A stretch of DNA of 64,000 nt from positions 6,800 through 70,799 of the forward strand of contig DASYVT010000069.1 in the NCBI GenBank assembly GCA_035936835.1, given 5' to 3'. Origin of the DNA: Candidatus Methylomirabilota bacterium (GTDB taxonomy: Bacteria; Methylomirabilota; Methylomirabilia; Rokubacteriales; CSP1-6). The notes under the pieces were generated by a model, which was not told the DNA's origin, made no database searches, and worked only from the letters and a program-made list of their open reading frames with translations. Position numbers and translations under genes: made by a program. The stretch's first letter is position 1. Every line of letters starts with the position of its first letter. Of the stretch, positions 1 through 64,000 are shown in pieces.

Positions 1-484
1 CTTCTCGGTGAAGCTCGGCTGGTTCCAGGCCGGCGGCTTCGACGGCTGGGGGCGGGGCGTGGGCCACGCGCTCAAGTCGCTCCTCCTGCCGGCCGTGGCG
101 CTCGGGCTCTTCCAGTTCGCCGTCCTCGCGCGCACCACCCGTTCCGCGCTCTTGGAGGTGCTCCGCGAGGAGTACGTCAAGACGGCGCGCGCCAAGGGCG
201 TCGCCGAGCGCGCCGTGATCTTCCGCCACGCGCTCAAGAACGCCATGATCCCCATCCTGACCGTAGCCGGCGTCCAGCTGGGCCAGCTCATGGCGGGCAG
301 CATCATCCTGGAGTCCGTGTTCTATCTGCCGGGGCTGGGCCGGCTGGCCCTGGGTGCCATTAGCGCGCGCGACCTGCCGGTGGTCCAAGGTGTCGTGCTC
401 TTCGTCGCCTCGGCAATCGTCGTGATCAATGCCGCCGTCGACATGCTGTACGGGGTACTGGACCCCCGCATTCGCTATGAGTAG
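1..484 (+). CDS. ABC di/oligopeptide-type transporter permease, DppB/OppB-like (5' partial, C-terminal part only)
   Basis: The reading frame is open from the window edge. The translation (FSVKLGWFQAGG...YVKTARAKGV...ILESVFYLPGLG...LDPRIRYE) has the EAA-loop and C-terminus typical of binding-protein-dependent permeases. Stop TAG at 482-484. Confidence 0.85.
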   Translation, partial: FSVKLGWFQAGGFDGWGRGVGHALKSLLLPAVALGLFQFAVLARTTRSALLEVLREEYVKTARAKGVAERAVIFRHALKNAMIPILTVAGVQLGQLMAGSIILESVFYLPGLGRLALGAISARDLPVVQGVVLFVASAIVVINAAVDMLYGVLDPRIRYE

Positions 485-1307
485 GCCCCTGCGGCGCGCC
501 CTGAGACACGTCACGTTCAGCGTGGGCTTTGCGATCACGGCGCTCTTGCTGCTCACGGCGGCGCTGAGCCTGGGCTACACGCCGCGCGACCCGCTCGAGA
601 TGTCCATGGAGGCGCGGCTCCAGGGCCCGTCGGAGGCGCATCCGCTCGGCACGGACCAGTTCGGCCGCGACCTCCTCTCGCGGATCATGGTGGGAGCCGT
701 CACGGCCATCCTGGTGGGTGTCATCGCCGTCGGTATCGGCGTGGGGCTGGGCGCATTCCTGGGAATGCTTTCCGGCTATTTCGGCGGCTGGCTCGACGAG
801 GTCTTCATGCGGCTTATGGACGCGGTCCAGGGCTTCCCGGCCATCCTGTCGGCCCTGCTCATCGCCGCCGTGTTCACGCCGGGGCTCGCCATCACCATGG
901 TCGCCATCGGCGTCAGCTTCCTGCCGATTTTCGCGCGGCTCACGCGCGCCGCCTTCCTCGAGCTGAGGGGCCGGGAGTTCGTTCTGGCCGCCCGCGCGCT
1001 GGGGGCGGGAGATGCCGCCGTCATCGGGCGCCACATCCTGCCGAACACGCTCGCTCCGCTGATCGTCCAGGCGTCCATCAGCTTCCCGATCGCGATCCTG
1101 GCCGAAGCGGCGCTGTCCTATCTCGGACTCGGCACCCAGCCGCCGAACCCTTCGTGGGGGCTCATGCTCAGGGAGGCCCAGGCCTTCCTCGGCATGTCCC
1201 CCTGGTTCGCCGTGTTTCCGGGTACCGCAATAGCTTTGACTGTGCTAGGGTTGAACCTGCTTGGCGACGGGCTCAGGGATCTCCTCGATCCAAAGATGAT
1301 GAGCTAG
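477..1307 (+). CDS. ABC di/oligopeptide-type transporter permease, DppC/OppC-like
   Basis: ATG 477 lies inside the last codons of the upstream permease (ATGAGTAG). The ORF-track start at 429 is within the upstream gene and was trimmed. Polytopic protein with motifs FARLTRAAFLELRGREFVLAARALGA and LLDPKM typical of the OppC family. Confidence 0.85.
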   Translation: MSRPLRRALRHVTFSVGFAITALLLLTAALSLGYTPRDPLEMSMEARLQGPSEAHPLGTDQFGRDLLSRIMVGAVTAILVGVIAVGIGVGLGAFLGMLSGYFGGWLDEVFMRLMDAVQGFPAILSALLIAAVFTPGLAITMVAIGVSFLPIFARLTRAAFLELRGREFVLAARALGAGDAAVIGRHILPNTLAPLIVQASISFPIAILAEAALSYLGLGTQPPNPSWGLMLREAQAFLGMSPWFAVFPGTAIALTVLGLNLLGDGLRDLLDPKMMS

Positions 1308-1344
1308 CGCAGGCTCTTGACCTCATTGCAAAAGGAGCCCCTTC

Positions 1345-2076
1345 GTGCTGAAAGCGATGCTGGCAGTAGCTCTCACGGTGGTCGTGACCCAGGCCGCCGT
1401 GCTGGCGACCTCGATCTACCTGCACCGGGGATTGGCGCATCGCGCGCTGACCCTGCACCCGATCGCTGACTTCTTCTTCCGGATCATCCTGTGGATCACC
1501 ACCGGCCAGGATCGCCGCCAGTGGGTCGCCGTCCACCGCAAGCACCACGCCTTCACCGACACGGAGAAGGACCCGCACAGCCCGCTCGTCCACGGCTTCT
1601 GGAAGATCCAGCTCGGCAACGTCTACTACTACATCCGCGAGGCGCGGAACGCGGAGACGCTGGCGCGCTGGGCGAAGGACATCCGCGAGGACTGGTGGGA
1701 CCGCCGGATCTTCTCCAAGGGAACGCTTGGCGGCATCCTCGGACTGATCCTGGCGATGCTGGTCCTCGGTCCCGCGTGGGGCATCTTCGTGGTCGCCGTC
1801 CACCTCGTCCTCTACGTCTTCGTGCTGGCGCCCTCGATCAACGGGCTCGGTCACTGGTGGGGGCGGAGGAACTTCCTGGGCAACTCCGCCACCAATATCC
1901 GGCTGCTCGCCTGGCTCACCGGCGGCGAGAGCCTGCACAACAACCACCACGCCTACCCATCGAGCCCGAAGTTCAGCGTGCGGCGCTCGGAGTTCGATCC
2001 TTCGTGGTTGGTGATCAAGGTGTTGACGGCCGTGCGGCTCGTCACCCTCGTGGGCGACAAGGTCAAGCTGACGTAG
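1345..2076 (+). CDS. membrane fatty-acid desaturase (acyl-CoA/acyl-lipid desaturase family)
   Basis: GTG start. Three histidine boxes (HRGLAH, HRKHH, HNNHH) in a hydrophobic 243-aa protein. Confidence 0.8.
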   Translation: MLKAMLAVALTVVVTQAAVLATSIYLHRGLAHRALTLHPIADFFFRIILWITTGQDRRQWVAVHRKHHAFTDTEKDPHSPLVHGFWKIQLGNVYYYIREARNAETLARWAKDIREDWWDRRIFSKGTLGGILGLILAMLVLGPAWGIFVVAVHLVLYVFVLAPSINGLGHWWGRRNFLGNSATNIRLLAWLTGGESLHNNHHAYPSSPKFSVRRSEFDPSWLVIKVLTAVRLVTLVGDKVKLT

Positions 2077-2118
2077 GTCGCGACCCCGTTCGAATACCCA
2101 AGGTCCGAATATCCAAGA

Positions 2119-2150
2119 GGCCCCGGTAACGCCGGGGCCCTTGCTTTTTC
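2119..2150. terminator. GC-rich hairpin plus T-run, candidate bidirectional terminator between convergent genes
   Basis: GGCCCCGG (2119-2126), loop TAACG, CCGGGGCC (2132-2139), followed by CTTGCTTTTT. It sits between the desaturase stop (2076) and the minus-strand GT-C gene stop (2170). Confidence 0.6.
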
Positions 2151-2169
2151 ACCGACACGCGGTGCCGGC

Positions 2170-4359
2170 TCACTGCATTCCGGCGAGGGCAGGCCCACCA
2201 ATCTCGATGCGGCCCGGTCTGATCCTGATCGGTTCCACCGTCACCGGCACCGGCAGTCGCTTGAGCGCCAGGGTCGGATCGAAATGCCGGACGACCCAGT
2301 TCGCGAGGACGTCAGGGACAGGCAGGGGGCCCACGCGCACGTCTGCGACCTCCATACCTAGCGGCCGGTCTCCCGCCGGCGCGACGAACCTTACACGCGC
2401 CGAGACCCTCAGGCCCCCCCGTTGAATGGTGGCCTCCGCGAATCCATCGCGCAGGCGGAGCGTCACGCCTTGGCCGGCCGGCTGCCCCTGGAGCAATTCC
2501 CGGAGGTCGTCTTCCGTAATCGTAAGCTGACGGATCCTGATGACTCCGACATCCAGAAGCTGAAGCTCGCCATTCTCCACGAAGCGCCGAGGATCGAAGA
2601 GCAGGCCCTCGATGTCGATGCGGATGTTCCGCACGCGCAGGGGAGCACGATCGCGCCGGGCCATCTCTCCCACCAGCGCCGAGTCCGCCAGGATCTCCAG
2701 CCGCTCCGCTTCACCCCTGAGAAGCGCTTCGGGCTTGTAACCGACACGGGTGCGGAAGTCGACTGCCTCGGCGAAGTTGGCGGCCAGGAGCTTCTCAGGC
2801 GCGCTCTGGAGCAGCGATGCCACGCGCGCCGCCGGCACCCCCGTCAGCGGCTGGATGCGTCGGGCTCTCAGAATGCCGCGGCTGCCGTCCGGCAGCGCGT
2901 ATTCACCGATCACGGGATAGATCGCCGCCAGGTACGGATCGCCGCCGGCGATGGCGCCGCTGAGCCTCTCGAGCTTCTCGGCGGTCCAGCTCGGACCCTG
3001 CGAGCCCGTCTTGAGGATGACGAAGTCCACGCCGAGCGGCGGCCCGTTCCAGGCGCGCGTCATGCGTAGGGGCAGCCCAAGGCGGGCCGCCTCGTAGCGG
3101 AAGTTCGAGACCGAGAAGAAGTTGTAGTTCGGGACGACCGCGACAGTGGCGGGTTGTCCACCCGAAGCGCGAACGAGATCGGCGATGACGGCCTCGTGGC
3201 GCCAGTCGGCCCGGTTCGGAGGATGGTAGAGGGCCACCGAGATCCCGACACCGGGCACGCGGGGCGGGACAGGCACGCCGAAGGCTGTCATGGAAATCTG
3301 GAGGAGCCCGACGAGCACGCAGGTCCAGAGGCCGCCGCGCCGCCACGCGGGCGGCAGGCTGCGGGCACCGACCGCCGCCAGGAGCGCCGCCGCGGGGAGA
3401 ATGGGCAGCGTGTAGCGAAGGTTCCGGTTCTGGATCAACGAAAACATCACGAAGGGCACGACGCCGGCAAGCCAGAGGAACGCCCGCGATTTCCGGTACC
3501 GGCGGGCGGCCCAGGCGCCCGCCACGAACAGCAGGCTCGCGAGCGCGCCGAACTGCATGGGCAGGACGCGCGGGTAGTAGAGGAGGGATTCGGCGGACAG
3601 GTACCCGGCCTGTCCCGCCTCTGCGGCCTGCTTGAACGACCGGTTGGCCGCTTGCATCGGGAGGCCCACGATGCGCGGCCCGTACCAGGGCAGCGCGATG
3701 ACGACGCCGACGACCAGGGCGACCCCAAGCCACGCGAGTCGCCGCCGGCGGTCGACCGAACGGAGCGCCTGCCAGAGCGTCCAGCAGAACGCCGGCAGCA
3801 CGTAGCCGGCGAACGGCGGCTTCGTCACCATGCCGAGTCCGAGCGTCACCCCCAGCGCCACGCACCAGCCGGGGCGCGAGAAGCCCTTGCTGCGCACCAG
3901 CGCATAAAGAGCCGCCGCGACCATGGATGCCAGCGGGAGGTCGAGCTGGAAGTTCGTCAGCGAGAAGATGACGAATGGCGCGGTGGCGAAGAAGAAGGCG
4001 GCGAGGAGACCCGTCTCCGAATCGAAGAGCTGGCGGCCGAGGGCGAAGACCGCCGCGAGCCCCAGGGCCATGAAGCCCAGCATGACCGCCTGCGCCGTGA
4101 GGGGCACGATCGGGAAGACGAAGTAGAGGAGCCCTGCCGCGCATGCCGTGATGGGCGGGTAGAATGACGACACGTCGAGGATCTCCCGCAGCCGGTCGTG
4201 ACCGGGCTCGGAGAGGATGCGGTAGCACTCGACGGCGCGCTCGAGATGGTTGGCGTGGTCCCACTCGGGCGGGCGCCGGTCGACCGAGACCCACACGGCC
4301 GTCACCGCGCACAGCAGGGCGAAGAGCGCGCCCACGGCCAGCCAGGGGTGCCTTGGCAT
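2170..4359 (-). CDS. GT-C fold glycosyltransferase (GT39/GT83, PMT/ArnT-like) fused to a soluble C-terminal LmeA/DUF2993-like domain
   Basis: I prefer ATG 4359 (MPRHPWLAVGALF...) over GTG 4398. About 480 aa are polytopic with PMT/ArnT-like features (DHANHLERA..., FYPPI..., VTKPPF...). The last ~260 aa are non-membrane and beta-rich. The domain calls were made by eye, not by HMM. Confidence 0.7.
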   Translation of the reverse strand: MPRHPWLAVGALFALLCAVTAVWVSVDRRPPEWDHANHLERAVECYRILSEPGHDRLREILDVSSFYPPITACAAGLLYFVFPIVPLTAQAVMLGFMALGLAAVFALGRQLFDSETGLLAAFFFATAPFVIFSLTNFQLDLPLASMVAAALYALVRSKGFSRPGWCVALGVTLGLGMVTKPPFAGYVLPAFCWTLWQALRSVDRRRRLAWLGVALVVGVVIALPWYGPRIVGLPMQAANRSFKQAAEAGQAGYLSAESLLYYPRVLPMQFGALASLLFVAGAWAARRYRKSRAFLWLAGVVPFVMFSLIQNRNLRYTLPILPAAALLAAVGARSLPPAWRRGGLWTCVLVGLLQISMTAFGVPVPPRVPGVGISVALYHPPNRADWRHEAVIADLVRASGGQPATVAVVPNYNFFSVSNFRYEAARLGLPLRMTRAWNGPPLGVDFVILKTGSQGPSWTAEKLERLSGAIAGGDPYLAAIYPVIGEYALPDGSRGILRARRIQPLTGVPAARVASLLQSAPEKLLAANFAEAVDFRTRVGYKPEALLRGEAERLEILADSALVGEMARRDRAPLRVRNIRIDIEGLLFDPRRFVENGELQLLDVGVIRIRQLTITEDDLRELLQGQPAGQGVTLRLRDGFAEATIQRGGLRVSARVRFVAPAGDRPLGMEVADVRVGPLPVPDVLANWVVRHFDPTLALKRLPVPVTVEPIRIRPGRIEIGGPALAGMQ

Positions 4360-4482
4360 CGCCGCATTATATATAAGGAGGGGGCCAGGTCCCCCCACAC
4401 CAGATCAACACCGCCTCGGAATATCTCCAAGGAATCCTGTTAAATTAGACAGTTGGAACGATCTCTGGCGTTAGGATTTCGC

Positions 4483-4521
4483 TTGACCGTCGGGGTCCAT
4501 CCATGTTCAACTCTTGAACAT
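4483..4521 (+). promoter_or_regulatory. candidate promoter/operator of the glycan-locus regulator gene
   Basis: TTGACC at 4483-4488. A perfect inverted repeat ATGTTCAA-ctc-TTGAACAT spans 4503-4521, over the expected -10 position and 11 nt upstream of ATG 4532. The -10 itself is weak (TTCAAC). Confidence 0.3.
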
Positions 4522-4531
4522 TAATAAACCC

Positions 4532-5164
4532 ATGGAAAAGAACCTCGAAAGAGACCTCGAGATCCTCACCGCTATCAGCGAGGGCCACCCGCTCACCCAG
4601 CGGGACCTGGCTGAGCGCATGGGGGTCGCCCTCGGCTTGGCCAATCTCTATCTCAAGCGCCTGGCCCGGAAGGGTTTCATCAAGATCACCGACTTCCCGC
4701 GCAAGCCCGCTGCGCGGAAGCGTCTCCGCTACCTCCTGACGCCGCAGGGCATCAGCGAGAAGACCCGGCTGACCTACGAGCACGTCGCCTACTCGCTGAG
4801 CCTCTACCGGCGCGCACGGCAGACGCTGCGCGAGTCGCTGAGCCAGCTGCCTGAGGGCGGCATGAAGCGTATCGCGCTGTACGGAACGGGCGAGGCCGCT
4901 GAGCTCGCCTACCTCACGCTCAAGGAGCTCGGGCTCGAGCCCGTCGGGGTCTTCTCGCGGGATGGCGCCGACGCCTTCCTGGGCTTTCCGGTTCGGCGGC
5001 TGGCAGAAATTACCGGCGAGGAGATCGACGGCGTGGTGGTCGCGACCTTCGAGCCGCCGGAGGGACAGGTCGCCGAGCTCCTGACCATCGGTGTGCCGGC
5101 GGAAAAGGTCCTCACGCTCCGGCGCAGCAGCGTGCTCGCGACCTCCGAAGGGGAGCAGCCGTGA
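4532..5164 (+). CDS. winged-helix transcriptional regulator, EPS-associated MarR-like, with C-terminal Rossmann-like domain
   Basis: ATG 4532; TTG 4514 is possible but lies inside the palindrome. wHTH segment: LTQRDLAERMGVALGLANLYLKRLARKGFIKI...RYLLTPQGISEK. The C-terminal ~95 aa begin IALYGTGEAAELA (GxGxxA). Confidence 0.7.
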   Translation: MEKNLERDLEILTAISEGHPLTQRDLAERMGVALGLANLYLKRLARKGFIKITDFPRKPAARKRLRYLLTPQGISEKTRLTYEHVAYSLSLYRRARQTLRESLSQLPEGGMKRIALYGTGEAAELAYLTLKELGLEPVGVFSRDGADAFLGFPVRRLAEITGEEIDGVVVATFEPPEGQVAELLTIGVPAEKVLTLRRSSVLATSEGEQP

Positions 5165-7008
5165 CGCGCGCCCGGGATCTCAGCCGTTTCGCCTGGCTGC
5201 TCCGCACCTACCTCGCGCCGCACTGGGCGGCCGTCCTTCTGCTCGTGATCACGAGCTTTCTCGCCATGGCGCTGGCCGCCCTCTTCCCCGTGCTGATGGC
5301 GCCGATCCTGGACCTGGCCCTGGGCGCCCCGGCCACGGGCGCCTCCGGCACCTCCGGCGGCTTGAGCCTGAGCAACCTGGGCGCTCTCGTGCTCCAGTGG
5401 CTCGGCACGGGCGCCGGCGACGACCGCTTCCGCGCCATCGTATGGCTCTGCGCCGCATACGTCGGCGTCGGGTTCGCTAAAGGGTGGCTCGACTTCGGCA
5501 ACTTCATCCTGGCCCTGTGGATACGGGTGCGGGCCGGCGCGGCGCTCCAGATGGACCTCTTCCGCCATCTGCTCGGACTCTCGATGCGGTTCTTCACCAC
5601 ACACCGCACGGGCGAGCTGGTCTCGCGCCTCGAGTCCGACACGCGCGCCGCCACGGGCGGGCTCGAGACCATCGTCGGTACCGTCCTGACCGCCCCGCTC
5701 CTCATCGCCTTCTACGGCTGGCTGATGGTCCGCACGAGCCCGAAGCTGGTCCTGGCCGCGCTCGGGGCCGCGGTTCTGCATTTCGGCACCGTGCGCCTGC
5801 TGCGCGGACCCATCCGGCGCCTGGCGATGGACCAGTTCTCGAGCTTCGCTGAGCTTGCGGCGCGGCTTCAGGAAGCCATCCTGAGCATCCGCATCGTCAA
5901 GTCGTTCGGCGCCGAGGCCTTCGAAATCGGGCGCGTCGCCCGCACGGTGCGCGAAGTCCTGCGCGTCAACGTCAAGTTCGGGGTCTACAAGCACGTCGAG
6001 GAGCCCGCGCGCGCGTTCGTCAACTACCTCGTCGAGGCGAGCATCCTGCTCCTCGCGGCCTGGGAGCTCCTGGCCGGGCGGCTCGGCGCGCCGGCCTTCT
6101 TCCTCTTCCTCTACGTCGGGCGCGCGGTGATGATGCAGATTGGTCTCCTGGCCGGGGCCTACACGCAGATCCAGGCGACGCTGGCCGCCTCGAGCCGGGT
6201 GATCCAGCTGCTGGCCCTTGCGCCCGAAGTCCGCGACGGAGCCGGGACGGTCGGGTCCTTCGAAGACCGGATCGCCGTCCGCGACGTCTCCTTCAGCTAC
6301 GGCGGCGAACCCGTTCTCGAGCAGGTGAACCTCGAGATCCGCAAGGGTGAGGTCGTGGCGCTGGTGGGCCCGAGCGGTGTCGGCAAGTCCACGCTCGCCG
6401 ACCTGATCCTGCGCCTCTACGATCCGGTCCAGGGCGTGATTACCATCGACGGGCGGGATCTGCGCACGCTCCGGCAGGACAGCTATCGCAAGCTCTTCGG
6501 CGTGGTGTCCCAGGAGGCCCTGCTCTTCAACGCCACCATCCGCGACAACATCACGTACGGGCGGGAGGGCATCGCGGAAGCCGAGGTCGTCCGCGCTGCG
6601 CGCGTGGCCAACGCCCATGACTTCATTCAGGAATTCCTTGGCGGCTACGAGACCGTCGTGGGTGACCGCGGCATCCGGCTCTCCGGCGGCCAACGCCAGC
6701 GCATCGCGATCGCGCGCGCCGTGGTGGGCCGCCCGCCGATCCTCATCCTCGACGAGGCGACGAGCTCGCTCGACAGCGAGTCCGAGCGGCTGGTGCAGCA
6801 GGCCATCGACCGCGCCGTCCAGGGCGCCACGTCCGTGGTCATCGCCCATCGCCTGTCGACGGTTCTGCACGCCGACAAGATCGTGGTGCTCGGCCGCGGC
6901 GGGGTCGAGGCCATCGGTCGCCACGCGGAGCTCCTTGCGGGCAACGAGACGTACGGCAGGCTCTATCGGCTCCAATTCGCGGAGGTGGGGGCCCTTGGGG
7001 ATCTCTGA
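5161..7008 (+). CDS. fused TMD-NBD ABC exporter, MsbA/PglK-like (candidate lipid-linked glycan flippase)
   Basis: The GTG start overlaps the regulator stop (GTGA). N-terminal exporter-type transmembrane domain. Walker A GPSGVGKST, signature LSGGQRQRIAIARA, Walker B ILILDEATS. Confidence 0.9.
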   Translation: MTRARDLSRFAWLLRTYLAPHWAAVLLLVITSFLAMALAALFPVLMAPILDLALGAPATGASGTSGGLSLSNLGALVLQWLGTGAGDDRFRAIVWLCAAYVGVGFAKGWLDFGNFILALWIRVRAGAALQMDLFRHLLGLSMRFFTTHRTGELVSRLESDTRAATGGLETIVGTVLTAPLLIAFYGWLMVRTSPKLVLAALGAAVLHFGTVRLLRGPIRRLAMDQFSSFAELAARLQEAILSIRIVKSFGAEAFEIGRVARTVREVLRVNVKFGVYKHVEEPARAFVNYLVEASILLLAAWELLAGRLGAPAFFLFLYVGRAVMMQIGLLAGAYTQIQATLAASSRVIQLLALAPEVRDGAGTVGSFEDRIAVRDVSFSYGGEPVLEQVNLEIRKGEVVALVGPSGVGKSTLADLILRLYDPVQGVITIDGRDLRTLRQDSYRKLFGVVSQEALLFNATIRDNITYGREGIAEAEVVRAARVANAHDFIQEFLGGYETVVGDRGIRLSGGQRQRIAIARAVVGRPPILILDEATSSLDSESERLVQQAIDRAVQGATSVVIAHRLSTVLHADKIVVLGRGGVEAIGRHAELLAGNETYGRLYRLQFAEVGALGDL

Positions 7009-7810
7009 CCGCGATCACTTCAAGTGGCTCACCGGCGCCCTCGGGCGGTTCGAGGCCCAGCAGGGGAAGCTCGCGGCCCTCGCCCATGACCCGGGTCCCC
7101 ACGCGATCTGGTGCATGGCGGGCCAGCAGGAGATTCCGCCGATCGCCTTTCTCCGGGACTCGCTGGGGACCGCGTGTCCGGAGGTCGTCTTTTTCGACAA
7201 GTTCCCAACCGAGCCCGGGGTCCACGCGCTCGACCTGAACGCCCTCGAGGGTCTGCCGGACGCCGCGTGCGACGTCCTGGCCTTGTTCCGCGCTTCGTAC
7301 TTCATCAACGATCCTCCGCGCTTCCTGGCCCAGGCCCGTCGGGTCCTGCGGCCCGGTGGGCTCGCGGTCATCGACTGGCTGCACGGCGTCTCGGACGCCC
7401 CAGTGCTCGGCGTTCAGGGCGACGAAGGATACGGAGGCGGACCCACCCCTCGCATCACGACCTACTGTGACTCGCAGTTCCCGCGCGAGTTCACGGACGA
7501 GTTCGAGCGTTTCCTTCGCCATGTCAATCGCCCGCCGGCGTGGGCTAACGTCGAGAAGCCCGGGACGCCCGTGCCATTTCGTGAGCGCGTGCGGCGAGTC
7601 CTCGGGGGCGGGCCGCGCGGCCGTGTCGCCGTGGCGGGTTACGTCGAGGCGGTCCGAGAGGCGCTCGAGCGCGAGGGCAAGCATCTGATCGGTCCCGGGC
7701 TGATGGAGCAATACTTCAAGGTTCTCTTCCGCGACGCTCGGTACTTCTACCGGCACGTCGGGAAGTTCAACCTCTTCCTCCTGACCGTGCTGAGCCCGGT
7801 CGGCAAGTAG
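6995..7810 (+). CDS. hypothetical protein, class I SAM-methyltransferase-like
   Basis: TTG 6995 is preceded by GGAGGTGGGG and overlaps the ABC gene end by 14 nt. The ORF-track start 6617 lies inside the ABC gene. VVFFDKF...VLALFRASYF...ARRVLRPGGLAVIDW resembles MT motifs I and post-II, but there is no clean GxGxG. Confidence 0.5.
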   Translation: MGISDRDHFKWLTGALGRFEAQQGKLAALAHDPGPHAIWCMAGQQEIPPIAFLRDSLGTACPEVVFFDKFPTEPGVHALDLNALEGLPDAACDVLALFRASYFINDPPRFLAQARRVLRPGGLAVIDWLHGVSDAPVLGVQGDEGYGGGPTPRITTYCDSQFPREFTDEFERFLRHVNRPPAWANVEKPGTPVPFRERVRRVLGGGPRGRVAVAGYVEAVREALEREGKHLIGPGLMEQYFKVLFRDARYFYRHVGKFNLFLLTVLSPVGK

Positions 7811-7825
7811 AGCGGGGGAGACATC

Positions 7826-8818
7826 GTGACGACGCGTGTGGACGGCGGGCTCGAGTGGGCGGAGATGTCCGTGCTGGTGACCGGCGGTACGGGATCCTTC
7901 GGCAACAAGTTCGTCGAGATCATGCTGCAGAAGTACCACCCGAAGCGGCTCGTGATCTTCAGCCGCGACGAGCTCAAGCAGTCGGAGATGATGGCGCGGT
8001 TCAGCGACCCGTCGCTCCGCTTCTTCATCGGCGACGTGCGGGACAAGGAGCGGCTCGAGCGCGCCATGCACGGCATCGACATCGTCGTGCACGCGGCGGC
8101 GCTGAAGCAGATCCCGACGTGCGAGTACAATCCCTTTGAGGCGATCCAGACCAACGTCATCGGGACTAAGAACGTCATCGACGCCGCCATCGACCAGGGC
8201 GTCAAGCGGGTCATCGCCATCAGCAGCGACAAGGCGGTCAACCCGATCAACGTCTACGGCGCGACCAAGCTCTGCGCCGAGAAGCTCGTTGTCCAGGCCA
8301 ACGTGTACGGCCATCCGCGCGGCACCGTGTGCGCGGTGGTGCGCTACGGCAACGTCATCGGCAGCCGGGGCAGCGTCATCCCGCTCTTCAGGGCACAGCG
8401 GGAGACCGGCAAGGTGACGGTGACCGACCGCGGCATGACGCGCTTTTGGATCCGGCTCGAGCAGGGCGTGGAATTCGCTATCCGCTGCGCCGGGATCGCG
8501 CAGGGAGGCGAGATATTCGTGCCCAAGATTCCGAGCATGCGGATGATGGACCTGGTGGAGACCATCGCGCCCGGCTGCCAGGTCGAGTTCATCGGCATCC
8601 GCCCGGGCGAAAAGCTCCACGAGATCCTGATCTCGGAGGACGAGAGCCGCCAGGCCATCGAGTACGACAGCATGTTCGTGCTCGAGCCGCTCTACCCGTC
8701 CTGGCCCTTCGGGAGCCGCGACGGCGGCAAGCGGCCCGCGGCAGGCTTCCGCTACTCGAGCGACACGAACCAGACGTGGTTCACCCGGCCCGAGATGCAG
8801 GAGATGGGCGATGGCTGA
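7826..8818 (+). CDS. pseB: UDP-N-acetylglucosamine 4,6-dehydratase (inverting), PseB/FlaA1/CapD family
   Basis: VLVTGGTGSFG Rossmann motif, catalytic YGATKLCAEK, and VRYGNVIGSRGSVIPLF typical of PseB. GGGGGA lies 7 nt upstream of GTG 7826. Confidence 0.85.
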   Translation: MTTRVDGGLEWAEMSVLVTGGTGSFGNKFVEIMLQKYHPKRLVIFSRDELKQSEMMARFSDPSLRFFIGDVRDKERLERAMHGIDIVVHAAALKQIPTCEYNPFEAIQTNVIGTKNVIDAAIDQGVKRVIAISSDKAVNPINVYGATKLCAEKLVVQANVYGHPRGTVCAVVRYGNVIGSRGSVIPLFRAQRETGKVTVTDRGMTRFWIRLEQGVEFAIRCAGIAQGGEIFVPKIPSMRMMDLVETIAPGCQVEFIGIRPGEKLHEILISEDESRQAIEYDSMFVLEPLYPSWPFGSRDGGKRPAAGFRYSSDTNQTWFTRPEMQEMGDG

Positions 8819-10001
8819 CGCGCTCGCCATCCACGGCGGTACGCCTGTCCGCGCGACGCTGCTGCCCTATGCGCGCCAGACGATCGAGGACGACGATGTC
8901 CAGGCGGTCGTCGCGGCGCTCCGCTCGGACTGGCTCACGACCGGTCCGACCGTCGAGGCCTTCGAGCGGGCCGTGGCCTCGGTGGTGGAAGCACGGCACG
9001 CCGTCGCGGTGAGCTCCGGGACCGCGGCGCTCCACGCCGCCGTCTTCGCCGCGGGGATCGGGCCTGGTGACGAGGTCATCACCTCGCCACTCACCTTTGC
9101 GGCCTCCGCCAACGTCGTGCTCTATCTGGGCGGCACGCCGGTCTTCGCGGACATCCGGCCCGACACGCTCAACGTGGACCCGGCCGAGGTGGCCGTGCGC
9201 GTGACCCCCAAGACCCGGGCCATCCTGCCGGTGGACTTCGCGGGGCAGCCGTGCGATCTCGATGGGCTGAGTGAGATCTCACGCGCCCGCGGGCTGGCCA
9301 TGATCGAAGATGCGGCGCATGCGCTCGGCGCCAGCCACAAGGGGCGCCCCGTCGGGGCCATTGCCGATCTCACGACCTTCAGCTTCCACCCCGCCAAGCT
9401 CATCACGACGGGCGAGGGCGGCATGGTTACGACGAACCGCGACGACCTGGCGGCGCGCCTCCGGCGCTTCCGCAACCACGGACTCGAAACCGACTTCCGC
9501 GAGCGGACCGCGCGCGGGGCGCCCTATTCGCCCATGGTCGATCTCGGCTACAACTATCGGCTGACCGACCTCCAGTGCGCGCTCGGCCTCTCGCAGCTGG
9601 CCAAGCTCGAGTCGCTCCTCAAGCGCCGGGTCCGTGTCGCCGAGCGCTATTCGGCCGCGCTCGGCCGGGTGGACGCCGTGAAGGTCCCCGCTGTCCTGCC
9701 GCACGGCCGGCACGCCTGGCACATCTTCCCCGTCCTGCTGGAGACCGAGCGGATCAGCGCCGACCGTGACACCATCCTGGCCGCACTGCGCGCCGAAGGC
9801 ATCGGGGCGGCCGTGCACTATGTCCCGGCTTACTGGCACCCGTACTACGAGGGGCTCGGCTACCGCCGGGGCCTCTGCCCGCAGGCCGAGGCCGCCTATG
9901 AGCGTCTCCTGACCCTGCCACTCTTCCCCGCCATGACCGACGCCGACGTGGATGATGTCTTGACGGCTCTCCGCAAGGTTCTGGGGTACTACGCGCGATG
10001 A
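8811..10001 (+). CDS. pseC: DegT/DnrJ/EryC1-family PLP aminotransferase, PseC-like
   Basis: ATG 8811 overlaps the pseB end by 8 nt. PLP-lysine context FSFHPAKLITTGEGG. Positioned directly after pseB. Confidence 0.85.
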   Translation: MADALAIHGGTPVRATLLPYARQTIEDDDVQAVVAALRSDWLTTGPTVEAFERAVASVVEARHAVAVSSGTAALHAAVFAAGIGPGDEVITSPLTFAASANVVLYLGGTPVFADIRPDTLNVDPAEVAVRVTPKTRAILPVDFAGQPCDLDGLSEISRARGLAMIEDAAHALGASHKGRPVGAIADLTTFSFHPAKLITTGEGGMVTTNRDDLAARLRRFRNHGLETDFRERTARGAPYSPMVDLGYNYRLTDLQCALGLSQLAKLESLLKRRVRVAERYSAALGRVDAVKVPAVLPHGRHAWHIFPVLLETERISADRDTILAALRAEGIGAAVHYVPAYWHPYYEGLGYRRGLCPQAEAAYERLLTLPLFPAMTDADVDDVLTALRKVLGYYAR

Positions 10002-11017
10002 GCGCCGCACCGCGCGTCGCCTTCCTCACCCACGGCGGGCCGGCCATCGGATTGGGCCACGTGGCCCGATGCCTGTCCCTGGCTCGGGCCCTCGCCGGGG
10101 ACGGCGCCCGTGTCGTCTTTCTGGTCGGCCGGGCAGCCCGGGTGACGAGCGCCGTCGAGGCGGCCGGCTTCGACGCCGTGGAGACGGACTGGGAGAGCGC
10201 CGGGGCAGCGGCGCGCGACCTCGTGTCCGCCCTGCGCCCCGAAGCGCTCGTCGTGGATTCCTATGCGGTCTCGGGCGCGCTGCTCGACTTGCTCCGGCCG
10301 CTGGTGGGCCAGCTGGTCGTCATCGACGACCTCGCCGACCGCCCGCTGCCGGTTCACACGGTCGTCAACGGCGGTATCGACGCCGAGCATCTCGAGTACC
10401 GTGGCGGGCTGCCCGAGACGGTCTATCTGCTGGGGCCGCGCTACGCGCTTCTCGATCCCGCCTACGCAGCGGCGCCGGAGCGGAGGACGCGGGCCTCCGT
10501 GGAGCGCGTGCTTGTTACCCTCGGCGGCGGCTCGCATCCGGGGGCGCTCCGAGCGGTCGTGCAGGCGGCATTGTCCCTCGGCACGGCCGCGGTCGATGTG
10601 CCAGTGGGGCCGTTCGCCGGCGAGGGAGTGGCCGACGCCATCGAGGACGCCCGGGTGATCGTCCATCGGGGCGTCTCGGCGCTCAGGTCCCTGATGCTCG
10701 CCGCGGACGTCGCCATCTCCGGCGCCGGGATGACGCTCTACGAGCTGGCGGCGACCGCAACACCCATCGTCTCCCTGACCATGGCGCCGAACCAGAGGCC
10801 GAACGCTGCAGCCTTCGAGCGTGCCGGCGCCGCGCTGGCGGCCGGCTCAGCCGATCATCCTGATCTCGGCGCGACCGTGGCAAGGCACCTCGGGTGCCTG
10901 GCCGCCGACGCGGCGCTGCGGGAGAAGCTCGGCGCGGCGGGGCGGAGGCTGGTGGACGGGCAGGGGGCGAGCCGCGTCGCCCGGGAGCTCGCCTCCATGC
11001 CGAGCCCGCGGAGATGA
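9998..11017 (+). CDS. pseG: UDP-2,4-diacetamido-2,4,6-trideoxy-beta-L-altropyranose hydrolase, PseG-like (GT28-related)
   Basis: ATGA overlap with pseC. N-terminus VAFLTHGGPAIGLGHVARCLSLARAL is the PseG-type motif. The C-terminal half is MurG-like (ISGAGMTLYELAA). Confidence 0.75.
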   Translation: MSAAPRVAFLTHGGPAIGLGHVARCLSLARALAGDGARVVFLVGRAARVTSAVEAAGFDAVETDWESAGAAARDLVSALRPEALVVDSYAVSGALLDLLRPLVGQLVVIDDLADRPLPVHTVVNGGIDAEHLEYRGGLPETVYLLGPRYALLDPAYAAAPERRTRASVERVLVTLGGGSHPGALRAVVQAALSLGTAAVDVPVGPFAGEGVADAIEDARVIVHRGVSALRSLMLAADVAISGAGMTLYELAATATPIVSLTMAPNQRPNAAAFERAGAALAAGSADHPDLGATVARHLGCLAADAALREKLGAAGRRLVDGQGASRVARELASMPSPRR

Positions 11018-12069
11018 GCATGGGCATCCTCAAGGTCAAGATCGGTGAGCGGTGGGTCGGAGACGGCGAGCCCTGCTTCGTCGTGGCCGAGGCCGGCGCC
11101 AACCACAATCGCGACCTCGCCATGGGCAAGGAGCTGATCGACGTGGCGGCCGAGGCCGGCGCCGACGCCGTCAAGTTCCAGACCTACTCGGCCGAGACGC
11201 TCTACTCGAAGAAGACGCCGAAATTCTCCTACCTCGAGAAGCTGACGTCGAAGGACACCTGGCAGCTTATCAAGGAAATCGAGCTGCCGCGCGAGTGGCA
11301 GGCCGAGCTCCAGGCCTGGGCGTACAAGCGCGGCATCATGTTCTTCTCGGCGCCCTTCGACTACCGCGCGGTGGACGAGCTCGATGCCCTCGGCGTGCCG
11401 GCCTTCAAGATCGCCTCTTTCGAGATCGTGGACCTTCCGTTGATCGGATATGCCGCCGGGAAGGGGCGGCCCATGATCCTCTCTACGGGGCTCGCGACCT
11501 ACGAGGACATCCAGGACGCGGTCGAGACGTGCCGGAGCGCCGGCAACCGGGACATCGTCCTGCTCCAGTGCGCCTCGCTCTACCCCGCGCCGCCGGCCCG
11601 CATCAACTTGCACGCGATGGAGACGATGCGGCGCGCCTTCGGCGTGCCGGTGGGGCTCTCGGACCACACCCTGGGCATCCACGTGGCAGGCGCCGCTGTG
11701 GCGCTCGGCGCCTGCGTGGTCGAGAAGCACTTCACGCTGAGCCGGGCGCTGCCTGGCCCGGATCACCCCTTCGCGATCGAGCCCGCCGAGCTCAAGGCTA
11801 TGGTCCGGCAGATCCGCGACATCGAGGCCGCGCTCGGCGACGGCCGGAAGGCCGGCCCCGCACCCGAGGAGCAGGAGATGCATCAGAAGGCCCGGAGGAG
11901 TCTCATCGCCGCGCGGGCCATCCCCATGGGCACGCGCATCGAGCGGGACATGATCACCATCAAGCGCCCAGGCTTCGGTATCCGGCCCAAGCTGCTCGAC
12001 CTCGTGGTCGGGCGCGTGGCGCAGGTGGACATCGAGGAAGACACCGTGCTGACGTGGGAGATGCTGTGA
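11014..12069 (+). CDS. pseI: pseudaminic acid synthase, NeuB family
   Basis: ATGA overlap with pseG; the track start 10894 is inside pseG. CFVVAEAGANHNRDL..., AVKFQTY, and a C-terminal SAF-like segment ITIKRPGFGI. Confidence 0.85.
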   Translation: MSMGILKVKIGERWVGDGEPCFVVAEAGANHNRDLAMGKELIDVAAEAGADAVKFQTYSAETLYSKKTPKFSYLEKLTSKDTWQLIKEIELPREWQAELQAWAYKRGIMFFSAPFDYRAVDELDALGVPAFKIASFEIVDLPLIGYAAGKGRPMILSTGLATYEDIQDAVETCRSAGNRDIVLLQCASLYPAPPARINLHAMETMRRAFGVPVGLSDHTLGIHVAGAAVALGACVVEKHFTLSRALPGPDHPFAIEPAELKAMVRQIRDIEAALGDGRKAGPAPEEQEMHQKARRSLIAARAIPMGTRIERDMITIKRPGFGIRPKLLDLVVGRVAQVDIEEDTVLTWEML

Positions 12070-12551
12070 GCCGTCTCGACGCCACGCGCGTGGGAGACGT
12101 AGCGCTGAGGCCGGCGCAGCTCGAGGACTGCGCGCGGACCTGGGAATGGCGGAACGACCCGGAGACGAGGCAGGCCTCGTTCGACGCGGCGCCGATCCCG
12201 CTCGAGACGCACGAGGCCTGGTTCCGCGCGAGCCTCGGGCGGGTGGACCGGAGGCTCTACGTGATCCTGGCCCAGGGGCGAGAGTGCGGTTCAGCGCGCC
12301 TGGACTTCGCCGGAGGCGAGGCCGAGGTGAGCATCCATCTCGCGCCCGAGTACCGGGGACGCGGGGTCGGCCCCGCTGCGCTCGAGCGCCTGGTAGAGAC
12401 GGCGTTTGGCGAGCTCGAGCTCGGGCGGCTCGTGGCGCGGGTCAAGGCCGACAACGCGGCCTCGCTGGCCGCCTTCGAGCGGGCGGGTTTCACGCGTGTC
12501 GTCGATGGCGCCGCCGTCACCCTTGTCCGCGCCCGCGAAGAGCGAGCCTGA
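12066..12551 (+). CDS. pseH: GNAT N-acetyltransferase, PseH-like
   Basis: GTGA overlap with pseI. 161 aa with the acetyl-CoA motif EYRGRGVGPAALE. Located inside the pse module. Confidence 0.7.
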   Translation: MSRLDATRVGDVALRPAQLEDCARTWEWRNDPETRQASFDAAPIPLETHEAWFRASLGRVDRRLYVILAQGRECGSARLDFAGGEAEVSIHLAPEYRGRGVGPAALERLVETAFGELELGRLVARVKADNAASLAAFERAGFTRVVDGAAVTLVRAREERA

Positions 12552-13540
12552 TGCGCTTTCTCGTGGTCGGCACGGGCTCGATCGGCACGCGGCACGCCCG
12601 CAACCTCCTGGCATTGGGCCACGAGGTCTCGGGTTGGGACGCGCTCCCCGAGCAGCTCGACCTGGCGCTGCGGACCGTGCCTGGGCTCATCGCGGTAGCG
12701 GGGCTCGAGCAGGGCCTGGCGGCGCGGCCCGAGGCCGTGCTGGTGTGCACCCCGCCGGCGACCCACATGACCGTGGCAAGGCAGGCGGTCGAAGCCGGCT
12801 GCCACGTCTTCGTGGAGAAGCCCGTGGCACACCTCTCGGACGAGGTGCCGGCCCTCCTCGACACGGCCAAGCGTGCCGACAGGCTCTTCGCGGTGGGCTT
12901 CAACTTGCGCTTCCTGCCGAGTCTCCGCCGCGTGAAGGCGCTGCTCGATGCCGGGCGTATCGGACGCGTCCACTCGGCAAGCGCCCGCTTCGGCTTCTTC
13001 CTGCCGGCCTGGCGCGCCGGGCGTGACTACAAAGATAACTACGCGGTGAGCGCCGAGCAGGGGGGTGGCGTGCTGCTCGACGCGATCCACGAGCTCGACT
13101 ATCTGGGCTGGTTCTTCGGGGAGGCGGCGGAGCTCTGTTGTGCCGCCGGCCACGTGAGCGCCCTCGCGGGCGACACGGAAGACCTCGCCGAAGTGACTGT
13201 GCGCTTCTCCTCGGGCGTGCTCGCCCAGGTCCACCTCGACTATCTGCGCCGCGCCTATCGGCGAGACCTGGAGGTCATCGGCGCCGACGGCGTCATCACT
13301 TGGGACTACGCATCGCGAGCCGTGACCGTGCTTGGTCCGGAGCCCGATCGCGTCGAGGCGCACGACGCATCGGGCGACGCGCCGAACGAATCCATGTACG
13401 TCGCGGAAATGCGACACTTCATCGCCTGCCTCGAAGGGCGCGAGGAGCCGCTCGCGGACGGCTGGGAGGCGCTCCGGTCCCTGCGCATGGTCGAAGCTGC
13501 GAAGCGTTCGGACGCCGAGCGGCGCTGGGTGAGCCTCTGA
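12551..13540 (+). CDS. Gfo/Idh/MocA-family NAD(P)-dependent oxidoreductase
   Basis: TGATG junction with pseH. N-terminal MRFLVVGTGSIGTRHARNL Rossmann motif, then VFVEKPVA, characteristic of the family. Confidence 0.8.
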   Translation: MRFLVVGTGSIGTRHARNLLALGHEVSGWDALPEQLDLALRTVPGLIAVAGLEQGLAARPEAVLVCTPPATHMTVARQAVEAGCHVFVEKPVAHLSDEVPALLDTAKRADRLFAVGFNLRFLPSLRRVKALLDAGRIGRVHSASARFGFFLPAWRAGRDYKDNYAVSAEQGGGVLLDAIHELDYLGWFFGEAAELCCAAGHVSALAGDTEDLAEVTVRFSSGVLAQVHLDYLRRAYRRDLEVIGADGVITWDYASRAVTVLGPEPDRVEAHDASGDAPNESMYVAEMRHFIACLEGREEPLADGWEALRSLRMVEAAKRSDAERRWVSL

Positions 13541-14340
13541 TGGCAGAGCGGGCCGTTGTGGTGATCCAGGCGCGGCTCGGCTCAACGCGCCTGCCCGGCA
13601 AGGCGCTGGCCGACGTCGCAGGGCGTCCCATGCTGGCCCACGTGGCCGAGCGGGCGGCGGCGATTCCCGGCATCGCTGGGATGGTGATCGCGACGACGGT
13701 GAGCCCGGCAGACGAGGCGCTGGAGCACTTCGCGCGGCAGGCCGGCCTTCACTGTATCCGCGGCAGCGAGGCGGATGTCCTCGACCGGTTCTGCCTGGCG
13801 GCCCGCGAGACGAAGGCCGAGGCGGTCGTCCGAGTCACGGCGGACTGCCCGCTGCTCGATCCCGAGGTTTCCGGGCGTGTGCTGGTCGAATACCTGGGTC
13901 GCCGCCCGGGCGTGGACTACGTGAGCAACGTGCACCCGCCGACCTATCCCGACGGCCTCGACACCGAGGTCGTCTCGGTCGAGGCGTTGGAGACGGCGGC
14001 GCGCGAGACGCAGTTGCCCTCCGACCGCGAGCACGTGACGGCCTACCTCTGGCGCCGGCCGGAGCGCTTCCGCTTGGCCAATGTCACTCACGGTGAAGAT
14101 CTCTCGGCGCACCGCTGGACCGTGGACACCGGGGCCGACCTCACGTTCGTTCGGGCGGTGTTCCAGACGCTCGGGCCCGCCGCAGCCCGCGCGGGCATGG
14201 CCGAGGTGCTGCGGCTTCTCGCCGAGCGTCCGGCGCTCCGCGCCCTCGATGCGGGCCTTCGCCGCAATGAGGGGTTCGAGCAGTCACTCGCGGCCGACCA
14301 TCAGACCGTCACCACAACGCCGAGGACCACCGCGCCATGA
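13540..14340 (+). CDS. SpsF/COG1861-type cytidylyltransferase (candidate CMP-nonulosonate synthetase)
   Basis: TGATG junction. VVVIQARLGSTRLPGKAL...VVRVTADCPLLDP...YPDGLDTEV matches the acylneuraminate-cytidylyltransferase-like SpsF pattern. Confidence 0.75.
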   Translation: MAERAVVVIQARLGSTRLPGKALADVAGRPMLAHVAERAAAIPGIAGMVIATTVSPADEALEHFARQAGLHCIRGSEADVLDRFCLAARETKAEAVVRVTADCPLLDPEVSGRVLVEYLGRRPGVDYVSNVHPPTYPDGLDTEVVSVEALETAARETQLPSDREHVTAYLWRRPERFRLANVTHGEDLSAHRWTVDTGADLTFVRAVFQTLGPAAARAGMAEVLRLLAERPALRALDAGLRRNEGFEQSLAADHQTVTTTPRTTAP

Positions 14341-15632
14341 CCGCGTCGCGCCGCAGCTTCGACCGCTCGATGGCCATGCTGGCCCGCGCGCGCCGCTCCA
14401 TCCCGGGCGCCTCGCAGACGCTCTCGAAGGGCGCCAATATGTTCGTCGAGGGCGCCTACCCGGTATTCCTCCAGCGGGGGGAGGGCTGCCGCGTCTGGGA
14501 CGTGGACGGCGGCGAGTACATCGACTACATCCTGGGTCTGGCCTCGATCACCCTGGGCTATGCCTATCCGGCCGTGACGGAAGCCGTCGCCCGCCAGCTC
14601 GGCGAAGGGAGCATCTTCTCGCTGCCCCATCCGCTCGAGGTCGAGGTGGCCGAGCGGCTCATCGAGGTGATCCCCTGCGCCGAGCAGGTGCGCTTCCTCA
14701 AGACAGGCTCCGAGGCGAATTCGGCGGCAATACGTGTGGCGCGAGCGACCACCGGGCGCGACGTCATCGTGTACTGCGGTTACTCAGGCTGGCACGACTG
14801 GTACGCGATTACCACCCCGCGATCCAAGGGAATTCCGAAGGACTTCGCGCGCTTCATCGTGCCGTTCAACTACAATGACCTGCCTTCGCTCGATCGGGCG
14901 CTGGATGAGCACTACGGCAAGGTCGCTGCGGTGATCATGGAAGCCGTGCTGCTCGATGCTCCAGGGCCGGGCTTCCTCGAGGGCGCCAGGAAGGCCGCGC
15001 ACGACCACGGCGCGCTTCTGATCTTCGACGAGATCGTGAGCGGCTTCCGCTGGGCTGTCGGCGGAGCGCAGGAATACTTCGGCGTTGCCCCGGACCTGGC
15101 GACTTTTGGAAAGGGCATGGCCAATGGCCTCCCGCTCTCGGCGGTTGTGGGGCGCGCCGAGCTCATGCGTGAGTTCGAGGACGTGTTCGTGTCGAGCACC
15201 TTCGGCGGCGACACGCTGGCGCTCGCAGCGGCGGCTGCGACGATAGACGAGTACCGGCAGAAGCCAGTCATCGCGCACCTGTGGGCCGCCGGGCGACGCT
15301 TCCAGGACGGCTTCAAGCGGGCCGCCACGAGGACGGGGCTGCCCGTCGACTGCGTCGGCTTCCCGGTCCATCCCAAGATCGTCTTCCGCCACGCGCGTGA
15401 GGAGACCAACCGGCTGCTCATGAGCCTATTCCTCCAGGAGACGGGGCGGCGAGGCGTCATCTTCCACTTCGCGGGCTTCAACATCTCCTTTTCGCATTCC
15501 GACGCCGACGTGGCCCAGAGTCTCGAGGCCTGTGAGGCTGCGCTCCGGATCGTGGGCGAGGCGCTGGCCGATGGTCGCGTGGTCGAGAGGCTCGAGGGGC
15601 GGCCCTACGAGGAGGTCTTCAAGCGCTCGTGA
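14337..15632 (+). CDS. class-III PLP aminotransferase, glutamate-1-semialdehyde 2,1-aminomutase-like
   Basis: ATGA junction. GSEANSAAIRVARA..., LIFDEIVSGFR, and PLP-lysine context DLATFGKGMANGLP. Confidence 0.85.
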   Translation: MTASRRSFDRSMAMLARARRSIPGASQTLSKGANMFVEGAYPVFLQRGEGCRVWDVDGGEYIDYILGLASITLGYAYPAVTEAVARQLGEGSIFSLPHPLEVEVAERLIEVIPCAEQVRFLKTGSEANSAAIRVARATTGRDVIVYCGYSGWHDWYAITTPRSKGIPKDFARFIVPFNYNDLPSLDRALDEHYGKVAAVIMEAVLLDAPGPGFLEGARKAAHDHGALLIFDEIVSGFRWAVGGAQEYFGVAPDLATFGKGMANGLPLSAVVGRAELMREFEDVFVSSTFGGDTLALAAAAATIDEYRQKPVIAHLWAAGRRFQDGFKRAATRTGLPVDCVGFPVHPKIVFRHAREETNRLLMSLFLQETGRRGVIFHFAGFNISFSHSDADVAQSLEACEAALRIVGEALADGRVVERLEGRPYEEVFKRS

Positions 15633-16852
15633 TGCGGATCGCCTTCATCATCCGCAGGAAGAACTACTACCGCCTGCTCGGACCGGCGGTCGAGGAGGGG
15701 CTCCGGCGCGGCTGGCGCGTCGAGTGCTGGCACGACTGGAGCCAGCCTCGGGGCGGCGCCAAGGGCTCGGAGTTCCCGGACACGGCGCCCGCCATGGCTG
15801 GGGGCGCGCCCGAGGTGCGCACGTTCCTCGGGTTCGAAGACCTCGCTGCGCAATTTCGCGCAGACTCGCCGGACGTCGCCGTCACGCTCGATCCGCCGGA
15901 TCCCGCCACCCGGACCGGCAGCACGGCACGGTGGCTATGGCTCCAGTACTCGGCCGATATCCTGTTCGAGCCGACGCCCCAGGGTTTTTTAGACGCCGAT
16001 GCGGTGGGCGCCTACAGCGCGTACTGGACAGAGCGGCTCGAGGAACGGTACTGGGAAACTGGGGCTGCCCAAGAGATTCGCCGCAAGATGCGGCCGGTCG
16101 GCATGCCCGAACTGGATGCGGCGCGCCGCATTGACCCGGACGAGGTCCGCCGGCGGCTCGGGCTGCCCCGCGATCGTCCCATCGTGCTGTACCTGTCCTT
16201 TCCGCTCCGGTCGAACCCGCCGACGTTCTGGCTGCGCGGAGTGTTCACGCCGTCCACCCGGCTCGGCCAGGCCGCGCGCACCCTGGTGGCGCGGCGCATG
16301 GAGTACTGGCCGGACGTGCGGGAGGGCTTGAACGACCGGCGTCTAGTCGAGGCCGTGCGCCGCTTCTGCGACAGGGCCGGAGCGGCGCTCGTGATGAAGT
16401 CGCGGCTCAAGGATCCGATTCCGCGCTACGCCTTGAGGCGCGCGGATCGCGCGTTCTATGACCTCTCCCATTACCCCGCGACCATCCTCGATCTCCTCAG
16501 CGTTGCCTCGCTCTGCATCCACGCGTACAGCACGACGGTGCTCGAGGCCGGCTACTGTGGCGTGCCGAGCCTCTGCCTTGCGCCGACTGACGCCGCCATG
16601 GGCCAGCCTGCCTTTGCCTCGGAGTTTGTCCACAACCTCAAGCCCGGCTGGATTTACAACTGGCCGGGCGTCGCCTATGGTGTGCCGCTGAGGGAGGCCT
16701 ACGGCGGCTTCGGCCGCTGGAGCCTCGCCGACTTCCCCTTGGACCGGAGGGCCCGCAGCGACTACATCGATCGCTTCCTCGGCTTCGACGACGGCAGGAG
16801 CTCGGGACGCCTGCTCGATCTGGTCGAAGGATTGGCCCCGGAGGGCCGATGA
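15632..16852 (+). CDS. hypothetical protein with a GT-B-like C-terminal half (candidate nonulosonate transferase)
   Basis: ATG 15632 (TGATG); GTG 15629 is also possible. No family recognised by eye. The C-terminal ILDLLSVASLCIHAYSTTVLEAGYCGVPSLCLAP resembles the nucleotide-sugar-binding half of GT-B enzymes. Confidence 0.5.
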   Translation: MRIAFIIRRKNYYRLLGPAVEEGLRRGWRVECWHDWSQPRGGAKGSEFPDTAPAMAGGAPEVRTFLGFEDLAAQFRADSPDVAVTLDPPDPATRTGSTARWLWLQYSADILFEPTPQGFLDADAVGAYSAYWTERLEERYWETGAAQEIRRKMRPVGMPELDAARRIDPDEVRRRLGLPRDRPIVLYLSFPLRSNPPTFWLRGVFTPSTRLGQAARTLVARRMEYWPDVREGLNDRRLVEAVRRFCDRAGAALVMKSRLKDPIPRYALRRADRAFYDLSHYPATILDLLSVASLCIHAYSTTVLEAGYCGVPSLCLAPTDAAMGQPAFASEFVHNLKPGWIYNWPGVAYGVPLREAYGGFGRWSLADFPLDRRARSDYIDRFLGFDDGRSSGRLLDLVEGLAPEGR

Positions 16853-17661
16853 GCGCCTCGACCGCTCACGCCGCCGGCGCCCGTCTGAGGACCCTCCTCG
16901 CGGCGTACTACACGCGCTACTACCGGGACACGCTCGGCCTGCCTGACTGGCAGACGAAGGTCTTGGGCCGGCTCACCGAGGAAGACGTGGAGACGACCCG
17001 CATCCAGATCGTGGCCGAGGCCTTGGGCCGGCCGCTCCACGGCCTGCGCGTGCTGAACGTGGGATGCGGCACTGGCGGCTTCAACGTGGCGGCCCAGCGG
17101 GCGGGCGCCAGCACGTGGGGGATCGATGCGAGCGACGATGCCATCCGCATCTGCGAGCTCCGGCGAGCGCTCGGCGCGGGCGGCCGGTACGCCCTTGCGG
17201 CCGCCGAGGCGCTGCCGTTCCCGGACGACTCCTTCGATCTCGTCTACTGCCTCTCGACTCTCGAGCACGTGGAGGGCGTTGAGGCCGCGGTCGGCGAGAT
17301 GGTTCGTGTGCTCCGCCCCGGAGGCGCCGTGCTGCTCTACGCTCCGAACGCCTGGGCGCTCTACGAGAACCACTACAAGATCTTCTGGCCCCCGCGCTGC
17401 CCCAAGCCGCTGGCGCGCTTGTACCTGCGCCTGCGGCGTCGGCCCCCGGGCTTCGTGGACACGCTGAACTATCTCTCGGCCCGCCGCTGTGCAAGGCTCT
17501 TCCGGCGCGCGGGCGCCACGGTCGCGCCCTTCGGGCTGGTCAAGACGGACGGGCCCGTCGCGGGGTGGAGCGCGCGGCTGGCGCGCCTCTACTACCGCAT
17601 GTTCAGGGTCCAGCCCGCCATCCAGCTCGTCGCTCGGAAGGGTGCGGCGGCACGGCCATGA
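16849..17661 (+). CDS. class I SAM-dependent methyltransferase
   Basis: ATGA junction. Motif I VLNVGCGTGGF, then DLVYCLSTLEHV and VLRPGGAVLL. Confidence 0.85.
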   Translation: MSASTAHAAGARLRTLLAAYYTRYYRDTLGLPDWQTKVLGRLTEEDVETTRIQIVAEALGRPLHGLRVLNVGCGTGGFNVAAQRAGASTWGIDASDDAIRICELRRALGAGGRYALAAAEALPFPDDSFDLVYCLSTLEHVEGVEAAVGEMVRVLRPGGAVLLYAPNAWALYENHYKIFWPPRCPKPLARLYLRLRRRPPGFVDTLNYLSARRCARLFRRAGATVAPFGLVKTDGPVAGWSARLARLYYRMFRVQPAIQLVARKGAAARP

Positions 17662-18800
17662 GGGTGTGCAGCCCTCACTGCGGCCTCGACCCCGAGACGA
17701 CCTCGGGCGGCGAGACTTACGAGCGGGAGCTCTTGATCCACCTCGCAGGTCTCGGCGTGGTGAACGAGCTGATCCTCGCGCGGCACAAGCGCGTGCCGGC
17801 GGGGGTGGCGAACCTCGTCGTCCACCGCCTGCCGATCGCACGGGGCCTGCGCTGGCCCGTGGCGGCCCTGGCCTTCCCGCCGGCGATCGCGCGGGTGTAC
17901 CGGAAGACGCTGTTCGATCTTCTGCGCGTCCACTCGCTGCGCTACGTCGGGCCCGCGGCGCTCCTCGCGAGGTGGCTCTACCGCCTGGACGTGCCCATCG
18001 TGTCGCACCACCACCACCTCGACCCGAGTCCGCTCAACCCGTTGATCGAGCGTCGCGTGCTCCAGGCCTCCGAGCGGATTGTCACGGTGAGCGAGTTCTC
18101 CAAGCGTCAGCTGGCGAGCGCCCTCGGCATCCCCGCCGAGCGCATCGAGGTGGTGCCGAACGGTGTAGACGAGAAGTTCGTCCCCGCGCCGGGGGGCGCC
18201 GCGCTCAAGGCCCGCTACGGGCTCGGCGACGGGCCAGTAGCCCTCTTCCTCGGCGGGCTCAAGCCGAGGAAGAACCTGCCCTTCCTGCTCCACGTCTGGC
18301 GCGACGTCGCGGCCGCCCGTCCCGAGGCGACCCTCGTGATCGCGGGGGACGGCCCGCTCGGTGGCGCGGTGAGGCGCCAGGCTGAGGCCATGGGGCTGGG
18401 CCTACGCGTCGTCTTCACGGGCCGGCTGCCGGAGGCGGACAAGGTGGCCCACTACAATCTGGCCGACATCTTCCTTTTCCCCTCGGCGCTCGAAGGTTTC
18501 GGCCTCGCCGTGGGGGAGGCGATGTCCTGCGGGTTGCCCGTGATCGCCTCCGATGAGGGTGCGCTCCCCGAGCTGGTCGCTCACGGGCAGGGCGGCTTCG
18601 TGTGTCGGGGCGGCGACCGCGCGGCCTTCGTCGAGGCGACGCTCCGTCTGCTTGACCAGCCGGAGCTCCGGCGCCGCCTCGGCGCCTTCAACCGCGAGCG
18701 GGTGGACCGGCACTTCCGGTGGCCGCGCGCGGCGCGGCGCGTGCTCGACATCTACGTAGAGGTCGTGGGCGACTGGAAGCGCGACGTGCGTCGGGCATGA
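17658..18800 (+). CDS. GT4-family glycosyltransferase
   Basis: ATGA junction; track start 17565 trimmed. IPNGVD-type VVPNGVDEKF, and EX7E region FPSALEGFGLAVGEAMSCGLPVIAS. Confidence 0.85.
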   Translation: MRVCSPHCGLDPETTSGGETYERELLIHLAGLGVVNELILARHKRVPAGVANLVVHRLPIARGLRWPVAALAFPPAIARVYRKTLFDLLRVHSLRYVGPAALLARWLYRLDVPIVSHHHHLDPSPLNPLIERRVLQASERIVTVSEFSKRQLASALGIPAERIEVVPNGVDEKFVPAPGGAALKARYGLGDGPVALFLGGLKPRKNLPFLLHVWRDVAAARPEATLVIAGDGPLGGAVRRQAEAMGLGLRVVFTGRLPEADKVAHYNLADIFLFPSALEGFGLAVGEAMSCGLPVIASDEGALPELVAHGQGGFVCRGGDRAAFVEATLRLLDQPELRRRLGAFNRERVDRHFRWPRAARRVLDIYVEVVGDWKRDVRRA

Positions 18801-19489
18801 CAACCGCCGCTGAGCGCTTTTTCCGCAACAGCGAGTACTGGCGGGCCTGGTCGCAGGTGCCGGACATGACCGCGGACATCCCCTACGCGCTCGCCGCGCT
18901 CCACCCAGGTTACCGCCGCGTCCTCGACGTGCCCTGCGGCCGCGGGCGGCTCCTCAAGGCCGTGCGCGCCGCGCTGCCCGAGGCCGAGATCCACGGGCTC
19001 GACATCAATGCCGGGATGATCGAGCAGGTCCGCCGCGAGTGCCTGGGCGTCCGGACGCACGTGGGCTCGGTCTATGCGCTACCGTTCCCGGACCGCCACT
19101 TCGACGCCGTGCTCTGCCACGAATCCTTCATGCACTTCGAGGAGCCGCGGCACGCACTGGCCGAGCTCGCGAGGGTCGCGTGGCGGAGGCTCTATCTGAG
19201 CATCACGACCCGGCGCCAGCTCAATACCTTGCTGCGACGGCTCGGGCTGATGCCGTCCTCGGACGTCCCGCACTGGACGTACGACCGCGAGGAGATCCTG
19301 CCGCTTCTGCCGCGCGAGTTCGCGTGGGAGGTCCGCGGGGCTTTTCTGCTGGGCAGGAAGGCGCTCGGCCTCGGCCACGCGCGCCACGTGCGGCTCCACC
19401 GGCTGCTGGGCCGCCGCGTGCCCCAGTGGCTCCTCTGCCGCTTCGGCCAGACGCTTTTTCTCTACGGCACGCGCCGGGAGGAGCGATGA
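18797..19489 (+). CDS. class I SAM-dependent methyltransferase
   Basis: ATGA junction. VLDVPCGRGRLL (motif I), LPFPDRHFDAVLCHESFMHF. Confidence 0.8.
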   Translation: MTTAAERFFRNSEYWRAWSQVPDMTADIPYALAALHPGYRRVLDVPCGRGRLLKAVRAALPEAEIHGLDINAGMIEQVRRECLGVRTHVGSVYALPFPDRHFDAVLCHESFMHFEEPRHALAELARVAWRRLYLSITTRRQLNTLLRRLGLMPSSDVPHWTYDREEILPLLPREFAWEVRGAFLLGRKALGLGHARHVRLHRLLGRRVPQWLLCRFGQTLFLYGTRREER

Positions 19490-20292
19490 GCCCGGCATTC
19501 GCTCAGGCGCTGAGGCTCGACGACGTCGGGGCGGCCTCGAAGCAGCATGAGGTGTACGGGGTGACGCGCATCAAGCTCGGTCCGCTGGCACTGCCGTTCC
19601 CCGGCAACTTCCTCTTCCTCAAGTACCTCCCGCCGGTGAAGCGGTGGGGCCCCTACCGCGAGCTCACGGCCGCAGAGTGGGAGGGCGTCCTGGCCGAGCT
19701 CGAGGCCCGCGGGGCGCGGATGACCGTCGGCGTCACCGCCGGGTGGGTCGAGACCGACGGCCGGATCGTGCCCTTCCCGCGGAAGTTCCCGGACGCCGCG
19801 GCCGTGATCCGGCGCGGGGTGGATCGCGGGCTGCTCGAAGTCGCCAATCACGGCTATACGCACTGCGTGCTCGAGAACGGGAGATTCAGGCCGCGGCTCT
19901 TCTCGGGCAACCGGCCGGAGCATCGCGAGTTCCACGACTGGCTGCCGGCAGACCTCCACCGAGAGCACGTCACCCGCGCCCAAGGCATCCTCCAGGACTT
20001 CTTGAGATCACCGGTGCTCACCTTCGTCCCGCCCGGCAACGTGTTCTCTCGGGCGACGCTCGCCGCCGCGGCGGCCGCGGGGCTGCGCTACGTCTCATGC
20101 CTCGAGCCGGCGCGATGGGGCGCGGTGGAGGGGATCACCTTTGTCGGCGACCGGGACGTGGTCTCGATACACGACCGCGACCTCGTGCTTCGCGGCGTCA
20201 AGTTTTTGAAGCGTCTCTTGGACGAGCGGAACGGCGAGCCATTCGTGACGGTACGCGAGGTGGGCGCGCGCCTCGAGGGCGCGCGGCGGTGA
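19486..20292 (+). CDS. polysaccharide deacetylase-like protein (CE4/DUF2334-like)
   Basis: ATGA junction. VANHGYTHC and TFVPPGNVFS motifs resemble NodB-fold deacetylases. By-eye assignment. Confidence 0.6.
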   Translation: MSPAFAQALRLDDVGAASKQHEVYGVTRIKLGPLALPFPGNFLFLKYLPPVKRWGPYRELTAAEWEGVLAELEARGARMTVGVTAGWVETDGRIVPFPRKFPDAAAVIRRGVDRGLLEVANHGYTHCVLENGRFRPRLFSGNRPEHREFHDWLPADLHREHVTRAQGILQDFLRSPVLTFVPPGNVFSRATLAAAAAAGLRYVSCLEPARWGAVEGITFVGDRDVVSIHDRDLVLRGVKFLKRLLDERNGEPFVTVREVGARLEGARR

Positions 20293-21077
20293 CAAGCTGG
20301 CCGTGGCCGCTGGTCGCCGGCCTCGACCTCCTGAACCGCCGAGGCAAGGCCGTGGGCGTGCGTCTCGTGAAGTACACGGGCAAGAGCCCGCACTTCATCC
20401 ACCCCAAGCACCTGGTCGAGACGCCGGGCCACGACTGGTACGTGGCGCATCTCGGGCCCGGCGACATCGTTTTCGACGTGGGCTGTGCCAACGGCGCCCA
20501 CACGCTGAAGGCCGCGGCGCGCGTCAAGCGCGTCGTCGGCATGGACTACGACGTCGCGCAGCTGCGCGTGGGCGCCGAGACCGCGCGGAACCGTGGACTC
20601 GACAATGTCCATTTCTTCGCCTGGGATCTCGCCCGGCCCTTCCCGTTTCCCGACGCGACCTTCGACGCGGCGCTCTTCCTCGACGTGATCGAGCACCTCG
20701 ACGAGCGCCAGCCCGTGCTGCGCGAGATCCGGCGGGTGCTCAAGCCGGGCGGGCGCCTCCTCGTCTCGGGTCCCAACCGCGAGAGCCGCTGGCGCGAGCG
20801 TCTGCGCAGGGCCGGGCTCTTCGCCTTCCAGGATGAAGACCACAAGGTCGAGTACACGCGCGGAGAGTTTCTGGCCGAGGTCGAGGCGGCGGGTTTCGTG
20901 GTGGAGGGTCCGCTCGAGCCCGTCGTGTACGACACCCCCTGGGCCGGCCTCATTGACGCGGTCGGCGGCCTCTCGCTCGGCATCTATGCGCGCCTGGCCC
21001 GGTGGAAGCGCCGCCGCGCCCTCGCGGAGCCCGGCGAGAGCACGGGCTTCCGCGCTCTGGCCCGGAAGCCTGTATGA
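20289..21077 (+). CDS. class I SAM-dependent methyltransferase
   Basis: GTGA junction. [12 protein letters not shown] (motif I), [24 protein letters not shown]. Confidence 0.85.
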
Positions 21078-22357
21078 GGGTCTGCCTCGTCAACGAGTAT
21101 TTCCCGCCCTTCGCGCCGGGCGGCGCCGAGTGGAGCATGCAGGCGTTGGCGCGGGCGCTGGTCGGACGCGGCCACGAGGTCGTCGTGGTCACGCCCAACT
21201 ACGGCGCCGCCGCGCTCGAGGAGCAGGCGGGCGTCCGTATCGTGCGCTTTCCCTTTCCGCGCCGACTGCCCCCGGGCCGCACGCCGCTGTCGGCCAAGTG
21301 GCTCGCCAATCCGCTCTTCTACCTGTACGCGGCCTGGGCCGTGCGCCGGGCGGCCCGGCGGGAGCGGGTCGATCTGATCCACGTCCAGAACAAGCACATG
21401 CTGATCCCGGGCACGCTGGCGGCGCGCTCGTTGGGCCTCCCCGTCGCGCTCACGATCCGCGACGGCAGCATCATCGACGCCGCACCCATGTGCCTGCACC
21501 ACGGCGATCGGATGCCGACCGATTGCGGCGTGAGGAAGCTCTGGCGAGAATGCTCGGAGGAGTATTTTTCCCTTTACACCAAGGGCAGGCGGAGCAGGCT
21601 GCGCACCAAGCTTGCCTTTCTCTACTTCTGGCTGGACTGTCGGCTCAAGCAGCAATTCCTTCGGCGGGTGGACGCGGTCGTCGGCGTCAGCGGGGGCATC
21701 CTCGAGATCTATCGCCGCTCCGGGCTCTTGGAGGGCGTGCGGCGCGTGCAACCCGTCTACACCATCCCGCCGCCGTCTCCTGCGCCCGATCCGTCGGCCG
21801 TTGAGGCGCTCCGCGGCCGCCTGGGTCTCAGCGGCGGACCGCTGGTGCTCTATGTCGGCAAGCTCTCGCCCGGCAAGGGCTCGGCCGATCTCGCCGCAGC
21901 GTCGCGGGAGGTCGTCGGAGAATTTCCGGACACGCGCTTCGCCTTCGCCGGCGAAGGCGAGGTCGAGGACGCCGGGCCTCACCTGCGCCGGCTGGGCGCC
22001 ATGCCGAACGCGGACGTGCTCGCGCTCTACCCGCTGGCGGACGTGGTCGTCGTGCCGTCCGTCGTTCCGGACGCGTTGAGCCGCGTCATCATCGAAGCCA
22101 TGGCGGCGGGGCGCGCGATCGTCGCCACTCGCGTCGGCGGCACGCCCGAGCTGATCCTTCACGAGAAGACCGGACTGCTCGTCGAGCGCGCGGATCCGCA
22201 CGGGCTGGCGCTGGCGCTCAGGCGCCTCCTCGGCGACGCGGGCCTGCGGGCCAGCCTGGGCGCCGCGTCGCGGCGGCACCTCGACGAGCTGACGGGCCGG
22301 GGGAGCAGCGTCGACCAGCACCTCGAGCTCTACGCCGCCCTGCGCGCCGCCTCGTGA
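21074..22357 (+). CDS. GT4-family glycosyltransferase
   Basis: ATGA junction. [21 protein letters not shown]-terminus; [36 protein letters not shown]. Confidence 0.85.
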
Positions 22358-23253
22358 GCCCCCCTCGACGCGCCTTCGGCGAGCTCCTGCGCCGCGCGGT
22401 TCCCCCCGCCCTCAAGGCGCAGGTCGGGAAGCGGTTCAAGGCGCGGGTTCGCGCGCTGCTCGGCATCGAGCCCTGGCCCGATCTGGCCGTGCGGCTGCCG
22501 CTCTTTAGGACTCGGGAGTACCAAAGCCTCCGCGCCGCCGCGCGGGCGTTCGATATCGAGAAGCCGAGCAAGCCGGTGCTCGAGCGCGGGCACCAGGCCT
22601 CGTACCTCGTGGCGAAGTGGTTCGTGGAGGGCGGCGTTCGGTCGGCCTTCCACATCGGCTTCGCCAACGGCCGATATCTTTTCTATCTCCAGAAGCTCGG
22701 CATCGCGTGCGGGGGCGTGGACCTTCCCGCCGAAGACACACGCTGGGCGGACATCTCCCAGGGCGCCCTCGACGACGCGACGATGCGCCGGCTGGTGCGA
22801 CGCGATTTCCTCGCGCTGACCGAGGCGGACGTGCGCCCGCTCTGGGGCCCGGGCGCGACGGTGGACGTACTCTTCTCCGAGGCAACCTTCGAGACGATGC
22901 TGCCGTGGCGGGCGCAAGGAGCCTCAGTGCCGCGCTACCTCGCGCTCAGCGCAGACGAGCGGCGCGCGCTGCTCGAACACGAGCTTCCCGATGCGGTTGC
23001 CCGCATGAAGGACTGGGCGCGGAACATGGCCTTCATCGAGCCGGAGCCGGGTGCGGGCGACAGCGGCGCGGTCTTTGCCGCTTGCGCAGCTCGGCTTGCG
23101 GACTTCCAGTACAGCATCTGGGCTTTTCGGCCGCCGCTCGACCAGCTGTTCCGGCTGTCCCATCGCTATCCCACGCGACAGACGGTCTATGCCTTTACCC
23201 GCGACGCGCGCCTGCTCGATGCGCTCGCCCCATACGCGGAGCGGGTGCGATGA
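22354..23253 (+). CDS. hypothetical protein, possible degenerate class I methyltransferase fold
   Basis: GTGA junction. [19 protein letters not shown]...GGVDL...[11 protein letters not shown] has the spacing of MT motifs I-III but lacks GxGxG. Confidence 0.45.
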
Positions 23254-24392
23254 CGCATCCCGGACTTGTCCTCGGGCTCCTGCCGTCGATTCGCGGAGGG
23301 TTGGGCGAGCTCGCGAAGACGGGGCAGGATTCGCGGCTCATCGACGGCTATCTCCGAGCGTACGCCTCGGCATTCGAAGAGGTCCGGTACTTCAGCTACC
23401 TCGACGAGAGCCTCGACGCCTACGTGGCTGACCCGGATCTCCTCGCGAGGGTCAGGGTCATGCGCGGCGGGATGCTCCACCCGTGGCTCTACGCCATCCT
23501 CATGCCGTGGAGGTACCGGCGGGAGATGCGGGGCTGTTCGGTGCTCCGCGTCTTTCAGATCACTGGAGTCATCCCCGCGCTCATCGCCAAGCGGCTCTTC
23601 GGCGTGCCGTTCGTGACGACGTACGGGTTCTGGTATTCGCGGCTGGCTCGCTCGGGGCTGACCGGGACGCTGCGCGCCCTGCTGCGCACCAGGGTCGAGC
23701 GGGCCGGGTTGGCCGCGGCCGATGCCGTAATCGTCACCACGCCTGAGCTCGGTCGACACGTCGGTGAGCGCGTCGGCTCGGAGCGGATCCACCTGATCCC
23801 CAACGGCGTGGACACCATGCTCTTCCGGCCGGTGCCGCGAGCGGTTGGGGAACCCAAGACGGTGCTGTACGCCGGCCGGCTCTCCGAGGAGAAGAACCTC
23901 GGCGCGATTCTCGAGGCCGCGGCCGAGCTCGCCCCGCGCGTAAAGCTCCAGGTGACCTTCATCGGCGACGGGCCTGAGCGCCCGCGACTCGAGGCCCGGG
24001 CCCGCCAGCTCCAAGTGTCGGTTACCTTCCTGCCCTTCGTCGAGCATGCCCGGCTCGCCGAGCTGATGGCCCAGGCCGATGTCTTCGTGCTTCCGTCCTT
24101 CACGGAGGGACACCCGAAGGTCCTCCTCGAAGCGATGTCCTGCGGCCTACCCTGCATCGCCTCGGCCGTGGGCGGCAATCTCTCGATCATCGAAGATGGC
24201 CGGACCGGCCTCCTCTTCGATCCCGCCGTCCCGGGCGCCCTGGCCGCATGCCTCCTCCGCGTCTTAGTGAGCGAGGACTTCGCGCACGCGCTGGGGCGGG
24301 GAGCGCGAGCGGAGATCGCCGCGCGCTACGACCTGCGCGTGCTGGTCGCGCGCGAGATCGAGCTCCTGCGCCGGATCGCCCGGAGCCGGTGA
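23250..24392 (+). CDS. GT4-family glycosyltransferase
   Basis: ATGA junction. LIPNGVDTMLF, GRLSEEKNL, LPSFTEGHPKVLLEAMSCGLPCIASAVGGN. Confidence 0.85.
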   Translation: MTHPGLVLGLLPSIRGGLGELAKTGQDSRLIDGYLRAYASAFEEVRYFSYLDESLDAYVADPDLLARVRVMRGGMLHPWLYAILMPWRYRREMRGCSVLRVFQITGVIPALIAKRLFGVPFVTTYGFWYSRLARSGLTGTLRALLRTRVERAGLAAADAVIVTTPELGRHVGERVGSERIHLIPNGVDTMLFRPVPRAVGEPKTVLYAGRLSEEKNLGAILEAAAELAPRVKLQVTFIGDGPERPRLEARARQLQVSVTFLPFVEHARLAELMAQADVFVLPSFTEGHPKVLLEAMSCGLPCIASAVGGNLSIIEDGRTGLLFDPAVPGALAACLLRVLVSEDFAHALGRGARAEIAARYDLRVLVAREIELLRRIARSR

Positions 24393-25366
24393 GCGCCGTG
24401 ACGCGGCAGGGTCGGCCTGGGCCGGAGAGAGGGTACGAGCTGGTGGACCTCGGCGACCGCCGGGTCCTCACGGTCGAGGGCCGCCGCTACGAGACGGGGT
24501 ACAGCGAGCGCGTCGTCCGCATGCTCATCGAGCGTAAGGGCGCCCGGCGCGCGCCGCCGTACTTCGGCTACAAGGAGACGCGGGGGCGCCACTTCCTGGG
24601 CCCGCTGCTGGGCTACCTGCGGAGGCTGGGCGCGGCGAATCTGTCCGTCCTCGAGATCGGCTGCTCCTTCGGCCACATGACCGAGTACCTGGCCGAGCAG
24701 CCGGAGGTGGGCGGGATCTGGACCTTCGACACCGACCCGGCCTTCGTGGCCATCGGCAGGACCAAGGTCGAGGAGCTGGGTCTCCACAAGGTCCGGGAGG
24801 TCAGCCTGTTCGGGAACGACGAGACCCGCCGCCTGCCGTACCCGGACGGCCGCTTCGACCTCGTGCTGGCTCTCGGGGTGGTGGAGCACCTGCCGGCGCG
24901 GAACCAGCGGGCGCAGGTGGACGAGTACTACCGTGTGCTGGCGCCGGGTGGCCACATCGCGATCCTCGACACGCCGAACCGCCTCTTCCCGCTCGAGACG
25001 CACTCGGTCGGACTGCCGCTCGTCCAGTGGCTGCCGCCGCGCGTGGCCCATGCGTACGCGCGCGCCTGTCGTCCCGACCGCTACCGTGGAGTCGGCTTCG
25101 AGGAGTTCACCGCCGACGGCACGGGATGGCGGAACGCGACACTCGGCGACTGCCTGCCGTCATCCGGCTGGGCCGGGCTCGTGGACGTCACGGAGGAGGC
25201 GGGCTACGGGTGGCGCTTCTTTCGGGACACGGCGCGCTCCCGCACGCGGCGGTCGCTACTGCCAGTTTTCGGGCTCATGGCGACCTTCCTGCGCGGTCTC
25301 GGGGCGGCGCCGTCCCACTGCCTGCCGTACCTGAACCTGCTATTCAGGAGGAAGGAGGCGCCCTAA
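24389..25366 (+). CDS. class I SAM-dependent methyltransferase
   Basis: GTGA junction (GTG 24398 is an alternative). VLEIGCSFGHMTEYL (motif I), FDLVLALGVVEHL, VLAPGGHIAIL. Confidence 0.8.
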   Translation: MSAVTRQGRPGPERGYELVDLGDRRVLTVEGRRYETGYSERVVRMLIERKGARRAPPYFGYKETRGRHFLGPLLGYLRRLGAANLSVLEIGCSFGHMTEYLAEQPEVGGIWTFDTDPAFVAIGRTKVEELGLHKVREVSLFGNDETRRLPYPDGRFDLVLALGVVEHLPARNQRAQVDEYYRVLAPGGHIAILDTPNRLFPLETHSVGLPLVQWLPPRVAHAYARACRPDRYRGVGFEEFTADGTGWRNATLGDCLPSSGWAGLVDVTEEAGYGWRFFRDTARSRTRRSLLPVFGLMATFLRGLGAAPSHCLPYLNLLFRRKEAP

Positions 25367-25375
25367 CCTCGACTC

Positions 25376-25399
25376 GAGGCCCGCCGCCGGGGCTTTTTC
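25376..25399 (+). terminator. weak candidate intrinsic terminator at the end of the 21-gene overlapped block
   Basis: A short GC stem (GCCC...GGGC) followed by TTTTT at 25394-25398, 10 nt after the TAA at 25364-25366. The stem is only ~4 bp, so confidence is low. Confidence 0.3.
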
Positions 25400-25447
25400 G
25401 AGCTCAGGATCCTATGATTCCGGGCGTGGACGTCCTCCCTGAGGGGG

Positions 25448-25763
25448 CCGGGCGTTGGCCCAATTCGTGCTACCGTAGACACACGGCCATGATCACCCTG
25501 ATCAATCCGCCGGGCATCAAAACCTTCTCGGGCCTGCAGATGCACACGCCCAACCCGCCGTTGGGGCTTGCCTACATCGCGGCCGCGATCAAGGACGCGG
25601 GCCTGCCCTACCAGGTCGTCGACGGCACTGGGGAGGCCCTCGACGTCGTGCGCCCCTATCCCGACCGCGACGACTTCATGATCCAGGGGCTGTCCTTCGA
25701 CGAGATCACAGCACGCATCCATCCGGACGCCGAGGTGATCGGCGTCGCCTGCATGTTCTCCAC
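25448..25763 (+). repeat. direct repeat copy A (316 bp) of the radical-SAM gene 5' region
   Basis: Hand alignment with 29044-29359 at a constant offset of 3596 bp: 16 substitutions, no indels. It covers 41 bp of leader plus the first 91 codons. Weaker similarity continues ~35 bp further upstream (ATGATTC..GGG). Confidence 0.9.
25489..25763 (+). pseudogene. 5' fragment (first ~91 codons) of a B12-binding radical-SAM gene
   Basis: [38 protein letters not shown]...GVACMFST is near-identical to the start of the intact gene at 29085. After 25763 the frame runs into unrelated sequence and stops at 25869. Confidence 0.85.
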
Positions 25764-26472
25764 AAGTCTCTCCTGGAGCGCGTGGGGTTGCGGCACGCTG
25801 CCGCCGTCATTGCCACGACCGAGGCGCTCCGTGCTCGGGCGGCGCGCTTCGCCCGGCGGGTCGAGCTGATCCCGAACGGCGTGGATACGTGCCGGTTCGC
25901 GCCGCCGGTGCGCGAGGGCGGGCGAGCCGCCCGCAAGCCGCACCAAGTGCTCAACGTCGGTCGCTGTCGAAGGAGAAGAACCTCTCGGCGCTCGTCCGGG
26001 CCGCCGCCTCGCTCCGAGGCCGGTTTCCCCTCCGTCTCGTCTTGATCGGAAACGGCCCACTCCGGGAAAGCCTGGCCGCCGAAGCCCGGGATGCTGGCGT
26101 CGCAATCGATTTCCCAGGAGTCGTTGATCAGGGCACGCTCCCGCAGCGGTACGCCGCGGCCGATGCCTTCGTCCTCGCGTCCTTTACCGAAGGGCTTCCT
26201 AGGGTTCTGATCGAGGCCATGAGCACGGGGTGCCCTGCGTGGCCTCGGAGTGCGCCGGCAACCGCTCGCTCGTGACTCCGGAGCGGACCGGTCTCCTCTT
26301 CGACCCGAACCGCCCAGCCGATCTGGCGGCCTGCCCTGAGCGGGTGCCGACGGACCACGCCCTGGCCGAATCCCTCGGCCGCGCCGCGCGCGAGCTGGCC
26401 GTGGCCCGGTACGATCTTGGGCGGCGGGTCCAGCAGGAGATCGCCGTCCTGAAAAGCGTGGCGCGCACCTGA
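25764..26472 (+). pseudogene. GT4 glycosyltransferase relic, 5'-truncated with two frameshifts
   Basis: Three consecutive frames carry GT4 pieces: AAAVIATTEAL..ELIPNGVDTCRF..VLNVGR; LSKEKNLSALV...LASFTEGLPRVLIEAMSTG; PCVASECAGNRSLV..TGLLFDP. Frame breaks are at about 25964 and about 26230. The N-terminal GT-B half is absent. Confidence 0.85.
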
Positions 26473-26513
26473 GATTCGTATCGCTATTTCTCGTCGCCCT
26501 GGGAATCCTCGGC

Positions 26514-27518
26514 ATGGCTTTCGTCGCCCTCGGCCGCGTGGTCGATCCGCGGGACGATTTTGGCGGTGGCATCTGCCCGCAGGTGACGATGGACTCTCGC
26601 CGCGACAAGATGCGGCTCTTCAAGAACTACGTGTCCTCCGGCGGCGTCGGCGGGCTCATTCTGGGATCGAGCCGTTCCATGAAGCTCGACCCCAAGCAGC
26701 TCGAATCCAGGCTGGGTGTTCGGTTCTTCAACTTCAGCGTGGACAGCGCGCGCGCCGAGGACCTCCTTGCCATCTACCGGTGGGTCCGGCGCCAGGGTGT
26801 CACACCCCACTACCTCGTGCTCGGTCTCGACGTCGAGGCGTTGCACGACGACGACCAGGCCGACCACCGTCTTCAGGGGAATGTCGAGCTCCTCGCCGGG
26901 CTGCGAGGTCGCGTCGGAGCAGCGGCCGCGCTCGATCGGGTGGCCGCCGACGCCGCAAAGTACAAGGACCTGTTCACCGCCGCATACGTCGCGGACGCGG
27001 CCCGCTCGGTCGCCCGCTGTCTGCGGCCGTCTAGGCACTCGGGGGCCGCCACCGAGTTCGACCCGGACGGCTACCTTCGCTACGTGGAGCTCGAGCGGGC
27101 GCGCGCCGCCGGCACCTTCGATCTCGACCGGCAGATCTCGGACAGTCTCGAGGGTTATGTGCTCCGGTTCCGGGGCATGCACGACCTGTCGCCGAGGCGA
27201 CGGCAGGACCTCGAGCAGCTCATCCACGAAGCGAGGGCGGACCGGGTGGTCGTCAAGGTGTGGATCACCGCGCTTCACCCGAGGACGGCCCGGTACCTTG
27301 GCGAGAGGACGGCCTATGCGGAGCTCTTGTCCCGGACCAGGGTGCTTCTGGCCCGTCTCCGAGACACCTGGGGCATCGACGCCTACGACTACAGCGCCCC
27401 GGAGCGCTTTGCCGGTTCGCTGACGGCGTGGTACGACGGTGGGCACATCGACGAGAAGAACGCGGAGCTGGTCGCCGCGGGCCTTGCCGCGCCGAGCCGG
27501 GACGCCGGCCGACCGTAA
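26514..27518 (+). CDS. DltD/AlgX-like SGNH-type O-acyltransferase partner protein
   Basis: LILGSSRSM (GSS nucleophile context) and C-terminal YDGGHID (DxxH). The in-frame upstream codons encode the missing half of a signal-anchor helix (RFVSLFLVALGILG-MAFVALG) back to CTG 26469, so the true start is uncertain. Confidence 0.6.
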   Translation: MAFVALGRVVDPRDDFGGGICPQVTMDSRRDKMRLFKNYVSSGGVGGLILGSSRSMKLDPKQLESRLGVRFFNFSVDSARAEDLLAIYRWVRRQGVTPHYLVLGLDVEALHDDDQADHRLQGNVELLAGLRGRVGAAAALDRVAADAAKYKDLFTAAYVADAARSVARCLRPSRHSGAATEFDPDGYLRYVELERARAAGTFDLDRQISDSLEGYVLRFRGMHDLSPRRRQDLEQLIHEARADRVVVKVWITALHPRTARYLGERTAYAELLSRTRVLLARLRDTWGIDAYDYSAPERFAGSLTAWYDGGHIDEKNAELVAAGLAAPSRDAGRP

Positions 27519-28888
27519 TGGTCTTCAATTCGAATATCTTTCTCTTTGCCTTCCTGCCGGTTGTCTTCGGTCTCTTCTGGCTCTTGAAGGGGAGGCAGGC
27601 GCGCTACGTCCTGCTGACTGTCAGCGGGTACGTTTTCTACGGGTACTGGGACTGGCGCTTCTGCTTCCTGCTTCTCTTCTCGAGCTTGTTGAGCTTCTAC
27701 GCGGCACTGCTGATCGAGCGCTCGGCGAGCCTGCGGGCCAGGCGGGCGTGGATGACGCTGTCGATCTCGGCGGACCTGACGCTCCTTGGGTTCTTCAAGT
27801 ACTACAACTTCTTTGCCTCGTCGCTGCACGCGGCAATTCCCGGGATCGCCCCGCCCCTGCTGCACATCATCCTGCCGGTCGGGATCAGCTTCTACACGTT
27901 CCACACGATGTCGTACATCCTCGACGTCGCCGAGGGGCGGATCAGGGCGACCAGCAACCTGTTCGAATACCTCACATACGTCAGCCTGTTCTCCCAGCTC
28001 GTCGCGGGACCGATCGTCCGGTTCCGGCAGATCGAGCAGGACCTGGAGCACATCGAGGGGCCACCGCGGGAGGACTTCATGGCGCGCGGGATCGGCTTCT
28101 TTTTGGTCGGCCTGATCAAGAAGGCGGTCGTCGCCGACTCTATCGCCATGTATCTCGATCCTGCCCTCGCCTCCTACTCGACGCTGTCGACTGCGGGCGC
28201 GTGGCTCGCCGCCCTGGGCTACACCTTTCAGATCTACTACGACTTCAGCGGGTACTCGGATATGGCGGTCGGTCTCGGATACCTGTTCGGGCTCCACATC
28301 CCTCAGAACTTCAACGCTCCCTACCGGGCCCTCGGCCCGCGGGATTTCTGGCGCCGCTGGCATATCAGCCTGTCGACCTGGCTGCGCGATTACCTCTACA
28401 TCCCCTTGGGCGGTAGCCGGTTCGGCGAAACCCGGATGATGATCAACCTGCTGGTGACGATGCTGCTCGGCGGCTTGTGGCACGGCGCGAACTGGACCTT
28501 CGTCGTCTGGGGCGCATACCACGGCATGTTGCTGATTGTGGAGCGGGTGCTCGACCGGTGGCTGACCCGGGTGCCGACGGCGATGCGGCGAGCGGGTACC
28601 TTCGTGCTGGTCGTCTTCTCCTGGGTGCTGTTCCGCTCGGACAGCTTGGACATGGCGGGGCAGTGGATGGCCAGGATGTTGGGGATCGGCGCGGGGACCC
28701 AGAGCGCGCCTCCCTCGCTGATCGTGCTGGTGGCGCTGTGCCTGGTGGCGGTCAATACGGTGCCCGAGACCTGGGACATACGATTTGGGATCCGCTATCG
28801 CTGGGCTCCGGTCTATGCCCTCGGGTTCCTCTTAGCGTATCTCTTCGTCAATGGCCGGCACAGCGTATTTCTCTATTATCAGTTCTGA
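27518..28888 (+). CDS. MBOAT-family membrane O-acyltransferase (AlgI/DltB/PatA-like)
   Basis: TAATG junction. Polytopic. Conserved FWRRWHISLSTWLRDYLYIPLGG and LLGGLWHGANW histidine motifs. Confidence 0.9.
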   Translation: MVFNSNIFLFAFLPVVFGLFWLLKGRQARYVLLTVSGYVFYGYWDWRFCFLLLFSSLLSFYAALLIERSASLRARRAWMTLSISADLTLLGFFKYYNFFASSLHAAIPGIAPPLLHIILPVGISFYTFHTMSYILDVAEGRIRATSNLFEYLTYVSLFSQLVAGPIVRFRQIEQDLEHIEGPPREDFMARGIGFFLVGLIKKAVVADSIAMYLDPALASYSTLSTAGAWLAALGYTFQIYYDFSGYSDMAVGLGYLFGLHIPQNFNAPYRALGPRDFWRRWHISLSTWLRDYLYIPLGGSRFGETRMMINLLVTMLLGGLWHGANWTFVVWGAYHGMLLIVERVLDRWLTRVPTAMRRAGTFVLVVFSWVLFRSDSLDMAGQWMARMLGIGAGTQSAPPSLIVLVALCLVAVNTVPETWDIRFGIRYRWAPVYALGFLLAYLFVNGRHSVFLYYQF

Positions 28889-29043
28889 TGGAAGACAGCC
28901 GCCCGGAGCCCTCGGCCGCGTCGGTTGCTTCACGTTTACGGGGGCTCGTTTGCAGGGGATAGTCTGGTGGCTGCCCTACGGGCAGGTGTGCCCCGTCTGC
29001 CCGGCCCCATGATTCGGGGCTTTACCTTCCGCCCTCAAGGCAC

Positions 29044-31579
<2,536 letters not shown>

Positions 31580-31580
31580 C

Positions 31581-33062
31581 GTGACAGCCAGCGACGCGAT
31601 CCGCTGGGCGCGCCGGGTGCGGAGCGAGCGGCCGCCGGCCGCGCTGGACGAGTACCTCGCCGGCTTCGAAGCCTTCTTCAACGACTACGCGGGGCGCGTC
31701 GAATACTGGCGCGCCCGCAACCCCGGCTACCACGAGTCCATCGCGTCGCTGGCGCGCTTCTACGTGCCTCGCGGCGCCCGCGTGCTCGAGGTCGGCTGCG
31801 GCACGGGCGACCTCCTGGCCTCCCTCGCGCCTTCGGAAGGCGTCGGCATCGACCTCTCCGCCGCCATGGTGGCCCGCGCGTCGGAGCGCCACCCCCATCT
31901 CGAGTTCCGCCACGAGGCGGCCGAACGCCTCGACCTGCCCGGCCGCGAGTTCGACTACATTATCCTGTCCGATCTCGTCGGCTACCTCTTCGACATCCGG
32001 GGCGCGCTCGAGCGCCTGAGGGCCGTCTCGCACCCCGGGACGCGCATCATCATCAACTGGTACAGCCGTGTCTGGCAGCCCGTGGTACATCTCCTCGAAG
32101 CCCTCCGGCTCAAGTACCCGCTCCCGCTCCTCAACTGGACGACCGTCGGCGACGTCGAGAACCTGCTGCGGCTCGCCGGCTTCGAAACGGTGCGCGCGCG
32201 CGGCCACATCCTCCTGCCGCTCCGGCTCGGGCCGATCAGCCGCTGGGCCAACCGCTTCCTCGCGCACCTGCCCATCGTCCGCTGGTTCGTGTGGACCAAC
32301 TGGGTGGTCGCCAGGCCGATCCCGCGCGCCACGTCGGACCCGCCAAGCGTGACGGTCGTCTGCCCGTGCCGCAACGAGAAGGGCAACATCGAGCAGGCCG
32401 TGCGCCGGCTCCCGGCCCTCGGCTCCCGGACGGAGCTCATCTTCGTCGAGGGGCACTCGAAGGACGACACACTCGAGGAGTGCCGGCGCGTGGCGGCGGC
32501 CCATCCGGAGCTGGACATCAAGGTCATGGTCCAGAGCGGCAAGGGCAAGGGCGACGCGGTGCGGCTCGGCTTCGCGCACGCGACGGGGGACATGCTCATC
32601 ATTCTCGACGCCGACCTCTCGGTCGCGCCCGAGGACCTGCCGCAGTTCTACGAGGCCATGGTGTCGGGAGCGGGGGAGTTCGCGATGGGCTCGCGCCTCG
32701 TCTACACCATGGACCCCAGGGCCATGCGCTTCCTGAACCTGCTCGGCAACCGCTTCTTCGGCCTCCTGCTGAGCGTCCTGATCGGCCAGCCCATCAAGGA
32801 CACGCTCTGCGGCACCAAGGTCATCTGGCGCGAGGACTACACCCATCTCGCGGCCGGCCGGACCCACTTCGGCGACTTCGATCCGTACGGCGACTTCGAC
32901 CTGATCTTCGGAGCCGCCAAGCTCAACCTGCGCATCGTGGAGATCCCCGTGCGCTACCGCGAGCGCACGTACGGGGCGCCGAATATCAGCCGCTTCGCCG
33001 ACGGGTGGCTGCTCCTGCGTATGTCCGCGCTGGCGGCGGGGCGCCTCTTCTTCGCGGCATGA
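31581..33062 (+). CDS. bifunctional class I SAM methyltransferase / GT2 glycosyltransferase fusion
   Basis: N-terminal half: VLEVGCGTGDLL...DYIILSDLVGYL. C-terminal half: VTVVCPCRNEKGNI...FVEGHSKDDT...LIILDADLS (DxD), Dpm1/GT2-like. Confidence 0.8.
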   Translation: MTASDAIRWARRVRSERPPAALDEYLAGFEAFFNDYAGRVEYWRARNPGYHESIASLARFYVPRGARVLEVGCGTGDLLASLAPSEGVGIDLSAAMVARASERHPHLEFRHEAAERLDLPGREFDYIILSDLVGYLFDIRGALERLRAVSHPGTRIIINWYSRVWQPVVHLLEALRLKYPLPLLNWTTVGDVENLLRLAGFETVRARGHILLPLRLGPISRWANRFLAHLPIVRWFVWTNWVVARPIPRATSDPPSVTVVCPCRNEKGNIEQAVRRLPALGSRTELIFVEGHSKDDTLEECRRVAAAHPELDIKVMVQSGKGKGDAVRLGFAHATGDMLIILDADLSVAPEDLPQFYEAMVSGAGEFAMGSRLVYTMDPRAMRFLNLLGNRFFGLLLSVLIGQPIKDTLCGTKVIWREDYTHLAAGRTHFGDFDPYGDFDLIFGAAKLNLRIVEIPVRYRERTYGAPNISRFADGWLLLRMSALAAGRLFFAA

Positions 33063-33775
33063 GCGATGCCGCGACCCTGGCGCGGCATCGCGCCGCGTGG
33101 CAGGCGCGCCCCGAGCTCCGCTCCGTGTACCGCGAGTGGTTCGACCGGCTGCTGGCGGCGGTGGCCGCCCGCCGCCCGGTGGTCGAGGTCGGCTCCGGCC
33201 CAGGCTTCTTCAAGGAGCGCGCGCCATCGCTCGTCGCCACCGACGTCGTCTCGGGGCTCTCCGTCGACGTCCGCTGCGACGCCGACATCCTGCCTTTCCG
33301 CTCGGACAGCGTGGGAGCCATCGTAATGGTGGACACGCTCCATCATCTGCCGCGGCCGCTCGACTTCCTCTCCGAGGCCGCGCGCGTGCTCAAGCCGGGC
33401 GGCAGGCTCGCGATGGTCGAGCCATGGATCACGGCGCCGTCCTGGGTGCTCTATAGGTTCTTCCACCACGAGGAGTGCCGGCTGGGCGTGGACGTGGCGC
33501 GGCCCTTCGGCTCGGACCCCAAGGCCGCCCTCGACGGTAACGCCGCGATCCCGTACCTGCTTCTGGCCAGGCTCCGCGGGGCCGGCCTGCCGCTTCACCT
33601 CGTGAGGGCGGAGCCTTTCGTCGGCCTGCCCTACCTGGCGACCTTCGGCTTCAAGGTCGGGAGGCCGCTGCCGGGCTTCTTCCAGGCCCTGGCCCGCGCG
33701 GGCGAGGCGGCGCTCCGCCCGCTGGCGCGCTGGGTGGCCACGCGCATCTTCGTGGTCCTGGAGAAGCCGGCGTAA
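33059..33775 (+). CDS. class I SAM-dependent methyltransferase
   Basis: ATGA junction. [35 protein letters not shown]. Confidence 0.8.
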   Translation: MSDAATLARHRAAWQARPELRSVYREWFDRLLAAVAARRPVVEVGSGPGFFKERAPSLVATDVVSGLSVDVRCDADILPFRSDSVGAIVMVDTLHHLPRPLDFLSEAARVLKPGGRLAMVEPWITAPSWVLYRFFHHEECRLGVDVARPFGSDPKAALDGNAAIPYLLLARLRGAGLPLHLVRAEPFVGLPYLATFGFKVGRPLPGFFQALARAGEAALRPLARWVATRIFVVLEKPA

Positions 33776-33850
33776 GCAGACGCCCGGGCGCGCTGTTATC
33801 CTCCAGGAGATGAGCGAGCCCCCATACTGTCTTCGGGAACGGCTCCGAGT

Positions 33851-34723
33851 GTGAAGAGCGGCCCCTGGCGTTTCCTGCTGTACCTCGTGCTGCCCCAGCC
33901 GGCCAAGCTGGCGCTCCTGCCAGATGAGCTCCGGGGACAGCTCGACCGGATCAACCTCGCGGCCAACGTCGGGATGTATTCGGGCCAGGGCGCCACCGCG
34001 TACGATGCGACCCATCGGTATGCCGAGGCGGAGCACCACGAGTACCCGGCACAGCAGCTGGTGGAGGATGTCTGGCCGGGGCGAGGCTATGGCCGCGCGC
34101 TCGAGCTTGGCGCCGGCAGCGGGTATTTCACACGCATGATCGCGCGCCGGGCCGACGCCGTGACGGCTGTCGAGCCCGTGCCCGACATGCGGCGCGTGCT
34201 CCGGGAGGGGTGTGAGGCGCACGGCATCGGCAATGTCGAGATCCTGGAGGCGTCCGCGGCCGAGCTTCCCGATCGCCTGCCGCCGCACTCGGTCGACTCG
34301 GCGATCGTGATCCAGTCGCTGCACCATATGCATCGGCGGCGAGAGGTGTTCGAGGCGCTGGGGCAGGTGGTGCGCCCGGGCGGCCGACTCCTCATGGTCG
34401 AGCCTCACCATAACCTTCGGCGCATCGTGCGGCTTGCGCGCAAGTGGCTCAAGTACTACCGCGCGCGCGAGTACTGGTCGCGCGAGATCAACTGGGGGAC
34501 CCACGACTTCCTCACCTGCGGGGAGCTTAGGGTCCTGTGTCGAGGCGGAGGCTTCGAGCGACCCCGCATCACGGGGTACTGGTTCCCCTACATGAGTCGG
34601 CTCGTGCCGGATCCGACGCGGCGGTTTCGTCTCGAGTCCCGTCTCGGCCGCCTCCCCGGGCTGCGCCACATGGCGGGAGTGCTGGCCATTGAAACTCGCC
34701 GGCGCGGCCCGGCGCCGCCGTGA
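33851..34723 (+). CDS. class I SAM-dependent methyltransferase
   Basis: GTG 33851. ALELGAGSGYFT, AIVIQSLHHM, VVRPGGRLLMVEP. Confidence 0.8.
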   Translation: MKSGPWRFLLYLVLPQPAKLALLPDELRGQLDRINLAANVGMYSGQGATAYDATHRYAEAEHHEYPAQQLVEDVWPGRGYGRALELGAGSGYFTRMIARRADAVTAVEPVPDMRRVLREGCEAHGIGNVEILEASAAELPDRLPPHSVDSAIVIQSLHHMHRRREVFEALGQVVRPGGRLLMVEPHHNLRRIVRLARKWLKYYRAREYWSREINWGTHDFLTCGELRVLCRGGGFERPRITGYWFPYMSRLVPDPTRRFRLESRLGRLPGLRHMAGVLAIETRRRGPAPP

Positions 34724-35514
34724 CGTACCCGGCAGTATCGGTGCTGATGGGGGTCTGGAACGGGGCGCCCCAGGTGCGGGAGGCCATCGAGAGCGTCCTC
34801 TCCCAGACGGCGGCCGACCTCGAGCTGGTCGTGGTCGACGACGACTCCACGGATGCGACGCCAGCGATCCTCGGGTCCTTCCGCGATCCCAGGCTCCAGG
34901 TGATCCGGCGCGCGCGCGGCGGCCTCACCTCGGCGCTGAACGCCGCGCTCCGGCTCTCGCGGGCTCCCCTCGTGGCGCGCCTCGACGCCGACGACCTGGC
35001 GCTGCCCGAGCGCCTGGAGCGGCAGCTGACCTTTCTCTCGGCGCATCCGGATGTCGGGCTGGTCGGCACGGCAGCGCGCGAGGTCGACGCCTCCGGACGC
35101 GAGGTCGCGATCGTGCGTCCCCCAGCGGACGATGCGGGGATCCGGCGCGCCCTCATCCGCCGTAATCCGTTCGTCCACTCCTCGGTCGTGATGAGACGGG
35201 CCGCCGTGGAGCAGGCGGGCGGGTACGACGAAGCCTTCCCTGTCGCCCAGGACTACGACCTGTGGATGCGGATGAGCCGCGTGACGCGCATGGCGAACCT
35301 GTCGGACCCGCTGATCGTCCGCCGGCTCCGCCCCGGGCGGGTATCCGAGGCGCGCGACACCGAGCGCCTCAGGGCGGAGGCGAGCGTCAGGTGGCGGGCG
35401 GTGCGGAGCGGGGCATACCCGCCCTGGTGCGCGCTCTTCGTCCTCCGCCCGATCCTCGCCCAGGCTGTCCCGCCCGGCGCGCGCCGTGTCCTCCGCCGCC
35501 TCGGCGGCCGGTGA
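34720..35514 (+). CDS. GT2-family glycosyltransferase
   Basis: GTGA junction. VSVLMGVWNG...LELVVVDDDSTD...ARLDADD (DxD). Confidence 0.85.
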   Translation: MTYPAVSVLMGVWNGAPQVREAIESVLSQTAADLELVVVDDDSTDATPAILGSFRDPRLQVIRRARGGLTSALNAALRLSRAPLVARLDADDLALPERLERQLTFLSAHPDVGLVGTAAREVDASGREVAIVRPPADDAGIRRALIRRNPFVHSSVVMRRAAVEQAGGYDEAFPVAQDYDLWMRMSRVTRMANLSDPLIVRRLRPGRVSEARDTERLRAEASVRWRAVRSGAYPPWCALFVLRPILAQAVPPGARRVLRRLGGR

Positions 35515-35564
35515 CCCGGCTGCGGGGCGCCGTTTTGCTGGGGGCCGGGTCTGGACCCCTAGCG

Positions 35565-35570
35565 TATAAT
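35565..35570 (+). promoter_or_regulatory. candidate -10 hexamer for the gmd-to-Wzy_C sub-operon
   Basis: Perfect TATAAT in the 102-bp gap upstream of gmd (ATG 35617, SD-like CAGGAG at 35604). No convincing -35. Confidence 0.3.
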
Positions 35571-35616
35571 CAATCTAACTGCGTGAAAGAGTGAATCTTC
35601 TCCAGGAGCGTCGCAG

Positions 35617-36582
35617 ATGCGAGTGCTGATCACCGGCATCACCGGGTTCGTCGGGAGCCACATGGCCGAGTACGCCCTGGCCAAGGGCGCCCAGGTCTTC
35701 GGCTCGAACCGGTGGCGCAGCAAGACGGAGAACATCGAGCACCTGCGCTCGAAGGTGACCTTCATCGAGTCCGACCTCAGGGACCTGTCCTCGGTCCGGG
35801 CCCTGCTCGAGACCTCGGTCCCCGACTACGTCGTGCACCTGGCGGCCCAGAGCTTCGTGGGCGTGTCCTGGCACGCGCCGGCGGAGACGCTGACGACCAA
35901 CATCCTGTCCCAGCTCAACCTGCTGGAGGCCCTCCGCGGCCTCAAGATGTCGCCGCGCCTCCTGGCGGTGGGCTCGAGCGAGGAGTACGGGCTGGTCCTC
36001 GAGGGCGAGGTGCCCATCACGGAGACCAATCCGCTCCGGCCGCTGTCGCCGTACGCCGTCAGCAAGGTCACGCAGGACATGATGGCCTACCAGTACTTCA
36101 AGAGCTACGGTCTGCCGATCATTCGCACGCGGGCCTTCAACCACGAAGGGCCCCGGCGCGGCGACGTCTTCGTCACGTCGAACTTCGCCCGGCAGGTGGC
36201 CGAGATCGAGGCCGGGCTGCGCGAGCCCGTGGTCTATGTCGGCGATCTCACCCCGCGCCGCGACTACTCCGACGTGCGCGACATCGTGCGCGGCTACTGG
36301 CTCCTGCTCGAGCGCGGGGAGCCCGGCGAAGTCTACAACCTCTGTTCGGGGCGGTCGTGGTCCATCCAGCAGGTGCTCGACTTCGTGCTGAATCTCTCCA
36401 CGGTCAAGGGGATCACGGTCAAGACCGACCCGGCGCGGCTGCGCCCCTCCGACGTCATGATCCTCGAGGGGGACCCGACCAAGATGCACACGGCCACCGG
36501 CTGGAAGGTGGAGATTCCCTTCGAGCGCACGCTCACGGAGCTCCTGGACTACTGGCGGCAGCGGACCCGCGCGTCCCGCTGA
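35617..36582 (+). CDS. gmd: GDP-mannose 4,6-dehydratase family enzyme
   Basis: VLITGITGFVGSH, catalytic YAVSKV, FNHEGPRRGDVFVT (Gmd signature-like). A Rmd-type reductase cannot be excluded by eye. Confidence 0.75.
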   Translation: MRVLITGITGFVGSHMAEYALAKGAQVFGSNRWRSKTENIEHLRSKVTFIESDLRDLSSVRALLETSVPDYVVHLAAQSFVGVSWHAPAETLTTNILSQLNLLEALRGLKMSPRLLAVGSSEEYGLVLEGEVPITETNPLRPLSPYAVSKVTQDMMAYQYFKSYGLPIIRTRAFNHEGPRRGDVFVTSNFARQVAEIEAGLREPVVYVGDLTPRRDYSDVRDIVRGYWLLLERGEPGEVYNLCSGRSWSIQQVLDFVLNLSTVKGITVKTDPARLRPSDVMILEGDPTKMHTATGWKVEIPFERTLTELLDYWRQRTRASR

Positions 36583-36602
36583 GGGACGCCTCGCGAGCCG
36601 GA

Positions 36603-37766
36603 ATGGCCACCGGCCGGACGCCCGGACATCGCCCCTCGGGCGCTCGTCCACGAGTCGCGCTGGTCCACGACTGGCTCACCGGCATGCGGGGTGGCGAGCG
36701 CTGCCTCGAGGTCTTCTGCGAGCTCTTCCCCGAGGCCGACCTGTTCACTCTCCTCCACGTGCCCGGCTCCGTGTCGCCCGCCATCGAGAGTCGGCGCATC
36801 GTGACGTCCTTCATCCAGCGGATGCCCGGCGCCCGGCGCCACTACCGCCACTACCTGCCGCTCTTCCCGGCCGCGATACGCGCGCTGGATCTCGCCGGGC
36901 ATGATCTGGTGCTCTCCTCGAGCCACGCGGTCGCCAAGGGCGCGCGCGTGCCCCCGGGGGCGCTCCACGTCTGCTATTGCTTCACGCCCATGCGCTACGT
37001 CTGGGATCTCTACGACGAGTACTTCGGCCCGCGGTCGGGGCTCGCGACCCGGCTGCTCATGCCGCCGGTGGCGGCGGCACTGCGCCGCTGGGACCGGCGC
37101 ACGGCGGCGGGGGTGCACCATTTCGTCGCCATCTCGCGCTTCGTGGCCGACCGCATTCGGCGCGCCTACGGCCGCCAGGCCGACGTGATCTACCCGCCGG
37201 TGGACGTCGCGCGCTTCCGCCTGGACGACTCACCGGGCGACTTCTACCTCGTGGTCTCCGCGCTGACGCCCTACAAGCGCGTCGATCTCGTGGTCAAGAC
37301 CGCGAACCGCCTCGGGCGGCGCCTCGTCGTCGTCGGCACCGGGCCGGAGGAGGCGAGGCTTCGCGCCATGGCGGGCCCCACGGTCGAGTTTCTCGGGTGG
37401 CGTGACGACGCCGAGACCGCGGAGCTGTACACGCGCTGTCGCGCGCTGATCTTCCCGACGCTCGAGGACTTCGGCATCACGCCGCTCGAGGCCATGGCCG
37501 CGGGGCGTCCGGTGATCGCGCTGGGGCAGGGGGGCGTGCTCGAGACCGTGGTGCCGCCGGGCGGCAGCGAGCCCGCGACGGGCCTCTTCTTCGAGCGCCA
37601 GAGCGCCGAGAGCCTCGCCGCCGCCATCCGGCACTTCGAGTCTGGGTCGATCCGCTTCGAGCCCAAGGCCCTGCGCCGTCGCGCCGAGGCCTTCGACCGG
37701 CCGCTCTTCCTGGAGCGGATGGAGAGCTACCTGGCGGCCCGCTGGCAGGAGCACGCCCGGTGCTGA
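36603..37766 (+). CDS. GT4-family glycosyltransferase
   Basis: ATG 36603. VALVHDWLTGMRGGERCLE N-terminus; FPTLEDFGITPLEAMAAGRPVIALGQGG (EX7E). Confidence 0.85.
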   Translation: MATGRTPGHRPSGARPRVALVHDWLTGMRGGERCLEVFCELFPEADLFTLLHVPGSVSPAIESRRIVTSFIQRMPGARRHYRHYLPLFPAAIRALDLAGHDLVLSSSHAVAKGARVPPGALHVCYCFTPMRYVWDLYDEYFGPRSGLATRLLMPPVAAALRRWDRRTAAGVHHFVAISRFVADRIRRAYGRQADVIYPPVDVARFRLDDSPGDFYLVVSALTPYKRVDLVVKTANRLGRRLVVVGTGPEEARLRAMAGPTVEFLGWRDDAETAELYTRCRALIFPTLEDFGITPLEAMAAGRPVIALGQGGVLETVVPPGGSEPATGLFFERQSAESLAAAIRHFESGSIRFEPKALRRRAEAFDRPLFLERMESYLAARWQEHARC

Positions 37767-39154
37767 GGGCCTACTCCCGGCTCCTCGAGCAGGTGATGCT
37801 CGTGGGGGACCTCCTGCTGGTCGCCGGCTCCTGGCTCCTCGCGTACCTCGCGCGCTTCTACGTCATTGGCCCGCAGTCCCGCCACGGCATCCCGCCGCTC
37901 GAGCCCTATCTCCTCATGCTGCTGCCCATCCTGATCGTCTGGGGCATCGCCTTCCGCGCCTTCGACCTCTACCACCCACGGCGCATCGGCTCACGCCTGT
38001 CGGAGGTGGCCGGCATCGCGAAGGCTTCGACCGTCGGCGCCCTCGTCCTCGTGAGCGTGATGACGTTCTTCTTCCGCGAGTACGACTACTCGCGCGTGGT
38101 CATCGTGTACTTCTGGATCTTCTCGATCGCGGGCGTGTCCTTCGCGCGCTACGCCTTCCGCGAGGCCCTGCGCGTCGCCCGCCGGCGGGGGTACAACCTG
38201 CGCTACGCCCTCGTGGTGGGCGGGGGTGAGCTGGCGGCCGGCGTCGTCCGGAGGCTTCGGGCGCGGCCGGACACGGGCATCCAGATCCTCGGTCTGGTGG
38301 GAGACGACAAGCGGGCGGCGGCGGGGGTCCAGTCGCTCGGCGGCTTCGCGGACCTTCGCGCGGTGCTTGACACCCACGAGGTGGACCACGTCATCCTGGC
38401 GCTTGCCCACGAGGAGTACGGCCGGCTGGGCGGGCTCCTCGAGGCCATCGGCGACGAGCCGGTGACCATCCACGTGGTGCCCGACCTCGGCCGCTTCACG
38501 TCGCTCCGCGGCGGCGTCGAGGAGTTCGAAGGCCTGCCCTTCGTTCACCTGCGGGAGTCGCCCCTCTACGGCTGGAGCCGGGTCGCGAAGCGCGTCTTCG
38601 ACGTCGCCTTCTCGCTGGCCGTGCTGGCGCTCCTGTCGCCCGTCTTGTTAGCGCTCGCCGCCGCCGTCAAGCTGACGTCGCGCGGCCCCGTCCTATACGG
38701 GCAGGAGCGGATGGGGCTCGACGGCCAGCGCTTCCGCATGATGAAGCTCCGCACCATGCGCGTGGACGCCGAGCGCGAGACGGGGCCCGTGTGGGCCGCG
38801 ACGGGCGACGACCGGCGGACTCCGATCGGCGCTTTCCTCCGGCGCTTCAGCCTGGACGAGCTGCCCCAGTTCGTCAACGTCTTCCGCGGGGAGATGAGCG
38901 TCGTGGGGCCGCGGCCCGAGCGCCCCGTGTTCGTGGAGCGATTTAGGCGGACGGTGCCGGGCTATATGCTGCGGCACAAGGTCAAGTCCGGCGTGACCGG
39001 CTGGGCGCAGGTCCACGGGCTGCGCGGCAATACCTCGCTCGAGAAGCGCATCGAATACGACATCGAGTACATCGAGCGCTGGTCGTTCTGGCTCGACCTC
39101 AAGATCATCGGCCTGACGCTCGTCCGCGTGCTCTTCGACCGGAACGCCTACTGA
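37760..39154 (+). CDS. polyprenyl-phosphate glycosylphosphotransferase (WbaP/WcaJ-type priming enzyme)
   Basis: The GTG start overlaps the upstream gene by 7 nt. N-terminal TM helices; C-terminal bacterial sugar-transferase domain (PVLYGQERMG...FRMMKLRTM...DELPQFVNVFRGEMSVVGPRPERP). Confidence 0.9.
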   Translation: MLRAYSRLLEQVMLVGDLLLVAGSWLLAYLARFYVIGPQSRHGIPPLEPYLLMLLPILIVWGIAFRAFDLYHPRRIGSRLSEVAGIAKASTVGALVLVSVMTFFFREYDYSRVVIVYFWIFSIAGVSFARYAFREALRVARRRGYNLRYALVVGGGELAAGVVRRLRARPDTGIQILGLVGDDKRAAAGVQSLGGFADLRAVLDTHEVDHVILALAHEEYGRLGGLLEAIGDEPVTIHVVPDLGRFTSLRGGVEEFEGLPFVHLRESPLYGWSRVAKRVFDVAFSLAVLALLSPVLLALAAAVKLTSRGPVLYGQERMGLDGQRFRMMKLRTMRVDAERETGPVWAATGDDRRTPIGAFLRRFSLDELPQFVNVFRGEMSVVGPRPERPVFVERFRRTVPGYMLRHKVKSGVTGWAQVHGLRGNTSLEKRIEYDIEYIERWSFWLDLKIIGLTLVRVLFDRNAY

Positions 39155-39155
39155 G

Positions 39156-40382
39156 GTGATCGCCCTCCGTCGCGGACTCCTCGCGGCGTTCGTCGTGGGC
39201 CTCGGCGTCTCGATCACGCTGGCGGAAGGCGCGCTCATCGGCCTGACGCTCCTGTGGCTCTGGCGCCTCCGCGATCCCGAGGTTCGCCGCGGCCAGCCGT
39301 GGCCGCTCTGGCGGCCCGTGCTGGCCTTCACAGGAGCCACCCTTCTCTCGGTCCTCGCCTCCGGCCACGTAGAGGCGAGCCTCGCCGCCTCCAAGGGGCT
39401 CCTGCTGATGGCCGCGCTCTACGTCACTGCCGACGCCCTCGAGGACGCGCGGGAGGGCGACCGCTTCCTCTCGTGGCTTGCCTTGGCCGCCGGCGGCGCC
39501 GCGCTGGCGGGCCTCGTTCAGTTCGGGGCGTGCCCGCCCCAGGAGCCCGCGGCCGGGCTCGCCCGCTGGTTCTTCCACCGCTGCGATCGCGCCCGCGCGT
39601 TCTTCAGCATCTACATGACGCTGGCAGGCGTGCTCAACATCGCGCTGCTCGCCACGCTCCCGCGTGTCCTGCCGGGCGGGTTCCGCGCGTGGAGCGCGCC
39701 CGTGTGGCTCTTGACCGCGATCGGTCTCGCCATGACGTACACGCGCGGGGCGTGGATCGGGCTCGGCGCCGGCGCGGCTGCGCTCCTACCCATGAGCCGG
39801 CGGGGCCGCCTCGCCGTGCTGGCGGGCCTCGTGCTCCTGCCGGTGATCTTCCTCGCCGGGCCGCGCGATCTGAGCCACCGCTTCCGCAGCATGTTCGACC
39901 CCGACGAGGCGGGGATCAAGGAGCGCGTCTACATGTGGCGGAGCGGCACGGCCATGTGGCGCGAACGCCCGCTGCTCGGCTGGGGCCCCGGCGGCGTCAA
40001 GCGTGAGTATTCCCGCTACGCCCTGCCCGAGGCCTTCAAGCAGCGCACGGGGCACGTGCACAACACGCCGCTCCAGATTCTGGTCGAGCGTGGGGTGCTG
40101 GGGCTCGCGGCGTGGCTCGCGATCTGGATCGCCTTCTACTGGCGCGCCATCGGTCTCTTGCGCGTGCTCGATGCGAGCCGCATGCGCGAGAGGGCGCTCG
40201 TGGCGGGCAGCGTGGCGGCGGTGACGGGCTTTCTCGTGGCGGGGCTGTCCGAATACAACTTCGGCGACTCCGAGGTGGTGATGGTCGCCTGGGCCGTCAT
40301 GGCCCTGCCGTGGGCGGCGGCTACCGGCCTTGCAGGGCCTCGGTCGCGCAGGCATACAGGGCCAGCCGGCGATCGGTGTTGA
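39156..40382 (+). CDS. Wzy_C-domain membrane protein (O-antigen ligase/polymerase or O-oligosaccharyltransferase family)
   Basis: About 10 TM segments; TYTRGAWIGLGAGAAAL core typical of the Wzy_C/WaaL/PglL family. Confidence 0.8.
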   Translation: MIALRRGLLAAFVVGLGVSITLAEGALIGLTLLWLWRLRDPEVRRGQPWPLWRPVLAFTGATLLSVLASGHVEASLAASKGLLLMAALYVTADALEDAREGDRFLSWLALAAGGAALAGLVQFGACPPQEPAAGLARWFFHRCDRARAFFSIYMTLAGVLNIALLATLPRVLPGGFRAWSAPVWLLTAIGLAMTYTRGAWIGLGAGAAALLPMSRRGRLAVLAGLVLLPVIFLAGPRDLSHRFRSMFDPDEAGIKERVYMWRSGTAMWRERPLLGWGPGGVKREYSRYALPEAFKQRTGHVHNTPLQILVERGVLGLAAWLAIWIAFYWRAIGLLRVLDASRMRERALVAGSVAAVTGFLVAGLSEYNFGDSEVVMVAWAVMALPWAAATGLAGPRSRRHTGPAGDRC

Positions 40383-40635
40383 TGAGGCCCGCAGGCACAC
40401 GGGCCGCCATCGCGCGCAGCCGCTCCGTCTCGCCCAGGTGCCACCAGCGCCGCCACCCCGTCGCCAGCGCCTCGACATCGGCGCTGGTCGCCGACTCCGG
40501 CGAGACTGCGAGCGCCTCACAGCGCCGCACCCGCGCCGCTTCAGCCGGAGTCGGCAGGTGAGGGAGCCGCAGGCAGAGCGCACGGAGGGCCGAGACCTTG
40601 CGAATCGCCGCTGAGGCGTCCAGCGTCGTCGTCAC
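40321..40635 (-). CDS. hypothetical 104-aa protein, translationally coupled to the upstream nucleotidyltransferase gene
   Basis: GTG 40635 overlaps the stop of the 40632-41090 gene (GTGA). G/C-rich third positions support coding. No family recognised. The 3' end overlaps the convergent Wzy_C gene by 62 nt. Confidence 0.5.
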   Translation of the reverse strand: MTTTLDASAAIRKVSALRALCLRLPHLPTPAEAARVRRCEALAVSPESATSADVEALATGWRRWWHLGETERLRAMAARVPAGLINTDRRLALYACATEALQGR

Positions 40636-41090
40636 GCTTCGGGCCCCAGCGCTTCCAGGTCCGCCAGGTCCTGCGCCGATCCTCGGAGCCGCTTGAGCGC
40701 CCGAAGACCCGCGAGGCTCACGATCGAGAGACGCCCTCCCTCCCACGCGACGGCCTCCCGGCCGGCTAGGAGGGCGGCGAGCGCCGGGTCATTCGGGATG
40801 AGGAGATCCACAGGTACAAGGTCCGAGCCATCGATCTTGATCAACCGCTGGATCTCGAGCCGTCCCCCGGCAACCGACATGGGCGTGCCCGCACGGCGGA
40901 ACCCCAGCGATGCCAGCCGTTCGATAGCCGGCAGCAAGTGCTCCCGCCCAAGCAGAAGGTCCACGTCTTCAGTGGCGCGCGGGACGGCATAGATGGACAC
41001 CGCGAGCCCTCCGACGAGAGCGTAGGCGATCCCGGCCGCGTCGAGCGCTTCCACGATGCCGCGCAGCTCGGTGTGGAGATCAAGCGTCAC
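40632..41090 (-). CDS. minimal nucleotidyltransferase-fold protein (MNT/DUF-type)
   Basis: ALVGGLAVSIYAVPRATEDVDLL (GG-x12-DxD NTase motif) and C-terminal LKRLRGSAQDLADLEAL. Confidence 0.7.
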   Translation of the reverse strand: MTLDLHTELRGIVEALDAAGIAYALVGGLAVSIYAVPRATEDVDLLLGREHLLPAIERLASLGFRRAGTPMSVAGGRLEIQRLIKIDGSDLVPVDLLIPNDPALAALLAGREAVAWEGGRLSIVSLAGLRALKRLRGSAQDLADLEALGPEA

Positions 41091-41128
41091 GGGGCAAATA
41101 TATCACCCCACACCCCGCGCGGTGGGGC

Positions 41129-41389
41129 TTGGCGGGATCGGCGCCTCGCGATACCATCGTGTCGGTGGCGAGCGACATCCCCCGCATCTCTCCCAACGAA
41201 CGGTCTGCATGGGCGGCCGCCGACGCCTATGGCTGCGACATGTCCTTGCTGGAAAGCAGTCTCCACAGGACGCCGTCGGAACGACTCAGGGTGCTCGGCC
41301 GGGCCCTGGCGGCCGCGCTCGCGTTGAGAGAGGCCACGGAGCGCCGCGCTGTCGGATCTTGTGGGGGATTATTAGTCCCGAAGATGTGA
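41129..41389 (+). CDS. hypothetical small protein (weak call)
   Basis: TTG-start ORF divergent from the NTase gene. The central part (SLLESSLHRTPSERLRVLGRALAAALALREA) looks protein-like, but the end of the ORF runs into AT-rich sequence. Confidence 0.25.
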   Translation: MAGSAPRDTIVSVASDIPRISPNERSAWAAADAYGCDMSLLESSLHRTPSERLRVLGRALAAALALREATERRAVGSCGGLLVPKM

Positions 41390-41612
41390 ACTCATGCCTA
41401 GATCACTCACTCGGAAAGGAGAAGAGTCTCAATTCCTCAATCTCTAGGATCGGCTCAAGCCGGCTCTGCAAGGAAGTGCGCAGACGGACTACTACTGGGA
41501 CGACTACTGGGACGACGACCCGACACATTTCAACGTCGCGGGGAACCGGCCGTGAGCTGAAGAGTTGATTCGATTTCTCGTAAACGAGCACCGGGAACCG
41601 CTCAGCCGTTGT

Positions 41613-42959
41613 CTAGCCTCTGTCGGCGCAGAGTGCGCGCCCTGCCTTGGCCGCGATGGCCTCCGCGTCGGAGACACTTATCGCCGATCCGACGAAGTCA
41701 AGATCGAGCAAGGCATACGCAAAGCCACTTGAAAGGCGAGGGACACAGCCCGTCTGCCGAGCCGCGAGAACTTCGGACCTCTCACGGGCCAGCATCCCCT
41801 CGACGGACGCCATGGGTCCTTCGGTTACGGAACGTGCCATGAGCAAGGACACAGTCATGAACACCACGCCCAGCGCCGCACTGACCCCCAAAATGAGGAC
41901 CAACCTTCGCGCAAGTGTCCTGGAAACTTCCGTGCGCAGGAGTTCAAATACCATGCCGGCGGACACGGCCGCCAGAGCCGGGGCGACGTAGCGGTACTCG
42001 GGAACCCACGTCGACATCAAAAACGGCGCGGTCAGCGCTATCGAAAACGACAAGCCGAAGGCAGAACGGATTTCAGCCCGACGCCACCCGCGACGAAGAA
42101 CCAACCAAGCCTGGGTGGCCAACCCCAACGTCAGGGCCCCCAGAAATGGAGCGAGCCGCAAGAGATTGTAGAACCAGGATCCAAGACTCGACGGCGTGGA
42201 CAGCACGGTGTGCTCAGCCGCGATGCTGAGCATGACATCGGCCCCTTCGCTCCAGTTCACTGGGTCAAACGTCCAACTCGAGAAGGACCCTGCCAGTGCC
42301 GCCAGGACCACCAGTCCCAGAGGACCCGCTGAGCGCCGCTGGCCCATGAACAGGCCCCAGCCCAGAGTCATGGCCGCGGCCAGAGCCAGACATATGCTCC
42401 ACTCCTGCTTACCGACGAAGCCGAGGACAAGGCCCGAAAGCGCCCACGCTGAAACACCGCCGGCCTGGACCGCGATTGCCAGAATTCCACAAGCCAACCA
42501 CCCGACCGTGGTGTCTACCTGCAAGTAGAGAGATCCCCCTACGGCCAGCGGACTGATCAACATGGCCAAATAGGCGGCGATCGCAATCCCCTGCGTACGC
42601 TCTCGCCGCCAGGGAACGGTGACTGCCAGGGTCACCCAAAAAGCCAGTTGAAAGAGGCTGTTCAAACTCCGGATCGCCATGTCAGACGACATGCTTGGGA
42701 CGGGCGTCCAGCCATACCTTCGGGCCAGGCTTCCCAAGTGGGTCATGGATTCGTAGAGCGGAGCCGGATGGCTCAGCGGCGCGCGCAGGGGGATGCCGTT
42801 GATCCGTGCCATGAGCCCGTAGTCGGGGCCCGGGGGAGAATTGAGGTAGAGATCCGCGAAGATCCCCTCCTCACCCACCAGTGGTTGCGCGAGGAAGGGG
42901 GCACGGAACACCCAGAACACCAGGATGGTCAACGCCACCATCGCTGGTCTAGTCGGCAT
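41613..42959 (-). CDS. polytopic integral membrane protein, possibly GT-C-like
   Basis: 448 aa with at least 10 hydrophobic segments. An acidic motif follows TM1 (PLVGEEGIFADLY), as in GT-C enzymes. Codon usage is visibly less GC-biased than in its neighbours. Confidence 0.65.
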   Translation of the reverse strand: MPTRPAMVALTILVFWVFRAPFLAQPLVGEEGIFADLYLNSPPGPDYGLMARINGIPLRAPLSHPAPLYESMTHLGSLARRYGWTPVPSMSSDMAIRSLNSLFQLAFWVTLAVTVPWRRERTQGIAIAAYLAMLISPLAVGGSLYLQVDTTVGWLACGILAIAVQAGGVSAWALSGLVLGFVGKQEWSICLALAAAMTLGWGLFMGQRRSAGPLGLVVLAALAGSFSSWTFDPVNWSEGADVMLSIAAEHTVLSTPSSLGSWFYNLLRLAPFLGALTLGLATQAWLVLRRGWRRAEIRSAFGLSFSIALTAPFLMSTWVPEYRYVAPALAAVSAGMVFELLRTEVSRTLARRLVLILGVSAALGVVFMTVSLLMARSVTEGPMASVEGMLARERSEVLAARQTGCVPRLSSGFAYALLDLDFVGSAISVSDAEAIAAKAGRALCADRG

Positions 42960-43202
42960 TAACCGGGATTTCCGATATGGACCGATTTCCGCCCCCCTTA
43001 GCGGCGTCCACCGGGCAGACCGTCCCCGGCGGTCAGCTCATTCAGCCCTCCCGACAGGTTGATCACAGTCCTTCTGGTGAACCCTGGGGCCTGTGCGACT
43101 TAGTGCTTCCGGGTTTGGTCACTCCGCTGTGTGTTTCAGGGACACCACCGTTACATCGCCGTTCACCGCTCATTCCCTCGCCCCCGGTCGTGCGCTCCGG
43201 AT

Positions 43203-44427
43203 CACGTCGGGTGCCACGCAAGGCGTTCAATGTGCCCGAGAATCTGCCCAAACAGACTTCGCGTCAAGTGGCTTTCGGCCAGTTGGAGTATGAGGTACCG
43301 GGCATGCCGGATCAGGCGCCCGCCGTCTTGACGAGCCGCTGTTGGAGGCTCGTCAGGGACCAGCGCTGGATGGCGAGGGGCAGGACGAGCCGCCGCAGAA
43401 GATTGCCGAGATTGTACGCGATGATCCCCAGGAGCAACCGCACCTCATCGGCCCGGAGGCGGTGGCAGGAGAGGCAGATCCAATGAGTGGCTTCTTTACC
43501 CTCCTTGATCCACTTCTCCACCGTCCCGCGCTGGTTGTGGAAGCAGCCGACGGCGCGGTTCGTCCCGGTCAAGGTGGTGACACGGTGGTGACGATGAGCA
43601 AGTCCTCGACGGCCCGCTCCAGCACGTCATTGGCCGGGAGCCGGACGGCATACGCCACGCCGCTCCAGCGCCTCGTCCACGACGGGGAGGGTAAAGGCCG
43701 CGTCGGCGCGGAGGACGACGGCCTGCCCTGGAGCCTGGCACCGGTCTATGACGGGGAGGAGGATCTGCTCCCAGCCGTTCGCACTGTGGCCGTTGCTTGG
43801 CCGGAGCGTGGCGGCCAGGCAGTCGCCGTGCTGATTGAACACAAACAGCGGGTGATAGCAAGCGGACTCGACGTGATCGTTTTAGGCTGACTGCTCTTGC
43901 GCGCCGTGGACCGAACTCTCGGAGCTGTTGATATCGAGCGTCACGCGGCGGGTGCACGGCCGGGTGGCATCGTGCTGCACCAGGTCCGTATTGAAGCGCG
44001 CGAGTCCCTGATAGTTCCACTCCCCGCTCAGGACTTCCGTCTCGAACCAGTGGAGCGTCGAGGTGAGCGCGATGCTCGCCTCCCTCCGCTTGCGCGAGGC
44101 CAGCATCCGACAGGTCGGATCTTCGGCCAGCCGTTCAGCATCGTTGGTATCCTGGTACCCTGCCAGACGGCTATAGATGGACTATTGGAACAGGTCCGCC
44201 AGAGGGAATTGGCGGTTACGTCCCGTGCGGGGATCGGTGAGGTGTCGCTCGATCAGGGCCCTCAGGCCGAGCCGCTCGTCCAACTCGCGTGGCAACAGCA
44301 GCCCGGCGTCGGAGGTCACCGTCGCGCCATGGAACTCGACGCGGAGTTGGGGGTTGAACCAGAGGCGAACCGGGCCCGGTTTCGCGTCACCTGTTGGGTG
44401 GTGCCCTCCGCACCAGCGAGGAGCCAC
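43203..44427 (-). mobile_element. IS1380-family transposase gene, degraded (at least 4 frame disruptions)
   Basis: Five consecutive minus-strand frame pieces carry IS1380-like segments: VEFHGATVTSDAGLLLPRELDERLGL; LDINSSESSVHGAQEQSA; FNQHGDCLAATLRPSNGHSANGWEQILLPVIDR; FHNQRGTVEKWIKEGK...LSCHRLRADEVRLLLGIIAYNLGNLLRRL...WSLTSLQQRLVKTAGA; and RLIRHARYLILQLAESHL (read by hand). Terminal inverted repeats were not located. Confidence 0.8.
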
Positions 44428-44548
44428 CGAGAGCCGCGTTTCATGCGGGTGTTGAGCGATTGTCGCCCGGTCCGTTCACCTTTCAAATCCAAAATGTGGG
44501 CTTGAGTCCCTCCTTGATCGGCAGATACGCCACGCGGTCGAGTTCGTC

Positions 44549-44974
44549 GTGGTCGGAGGGTTTGCGGCCGTCGCCCATGGCGTCACGCTGCTCACACAGG
44601 ATATCGACGTCTGCTGCCCAGTCACTCCCGACAACCTCATGCGCCTCCAGGCCGCGCTCGCCGACCTCCACCCGGTTCACCGGAAGCCACCCGCGAGACC
44701 GCCACTGCGCCTCACCCTGGAGACCGCGACCGAGTTCCGGAACCTGTACCTGGAGACGGACTGGGGGCAGCTCGACTGCCTTGGCGAGATCCTGGGCGTG
44801 GGCGACTACGATCGCGCTCTCGCTCAGAGCCTCGAGATCCAGCTCGCGGGTGGTCCCTGCCGGATTCTCCCCATTGATGCCCTCGTCCAAGCGAAGCAGG
44901 CGATGGGGCGGGACAAGGATCGCGAGACCATTCTCCAGCTCCGTGCGATCCAGGAGCGGACCCGTGGTCGGTGA
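44549..44974 (+). CDS. minimal nucleotidyltransferase-fold protein, probably 5'-truncated
   Basis: VGGFAAVAHGVTLLTQDIDVC (GG-x12-DxD) and KQAMGRDKDRETILQL. The in-frame upstream codons (LESLLDRQIRHAVEFVV) look like genuine N-terminus but have no start codon. They abut the IS1380 relic. Confidence 0.55.
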   Translation: MVGGFAAVAHGVTLLTQDIDVCCPVTPDNLMRLQAALADLHPVHRKPPARPPLRLTLETATEFRNLYLETDWGQLDCLGEILGVGDYDRALAQSLEIQLAGGPCRILPIDALVQAKQAMGRDKDRETILQLRAIQERTRGR

Positions 44975-45092
44975 CCAGGTGGAATCGGGGGTCAGGTTGA
45001 GGTAGCCCGGGCCGTCAGGGCCCGCCTTCCTCGGAGATGCTGTCCCCCTTTTCGGTGTCCACCAAACCCGGGCCACCTCACACCGACCCCGC

Positions 45093-45806
45093 CTAGTAGC
45101 TTTGCGACAGCTCCGTCGCCGAGCGGACTTTGACGAAGTACTCCTTGAAGCGACCGAGGTCGTCCTCGGAGACGAGGTCCGACACCATCACGCAGACGAG
45201 CCCTGACTGCTTCCAGACGATCAGCGTGAATCCGTCGTCCTTGGTCACCAGCGGGCGCCACTTCGCGATCTGGACCCTGCCGCGCTCCGGGATCGCGACG
45301 TTGGGGCCGCGCGCGATGATGTAGCTGACCGAGTGGCCGTCGCGGTCCTGGTAGGTCAGCGCGAGGGCGCGGCGCCCTTCGAGGAAGGTCGGCTGAGCGT
45401 TGACGAGCTGGAGATCCTGGTCGCCCGTGAAGACCCAGTTGAGCAGCACGCCGCTCTCCGCCATCACGCGGGGCAGGGCGCCCGGCACCGCGTCCGGCCG
45501 CGTCTCGCCCCAGAGCACCGCGCGCGCGTGCTCGGTCATGACGGCGCGCGAGAGCAGCTGGAGCGGGTCGTTGCCCGAGCGCGGCAGCGCGGGCGCCAGC
45601 CAGAGCAGCATGACCATGGCGGTGGCGAGCGCGGAGAGCGCGGGCGGCAGCCAGAGCGACGGCCGGCGGCGGCCCTCGGGCGGGCTCAGAGTCTCGACGA
45701 CGGACACGCGCAGGCGCGCGGGCGCTTCGTGCCGTGTCAGGCGCTCGCGCAGGAGCCGCGCGATCTCGTCCGGTTCGCCGCCGTGGTCGTCGATGTTGGT
45801 CGTCAT
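45093..45806 (-). CDS. anti-sigma factor (single-pass membrane protein)
   Basis: Immediately downstream of the ECF sigma gene (4-nt gap). Cytoplasmic N-terminus, one TM helix (LWLPPALSALATAMVMLLWLAPAL) and a periplasmic C-terminal domain. Confidence 0.7.
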   Translation of the reverse strand: MTTNIDDHGGEPDEIARLLRERLTRHEAPARLRVSVVETLSPPEGRRRPSLWLPPALSALATAMVMLLWLAPALPRSGNDPLQLLSRAVMTEHARAVLWGETRPDAVPGALPRVMAESGVLLNWVFTGDQDLQLVNAQPTFLEGRRALALTYQDRDGHSVSYIIARGPNVAIPERGRVQIAKWRPLVTKDDGFTLIVWKQSGLVCVMVSDLVSEDDLGRFKEYFVKVRSATELSQSY

Positions 45807-45810
45807 GTCC

Positions 45811-46332
45811 TCAGACCCTGTCCGGCCCGCCGTAGTCCTTGAGAAGCCCCCGCAACCTGTCCTTGGCCCGGAAGATCCGCGACTTCACCGTGCCGACCGG
45901 GCAGTCCATGATGCGGGCCACCTCCTCGAGCGACAGCCCCTCGACCTCGGCCAGCAGGAGCGGAGTCCGGAACTCTTCCGGCACCAGCGCCAGCGCCCGC
46001 TCCAGATCCATGTGGGCGCCCGCGCTCTCGCCGTCCTCGACCGGGGCGTGGTGGAACATCGGAGCCTCGCCGTCCGGCACGCCCGCCTCGCTGATCGCGG
46101 GCTCGCGCTCGCGGAGGCGGTAAAAGGTCAAGAAGGTGTTCCTCAGGATTTGAAACATCCAGGCGCGCATGTAGGTTCCCGGCTGGAATCGGTGCGAGAA
46201 GCGGAGCGCCCGGGCGTACGTCTCCTGCACCAGGTCCTCGGCTTCCGACCCGTTGCGGGTCAGGTAGACGGCGAGGTTGTAGAGCGCGTCGAGGTGCTTG
46301 AGCGCCTGCTGCCTGAACTCGTCGTCAGCCAC
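45811..46332 (-). CDS. ECF-type RNA polymerase sigma-70 factor
   Basis: Region 2 (EAEDLVQETYARALRF...MRAWMFQILRNTF) and region 4 HTH (LSLEEVARIMDCPVGTVKSRIFRAKDRL). Confidence 0.9.
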   Translation of the reverse strand: MADDEFRQQALKHLDALYNLAVYLTRNGSEAEDLVQETYARALRFSHRFQPGTYMRAWMFQILRNTFLTFYRLREREPAISEAGVPDGEAPMFHHAPVEDGESAGAHMDLERALALVPEEFRTPLLLAEVEGLSLEEVARIMDCPVGTVKSRIFRAKDRLRGLLKDYGGPDRV

Positions 46333-46351
46333 AGCGGGCTCCGACGGCCGG

Positions 46352-46900
46352 CTACTCGAACCACCGGGCCGGCAGGTCGGACGGGCGCACCTCGCGCTCG
46401 TCCGCCAGGGCCTCGAGCAGCTCGCGGATGGTCTGGTAGAGCACCGGGTGCTCGAGCTCGGGCGCGAGGTCGGCGAGCGGCCGCAGGACGAACGCGCGCT
46501 CGTGCATCAGGAGATGCGGGATGTGCAGGTGGTCGGGGCCGCTGATCACCTGGTCGTCGTAGAGGAGGATGTCGATGTCGAGCGTGCGCGGCTCGTAGCG
46601 CTGGTCCTCGGGCCTGCCGGCGCCGCGCGTGCGGCCCATCACGCGCTCCACGTCCTGGACCTGCTCGAGGAGCGCCGGTGGCTCGAGCGTCGTCTCGATC
46701 GAGACGACGCAATTGAAGAACCAGGATTCCTGGTTCCGGGCGCTCTGCCCCGGCCGACGCTCCCACGGCTCGGTCCAGTACACGGGCGAGGCGTCGAGGA
46801 ACTGCACCTCGGGCAGCGTCCGGAGGCGCGCCACGGCCTGGCGCAGCAGCGCGGCGCGGTCGCCCAGATTGGAGCCGACGGAGAGGAACACCTTGGCCAT
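46352..46900 (-). CDS. folK: 2-amino-4-hydroxy-6-hydroxymethyldihydropteridine diphosphokinase
   Basis: MAKVFLSVGSNLGDR..., PRTLDIDILLY, HPLMHERAFVL-type motifs. ATG 46900 is preferred over 46912. Confidence 0.85.
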   Translation of the reverse strand: MAKVFLSVGSNLGDRAALLRQAVARLRTLPEVQFLDASPVYWTEPWERRPGQSARNQESWFFNCVVSIETTLEPPALLEQVQDVERVMGRTRGAGRPEDQRYEPRTLDIDILLYDDQVISGPDHLHIPHLLMHERAFVLRPLADLAPELEHPVLYQTIRELLEALADEREVRPSDLPARWFE

Positions 46901-46931
46901 GCCGTGCCCCATGCCTTGCCGGTGTCGGCGC

Positions 46932-47294
46932 TCAGCGCCGGCGGGTGAGCTCCACGCCCGGAATGCCCTGGAGCCCCTCCATGGGAGGCGTCAGCTTCCG
47001 CACGCGCACGCGCACCTCGGAGCACGGGAACTCGCCCAGCAGCATGGTCGCGAGCCGCCCGGCCAGCCGCTCGAGTAGATTCACGCGCTCCTTGGTCGAC
47101 TCTTCCACGATGCGCGCCGCCACGAGCCCGTAGTCCACGGTCGTCCTGAGATCGTCCGAGGCCGCGGCCGGGGCCAAGTCGACGTGGAGCTCGGCGTCCA
47201 CCGAGAACCACGCGCCGACCGTCTGCTGGGCTTTCGTCACGCCGTGGTGGCCGTAGAAGCGCACGTCTTCGAGGAAGACCTTGTCGGCGCTCAG
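46932..47294 (-). CDS. folB: dihydroneopterin aldolase
   Basis: DKVFLEDVRFYGHHGV...FSVDAEL...DYGLVAARIVE...LLERLA matches FolB. The only codon placed to include the conserved first strand is CTG 47294-47292, overlapping the dapL stop (CTGA). GTG 47264 would truncate it. Start uncertain. Confidence 0.75.
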   Translation of the reverse strand: MSADKVFLEDVRFYGHHGVTKAQQTVGAWFSVDAELHVDLAPAAASDDLRTTVDYGLVAARIVEESTKERVNLLERLAGRLATMLLGEFPCSEVRVRVRKLTPPMEGLQGIPGVELTRRR

Positions 47295-48472
47295 AGCTTG
47301 ACCCCCTTGAGTCGCTCCATGGCCTCGGCCAGACGCTTGGCGTCGATCGTCAGCGCGATCCGATAGAATCCTTCGCCGGACGGGCCGAAGCCCACGCCCG
47401 GGGTGACGACGCACCCGACCTCGTCGAGAAGGCGGGAGGCGAAGGCGCGCGACTCGAGGCCCTTGGGCACGGGCGCCCAGACGAAGAAGGCCGCCTTGGG
47501 CACGTCCACCTCCCAGCCGAGCGCCTTGAGCCCCGCGACCACCACGTCGCGCCGCTCCTGGTAGATCCGCCGGTACTGCTCTGGAATATCCTGCGGCCCC
47601 GTAAGCGCGGCGATGCCGGCTTCCTGCACCGCCTGGAAGACGCCCGAGTCCACGTTGGTCTTGATCTTGCCGAGGCCGGCAAGGTAGCGCGCGTTGCCGA
47701 CGCAGAAGCCGATGCGCCAGCCGGTCATGGAGTAGGTCTTGGACAGCGAGTGGAATTCGACGCCGACTTCCTTGGCGCCCGGCGTCTCGAGGAAGGAGGG
47801 CGGCTTGTAGCCGTCGAAGCGGAGCTCGGTGTACATGGCGTCGTGGCAGACGATGACGCCGTGGCGGCGCGCGAACGCGACTACCATGGCGAAGAACTCG
47901 GAGCTCGCCACCGCGGCCGTCGGATTGTTCGGGTAGTTGAGGTACATGAGCTTGGCCCGGCGCGCCACGTCGTCGGGGATGGCGTCGAGGTCGGGCATGA
48001 AGCCGTTCTGCCGCAGGAGCGGCATGAAGTGGACTTCCCCGCCCGCGAACCACGTCCCCGCCGCGTAGACCGGGTAGCCGGGGTCCGGCACCAGCACCAC
48101 GTCGCCCGGATTGACCCAGGCGAGCGGCATGTGCGCCGTGCCTTCCTTGGAGCCGACCAGCGTCAGCGCCTCGGTCTCGGGGTCGAGCGTCACGCCGAAG
48201 CGCCGCTTGTACCACTGCGCGACGGCCGCGCGGAAGGTCAGCAGCCCTTCGTAGTCGGGGTAGCGATGGTTGGCGGCGTTGTCGGCGGCGCGCTTGAGCG
48301 CCTCGATGATGTGCGGCGGCGTCGGCAGGTCGGGGTCGCCGATGCCCATGTCGATCAGGTCCGCGCCGCGGGCGCGCGCCTCGCGCTTCTTCTTGTCGAT
48401 CTCTGCGAAGAGATAGGGGGGCAGCTTCCGTAGCCGCTCGGCCATCTCGAAGGTTTTGGGTGTCTCGGCCAC
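47291..48472 (-). CDS. dapL: LL-diaminopimelate aminotransferase (class I/II aminotransferase)
   Basis: LPPYLFAEIDKKK..., YLNYPNNPT, SLSKTYSMTGWRIG (PLP lysine). Context with dapB, dapA and lysA. Confidence 0.8.
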   Translation of the reverse strand: MAETPKTFEMAERLRKLPPYLFAEIDKKKREARARGADLIDMGIGDPDLPTPPHIIEALKRAADNAANHRYPDYEGLLTFRAAVAQWYKRRFGVTLDPETEALTLVGSKEGTAHMPLAWVNPGDVVLVPDPGYPVYAAGTWFAGGEVHFMPLLRQNGFMPDLDAIPDDVARRAKLMYLNYPNNPTAAVASSEFFAMVVAFARRHGVIVCHDAMYTELRFDGYKPPSFLETPGAKEVGVEFHSLSKTYSMTGWRIGFCVGNARYLAGLGKIKTNVDSGVFQAVQEAGIAALTGPQDIPEQYRRIYQERRDVVVAGLKALGWEVDVPKAAFFVWAPVPKGLESRAFASRLLDEVGCVVTPGVGFGPSGEGFYRIALTIDAKRLAEAMERLKGVKL

Positions 48473-48484
48473 TGGGACGATCTC

Positions 48485-49243
48485 CTAGAGCTTGATGACG
48501 GGGTTCTTGAGGCTGCCGATGCCGTCGATGCGCACCTCGACGCGGTCGCCGGGCTCGAGCGGGCCCACGCCGGCGGGCGTCCCGGTGGCGATGACGTCGC
48601 CCGGCAGGAGCGTCATGACCGCCGAGACGCGGGCGATGACGTCCTCGACGGGGAAAATGAAGGCCTTGGTGCTGCCGGCCTGGCGCCGCTCGCCGTTGAC
48701 CCACGTCTCGACCTCGACGGCGTTGGGGTCGATGTCGGTCGCGATGCACGGCCCGACGGGGCAGAAGCTGTCGAAGGCCTTTGCCCGCGTCGGCTGGCCG
48801 TCGCGCAGCTGGAGGTCCCGCGCCGTGACGTCGTTGAGACAGGTGTAGCCGAGCACGTACTCGCGCGCCCGCTCGGCCGGGACGTGGCGGCAGCGCTTGC
48901 GGATCACGATGGCCAGCTCGCCCTCGTAGTCCACCCGACTCGACTGGGACGGGTAGATGATCGGGTCGTCCGGCCCGCAGAGCGCCGACAGCGGCTTGAG
49001 GAAGATGACGGGCTCCTCGGGCACCGCGAGACGCATCTCTTCGGCGTGGTCGCGGTAGTTGAGCCCGACCGCCACGATCTTGGATGGCACCACGGGCGCC
49101 AGCAGCACCGCCTGCTTGACCGGGTAGCGCTTTCGCCCCTTCTTGAAGGTGCCGTACGGCGTGCCCGAGTACTCGACGATGTGGGTGCCGTCGAGGACGC
49201 CGTAGCGCGTCTTGCCCGCCGCCTTGAACCGGACGATCTTCAT
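48485..49243 (-). CDS. fumarylacetoacetate hydrolase (FAH) family protein
   Basis: VGLNYRDHAEE, DYEGELAIVI, NDVTARDLQ, LPGDVIATGTPAGVG. Confidence 0.85.
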   Translation of the reverse strand: MKIVRFKAAGKTRYGVLDGTHIVEYSGTPYGTFKKGRKRYPVKQAVLLAPVVPSKIVAVGLNYRDHAEEMRLAVPEEPVIFLKPLSALCGPDDPIIYPSQSSRVDYEGELAIVIRKRCRHVPAERAREYVLGYTCLNDVTARDLQLRDGQPTRAKAFDSFCPVGPCIATDIDPNAVEVETWVNGERRQAGSTKAFIFPVEDVIARVSAVMTLLPGDVIATGTPAGVGPLEPGDRVEVRIDGIGSLKNPVIKL

Positions 49244-49260
49244 GCGCCAGCCTTCCGACC

Positions 49261-49353
49261 CCCTCTCCCCGGAAGGGAGAGGGCGGGGGTAAGGGTGGGT
49301 GGGTGCCCGTGCAACGTCCCCTCACGCTGGCCCTCTCCCCAGAGGGGAGAGGG
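49261..49353. repeat. pair of near-identical perfect hairpins (REP-like) in the FAH-dapB intergenic gap
   Basis: Hairpin 1: CCCTCTCCC-cggaa-GGGAGAGGG (49261-49283). Hairpin 2: CCCTCTCCCC-aga-GGGGAGAGGG (49331-49353). They are separated by a G-rich spacer. Confidence 0.8.
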
Positions 49354-49376
49354 ATATGATGTGCGGCCTCCGGCCG

Positions 49377-50180
49377 TCATGCGAGGCCGAGGACGTCCTG
49401 CATCGAGTAGAGTCCCGGCTTGGCCTGGGCGATGAACCGCGCCGCGCGGAGCGCACCGCGGACGAAGGTGTCGCGGCTCTGCGAGCGGTGCGTGAGCTCC
49501 AGGCGCTCGCCCAGGCTGCCGAAGCTGACCGTGTGCTCGCCGACCACGTCACCCGAGCGGATCGAGTGGATGCCGATCTCCTGCTTCGTGCGCTCGCCGG
49601 GCAGACCGTGGCGGCCGTGCACGCCCACCTTGGTCAGGTCTCGGCCGAGGGCCTCAGCCACGATCTCGGCCATGCGGGCGGCCGTGCCGCTGGGAGCATC
49701 CTTCTTGAAGCGGTGGTGGACCTCGGTGATCTCGACGTCGTAGTCCTCGCCCAGCAGGCGCGCCATGTCGGCCAGCACGCGGAAAGCGACGTTGACGGCC
49801 ACGCTCATGTTGGGCGAGAGCATGATGGGGATCTGGCTCGCGAGCCGTTCGATTTCTTCACGTTGGGCGGCGGCGAAGCCGGTGGTGCCGATCACGGCGC
49901 GGCCGCCCCCGCGCGCGGCCAGGCGCAGGTGGCCCAGGGTCGCGTCGGGGATGGAGAACTCGATGAGGATGCGGTCGCGGCCGAGCATACCCTCGGGATC
50001 GGCGGTGATGGGAACGCCGATCTTGCCCACGCCCGCCACCTCGCCGGCGTCCTTGAGGAGCGCCGGGTGGCCGGGCGCCTCGAGGGCGCCCACCAGGCGG
50101 AGGTCTTTCTCCTCCTGGACGAGCGCGACGAGACGACAGCCCATCCGGCCGGCGGCGCCGGCGATCACGACATCAGCCAT
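49377..50180 (-). CDS. dapB: 4-hydroxy-tetrahydrodipicolinate reductase
   Basis: VVIAGAAGRMG, EVHHRFKKDAPSGTA. Confidence 0.9.
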   Translation of the reverse strand: MADVVIAGAAGRMGCRLVALVQEEKDLRLVGALEAPGHPALLKDAGEVAGVGKIGVPITADPEGMLGRDRILIEFSIPDATLGHLRLAARGGGRAVIGTTGFAAAQREEIERLASQIPIMLSPNMSVAVNVAFRVLADMARLLGEDYDVEITEVHHRFKKDAPSGTAARMAEIVAEALGRDLTKVGVHGRHGLPGERTKQEIGIHSIRSGDVVGEHTVSFGSLGERLELTHRSQSRDTFVRGALRAARFIAQAKPGLYSMQDVLGLA

Positions 50181-50189
50181 CGCGGGGAC

Positions 50190-51080
50190 TCAGCCCTTGA
50201 TGAGGCCGTGCTGGACCAGGACGGCCCGGAGCCGCTCCCGGTTGGCCGCGCCCATGGGGCACATGGGCAGGCGGAACTCCGGCTCCAGCATCCCCATCAT
50301 GCCCATGGCTTCCTTCACGGGGATGGGGTTGGTCTCGATGAACACCGCGCGCGAGAGCGGGAAGAGCTTGAGGTGCAGCTCGCGGGCGAGCTTCCAGTCG
50401 CCGGCGAGGGCGGCATGGGTCATCTCCACGGTCTCTCGCGGCACGATGTTGGCGATGACCGAGATGACGCCGCGGCCGCCGACCGACATGAGCGGCAGCG
50501 TGATGTTGTCGTCGCCCGAGAGCACGCTGAAGTCCGGGCCGCAGGCGAGGATAACCTGGGTCATCTGGTCGAGCGAGCCCGAGGCCTCCTTGACGCCGAC
50601 GATGTTGGGACAGTCCTTGACCAGGCGCACGAGCGTGTCGGTTTCGACGTTGACCGCGGTGCGCCCGGCGATGTTGTAGACGAGGATCGGGATGTCCACG
50701 GCCTCGGCGATGGCGCGGAAGTGGCGGTAGAGCCCCTCCTGGGTCGGCCGGTTGTAGTACGGGTTGACCACGAGCGCGCCCGTGGCGCCGGCCTTCTTGG
50801 CGTGCGCGGTCAGGTCGATCGCCTCGCTGGTGGCGTTGGAGCCGGTGCCCGCGATGACGTGGAGCCGGCCGCGCGCCGCCTCGATGACGATCTCCACCAC
50901 GCGCTTGTGCTCGTCGTGGCTGAGCGTCGGCGACTCGCCCGTGGTGCCGCACGGCACGATGCCGTCCGTGCCCTGCGCCACGTGCATCTCGACGAGCTTC
51001 CTGAGCGTGGGCTCGTCGACCTTGCCGCCGCGAAACGGTGTGACCAGCGCGACGATGGAACCCTGGAACATGGGACGCAT
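50190..51080 (-). CDS. dapA: 4-hydroxy-tetrahydrodipicolinate synthase
   Basis: MRPMFQGSIVALVTPF..., PCGTTGESPTLS, VGVKEASG. ATG 51080 has GGAGGG 7 nt upstream; ATG 51071 is also possible. Confidence 0.9.
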   Translation of the reverse strand: MRPMFQGSIVALVTPFRGGKVDEPTLRKLVEMHVAQGTDGIVPCGTTGESPTLSHDEHKRVVEIVIEAARGRLHVIAGTGSNATSEAIDLTAHAKKAGATGALVVNPYYNRPTQEGLYRHFRAIAEAVDIPILVYNIAGRTAVNVETDTLVRLVKDCPNIVGVKEASGSLDQMTQVILACGPDFSVLSGDDNITLPLMSVGGRGVISVIANIVPRETVEMTHAALAGDWKLARELHLKLFPLSRAVFIETNPIPVKEAMGMMGMLEPEFRLPMCPMGAANRERLRAVLVQHGLIKG

Positions 51081-51245
51081 AGCGAAGCCCTCCGTTGCTC
51101 GGTGCATTCGGGAGGAGAAAGTCGTTTCACTCTAGCACCTCAGCCTGAACCACTTCAAGCGCCTGCTTCAATGCGGTACTATGGCCGCTCAGCCGCCCGC
51201 GGGTACCTGCCCCGGATCGCGGCCATCCCGCAAGGAGGGATCCGC

Positions 51246-52505
51246 ATGAGCGGCACACGGGCGCCCGGCTGGCCCGAAGGGCTCACAGCCAAGATCGCCG
51301 CAGAGGTGCGCGAGCGCTTCGGCACGCCCTGCTACGTATACGACCGGGCCGCGCTCGAGGCGGCGGTCCGCCGGGCACTGGCGTTCCCCGCGCCCTACGG
51401 CTTCACGCTGCGCTACGCGATGAAGGCCAACCCGAGCCACGGCATCCTGGCGCTCTTCCGCGACCTTGGGCTGCACGTGGATGCGTCAAGCGATTTCGAG
51501 GTCGAGCGGGCGCTCCGAGCCGGATTCCAGCCGGAGCGCGTCCAGCTGACCTCCCAGATGCCCTCGCGGCGGCTCGCGGAACACCTGCGCCGCGGGATCC
51601 TCTTCAATGCCTGCTCGCTCCACCAGCTGGAGGAGTTCGGGCGCGTCGCGCCGGGCGGGGAGGTGTCGGTCAGGATGAACCCCGGCCTGGGCTCCGGATC
51701 CACCAAGCGCACCAACACGGGCGGACCGGCCTCGAGCTTCGGCATCTGGCACGAGTACCTGGGCGAGGTCAAGGAGCTGGCCGCGCGCTACCGCCTCAGG
51801 ATCACGCGCCTGCACACTCATATCGGCTCGGGGACGGACCCGGAGGTCTGGAAGCGCGTGGCGCGGATGACGCTCGACATTGCGACACAGCTCGCCGACG
51901 TCGCCATCGTCAATCTGGGCGGCGGCTTCAAGGTCGGGCGCATGCCAGAGGAGCCGAGCGTGGACCTGGCCGACGTCGGCGCGCACGTCCGCCTCGAGCT
52001 GGAGGGCTTCCGCGAGCGCGACGGGCGGGCTCTGCGCCTCGAGCTCGAGCCCGGCACGCTCCTCGTCGCCAATGCCGGCGCCATCGTCGCCTCGTGCATC
52101 GACGTCGTGGACACGGGCGGCGACGGCTACCTCTTCGCGAAGCTCGACGCGGGCATGCCGGAGGTGACGCGCCCGTCGCTCTACGGCGCGCAGCACCCGA
52201 TCGACGTCCTGGCGGAGGGGCGGGAGGCCGCGGCGGTGGTATTCGTCGGGCCCTGCTGCGAGTCCGGCGACATTCTCACTCCCGTGCCCGGTGACCCCGA
52301 GGCGCTGGCGCCGCGCTGGGTGCCGCGCCCTCGGATCGGCGACCTGGTCATCATCGGCGGCGCCGGCGCGTACTGCGCCGCCATGGCCACCATCAACTAC
52401 AACTCCTACCCGCAGGCGCCCGAAGTCATGCTCGAGCCCGACGGAACGCTGACCCTTCTCCGCCGCCGCCAAGACCCCGAACAAGTTTGGGCGAACGAAG
52501 TCTAG
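51246..52505 (+). CDS. lysA: diaminopimelate decarboxylase
   Basis: ATG 51246 with AAGGAGGGA upstream. The rest of the 1068-aa track ORF is antisense shadow. YAMKANP (PLP lysine), HIGSG, GPCCESGD. Confidence 0.9.
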   Translation: MSGTRAPGWPEGLTAKIAAEVRERFGTPCYVYDRAALEAAVRRALAFPAPYGFTLRYAMKANPSHGILALFRDLGLHVDASSDFEVERALRAGFQPERVQLTSQMPSRRLAEHLRRGILFNACSLHQLEEFGRVAPGGEVSVRMNPGLGSGSTKRTNTGGPASSFGIWHEYLGEVKELAARYRLRITRLHTHIGSGTDPEVWKRVARMTLDIATQLADVAIVNLGGGFKVGRMPEEPSVDLADVGAHVRLELEGFRERDGRALRLELEPGTLLVANAGAIVASCIDVVDTGGDGYLFAKLDAGMPEVTRPSLYGAQHPIDVLAEGREAAAVVFVGPCCESGDILTPVPGDPEALAPRWVPRPRIGDLVIIGGAGAYCAAMATINYNSYPQAPEVMLEPDGTLTLLRRRQDPEQVWANEV

Positions 52506-52645
52506 AAGGCCTCCAACGGAGCAGGGCGTCGAGAAGGGTCCAGTTGCGAGGCGGCGCCCGAAGGCAGCGGGCGAGGCGTAGCCCTGCTACGTTGAGCCCC
52601 GGCCGAGGGAGCCAACGAAGCAAATGGGCCCTTATCGGCGTCCTG

Positions 52646-53737
52646 CTAGGGGACGGTGACGGAGACTTCGTTGGAGCGCGCGCTCTCGTTGGCCTGCCGA
52701 GCGCGGTCGAGCGCGGTGACGGCGTAGCGGTAGGTCCGGCCGGACTGCACGTCGCGATCCGTGTACACCGTTGTGATCCTCTGGGTCGCGGCGATTCGGA
52801 GGAACGCGCCGGCGCCTTCGGCGCGGTACACCGCGTAGAGCGCCACGTCCTCCTCCGGGCTCGCATTCCACGCGAGCCTCACGCTGCCCGAAGCAGAGAT
52901 GCCGATCAGCCGCGTGGGCGCCGAGGGCGGCGTCGTGTCCACCGGTGTGGCGGCGACCGCCGTCGAGGCGGCACCCCGCGCCGTACCCGCCGGATCCACG
53001 CGTACGGCGTGGACCGCGTAGCGGTAGGTGGTGTCGTTCTCGAGGCCCTTATCCGTGAAGGTGGTGCCGCCGATGGGCTCTGGTGTGATGGGCGCGAGGG
53101 CGCCGTCGCCCGCCGCGCGGAGCACGACGTAGCGAAGCTCGCCCGTCGCCGGCGCCCCGTCGAGGAAGGAGCCCGGAGCTTCCCACTTGAGCCGGACCTC
53201 CTTGTCCCCGGCCTGCGCGTCCAGACCCGAGGGCGCCGCCGGTCCTGCGAGGAGGGTGACGACGAGGCGCTCCGACGGCGGGCTCGAGCGCCCGATGCCA
53301 TCCTCGGCCGTGGCCACGTAGACGTAGCGGCGCCCGAAGCTGAGCCCCGCGCTGTCGGTCACGCTCACCGTCCCGCCCTGGACCTGGACGCCGGCGGGCG
53401 GAGCGACGTCGAGAGGGATGCGGGCGATCTCTTCGTAGCCGACCACGCGATCGCCCGAGAGCATGGCCGGCTTGGGCGCCGCGTTCGCGGCCTCTTCGCG
53501 CCTGAACAAGCGGACGACGGCCAGGTCGCGCAGTCGCGTACCGTCGGCTCGGACGCGCGGGTTGCTCCAGCTGACCACGATGGCGTGCTCGGAGACGACG
53601 GCGCGCATGCCGTCGGGCGGCAGGGGCAGGCGCCGCTCCGGCGCCACGATCGGCCCCACCTTGCCGCAGCCGACGAGGGCAAGGGCCGCGACCGCGAGGC
53701 CGACGGCCACGACCGCGCGCCGCGACGGGTAGATCAC
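52646..53737 (-). CDS. lipoprotein with an LptM-like N-terminus and three Fn3-like repeats
   Basis: GTG 53737 overlaps the argH stop (GTGA). Lipobox LALVGC, then GKVGPIVAPE (compare the LptM/YifL GCGxKGPLxxP motif). Three repeats follow of the pattern V.L.W...Y.V.R....TY.Y.V.A.D. Confidence 0.75.
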   Translation of the reverse strand: MIYPSRRAVVAVGLAVAALALVGCGKVGPIVAPERRLPLPPDGMRAVVSEHAIVVSWSNPRVRADGTRLRDLAVVRLFRREEAANAAPKPAMLSGDRVVGYEEIARIPLDVAPPAGVQVQGGTVSVTDSAGLSFGRRYVYVATAEDGIGRSSPPSERLVVTLLAGPAAPSGLDAQAGDKEVRLKWEAPGSFLDGAPATGELRYVVLRAAGDGALAPITPEPIGGTTFTDKGLENDTTYRYAVHAVRVDPAGTARGAASTAVAATPVDTTPPSAPTRLIGISASGSVRLAWNASPEEDVALYAVYRAEGAGAFLRIAATQRITTVYTDRDVQSGRTYRYAVTALDRARQANESARSNEVSVTVP

Positions 53738-55149
53738 CGCTGGGGATCCTTGGCGATCCGCTTTCGCGCCTGGGCGAGCTCGCGGGCGACAGCCTCGGGC
53801 GCCGTGCCACCCGTGACCGCGCGCGCTCTCAACGAGGCCTCGACGGTCAGCGCCGCATGGACGTCCTTGTCGATCAGCGGGGAGAACGCCCGGAGCTCCT
53901 CGAGCGAGAGCTCGCCGAGCTCCTTGCCCTTGTCGATACCGTACCGGACGGTGCGTCCCACGATCTCGTGGGCCTCGCGGAACGGCAGGCCCTTGCGCAC
54001 GAGGTAGTCGGCGAGGTCCGTCGCCGTGGAGTAGAAGGCGCCGGCTGCTTCCCGCATGCGGTCGACCCGGAAGCTCAGGCTCGCGAGCATGGGCGGCAGC
54101 ACGCGGAGCACCGCCTCGAGCGTGTCCACCGTGTCGAACAAGGGCTCCTTGTCCTCCTGCATGTCGGAGTTGTAGGTCAGCGGCAGCCCTTTCATCGTGG
54201 TCAGCACGGCCACAAGATTGCCGTAGAGGCGGCCCGTCTTGCCGCGGATCAGCTCGGCCACGTCCGGGTTCTTCTTCTGCGGCATGATCGACGAGCCCGT
54301 CGCGAAGGCGTCCGAGAACTCAACGAAGCCGAACTCGGCGGTGGCCCAGAGCGCCAGGTCGGCGGCGAGCCGCGAGCAGTGCATGCCGAGCACGGCCGCC
54401 GCCGCCAGGAACTCGATGACGTAATCCCGGTCGGCCACGGCGTCCATGCTGTTGGAGCTGGGCCCGGCGAAGCCCAGGTCCCGGGCGAGGGTCTCGCGGT
54501 CGATGGTGAAGGCCGCCCCGGCCAACGCCGCCGAGCCCAGCGGCAGGACGTTGACGCGCCGGCCGCAGTCGGCGAAGCGCTCGCGGTCCCGGTCGAGCAT
54601 GCAGACGTAGGCGAGGAGGTGGTGAGCGAGCAGCACCGGCTGGGCCCGCTGGAGGTGTGTGTAGCCGGGCATGGCGGCCTCGCGGTGACGCTCGGCCTGG
54701 TCGAGGAGCGCCGACTGCGCGGCCGCCAGCGCCGCGTCGAGGCTGCCGAGCACGTCCCGGAGGTAGAGGCGCTCGTCGAGGGCGATCTGGTCGTTGCGCG
54801 AGCGCCCCGTGTGAAGCTTCCCGCCCACGGCGCCCGCCAGCTCGATCAGGCGGCGCTCGATGTTCATGTGGATGTCTTCGAGCTCCCGGCGGAAGGCGAA
54901 CCGGCCGCTCTCGAGCTCCGCGCGCACGGCCTCGAGACCCTTGTCGATGGCCGCGCGCTCCCCGCCGTCGATGAGCCCCGCGCGCTCGAGCGCGCGGGCC
55001 CACGCTGCGCTGCCGCGGATGTCGTGGGGCCAGAGCCGTCGATCGAAGGCAAGTGAAGACGTGAAGGCTTCGGCCTCGGGATGGGCGCCTGCCTCGAAGC
55101 GGCCGCCCCAGGGCTTGCCCGAGCCCGGGGGACTGCCCGGGTCGGTCAC
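53734..55149 (-). CDS. argH: argininosuccinate lyase
   Basis: HTGRSRNDQ, GSSIMPQKKNPD signature. 471 aa. Confidence 0.95.
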   Translation of the reverse strand: MTDPGSPPGSGKPWGGRFEAGAHPEAEAFTSSLAFDRRLWPHDIRGSAAWARALERAGLIDGGERAAIDKGLEAVRAELESGRFAFRRELEDIHMNIERRLIELAGAVGGKLHTGRSRNDQIALDERLYLRDVLGSLDAALAAAQSALLDQAERHREAAMPGYTHLQRAQPVLLAHHLLAYVCMLDRDRERFADCGRRVNVLPLGSAALAGAAFTIDRETLARDLGFAGPSSNSMDAVADRDYVIEFLAAAAVLGMHCSRLAADLALWATAEFGFVEFSDAFATGSSIMPQKKNPDVAELIRGKTGRLYGNLVAVLTTMKGLPLTYNSDMQEDKEPLFDTVDTLEAVLRVLPPMLASLSFRVDRMREAAGAFYSTATDLADYLVRKGLPFREAHEIVGRTVRYGIDKGKELGELSLEELRAFSPLIDKDVHAALTVEASLRARAVTGGTAPEAVARELAQARKRIAKDPQR

Positions 55150-55931
55150 GAAGCGCCGGCCTCGCCGCGCTGGGCCGCTGGGAGCCCGTCGGTGTCGAGC
55201 AGCGCGGCGATGTGGCTCATGATGCGCCGGGTGATCTCCTCCCGATCCGTGTGGCTGGCACGGCGCCGGCGCGTCTGGTGGAAGTGCAGCGGCTGGCCGA
55301 AGCGGACGGCGAGTGGGCGGCTGCGGGGAACGTAGAAGCGGCGGCCGGCCAGCGCCTCGTAGGTGCCGCTGATAGCGGCGGGCACGACGGGCACGCCCGA
55401 GCGCAGCGCGATCATGGCGACACCCGGCTGCCCCGATACGAGCCGCCCCTCACGGCTGAACGGCCCCTCGGGGAAGATCCCGACGACGCCGCCATCCTCG
55501 AGGACGCGGAGGGTGCGCTTGATGGCGCCCGGGTCTGGGCGCTCGAGGTTGACGGGGATCGAGCCCACCCGGCGGTGGAACGACGGGTGCAGCGGGCTCG
55601 CGTGGAAGACACGCGGCATGACGAGAAAGTTGATGGGCCGCGGCACCGCGACGCCGAGCACCACGGCGTCGAGATAGTTGTGGTGGTTGGCCGCCAGGAT
55701 GAAGGGTCCCTCGGCGGGCAGGCGCTCGAGCCCCGTCACCTCGAGGCCGAACATCGAGCGCAGCATGGGCGCGCAGCCGCCACGCAGGATCTGATAGAGG
55801 GCAGGGAAGCGCGGCGCGCTCGGACGAGCGGCGGGTAGTCCCGCCGCCCCCGGCAGGATCCCGAGAGTGCTCGACTCGTCGCCCGGCGCCATGGTTTGCC
55901 TGTTTATAGCATCGAGACCGTTGACTGACAA
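55146..55931 (-). CDS. 1-acyl-sn-glycerol-3-phosphate acyltransferase family protein
   Basis: HxxxxD motif ANHHNYLDAVV, FPEGPFSREG. Overlaps the argH start by 4 nt. Start uncertain: TTG 55931 or ATG 55892. Confidence 0.8.
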   Translation of the reverse strand: MSVNGLDAINRQTMAPGDESSTLGILPGAAGLPAARPSAPRFPALYQILRGGCAPMLRSMFGLEVTGLERLPAEGPFILAANHHNYLDAVVLGVAVPRPINFLVMPRVFHASPLHPSFHRRVGSIPVNLERPDPGAIKRTLRVLEDGGVVGIFPEGPFSREGRLVSGQPGVAMIALRSGVPVVPAAISGTYEALAGRRFYVPRSRPLAVRFGQPLHFHQTRRRRASHTDREEITRRIMSHIAALLDTDGLPAAQRGEAGAS

Positions 55932-55965
55932 GGCGCGGACCCTCGTGCGCGCAGGCCCGGAGGCC

Positions 55966-57021
55966 TCAGCGCGGCCTCGCGAGGCGATACCGGGCTACCG
56001 CGTCGTTGTGAGCGGCCAAGCTCTCCGAGAACTGGTGGCGCCGGTCGTCCAGCGCGACGAAGTAGAGATAGTTGGCGCGCGCCGGGTGGGCTGCGGCCTG
56101 TATGGCCGGCAGCCCAGGGTTGGCGATCGGGCTTGGAGGAAGGCCGACGCGCCGGTAGGTGTTGAACGGGTGGTCCACCTGCAGATCGGCGCGCGTCAAG
56201 GCCTGGCGGCCCTTGCCGACGGCGTACTGCACCGTTGGGTCGGCCTGGAGCGGCATGTCCCGCTTGAGCCGGTTCCAGAACACGGCGGAGATCAGGGGCA
56301 GCTCGCTCCGCTCGACGCCCTCGCGCTCGATGATGGAGGCCAGCGTTAGCAGCTGGTGCGCGTTGAGCCCCCGGTCCCCGGCCGCCTTGAGGATGTCCGG
56401 CGTGAGCTGGGCGCGCATTTTTGCCACCATGCGCGCGAGCATTTCCTCCGGCGGCACGCTCTTGACGAACTGGTAGGAGTCCGGGAAGAGGTAGCCCTCG
56501 ACGGAGGCGCCCGGGATCTCGAGCGTGCGGAGGAAAAGGGGATCGCGGCCGACGCGGAGCACGTCGTCGGCGCGCGCGAGCCCCTCAGCCTCGACGGCGT
56601 GGGCCAGCTCGGCCAGCGTGAAGCCTTCGCGGAGGAGGACCGTGTGCTTGAGGACCCTGCCGCCTTCGAGGAGGCTCAGCACGGCGAAGCTGTTGGCCCC
56701 ATGTGGCACTTCGTACTCTCCGGCCTTGAGGCTTCGCGCGCTTCCATGCGCCAAGGCGAGGAGCGCGAAGCCGAATGGGCTCCTGATGACGCCGGCCTCG
56801 TCGAGGCGCCGGGCGATGTCGAGCAGGCCCTGGTGCGGCGGGATCTCCACGATGCGAGGGCCCTTGGTCACGCCGTCGGCCGCCGTCGTCACCCACCAGA
56901 CCTGGAGGTAAGCGAAGACCGCCAGAAGCGCCAGCGTGGCGTAGAGAAACCCGCGCACCGTCCGCCCCGGGCCGCCAGGCGCGTCGGTCGAGGTCTTGAG
57001 GACCCGGGACCGTTCCATCAT
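55966..57021 (-). CDS. mltG: endolytic murein transglycosylase, YceG/MltG family
   Basis: N-terminal TM anchor. LASIIEREG catalytic-Glu context, [17 protein letters not shown]. Confidence 0.85.
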
Positions 57022-57222
57022 GATTTTTCCTTATCTTGCCCGGGCTCTCCCGGCCAGTCAAACCTTCGGCCGGCACTGGGCCAATTTGCTTCGCCATATC
57101 TACTCAGCCCTCGCCTCGCGGCATGACCGCTCAGTTCGAACAACCACGTACGCCTCGCGTCGCTGGCTCGCTCGGGCCTCGTCTGGCTCGCAACTTGGCC
57201 CAGTGCCCTTCAGCAGGCAGGC

Positions 57223-57250
57223 TTGGTCAAGGCCAGGTTTCTGGTATACT
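57223..57250 (+). promoter_or_regulatory. candidate sigma-70 promoter of the rpoA-like gene
   Basis: TTGGTC (57223-57228), a 16-nt spacer ending TGg (extended -10), TATACT (57245-57250). It lies 49 nt upstream of ATG 57299, which has CAGGAGG at 57286-57292. Confidence 0.4.
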
Positions 57251-57298
57251 GGCCAACCTCGGGCGAAGCAGCCCGCCAATTCCCCCAGGAGGAATCCG

Positions 57299-58303
57299 AT
57301 GCCGCAGCTGGTGCTTCCTGTCCGCCACGAGTGGCTCGCCCGCGAGCGTGCCCACGGCCAGATCGCCGTCGAGCCCTTCGAGCCGGGCTTCGCCCTCACG
57401 GTGGGCAATGCCTACCGTCGCGTGCTCATGTCTTCGATCCCGGGCGCCGTGCCCACCTGGGCCAAGATCGAGGGTGTGCTCCACGAGTTCTCGCACCTGC
57501 AGGGCGTCAACGAAGACACGCTCGACATCATCATGAACCTGCGCAAGCTCGTCTTCGCCGTCAGCGTGAACCGGCCCAAGCTGCTGCGGCTCAAGGTCCA
57601 GGGCCCGCGGACGGTCACCGCGCGCGATTTCGAGCCCGACGCCGACGTCGAGATCCTGACGCCCGACATCGTGCTGGCCAGCCTCGACAAGGACGGCGCC
57701 CTCGAGATGGAGCTGTGCGTGGAGCGCGGCCGCGGCTACCAGGCCGCCGAGCGGCGCGAGCCCGAGGCTCTCCCGATTAACGCCATGCTCATCGACTCGG
57801 ATTTCTCCCCCGTCAAGCGGGTGAACTTCCACGTCGAGCCGTCGAAGCAGGAGCCGGGGTTCGAGCGTCTGGTGCTCGAGGTGTGGACCAACGGCAGCGT
57901 CACCCCCGAGACGGCGGTCGGCGAGGCCGCGCGTATCCTCGAGGACCAGTTCGACCTGCTGACGGACTTCCCGCAGAGCCCGCTGCCCGAGACTGAACCG
58001 GGCGAGCCGGGGCTCGAGACCGCGCCCCGGGTCGAGCTCAACGAGCACCTCTTCCGCAACGTGGACGAGCTCGAGTTGTCCGTCCGCGCGTCCAACTGCC
58101 TCAAGACCGCCAGCATCCGGACGATCGCCGACCTGGTGCAGAAGACCGAGTCGGAGCTGCTCAAGACCAAGAACTTCGGCAAGAAGTCGTTGAACGAGAT
58201 CAAGACCATCCTGGGAGAGATGGGGCTCGCGCTCGGCATGCGTCTCGATCCCGAGGAGCTGGAGCGGCTGCGCACCCAGTACGAGCGCAGCTTCGAGAGC
58301 TAG
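57299..58303 (+). CDS. rpoA: DNA-directed RNA polymerase alpha-subunit homologue, isolated and divergent
   Basis: NTD: [26 protein letters not shown]...IEGVLHEFS...[19 protein letters not shown]: [12 protein letters not shown]...[25 protein letters not shown]. It is flanked by opposite-strand mltG and comEC, with no rpsD/rplQ neighbours. Confidence 0.85.
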
Positions 58304-58330
58304 GCCTCCTCCCGGCAATTCGCGCGTCCC

Positions 58331-58366
58331 GCCGCGGCCCCCGAGACGTCTGTCGGGGGCCGCGGC
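58331..58366. terminator. 14-bp perfect GC hairpin between convergent rpoA-like and comEC genes
   Basis: GCCGCGGCCCCCGA (58331-58344), loop GACGTCTG, TCGGGGGCCGCGGC (58353-58366). There is only a short T-tract (GCATTTAA) afterwards. Confidence 0.6.
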
Positions 58367-58370
58367 GCAT

Positions 58371-60755
58371 TTAACCCTCTCGCTCCGGGTCGAGCTCGAA
58401 CCGCTCGACCGTGCCCGAGGCCCAGCGGGTGATCCACAGCGTGACACCGTCGGTCTCGAGGATGACCGCGCCGTCCCTGTCCGTCCGGTAGATGCGCGCT
58501 CCGGCCGCCTCGAGCCGCGAGAGCGCCTCGGGCGTCGGATGGCGAAACGGGTTGCGCGCCCCGACGGAGATCACGGCCACGGCCGCCCGCGTGGCGGCGA
58601 GAAACTCTTCGCTGGACGAGAAGCGGCTGCCGTGGTGACCGACCTTGAGGGCGAGCGCGCGCACGGGGGCGCGCGAAGCCAGGACGCGCTCCTCGCCGGA
58701 GCGGCCGAGGTCGCCCGTCAGGAGCAGCGAGAAGCCCCGCCAGTCGAGCCGGAGTACCAGCGACTCCTCGTTCTCTCCCATGGGCGCGGGCTCGTCCAGC
58801 GGCCGCGTGCCGTCCGGGTTCAGCACGGTCAGGAGCGCCGAGCCGAGCCAGATCCGCTGCCCCGCGACGAGCGTGCGGCGGCAGGCGCCCGAGCGCTCCA
58901 CGGCCCGCAGCGTGTCCTCGCTGCCCGGGCCCCACCGCCCGTTCTCCCAGACCTCGCCCACGCGGAAGCGCGTGAGCACTGCGCGAAGTCCGCCCGAGTG
59001 GTCCGAGTCGGAATGAGTCACCGCCACGGCGTCCACCCGGGCCGCGGGGCGGTTCCAGAGGAACGGCGCCAGCACCCGCTCGCCCACGTCGAGACGCCGG
59101 GCTCCGCCAGGGCCGCCGTCCACGAGGAGCCGCGGGCCCTCAGGCACCTCCACCAGCACCGCATCGCCCTGGCCCACGTCGAGGAAGGTGACGCGAAGGC
59201 GCCCGTCGCCTGGGCGCACCCAGGGCCAGATGGACAGCACGAGCGCCGCCGCAAGGCAGGCCGCGGCCGCAGCGCGCGTCCACCGACGCGCGCCGAGGAC
59301 CGGCACGAGCGCGAGCACCCCGCACCAGGCGAGGGTCGCCGCCCAGCTGGGCGCCGGCAGGTGGACCATGGCTGCCGGCACGGCGGCTGCGCTCCAGACT
59401 GCCGCGCGCAGGGCCAGGAGCACCAGCCACAGCGCCTGGAAGAGCACGTCGGCCGCCACCATGTTCGCGAGGGCGACCAGGAGCGCCAGCATGCCGAGCG
59501 TCGTGCCCACCGCGGCGAGCGGGACCACGACCAGGTTCGCCGCGATGCCGACGAGCGAGAGCTGGTTGAAGTGGGCGAGCATGACGGGCGTCACGGCCGC
59601 CTGCGCCCCCACGCTCACCGCCACGGCCGTCGCGAGCCAGTCCGGCCAGCCCCGTCCTTCGAGCCAGCTCGTGATGGCGGGCGTCAGGTAGATGATCCCA
59701 GCGGTGGCGGCGAAGGAGAGCTGGAAGCCCGGGTCCCAGAGATCGGCGGGGCGCCAGGCGAGGAGCAGAAGCGCAGCCAGCGCCAGCGCGTTCATGAGCT
59801 GGGACTCCCGGTCCAGGAGCGTGGCCGCCAGCAGCAGGAGCCCCATGACCGTGGCGCGGAGCACGGAGGCCTGGCCGCCCACGACGAGGGCGAACCCCAC
59901 CAGCGCCACGCCCGCCGCGACCGCGGTGGTGCGCCGCGGGACGCCGAGCGCCGCGAGCACGAAGAAGATGGAGGACGCCAGGAGCGCCACGTTGAAGCCC
60001 GAGACGGCGAGGATGTGGTAGACGCCGGCGCGGCGGAAAGCCTCGTCGGCCTCGCGAGGCAGCCCCGTCTTCTCGCCGAGGATCAGGCCGGCTAACAGCG
60101 CGGCGGATGTGTCCGGCAGGTGGGCGCCGATTGTCGCCACGGCCCAGCGCTTGATGCGCACGGGCCAGGGCGGCTCGTCGGGCGTGAGCGGCACGAGGGA
60201 CTCGGCGCGCCCGGTGCCGACGAGGAGTATGCCTTCCCTCCGCAGGAAGGCGGGGTAGTCGAAGGCGCCCGGGTTCCTGAAGCCTCGCGGGCGGGAGAGC
60301 CTGAGACCGACCGCGACTCGTTGACCTTCGCCCACCGCGGCCGTCTCGCCGTAGAGCGTCACCTGAAGCCGCCCCGACGCCAGTCGGCGGTCGTCCCCAT
60401 CGAGAAGACCGTCTACGTCGAGGATCAGCCGTGTACGGTCCGGCGCCCACCGCACCGGCTCCTCGGCGAGCCGTCCCTCAATGTTGACGACAGGCGCGAG
60501 CGCCACGCGGGCGATGTGATCGGCGGGTAGCGGGTCGGTGGCGCCGCGGAGCGCTCCCAGCACGACCGCGAGGGCCAGGAGGATGGCCGCCGCTGCGCCA
60601 TCGCGTCCAAGGGCCAGCGCGCACGCCCCCACAGCGAGGAGGAGGCCGCCTGCGAGCAGAAGCCAGGCGGGCGCCGCCGCCGCCCACGGGCCGAAGAGGA
60701 TGCCCAGCGCGAGCCCGGCCGACAGCGGCAGAAACGGCGCCTCATGCCACCTCAT
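58371..60755 (-). CDS. comEC: DNA internalization competence protein ComEC/Rec2
   Basis: 794 aa. Polytopic competence domain (GVYHILAVSGFNV) plus a C-terminal metallo-beta-lactamase domain (VTHSDSDHSGG). Confidence 0.9.
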   Translation of the reverse strand: MRWHEAPFLPLSAGLALGILFGPWAAAAPAWLLLAGGLLLAVGACALALGRDGAAAAILLALAVVLGALRGATDPLPADHIARVALAPVVNIEGRLAEEPVRWAPDRTRLILDVDGLLDGDDRRLASGRLQVTLYGETAAVGEGQRVAVGLRLSRPRGFRNPGAFDYPAFLRREGILLVGTGRAESLVPLTPDEPPWPVRIKRWAVATIGAHLPDTSAALLAGLILGEKTGLPREADEAFRRAGVYHILAVSGFNVALLASSIFFVLAALGVPRRTTAVAAGVALVGFALVVGGQASVLRATVMGLLLLAATLLDRESQLMNALALAALLLLAWRPADLWDPGFQLSFAATAGIIYLTPAITSWLEGRGWPDWLATAVAVSVGAQAAVTPVMLAHFNQLSLVGIAANLVVVPLAAVGTTLGMLALLVALANMVAADVLFQALWLVLLALRAAVWSAAAVPAAMVHLPAPSWAATLAWCGVLALVPVLGARRWTRAAAAACLAAALVLSIWPWVRPGDGRLRVTFLDVGQGDAVLVEVPEGPRLLVDGGPGGARRLDVGERVLAPFLWNRPAARVDAVAVTHSDSDHSGGLRAVLTRFRVGEVWENGRWGPGSEDTLRAVERSGACRRTLVAGQRIWLGSALLTVLNPDGTRPLDEPAPMGENEESLVLRLDWRGFSLLLTGDLGRSGEERVLASRAPVRALALKVGHHGSRFSSSEEFLAATRAAVAVISVGARNPFRHPTPEALSRLEAAGARIYRTDRDGAVILETDGVTLWITRWASGTVERFELDPEREG

Positions 60756-60756
60756 G

Positions 60757-61236
60757 CTATTCGCCGACCGTCACGTGCTCACGGAGTGCAGCGAGCTTCT
60801 TCGGGCCCATGCCCAAGATGCTTCGAAGGCTATCAGATGACTCGAAGCGCCCCCGCCGATCGCGCTCCTCGACGATCCGGCGCGCCAGGCTCGGCCCGAC
60901 GCCGGGCAGCCTCGAGATCTCGTCAGCGCTGGCGTGGTTGAGGTCGAGCGGGCGGGGGTCCGCGACCGTGGCGGGCGGGGCGGCGATCGCGCGCGGCCGC
61001 GGAGATGGGGCTGTGCGCGCCGGCGCGGGCGGGTCGGGGTGGGCGGCCGCCCAGCGCGGTGCCGCGCGGGCGCGGGGAGCAGGCGGGATGGGCAGCGGCG
61101 GATCCTCGCGGTCGAAGCGCTCCAGCCGCTCGGCCGCGTCGGGAAAGCCCGCGCGCCACTCGCGCGCGCCCAAGCCCGCAAGAAACACGGCGGCCAGCAC
61201 CAGCAGGAGCTTCAGTTGCGGGCGCGAGTAAGTCAT
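60757..61236 (-). CDS. comEA: ComEA-family helix-hairpin-helix DNA-binding protein
   Basis: Signal anchor, Pro/Ala-rich linker, C-terminal LDLNHASADEISRLPGVGPSLARRIVEER..F (HhH). One nt upstream of comEC. Confidence 0.85.
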   Translation of the reverse strand: MTYSRPQLKLLLVLAAVFLAGLGAREWRAGFPDAAERLERFDREDPPLPIPPAPRARAAPRWAAAHPDPPAPARTAPSPRPRAIAAPPATVADPRPLDLNHASADEISRLPGVGPSLARRIVEERDRRGRFESSDSLRSILGMGPKKLAALREHVTVGE

Positions 61237-61298
61237 CTCGCGCCCAGCCTGCCATCGCGCCGCGTACGCTTCTAGAGTGGCAGATCAGATACACGGCG

Positions 61299-61502
61299 CT
61301 ACGGCGTCAGCGCCGCGCGCGTGATGCTCGTCGTCTCCTTGTTGTGCCACTCCGAGGCGGCGAAGGCCTCGTTGATCTTCTAGAGCGGGTACTTGTGCGA
61401 GAGGATCCGGTCCCACGGCCAGCGCGTCTTCGTGCGCACGAGGAAATCGAGCGCGCGCGGGATCACCCACGGGTCGTACTGGATCACGCCCACGATCTTC
61501 TT
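61299..61502 (-). pseudogene. C-terminal relic of a zinc-type (MDR) alcohol dehydrogenase with an in-frame TAG
   Basis: Hand translation: KKIVGVIQYDPWVIPRALDFLVRTKTRWPWDRILSHKYPL*KINEAFAASEWHNKETTSITRAALTP*. The internal stop is at 61382-61380. No N-terminal 250+ aa is present; the relic abuts the lysC stop. Confidence 0.6.
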
Positions 61503-61512
61503 AGACGGTCTC

Positions 61513-62742
61513 CTAGGCCGCGGGTTCCTTCCCGAGCTCGAAGGCGTCGTGGAGCGCGCGCACGGCGAGCTCGGCGTACTTGTCTTCGATGACGCAGGAG
61601 ACGGCGATCTCGGAGGTCGAGATCATCTGGATGTTGATGTTCTCCTTCGACAGCGTGGAGAACACGCGCGCGGCGACACCCGAGTGGCTGCGCATGCCGA
61701 CGCCGACGATGGAGACCTTGGCGATGCGGTCGTCGGCGGTCACGCCGCCGGCGCCGATCTCCTTGGCGACGGTGTCCAGCACGGTCTCCGCCCGCTGGCG
61801 ATCGCCGCGGGGAAGGGTGAACGAGATGTCCGTGAACCCGTCGCGCCCGATGTTCTGGACGATCATGTCCACGACGATGTTCTGCTTGGCGAGCCCTCCG
61901 AAGACCTGGCTGGCGATGCCCGGGCGATCGGGCACTCGCAGGATGGAGAGCTTCGCCTGACCCCCGTCGTGGGTGATACTCGTGACCACCACGTCTTCCA
62001 TGCTGTGATCCTCCCTGGTCACGAGTGTGCCCGGGTCCGGCTTGAAGGCGGAGCGGACGTGCACCGGGACGGCGAACTTCTTGGCGAACTCGACGGAGCG
62101 GGCCTGGAGCACCTTGGCGCCGAGGGCGGCCATCTCGAGCATCTCGTCGTAGGAGACGCGGGCGAGCTTGCGCGCCTCCGGCACGACGTTGGGATCGGCG
62201 GTGTAGACGCCGTCGACGTCGGTGAAGATCTCGCAGACGTCGGCCTTGAGCGCCGCCGCCAGCGCGACGCCCGTGAGATCCGAGCCGCCGCGCCCGAGCG
62301 TCGTGATGTCCCCCGATTCGGTCATGCCCTGGAAGCCCGCCACGACGACGATCTTGCCGGCGTCGAGGGCGGCGTGGATGCGCTCGGCCGTGATGCGCCG
62401 GATACGGGCCCGTGTGTGGACGCCGTCGGTGACCATGCCGACCTGCGGCCCAGTGAAGGAGCAGGCGGGGCGGCCCATCGCCTGGAGCGCCATGGCGAGG
62501 AGGCCGATCGTGACCTGCTCGCCCGTGGCCAGGACCATGTCGATCTCCCGCGGGTCGGGGGCGGGCGTGATGGCGTCCACCAGGGCGACCAGCGCGTCGG
62601 TCGTCTTGCCCATGGCGGAGACCACCACGACCATCCGGTGGCCTTTGGCTGCGGATTCGGCCACGCGGCGGGCGACGCTCTTGATCTTCTCGGGGTCGGC
62701 GACGGACGAGCCGCCGTATTTTTGGACGATCAGCTGGCCCAT
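61513..62742 (-). CDS. lysC: aspartate kinase with C-terminal ACT domains
   Basis: [23 protein letters not shown], and a tandem ACT region ([20 protein letters not shown]). Confidence 0.9.
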
Positions 62743-62772
62743 GAGGGGGTCATGCTACACGACCCCGTCATC

Positions 62773-62820
62773 GGGTGTAAAGCCGCTGGGGGTGTAAAGC
62801 CGCTGGGGGTGTAAAGCCGC
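62773..62820 (-). repeat. 17-bp tandem repeat (2.8 copies) immediately upstream of lysC
   Basis: GGGTGTAAAGCCGCTGG at 62773-62789 and 62790-62806, partial at 62807-62820. In lysC orientation each unit reads ..GGCTTTACACCC.. (TTTACA is -35-like). The proximal copy lies 18 nt upstream of TAGCAT. Confidence 0.85.
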
Positions 62821-62860
62821 GATGCCAATTGGCTTCGCCATACTTCGGGCCGAGCCGTTG

Positions 62861-63571
62861 CTATCGGGGCAGATGGCGGCTGCGCGGACCGCCGGGACCG
62901 CCCGGTCCTCCGGGCCCTACGTGACCGCCCGGCCGCCCATCGCCTCCCGGACGGTCCTCGCCGTCCGGATGCGGCTGGCCGGGCCCAGGCTGGCGCTGGC
63001 GGTATTGCTCGCGGGCCTGCTGACGCTGCTCGGGCGTCATCTGGCGCCAGCGCTCCGCATTCCGCTCAATGGGCTGACGCTGTTCGGGCGGCATCTGGCG
63101 CCAGCGCTCCGCATTCCGCTCAATACGCTGGCGCTGGTCAGGCGGTAGCCTCTGGAAGCGCTCGTGCGCCGCCTCGAGGTGGCGCTTCCGGTCCTCAGGC
63201 AGCGATTGCCAGCGGCGGAAGTCCTCTGTGACGCGAGCCCGGTCCGCCGGCGACATGTTGCGCAGCCGCTGCTGATTCTGCCGGGCGGTCTGTCGCTCCT
63301 CGGGCGAAAGGTTCTGCCAGTGGCGGTAGTTCTCAATCGCCCCCTGCCGCTGCTCGGGCGTCATCTCCTTCCACTTCTGGAGATTGCGCTCAGCCTGCGC
63401 GCGCTCTTCGGGCGACAGGCGCTCGAGCCCGCGGACGGGAGAATTGCCGGGCTGGGCCGGCGCTGTCGAGGGAGGTGAAGCGGGCGCCTGAGCCCCAGCG
63501 ACCGTCGGGACGGCCAGACAGGCCGCCAGCGCCAGGGCAGGGAGCCAACCGTACGAGCGAGCTGTCAGCAT
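62861..63571 (-). CDS. secreted repeat protein, DUF3106-like (RWxxMxPExRQ repeats) with a Gly/Pro-rich tail
   Basis: Signal peptide (LALAACLAVPTVAGA). At least 6 repeats of the type ERNAERWRQMPPEQRQ / NYRHWQNLSPEERQ. Confidence 0.8.
   Translation of the reverse strand: MLTARSYGWLPALALAACLAVPTVAGAQAPASPPSTAPAQPGNSPVRGLERLSPEERAQAERNLQKWKEMTPEQRQGAIENYRHWQNLSPEERQTARQNQQRLRNMSPADRARVTEDFRRWQSLPEDRKRHLEAAHERFQRLPPDQRQRIERNAERWRQMPPEQRQPIERNAERWRQMTPEQRQQAREQYRQRQPGPGQPHPDGEDRPGGDGRPGGHVGPGGPGGPGGPRSRHLPR
63038..63145. repeat. 54-bp tandem duplication inside the DUF3106-like gene
   Basis: 63038-63091 and 63092-63145. The first 33 nt of each copy are identical (CATCTGGCGCCAGCGCTCCGCATTCCGCTCAAT). 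A partial third unit precedes at 63019-63037. Confidence 0.85.
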
Positions 63572-63572
63572 G

Positions 63573-63893
63573 TCACCTCACCTCCCTTTTGGCCGGCTCG
63601 GCAGGGGTCGTGGCCCCCTCCGGAGCGGGCCGGTTGCTCGTCATCTGGTCCAACATGCGCATACGCTCGAAAAAGCTCAGGCGCTTCGCGATCTCGCGGT
63701 CGCGAGCGTAATTCGGGTTGTTCAGGACCTCGAGGTCGCGGAGTATCTCGGCGTCGAGTTCGTCACTCTTGGCCTGTGGGGTCCGTGGTGCCGCCGGCGC
63801 CTCGGCGGCGCGCGCGGCCGCAGGCACCAGGCTCAGCAGCGCCGCAAGAGACAGCCTGGCCAGGTCGCGACGCCCGGAGCGATCGAGGGGCAT
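63573..63893 (-). CDS. small secreted hypothetical protein
   Basis: Signal peptide (LSLAALLSLVPAAARA). 1-nt gap to the downstream DUF3106-like gene. Confidence 0.6.
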   Translation of the reverse strand: MPLDRSGRRDLARLSLAALLSLVPAAARAAEAPAAPRTPQAKSDELDAEILRDLEVLNNPNYARDREIAKRLSFFERMRMLDQMTSNRPAPEGATTPAEPAKREVR

Positions 63894-63902
63894 GGATGCC
63901 GA

Positions 63903-64000
63903 TCATCCCTCGCCGCGCGTCGGCAAGCTGTCGAGCCGCTCGATGACGTCGAAGTCCTCGAGGAGGTCGAGCTTCTGGACCACGTCGAGGTGGGCGATCA
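63903..64000 (-). CDS. hypothetical protein, C-terminal 31 codons only (partial at window edge)
   Basis: Hand translation ...IAHLDVVQKLDLLEDFDVIERLDSLPTRGEG*. Same strand as, and 9 nt upstream of, the next gene. Function not assignable. Confidence 0.4.
   Translation of the reverse strand, partial: IAHLDVVQKLDLLEDFDVIERLDSLPTRGEG

What the first reader, a model, noticed from the sequence alone, without database searches (positions are those of the whole stretch)
7826..16852. Complete pseB-C-G-I-H module followed by a non-canonical activation/tailoring trio instead of a NeuA-type PseF
Seen: pseB, pseC, pseG, pseI and pseH are contiguous and overlapped. The next overlapped genes are a Gfo/Idh/MocA oxidoreductase (12551), an SpsF/COG1861-type cytidylyltransferase (13540), a glutamate-1-semialdehyde-aminomutase-like class-III aminotransferase (14337) and an unassigned 406-aa protein with a GT-B-like C-terminal half (15632).

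Established: canonical CMP-Pse formation uses a NeuA/KdsB-like PseF.

Inference:
- The SpsF-type enzyme is the CMP-activating step here.
- The oxidoreductase and aminotransferase form an oxidise-then-transaminate pair. They could produce an additionally aminated nonulosonate or a second amino sugar.
- The unknown protein is a candidate pseudaminyltransferase.
Basis: partly seen in the sequence, partly recalled or inferred. Interest (0 to 1): 0.6.

Follow-up and report, generated by a model that had tools for sequence, protein, structure and literature searches.

The report
Pseudaminic-acid operon with amination add-on
An uncultured soil bacterium carries a complete operon for the sialic-acid-like surface sugar pseudaminic acid in which the usual activating enzyme is replaced by a widespread, biochemically untested three-gene set that probably adds a third amino group to the sugar. 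A distant teichoic-acid-type transferase follows and probably attaches the sugar to a glycan.

Summary
HMMs confirm ten overlapping genes at 7826-17661:
- pseB, pseC, pseG, pseI and a GNAT;
- a Gfo/Idh/MocA oxidoreductase;
- an SpsF-type CTP_transf_3 cytidylyltransferase (CT);
- a class-III aminotransferase (AT);
- an unassigned 407-aa protein;
- a methyltransferase.

The genome is 99.9% complete. It has no NeuA-type PseF, and its only other CTP_transf_3 gene is kdsB. It also has only one full NeuB. The CT is therefore the only candidate CMP-activating enzyme.

The trio is not rare. In 67 well-flanked loci from many phyla:
- the CT has a Gfo (33) or an aldo/keto reductase (27) next to it, never both;
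- 50 have the AT adjacent;
- 58 hold at least two pse genes.

Among all 80 loci, CT and AT are fused in 18.

Published analogues are ElaABC and EpaAB, where a cytidylyltransferase plus a C8 oxidoreductase remodel CMP-Leg or Pse. These point to oxidation and then transamination, probably at C8. An 8-amino Pse-like sugar is known from Flexibacter maritimus, with its genes unknown.

The 407-aa protein has a GT-B fold and is a distant TagB/TagF relative, like the Tannerella Pse/Leg transferases.

No biochemistry exists for the module. This scan already found it on other DNA in about 294 genomes, with the same reading.

The parts
7826..8818 (+). pseB, UDP-GlcNAc 4,6-dehydratase (inverting)
   Evidence: TIGR03589 463.3 bits, cut-off 407.75. 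PF02719 332 bits.
8811..10001 (+). pseC, DegT-family 4-aminotransferase
   Evidence: TIGR03588 442.8 bits, cut-off 423.5. PF01041 419 bits.
9998..11017 (+). pseG-like UDP-sugar hydrolase
   Evidence: TIGR03590 150.5 bits, cut-off 153.55, over 267 residues. No Pfam hit. Syntenic homologues lie in pse loci.
11014..12069 (+). pseI, NeuB-family nonulosonate synthase with SAF domain
   Evidence: TIGR03586 340.4 bits, cut-off 340.25. TIGR03569 376.5 bits, cut-off 399.65. PF03102 312 bits. It is the only full NeuB in the genome. ATG 11014 overlaps the pseG stop.
12066..12551 (+). GNAT N-acetyltransferase, PseH-like by position
   Evidence: PF13302 74.7 bits. PseH model only 45.8 bits, cut-off 93.1. 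Homologues sit beside pseG or pseI in other loci.
12551..13540 (+). Gfo/Idh/MocA NAD(P) oxidoreductase. Proposed to oxidise a hydroxyl, probably C8-OH, of the (CMP-)nonulosonate.
   Evidence: PF01408, PF02894 and PF22725. The top PDB hit is 3EZY at 84.8 bits, which is also the nearest PDB relative reported for ElaA. A Gfo homologue lies directly next to the CT in 33 of 67 loci.
13540..14340 (+). SpsF/FlmC-type CTP_transf_3 cytidylyltransferase. Proposed CMP-nonulosonate synthetase.
   Evidence: PF02348 95.3 bits. PseF model 20.1 bits, cut-off 205.7. Best PDB hit is the 6OEW cytidylyltransferase at 105 bits. Relatives are named SpsF by JGI. It is the only non-KdsB CTP_transf_3 gene in the genome.
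14337..15632 (+). Class-III PLP aminotransferase, GSA-aminomutase-like. Proposed to transaminate the keto intermediate.
   Evidence: PF00202 177 bits. hemL model 251 bits, cut-off 527, and a true hemL lies elsewhere in the genome. The PLP lysine (K259) and the D231-E232 pair are invariant in 24 homologues. It is fused to the CT in 18 of 80 loci.
15629..16852 (+). Divergent TagB/TagF-like GT-B protein. Candidate CMP-nonulosonate glycosyltransferase.
   Evidence: AlphaFold2 pLDDT 92.4. VIA matches: NeuC Z 22.8, TagF Z 22.5, TagF-like capsule polymerases Z 20-21.8. PF04464 17.5 bits for this protein, and weak hits in 26 of 28 relatives. NF046086 (BFO_1060 family) 22 bits, with hits in 11 of 28 relatives. 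Homologues lie inside the pse loci of relatives.
16849..17661 (+). Class-I SAM methyltransferase overlapping the previous gene. Possibly tailors the sugar.
   Evidence: PF08241 79 bits. Homologues at 46-51% identity lie right after the AT in L010-L012.

Best explanation
The stretch is the sugar-building half of a large surface-glycan locus on undecaprenyl phosphate, in a Methylomirabilota (Rokubacteria) genome.

Proposed pathway:
1. PseB, PseC, the GNAT, PseG and PseI make a pseudaminic-acid-type nonulosonate from UDP-GlcNAc.
2. The SpsF/FlmC-type cytidylyltransferase, not a NeuA-type PseF, activates it with CMP.
3. The Gfo/Idh/MocA oxidoreductase oxidises one hydroxyl of the sugar. This is most likely C8-OH, giving a methyl ketone, and most likely on the CMP-linked form.
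4. The class-III aminotransferase converts that ketone to an amine. The product would be a 5,7,8-triamino-type (8-amino-8-deoxy) pseudaminic acid.
5. The divergent TagB/TagF-like GT-B protein transfers the CMP-activated sugar to the growing lipid-linked glycan.

Shown here: gene identities, the absence of any other activating enzyme, and the conservation and fusion of the module.

Inferred: the chemistry of the oxidoreductase and aminotransferase, the position attacked, the order of steps, and the donor of the GT-B protein.
For: Gene identities.

The CT as the activating enzyme:
- There is no NeuA-type PseF in the 99.94% complete genome. The only other CTP_transf_3 gene is kdsB, and there is a single full NeuB.
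- Five named genomes carrying the same CT have no cut-off-passing PseF.
- In a 121-genome phylum sample, 12 of 14 genomes with a cut-off-passing PseB have this CT. One (G013) has a true PseF next to pseB instead.
- Locus L085 is a compact pseB-pseC-CT-pseG-GNAT-pseI set with the CT in the pseF position and no add-on.
- Published precedents: FlmC completes a reconstituted Pse pathway in E. coli (PMC7591256), and SpsF is needed after Leg synthesis (PMC7439481).

The module:
- In 67 loci with flanks, Gfo is adjacent in 33 and AKR in 27, never both, and one or the other in 60.
- The AT is adjacent in 50 and within the locus in 59. A DegT aminotransferase sits there instead in 5 more.
- At least two pse genes are present in 58.
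- CT and AT share one ORF in 18 of 80 loci from at least 10 phyla. CT-AKR fusions occur in L047 and L053.
- The AT keeps its PLP lysine. It is not the housekeeping hemL.

Analogues:
- ElaB (CT), ElaA (Gfo/Idh/MocA, proposed C8-OH oxidation of CMP-Leg) and ElaC (SDR) (PMC13656337).
- EpaA (a CTP_transf_3-AKR fusion) plus EpaB (SDR) convert Pse to 8-epi-Pse, shown by NMR (PMC12053666).
- An 8-amino-3,5,7,8,9-pentadeoxy-manno-nonulosonic acid exists in the Flexibacter maritimus O-antigen (PMC3210612).

The GT-B protein. BFO_1060 is an orthologue of the genetically validated Tannerella Pse/Leg transferases, which carry a TagB domain (PMC5420450).

Lipid-linked assembly context: an ABC exporter, a Bac_transf initiating transferase and a Wzy_C ligase-like gene.
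Against: - No enzyme of the CT/oxidoreductase/AT module has been assayed in any paper I could find. The chemistry is therefore inferred from family membership, synteny and fusions only.
- AKR partners usually act as reductases, so the reverse order (deaminate, then reduce) is not excluded for the AKR-type modules.
- The operon has only one GNAT. A third amine would stay free, or would need the methyltransferase or another enzyme.
- I could not compare the CT directly with FlmC, SpsF or EpaA, nor the Gfo with ElaA, because their sequences could not be fetched here.
- PseG (150.5, cut-off 153.6) and the GNAT (45.8, cut-off 93) fall below their equivalog cut-offs.
- For the GT-B protein, NeuC-type hydrolysing epimerases tie with TagF in fold score, and all sequence-family hits are below cut-off.
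Confidence: 0.5

Rival explanations
1. The cytidylyltransferase is the PseF equivalent. The oxidoreductase and aminotransferase make a separate nucleotide-linked amino sugar, as the WbpB/WbpE-type 3-oxidation and transamination of a UDP-HexNAc does. That sugar goes elsewhere in the glycan, not onto the nonulosonate.
For: - Gfo/Idh/MocA enzymes of the WbpB/WlbA/GnnA type oxidise UDP-sugars at C3. The window protein scores 102 bits on the archaeal UDP-GlcNAc 3-dehydrogenase model NF040723 and matches WlbA-like PDB entries.
- In some loci a DegT enzyme replaces the class-III AT.
Against: - CT and AT are one polypeptide in 18 of 80 loci, and CT-AKR fusions also exist. Such fusions are hard to explain if the enzymes serve different sugars.
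- The pair sits directly next to the CT in most loci and follows pse genes, not other sugar genes.
- All characterised WbpB-type partners are DegT-family enzymes, not class III (established knowledge).
Confidence: 0.12
2. The module changes stereochemistry or moves an amino group and causes no net amination. One version is C8 or C4 epimerisation through a keto intermediate. Another is a GSA-aminomutase-like 1,2-shift between neighbouring carbons. Either would give an isomer of pseudaminic acid.
For: - The closest characterised systems (ElaABC, EpaAB) are C8 epimerases that use the same CT-plus-oxidoreductase logic.
- The AT's nearest named family is GSA aminomutase.
- Class-III relatives in the PDB include bifunctional 6'-epimerase/aminotransferases.
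- The window has only one GNAT, so there is no obvious acyltransferase for a third amine.
Against: - Known NulO epimerisation needs a second reductase (SDR), not a PLP enzyme.
- In five loci a DegT sugar aminotransferase takes the AT's place. This points to plain keto-sugar transamination.
- The 5- and 7-amines of Pse are acylated, so they cannot form the aldimine that a mutase needs (established chemistry).
Confidence: 0.15
3. The 407-aa GT-B protein is not the nonulosonate transferase. It would instead be a CDP-glycerol/ribitol-phosphate transferase decorating the glycan, or a NeuC/PseG-like UDP-sugar hydrolase in the biosynthetic path. One of the downstream GT4 or GT2 enzymes would then transfer the sugar.
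For: - NeuC (Z 22.8) and UDP-GlcNAc 2-epimerases (Z 21.7-21.9) tie with TagF (Z 22.5).
- The repeated Pfam hit is to the glycerophosphotransferase family.
- In L010-L012 the homologue lies between pseG and pseI, a typical place for a pathway enzyme.
Against: - The only repeated NCBIfam hit is the Tannerella Pse/Leg transferase family.
- I saw no CDP-glycerol or CDP-ribitol synthesis gene among the window genes I scanned.
- The operon already has a PseG.
- The gene travels with pse genes in relatives.
Confidence: 0.3
4. The SpsF-type enzyme does not activate the nonulosonate. KdsB or an unrecognised enzyme does that, and the CT handles another substrate.
For: - The CT scores only 20 bits on the PseF model.
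- Direct homology to FlmC or SpsF could not be tested here.
Against: - There is no other candidate in the genome.
- The CT occupies the pseF slot in compact loci (L085).
- In relatives it is close to mutually exclusive with a true PseF: 12 of 14 have the CT and one has PseF.
- Published function of FlmC, SpsF and EpaA.
Confidence: 0.05

Closest known systems
Canonical CMP-pseudaminic acid pathway: PseB, PseC, PseH, PseG, PseI, PseF of Campylobacter jejuni and Helicobacter pylori
   Same: PseB, PseC and PseI pass their equivalog cut-offs. PseG is 3 bits below its cut-off. A GNAT sits where PseH would be. The gene set and logic are the same up to the free nonulosonate.
   Different: There is no NeuA-type PseF; an SpsF-type CTP_transf_3 enzyme stands in its place. 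Two extra enzymes, a Gfo/Idh/MocA oxidoreductase and a class-III aminotransferase, are translationally coupled to it.
FlmC of Caulobacter crescentus and SpsF of Bacillus subtilis (COG1861-type cytidylyltransferases)
   Same: Both are non-NeuA cytidylyltransferases that serve as the CMP-activating step of a Pse (FlmC) or Leg (SpsF) pathway (PMC7591256, PMC7439481). JGI names the window protein's close relatives SpsF.
   Different: The papers do not describe those enzymes with a coupled oxidoreductase and aminotransferase. I could not align them with the window protein here.
ElaABC of Acinetobacter baumannii KL49 (8-epi-legionaminic acid)
   Same: A cytidylyltransferase works with a Gfo/Idh/MocA enzyme proposed to oxidise C8-OH of the CMP-linked nonulosonate. 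A second enzyme then acts on the 8-keto group (PMC13656337). ElaA and the window Gfo share the same nearest PDB structure, 3EZY.
   Different: ElaB is NeuA/PseF-like: it was solved using 6IFD. The second enzyme is an SDR reductase, which gives an epimer. Here it is a PLP aminotransferase, which would give an amine. The substrate there is Leg, not Pse.
EpaA/EpaB of Acinetobacter baumannii prophages (Pse to 8-epi-Pse)
   Same: EpaA fuses a CTP_transf_3 domain to an aldo/keto reductase. With EpaB it remodels C8 of pseudaminic acid, as shown by NMR (PMC12053666). The same CT-AKR pairing or fusion is the alternative form of this module in 27 of 67 loci.
   Different: The window uses Gfo instead of AKR, and an aminotransferase instead of the SDR EpaB. 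EpaA could not be fetched for comparison (one search found no such phage record).
Tanf_01245 / TFUB4_00887 / BFO_1060, the Pse- and Leg-derivative transferases of Tannerella forsythia
   Same: They are GT-B proteins with a TagB-type domain that use CMP-nonulosonates (PMC5420450). This is the only NCBIfam family hit repeatedly by the 407-aa protein's family, in 11 of 28 members.
   Different: The hits are far below cut-off (22 bits, cut-off 200) and cover about 40 residues of the nucleotide-binding region. The HP motif reads H-F here. The proteins differ in length: 407 aa here, about 445 aa in Tannerella.

Membership tests
PseF, NeuA-type pseudaminic acid cytidylyltransferase (TIGR03584) | Whole-protein score at or above the curated cut-off of 205.7 bits | tested here: not met
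   The window CT scores 20.1 bits over 65 residues. The best hit anywhere in the genome is 35.9 bits, and that is kdsB.
CTP_transf_3 (PF02348) cytidylyltransferase superfamily | Pfam gathering score of 22.6 bits, and the N-terminal nucleotide-binding motif | tested here: met
   95.3 bits. The G-S-x-R-L-P-G-K motif is invariant in relatives.
SpsF/FlmC-type (COG1861) cytidylyltransferases | Closer to SpsF and FlmC than to KdsB, NeuA or PseF | tested here: inconclusive
   Close relatives are named SpsF by JGI. The best PDB hit is the 6OEW cytidylyltransferase at 105 bits; KdsB scores 57 and no NeuA or PseF structure is hit. In the tree, the window CT and the loci CTs group together and kdsB lies apart on a long branch. 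SpsF and FlmC themselves could not be fetched.
PseB (TIGR03589), PseC (TIGR03588), PseI (TIGR03586) | Equivalog cut-offs of 407.75, 423.5 and 340.25 bits | tested here: met
   463.3, 442.8 and 340.4 bits. PseI passes by only 0.15 bits. It also scores 376.5 on the NeuB model, below that model's cut-off of 399.65.
PseG (TIGR03590) | Equivalog cut-off of 153.55 bits | tested here: inconclusive
   150.5 bits over positions 2-279 of 280. Its position among pse genes is conserved.
PseH (TIGR03585) | Equivalog cut-off of 93.1 bits | tested here: not met
   45.8 bits. The GNAT fold is clear: PF13302 scores 74.7 bits. The role is inferred from position only.
Glutamate-1-semialdehyde 2,1-aminomutase (HemL, TIGR00713; PRK06209 NF004856) | Equivalog cut-offs of 527.3 and 486 bits | tested here: not met
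   251 and 397 bits. A true hemL at 616 bits lies on another contig.
Class-III PLP aminotransferases (PF00202) | Pfam gathering score, and the Schiff-base lysine | tested here: met
   177 bits. The lysine aligns with the catalytic lysine motif of GSA aminomutase 5I92. K259 is invariant in 24 homologues.
ElaABC / EpaAB-type nonulosonate C8-remodelling systems | A cytidylyltransferase, a C8 oxidoreductase and an SDR that reduces the 8-keto group | tested here: not met
   The CT and a Gfo/Idh/MocA oxidoreductase are present. No SDR is present; a PLP aminotransferase takes that place. It may work like these systems in its first steps, but it is not a member.
Glyphos_transf (PF04464, TagB/TagF) | Pfam gathering score of 22.1 bits, and the GT-B-like TagF fold | tested here: inconclusive
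   17.5 bits (E 0.0022) for the window protein. 26 of 28 relatives hit weakly, best E 7.5e-5. The fold match to TagF has Z 22.5, rmsd 3.7 Å over 334 residues, and ties with NeuC at Z 22.8.
BFO_1060 family glycosyltransferase (NF046086, Tannerella Pse/Leg transferases) | Curated cut-off of 200 bits | tested here: not met
   22.1 bits over residues 284-324. 11 of 28 relatives hit, best E 2.9e-6.

The most novel reading that the evidence does not exclude
The oxidoreductase / SpsF-type cytidylyltransferase / class-III aminotransferase module is the unidentified genetic basis of 8-amino-8-deoxy (5,7,8-triamino) pseudaminic-acid-type sugars. One such sugar is known chemically, from the Flexibacter (Tenacibaculum) maritimus O-antigen. 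If the module makes this class, such sugars are widespread across bacteria, CPR and archaea. In this phylum they would be installed by a previously unrecognised branch of TagB/TagF-like transferases.
Probability: 0.4. Interest if true: 0.7.

Novelty: new variant of a known kind. Interest (0 to 1): 0.45.

Why it matters
Nonulosonic acids shape how microbial surfaces are seen by phages, immune systems and lectins.

If the add-on does what the comparative evidence suggests, three things follow:
- A large share of the 'pseudaminic acid' clusters annotated in environmental bacteria, CPR and archaea make a triamino sugar instead of Pse5Ac7Ac. The same clusters occur in Legionella, Leptospira and Pseudomonas.
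- A 20-year-old orphan structure, the 8-amino sugar of Tenacibaculum maritimum, would gain its genes.
- The module would supply enzymes for making amine-functionalised sialic-acid analogues.

For this window alone the finding is one more instance of a module that this scan has met many times. Its own contributions are:
- an unfused, Gfo-type version of the module in a genome with demonstrably no other activating enzyme;
- a new candidate family of nonulosonate transferases.

Tried and rejected
I used the search for related loci and tblastn instead.
- tblastn of the CT against phage records found no EpaA-like gene. It found only a kdsB and one unannotated marine virus hit. A direct comparison with EpaA was therefore impossible.
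- Neither the 407-aa protein alone nor its family profile finds anything significant among PDB sequences.
- I tried to test whether loci with the AT carry an extra N-acyltransferase. BLAST with five GNAT queries detected zero or one GNAT in most loci, and only five AT-less loci were available. The test is uninformative.
- Literature searches found no paper assigning a function to the AT or to the trio. The searches combined glutamate-1-semialdehyde, aminomutase, class-III aminotransferase, SpsF or MocA with pseudaminic or nonulosonic acid. 'Triamino' plus 'nonulosonic' returned nothing.
The O-antigen cluster paper does not describe the relevant genes.
- The CT tree is the quick version only; the careful search did not finish.
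- The tallies each include one unpublished genome (G062, G034). Neither is among the 14 PseB-passing genomes that I cross-tabulated.

Full report
**What is there**

The window is 64 kb of about 70% G+C DNA from a 4.1-Mb, 99.94% complete genome. The closest homologues of the cytidylyltransferase locus come from Rokubacteria/Methylomirabilota.

From 7826 to 17661 the + strand carries ten genes whose ends overlap by 1, 4 or 8 nt. The family assignments are:
- PseB: 463 bits, cut-off 408.
- PseC: 443 bits, cut-off 423.
- PseG-like: 150.5 bits, cut-off 153.6.
- PseI/NeuB: 340.4 bits, cut-off 340.25.
- A GNAT that scores only 45.8 bits on the PseH model (cut-off 93).
- A Gfo/Idh/MocA oxidoreductase.
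- A CTP_transf_3 cytidylyltransferase (CT): 95 bits on PF02348, but 20 bits on the PseF model.
- A class-III aminotransferase (AT) whose best named model is a GSA-aminomutase-like family, below its cut-off.
- A 407-aa protein with no Pfam family at E<=0.001.
- A class-I methyltransferase.

**Context**

The block is part of a roughly 35-kb glycan locus. Its parts are:
- An MsbA/PglK-type ABC exporter (5161-7008) and a methyltransferase upstream.
- Alternating GT4 and methyltransferase genes downstream.
- Further on, a GDP-mannose dehydratase, a Bac_transf initiating transferase (37406-39154) and a Wzy_C ligase-like gene (39117-40382).

The product is thus a lipid-linked, exported surface glycan, not a flagellin modification.

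**Is there a canonical PseF?**

No. A whole-genome search with PF02348 finds only two real CTP_transf_3 genes: the window's CT and a gene on another contig. That second gene is kdsB: 295 bits on a KdsB model and 37 bits on PseF. The PseF model finds nothing above 36 bits. The genome also has only one full NeuB. The CT is therefore the only candidate for CMP activation.

The same holds elsewhere:
- Five named genomes with this CT in a pse locus have no cut-off-passing PseF. They are a Pseudomonas MAG, Leptospira yanagawae, Pseudomaricurvus, Cohnella and Lusitaniella.
- In 121 genomes of the phylum, 14 have a cut-off-passing PseB. Twelve of these have the SpsF-type CT, usually within 12 kb of pseB. 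One (G013) instead has a cut-off-passing PseF 1.2 kb from pseB.
- Locus L085 is a compact pseB-pseC-CT-pseG-GNAT-pseI set with the CT in the pseF slot.

The literature already has this substitution:
- B. subtilis SpsF is needed after legionaminic acid is made (PMC7439481).
- A Vibrio Pse cluster has an SpsF-like CT fused to an aldo/keto reductase 'replacing the NeuA homolog' (PMC7371886).

I could not align FlmC or SpsF with the window protein. Membership of their subfamily therefore rests on three things: JGI's naming of close relatives, the best PDB hit 6OEW, and the family's separation from kdsB.

**The trio is a conserved module**

A pattern scan of species-representative genomes returned 587 relatives, and 80 loci were kept. 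I laid the window's proteins on them with tblastn and tabulated the result.

Of the 67 loci with at least 1.5 kb on both sides of the CT:
- 33 have a Gfo/Idh/MocA gene next to it, and 27 have an aldo/keto reductase. None has both, and 60 have one or the other.
- 50 have the class-III AT adjacent, and 59 have it within the locus. In five more, a DegT aminotransferase sits there instead.
- 58 hold at least two pse genes, and 48 hold at least three.

Further points:
- In 18 of the 80 loci, CT and AT share one open frame of about 685 aa (Pfam confirmation for L075). These loci span Rokubacteria, Acidobacteriota, Planctomycetota, Elusimicrobiota, Chloroflexota, Spirochaetota, Pseudomonadota, Actinomycetota and a Micrarchaeon.
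- CT-AKR fusions also occur, in L047 and L053.
- On a quick CT tree, the Gfo-linked and AKR-linked forms are clustered but interleaved: 11 changes each, against about 24 in shuffles. The oxidoreductase partner has therefore been swapped repeatedly.
- Leptospira yanagawae even has two modules in one locus: AKR + GNAT + a CT-AT fusion, and CT2 + Gfo + DegT.
- The same gene order appears in the Legionella pneumophila serogroup 6/12 O-antigen cluster, listed without comment in PMC3694923.

**What the module probably does**

The recurrent combination is one cytidylyltransferase, one NAD(P) oxidoreductase from either of two unrelated families, and one aminotransferase from either of two families. 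The enzymes are often fused. This argues for three consecutive steps on one metabolite.

Two published systems use the first two parts to remodel C8 of a nonulosonate:
- ElaB (CT), ElaA (Gfo/Idh/MocA, proposed to oxidise C8-OH of CMP-Leg5,7Ac2) and ElaC (an SDR that reduces the ketone to the epimer) (PMC13656337).
- EpaA (a CTP_transf_3-AKR fusion) with EpaB (SDR), which converts Pse5Ac7Ac to its 8-epimer, as shown by NMR (PMC12053666).

ElaA's nearest PDB structure, 3EZY, is also the top PDB hit of the window's Gfo.

Replacing the second reductase with a PLP aminotransferase would turn epimerisation into amination. An 8-keto-9-deoxy group is a methyl ketone, which is a typical substrate for class-III transaminases (established knowledge).

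The AT is catalytically intact: the PLP lysine K259 and the D231-E232 pair are invariant. It is not the housekeeping hemL, which lies elsewhere in the genome.

The predicted sugar class exists. The Flexibacter (Tenacibaculum) maritimus O-polysaccharide holds a 5,7-diacylamido-8-amino-3,5,7,8,9-pentadeoxy-manno-nonulosonic acid (PMC3210612). A 2022 study of that species' O-antigen locus states that nothing is known about the genes involved (PMC9796276). I could not fetch that genome, so the link is a proposal, not a result.

Still open:
- Whether the position is C8 or C4.
- Whether the steps act on the free or the CMP-linked sugar.
- Whether the AKR-type modules run in the same direction.
- What becomes of the new amine here. 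The operon has a single GNAT. The methyltransferase at 16849-17661 is syntenic with the module in relatives.

**The 407-aa protein**

Its family is small: 173 hits, all 'hypothetical' and without Pfam domains. In Rokubacterial relatives, homologues lie inside the pse loci, between pseG and pseI in L010-L012.

- An alignment-based AlphaFold2 model is confident: pLDDT 92.4, pTM 0.91. It shows a two-Rossmann-domain GT-B fold.
- An exhaustive structural search puts several families in a tie at the top: NeuC (Z 22.8), TagF (Z 22.5), UDP-GlcNAc 2-epimerases (Z 21.7-21.9) and TagF-like capsule polymerases, one of them solved with CMP (Z 20-21.8). Ordinary GT1 and GT4 enzymes follow at Z 15-20.
- Sequence evidence is sub-threshold but consistent. 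26 of 28 family members hit PF04464 Glyphos_transf; the window protein scores 17.5 bits against a cut-off of 22.1. 11 of 28 hit NF046086.
- NF046086's name-giving protein, BFO_1060, is the orthologue of the genetically validated Pse- and Leg-derivative transferases of Tannerella forsythia. Those proteins are described as TagB-domain GT-B enzymes (PMC5420450).
- Language-model neighbours with a Pfam label are Glyphos_transf and polysialyltransferase clusters.

TagB/TagF enzymes and sialyltransferases all release CMP. A CMP-nonulosonate transferase is thus the most economical reading, at about 0.5. A glycerol-phosphate transferase or a NeuC-like hydrolase is not excluded.

**Verdict**

The module is neither rare nor first seen here. 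This scan's earlier reports describe it in about 294 genomes with the same reading. This window is a clean, unfused, Gfo-type example in a genome that demonstrably lacks any other activating enzyme.

- counts showing that Gfo and AKR partners exclude each other;
- the PseF-or-SpsF cross-tabulation in the phylum;
- the chemical precedent from T. maritimum;
- the placement of the unknown protein as a distant TagB/TagF-like relative of the Tannerella nonulosonate transferases.

Noticed in passing
window 5161-7008 and 35587-40382: The pse block belongs to a roughly 35-kb lipid-linked glycan locus. A PglK/MsbA-type ABC exporter lies just upstream; it is 67-72% identical and syntenic in L008, L012 and L024. 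Downstream lie a GDP-mannose 4,6-dehydratase, a Bac_transf initiating transferase and a Wzy_C ligase-like gene.
   Followed up: partly
window 16849-17661; L010:12851, L011:12098, L012:12081: The methyltransferase overlapping the 407-aa gene has homologues at 46-51% identity directly after the aminotransferase in three Rokubacterial loci. It may belong to the sugar-tailoring module, for example by methylating the new amine.
   Followed up: no
L063:8492-18999 (Leptospira yanagawae): One locus holds two cytidylyltransferase modules. The first is AKR + GNAT + a CT-AT fusion between pseC and pseG. The second is CTP_transf_3 + Gfo/Idh/MocA + DegT after pseI. A PIG-L deacetylase and a formyltransferase-like gene lie in between.
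   Followed up: partly
L024:10747-13116: In the closest named relative (Rokuibacteriota AR27), the first ~332 residues of the aminotransferase and the homologue of the 407-aa protein lie in one 790-aa open frame. This could be a fusion, a deletion or an assembly artefact.
   Followed up: no
own genome G000: C19:14990-16258, C215:31633-32886, C226:8042-9289, C178:59190-60440: Besides a true hemL (C15, 616 bits), the genome has four more GSA-aminomutase-like genes. They score 340-400 bits on the hemL model, which is an unusually large set of paralogues.
   Followed up: no
own genome G000:C203:12728-14322: Two adjacent weak NeuB-domain matches (42 and 46 bits, profile positions 53-238 only) lie outside the window. 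They are not full nonulosonate synthases.
   Followed up: no
phylum sample: 36 of 121 Methylomirabilota genomes carry NeuA-like genes scoring 60-176 bits on the PseF model, below its cut-off. These probably belong to other nonulosonate pathways. The window's genome has none.
   Followed up: partly
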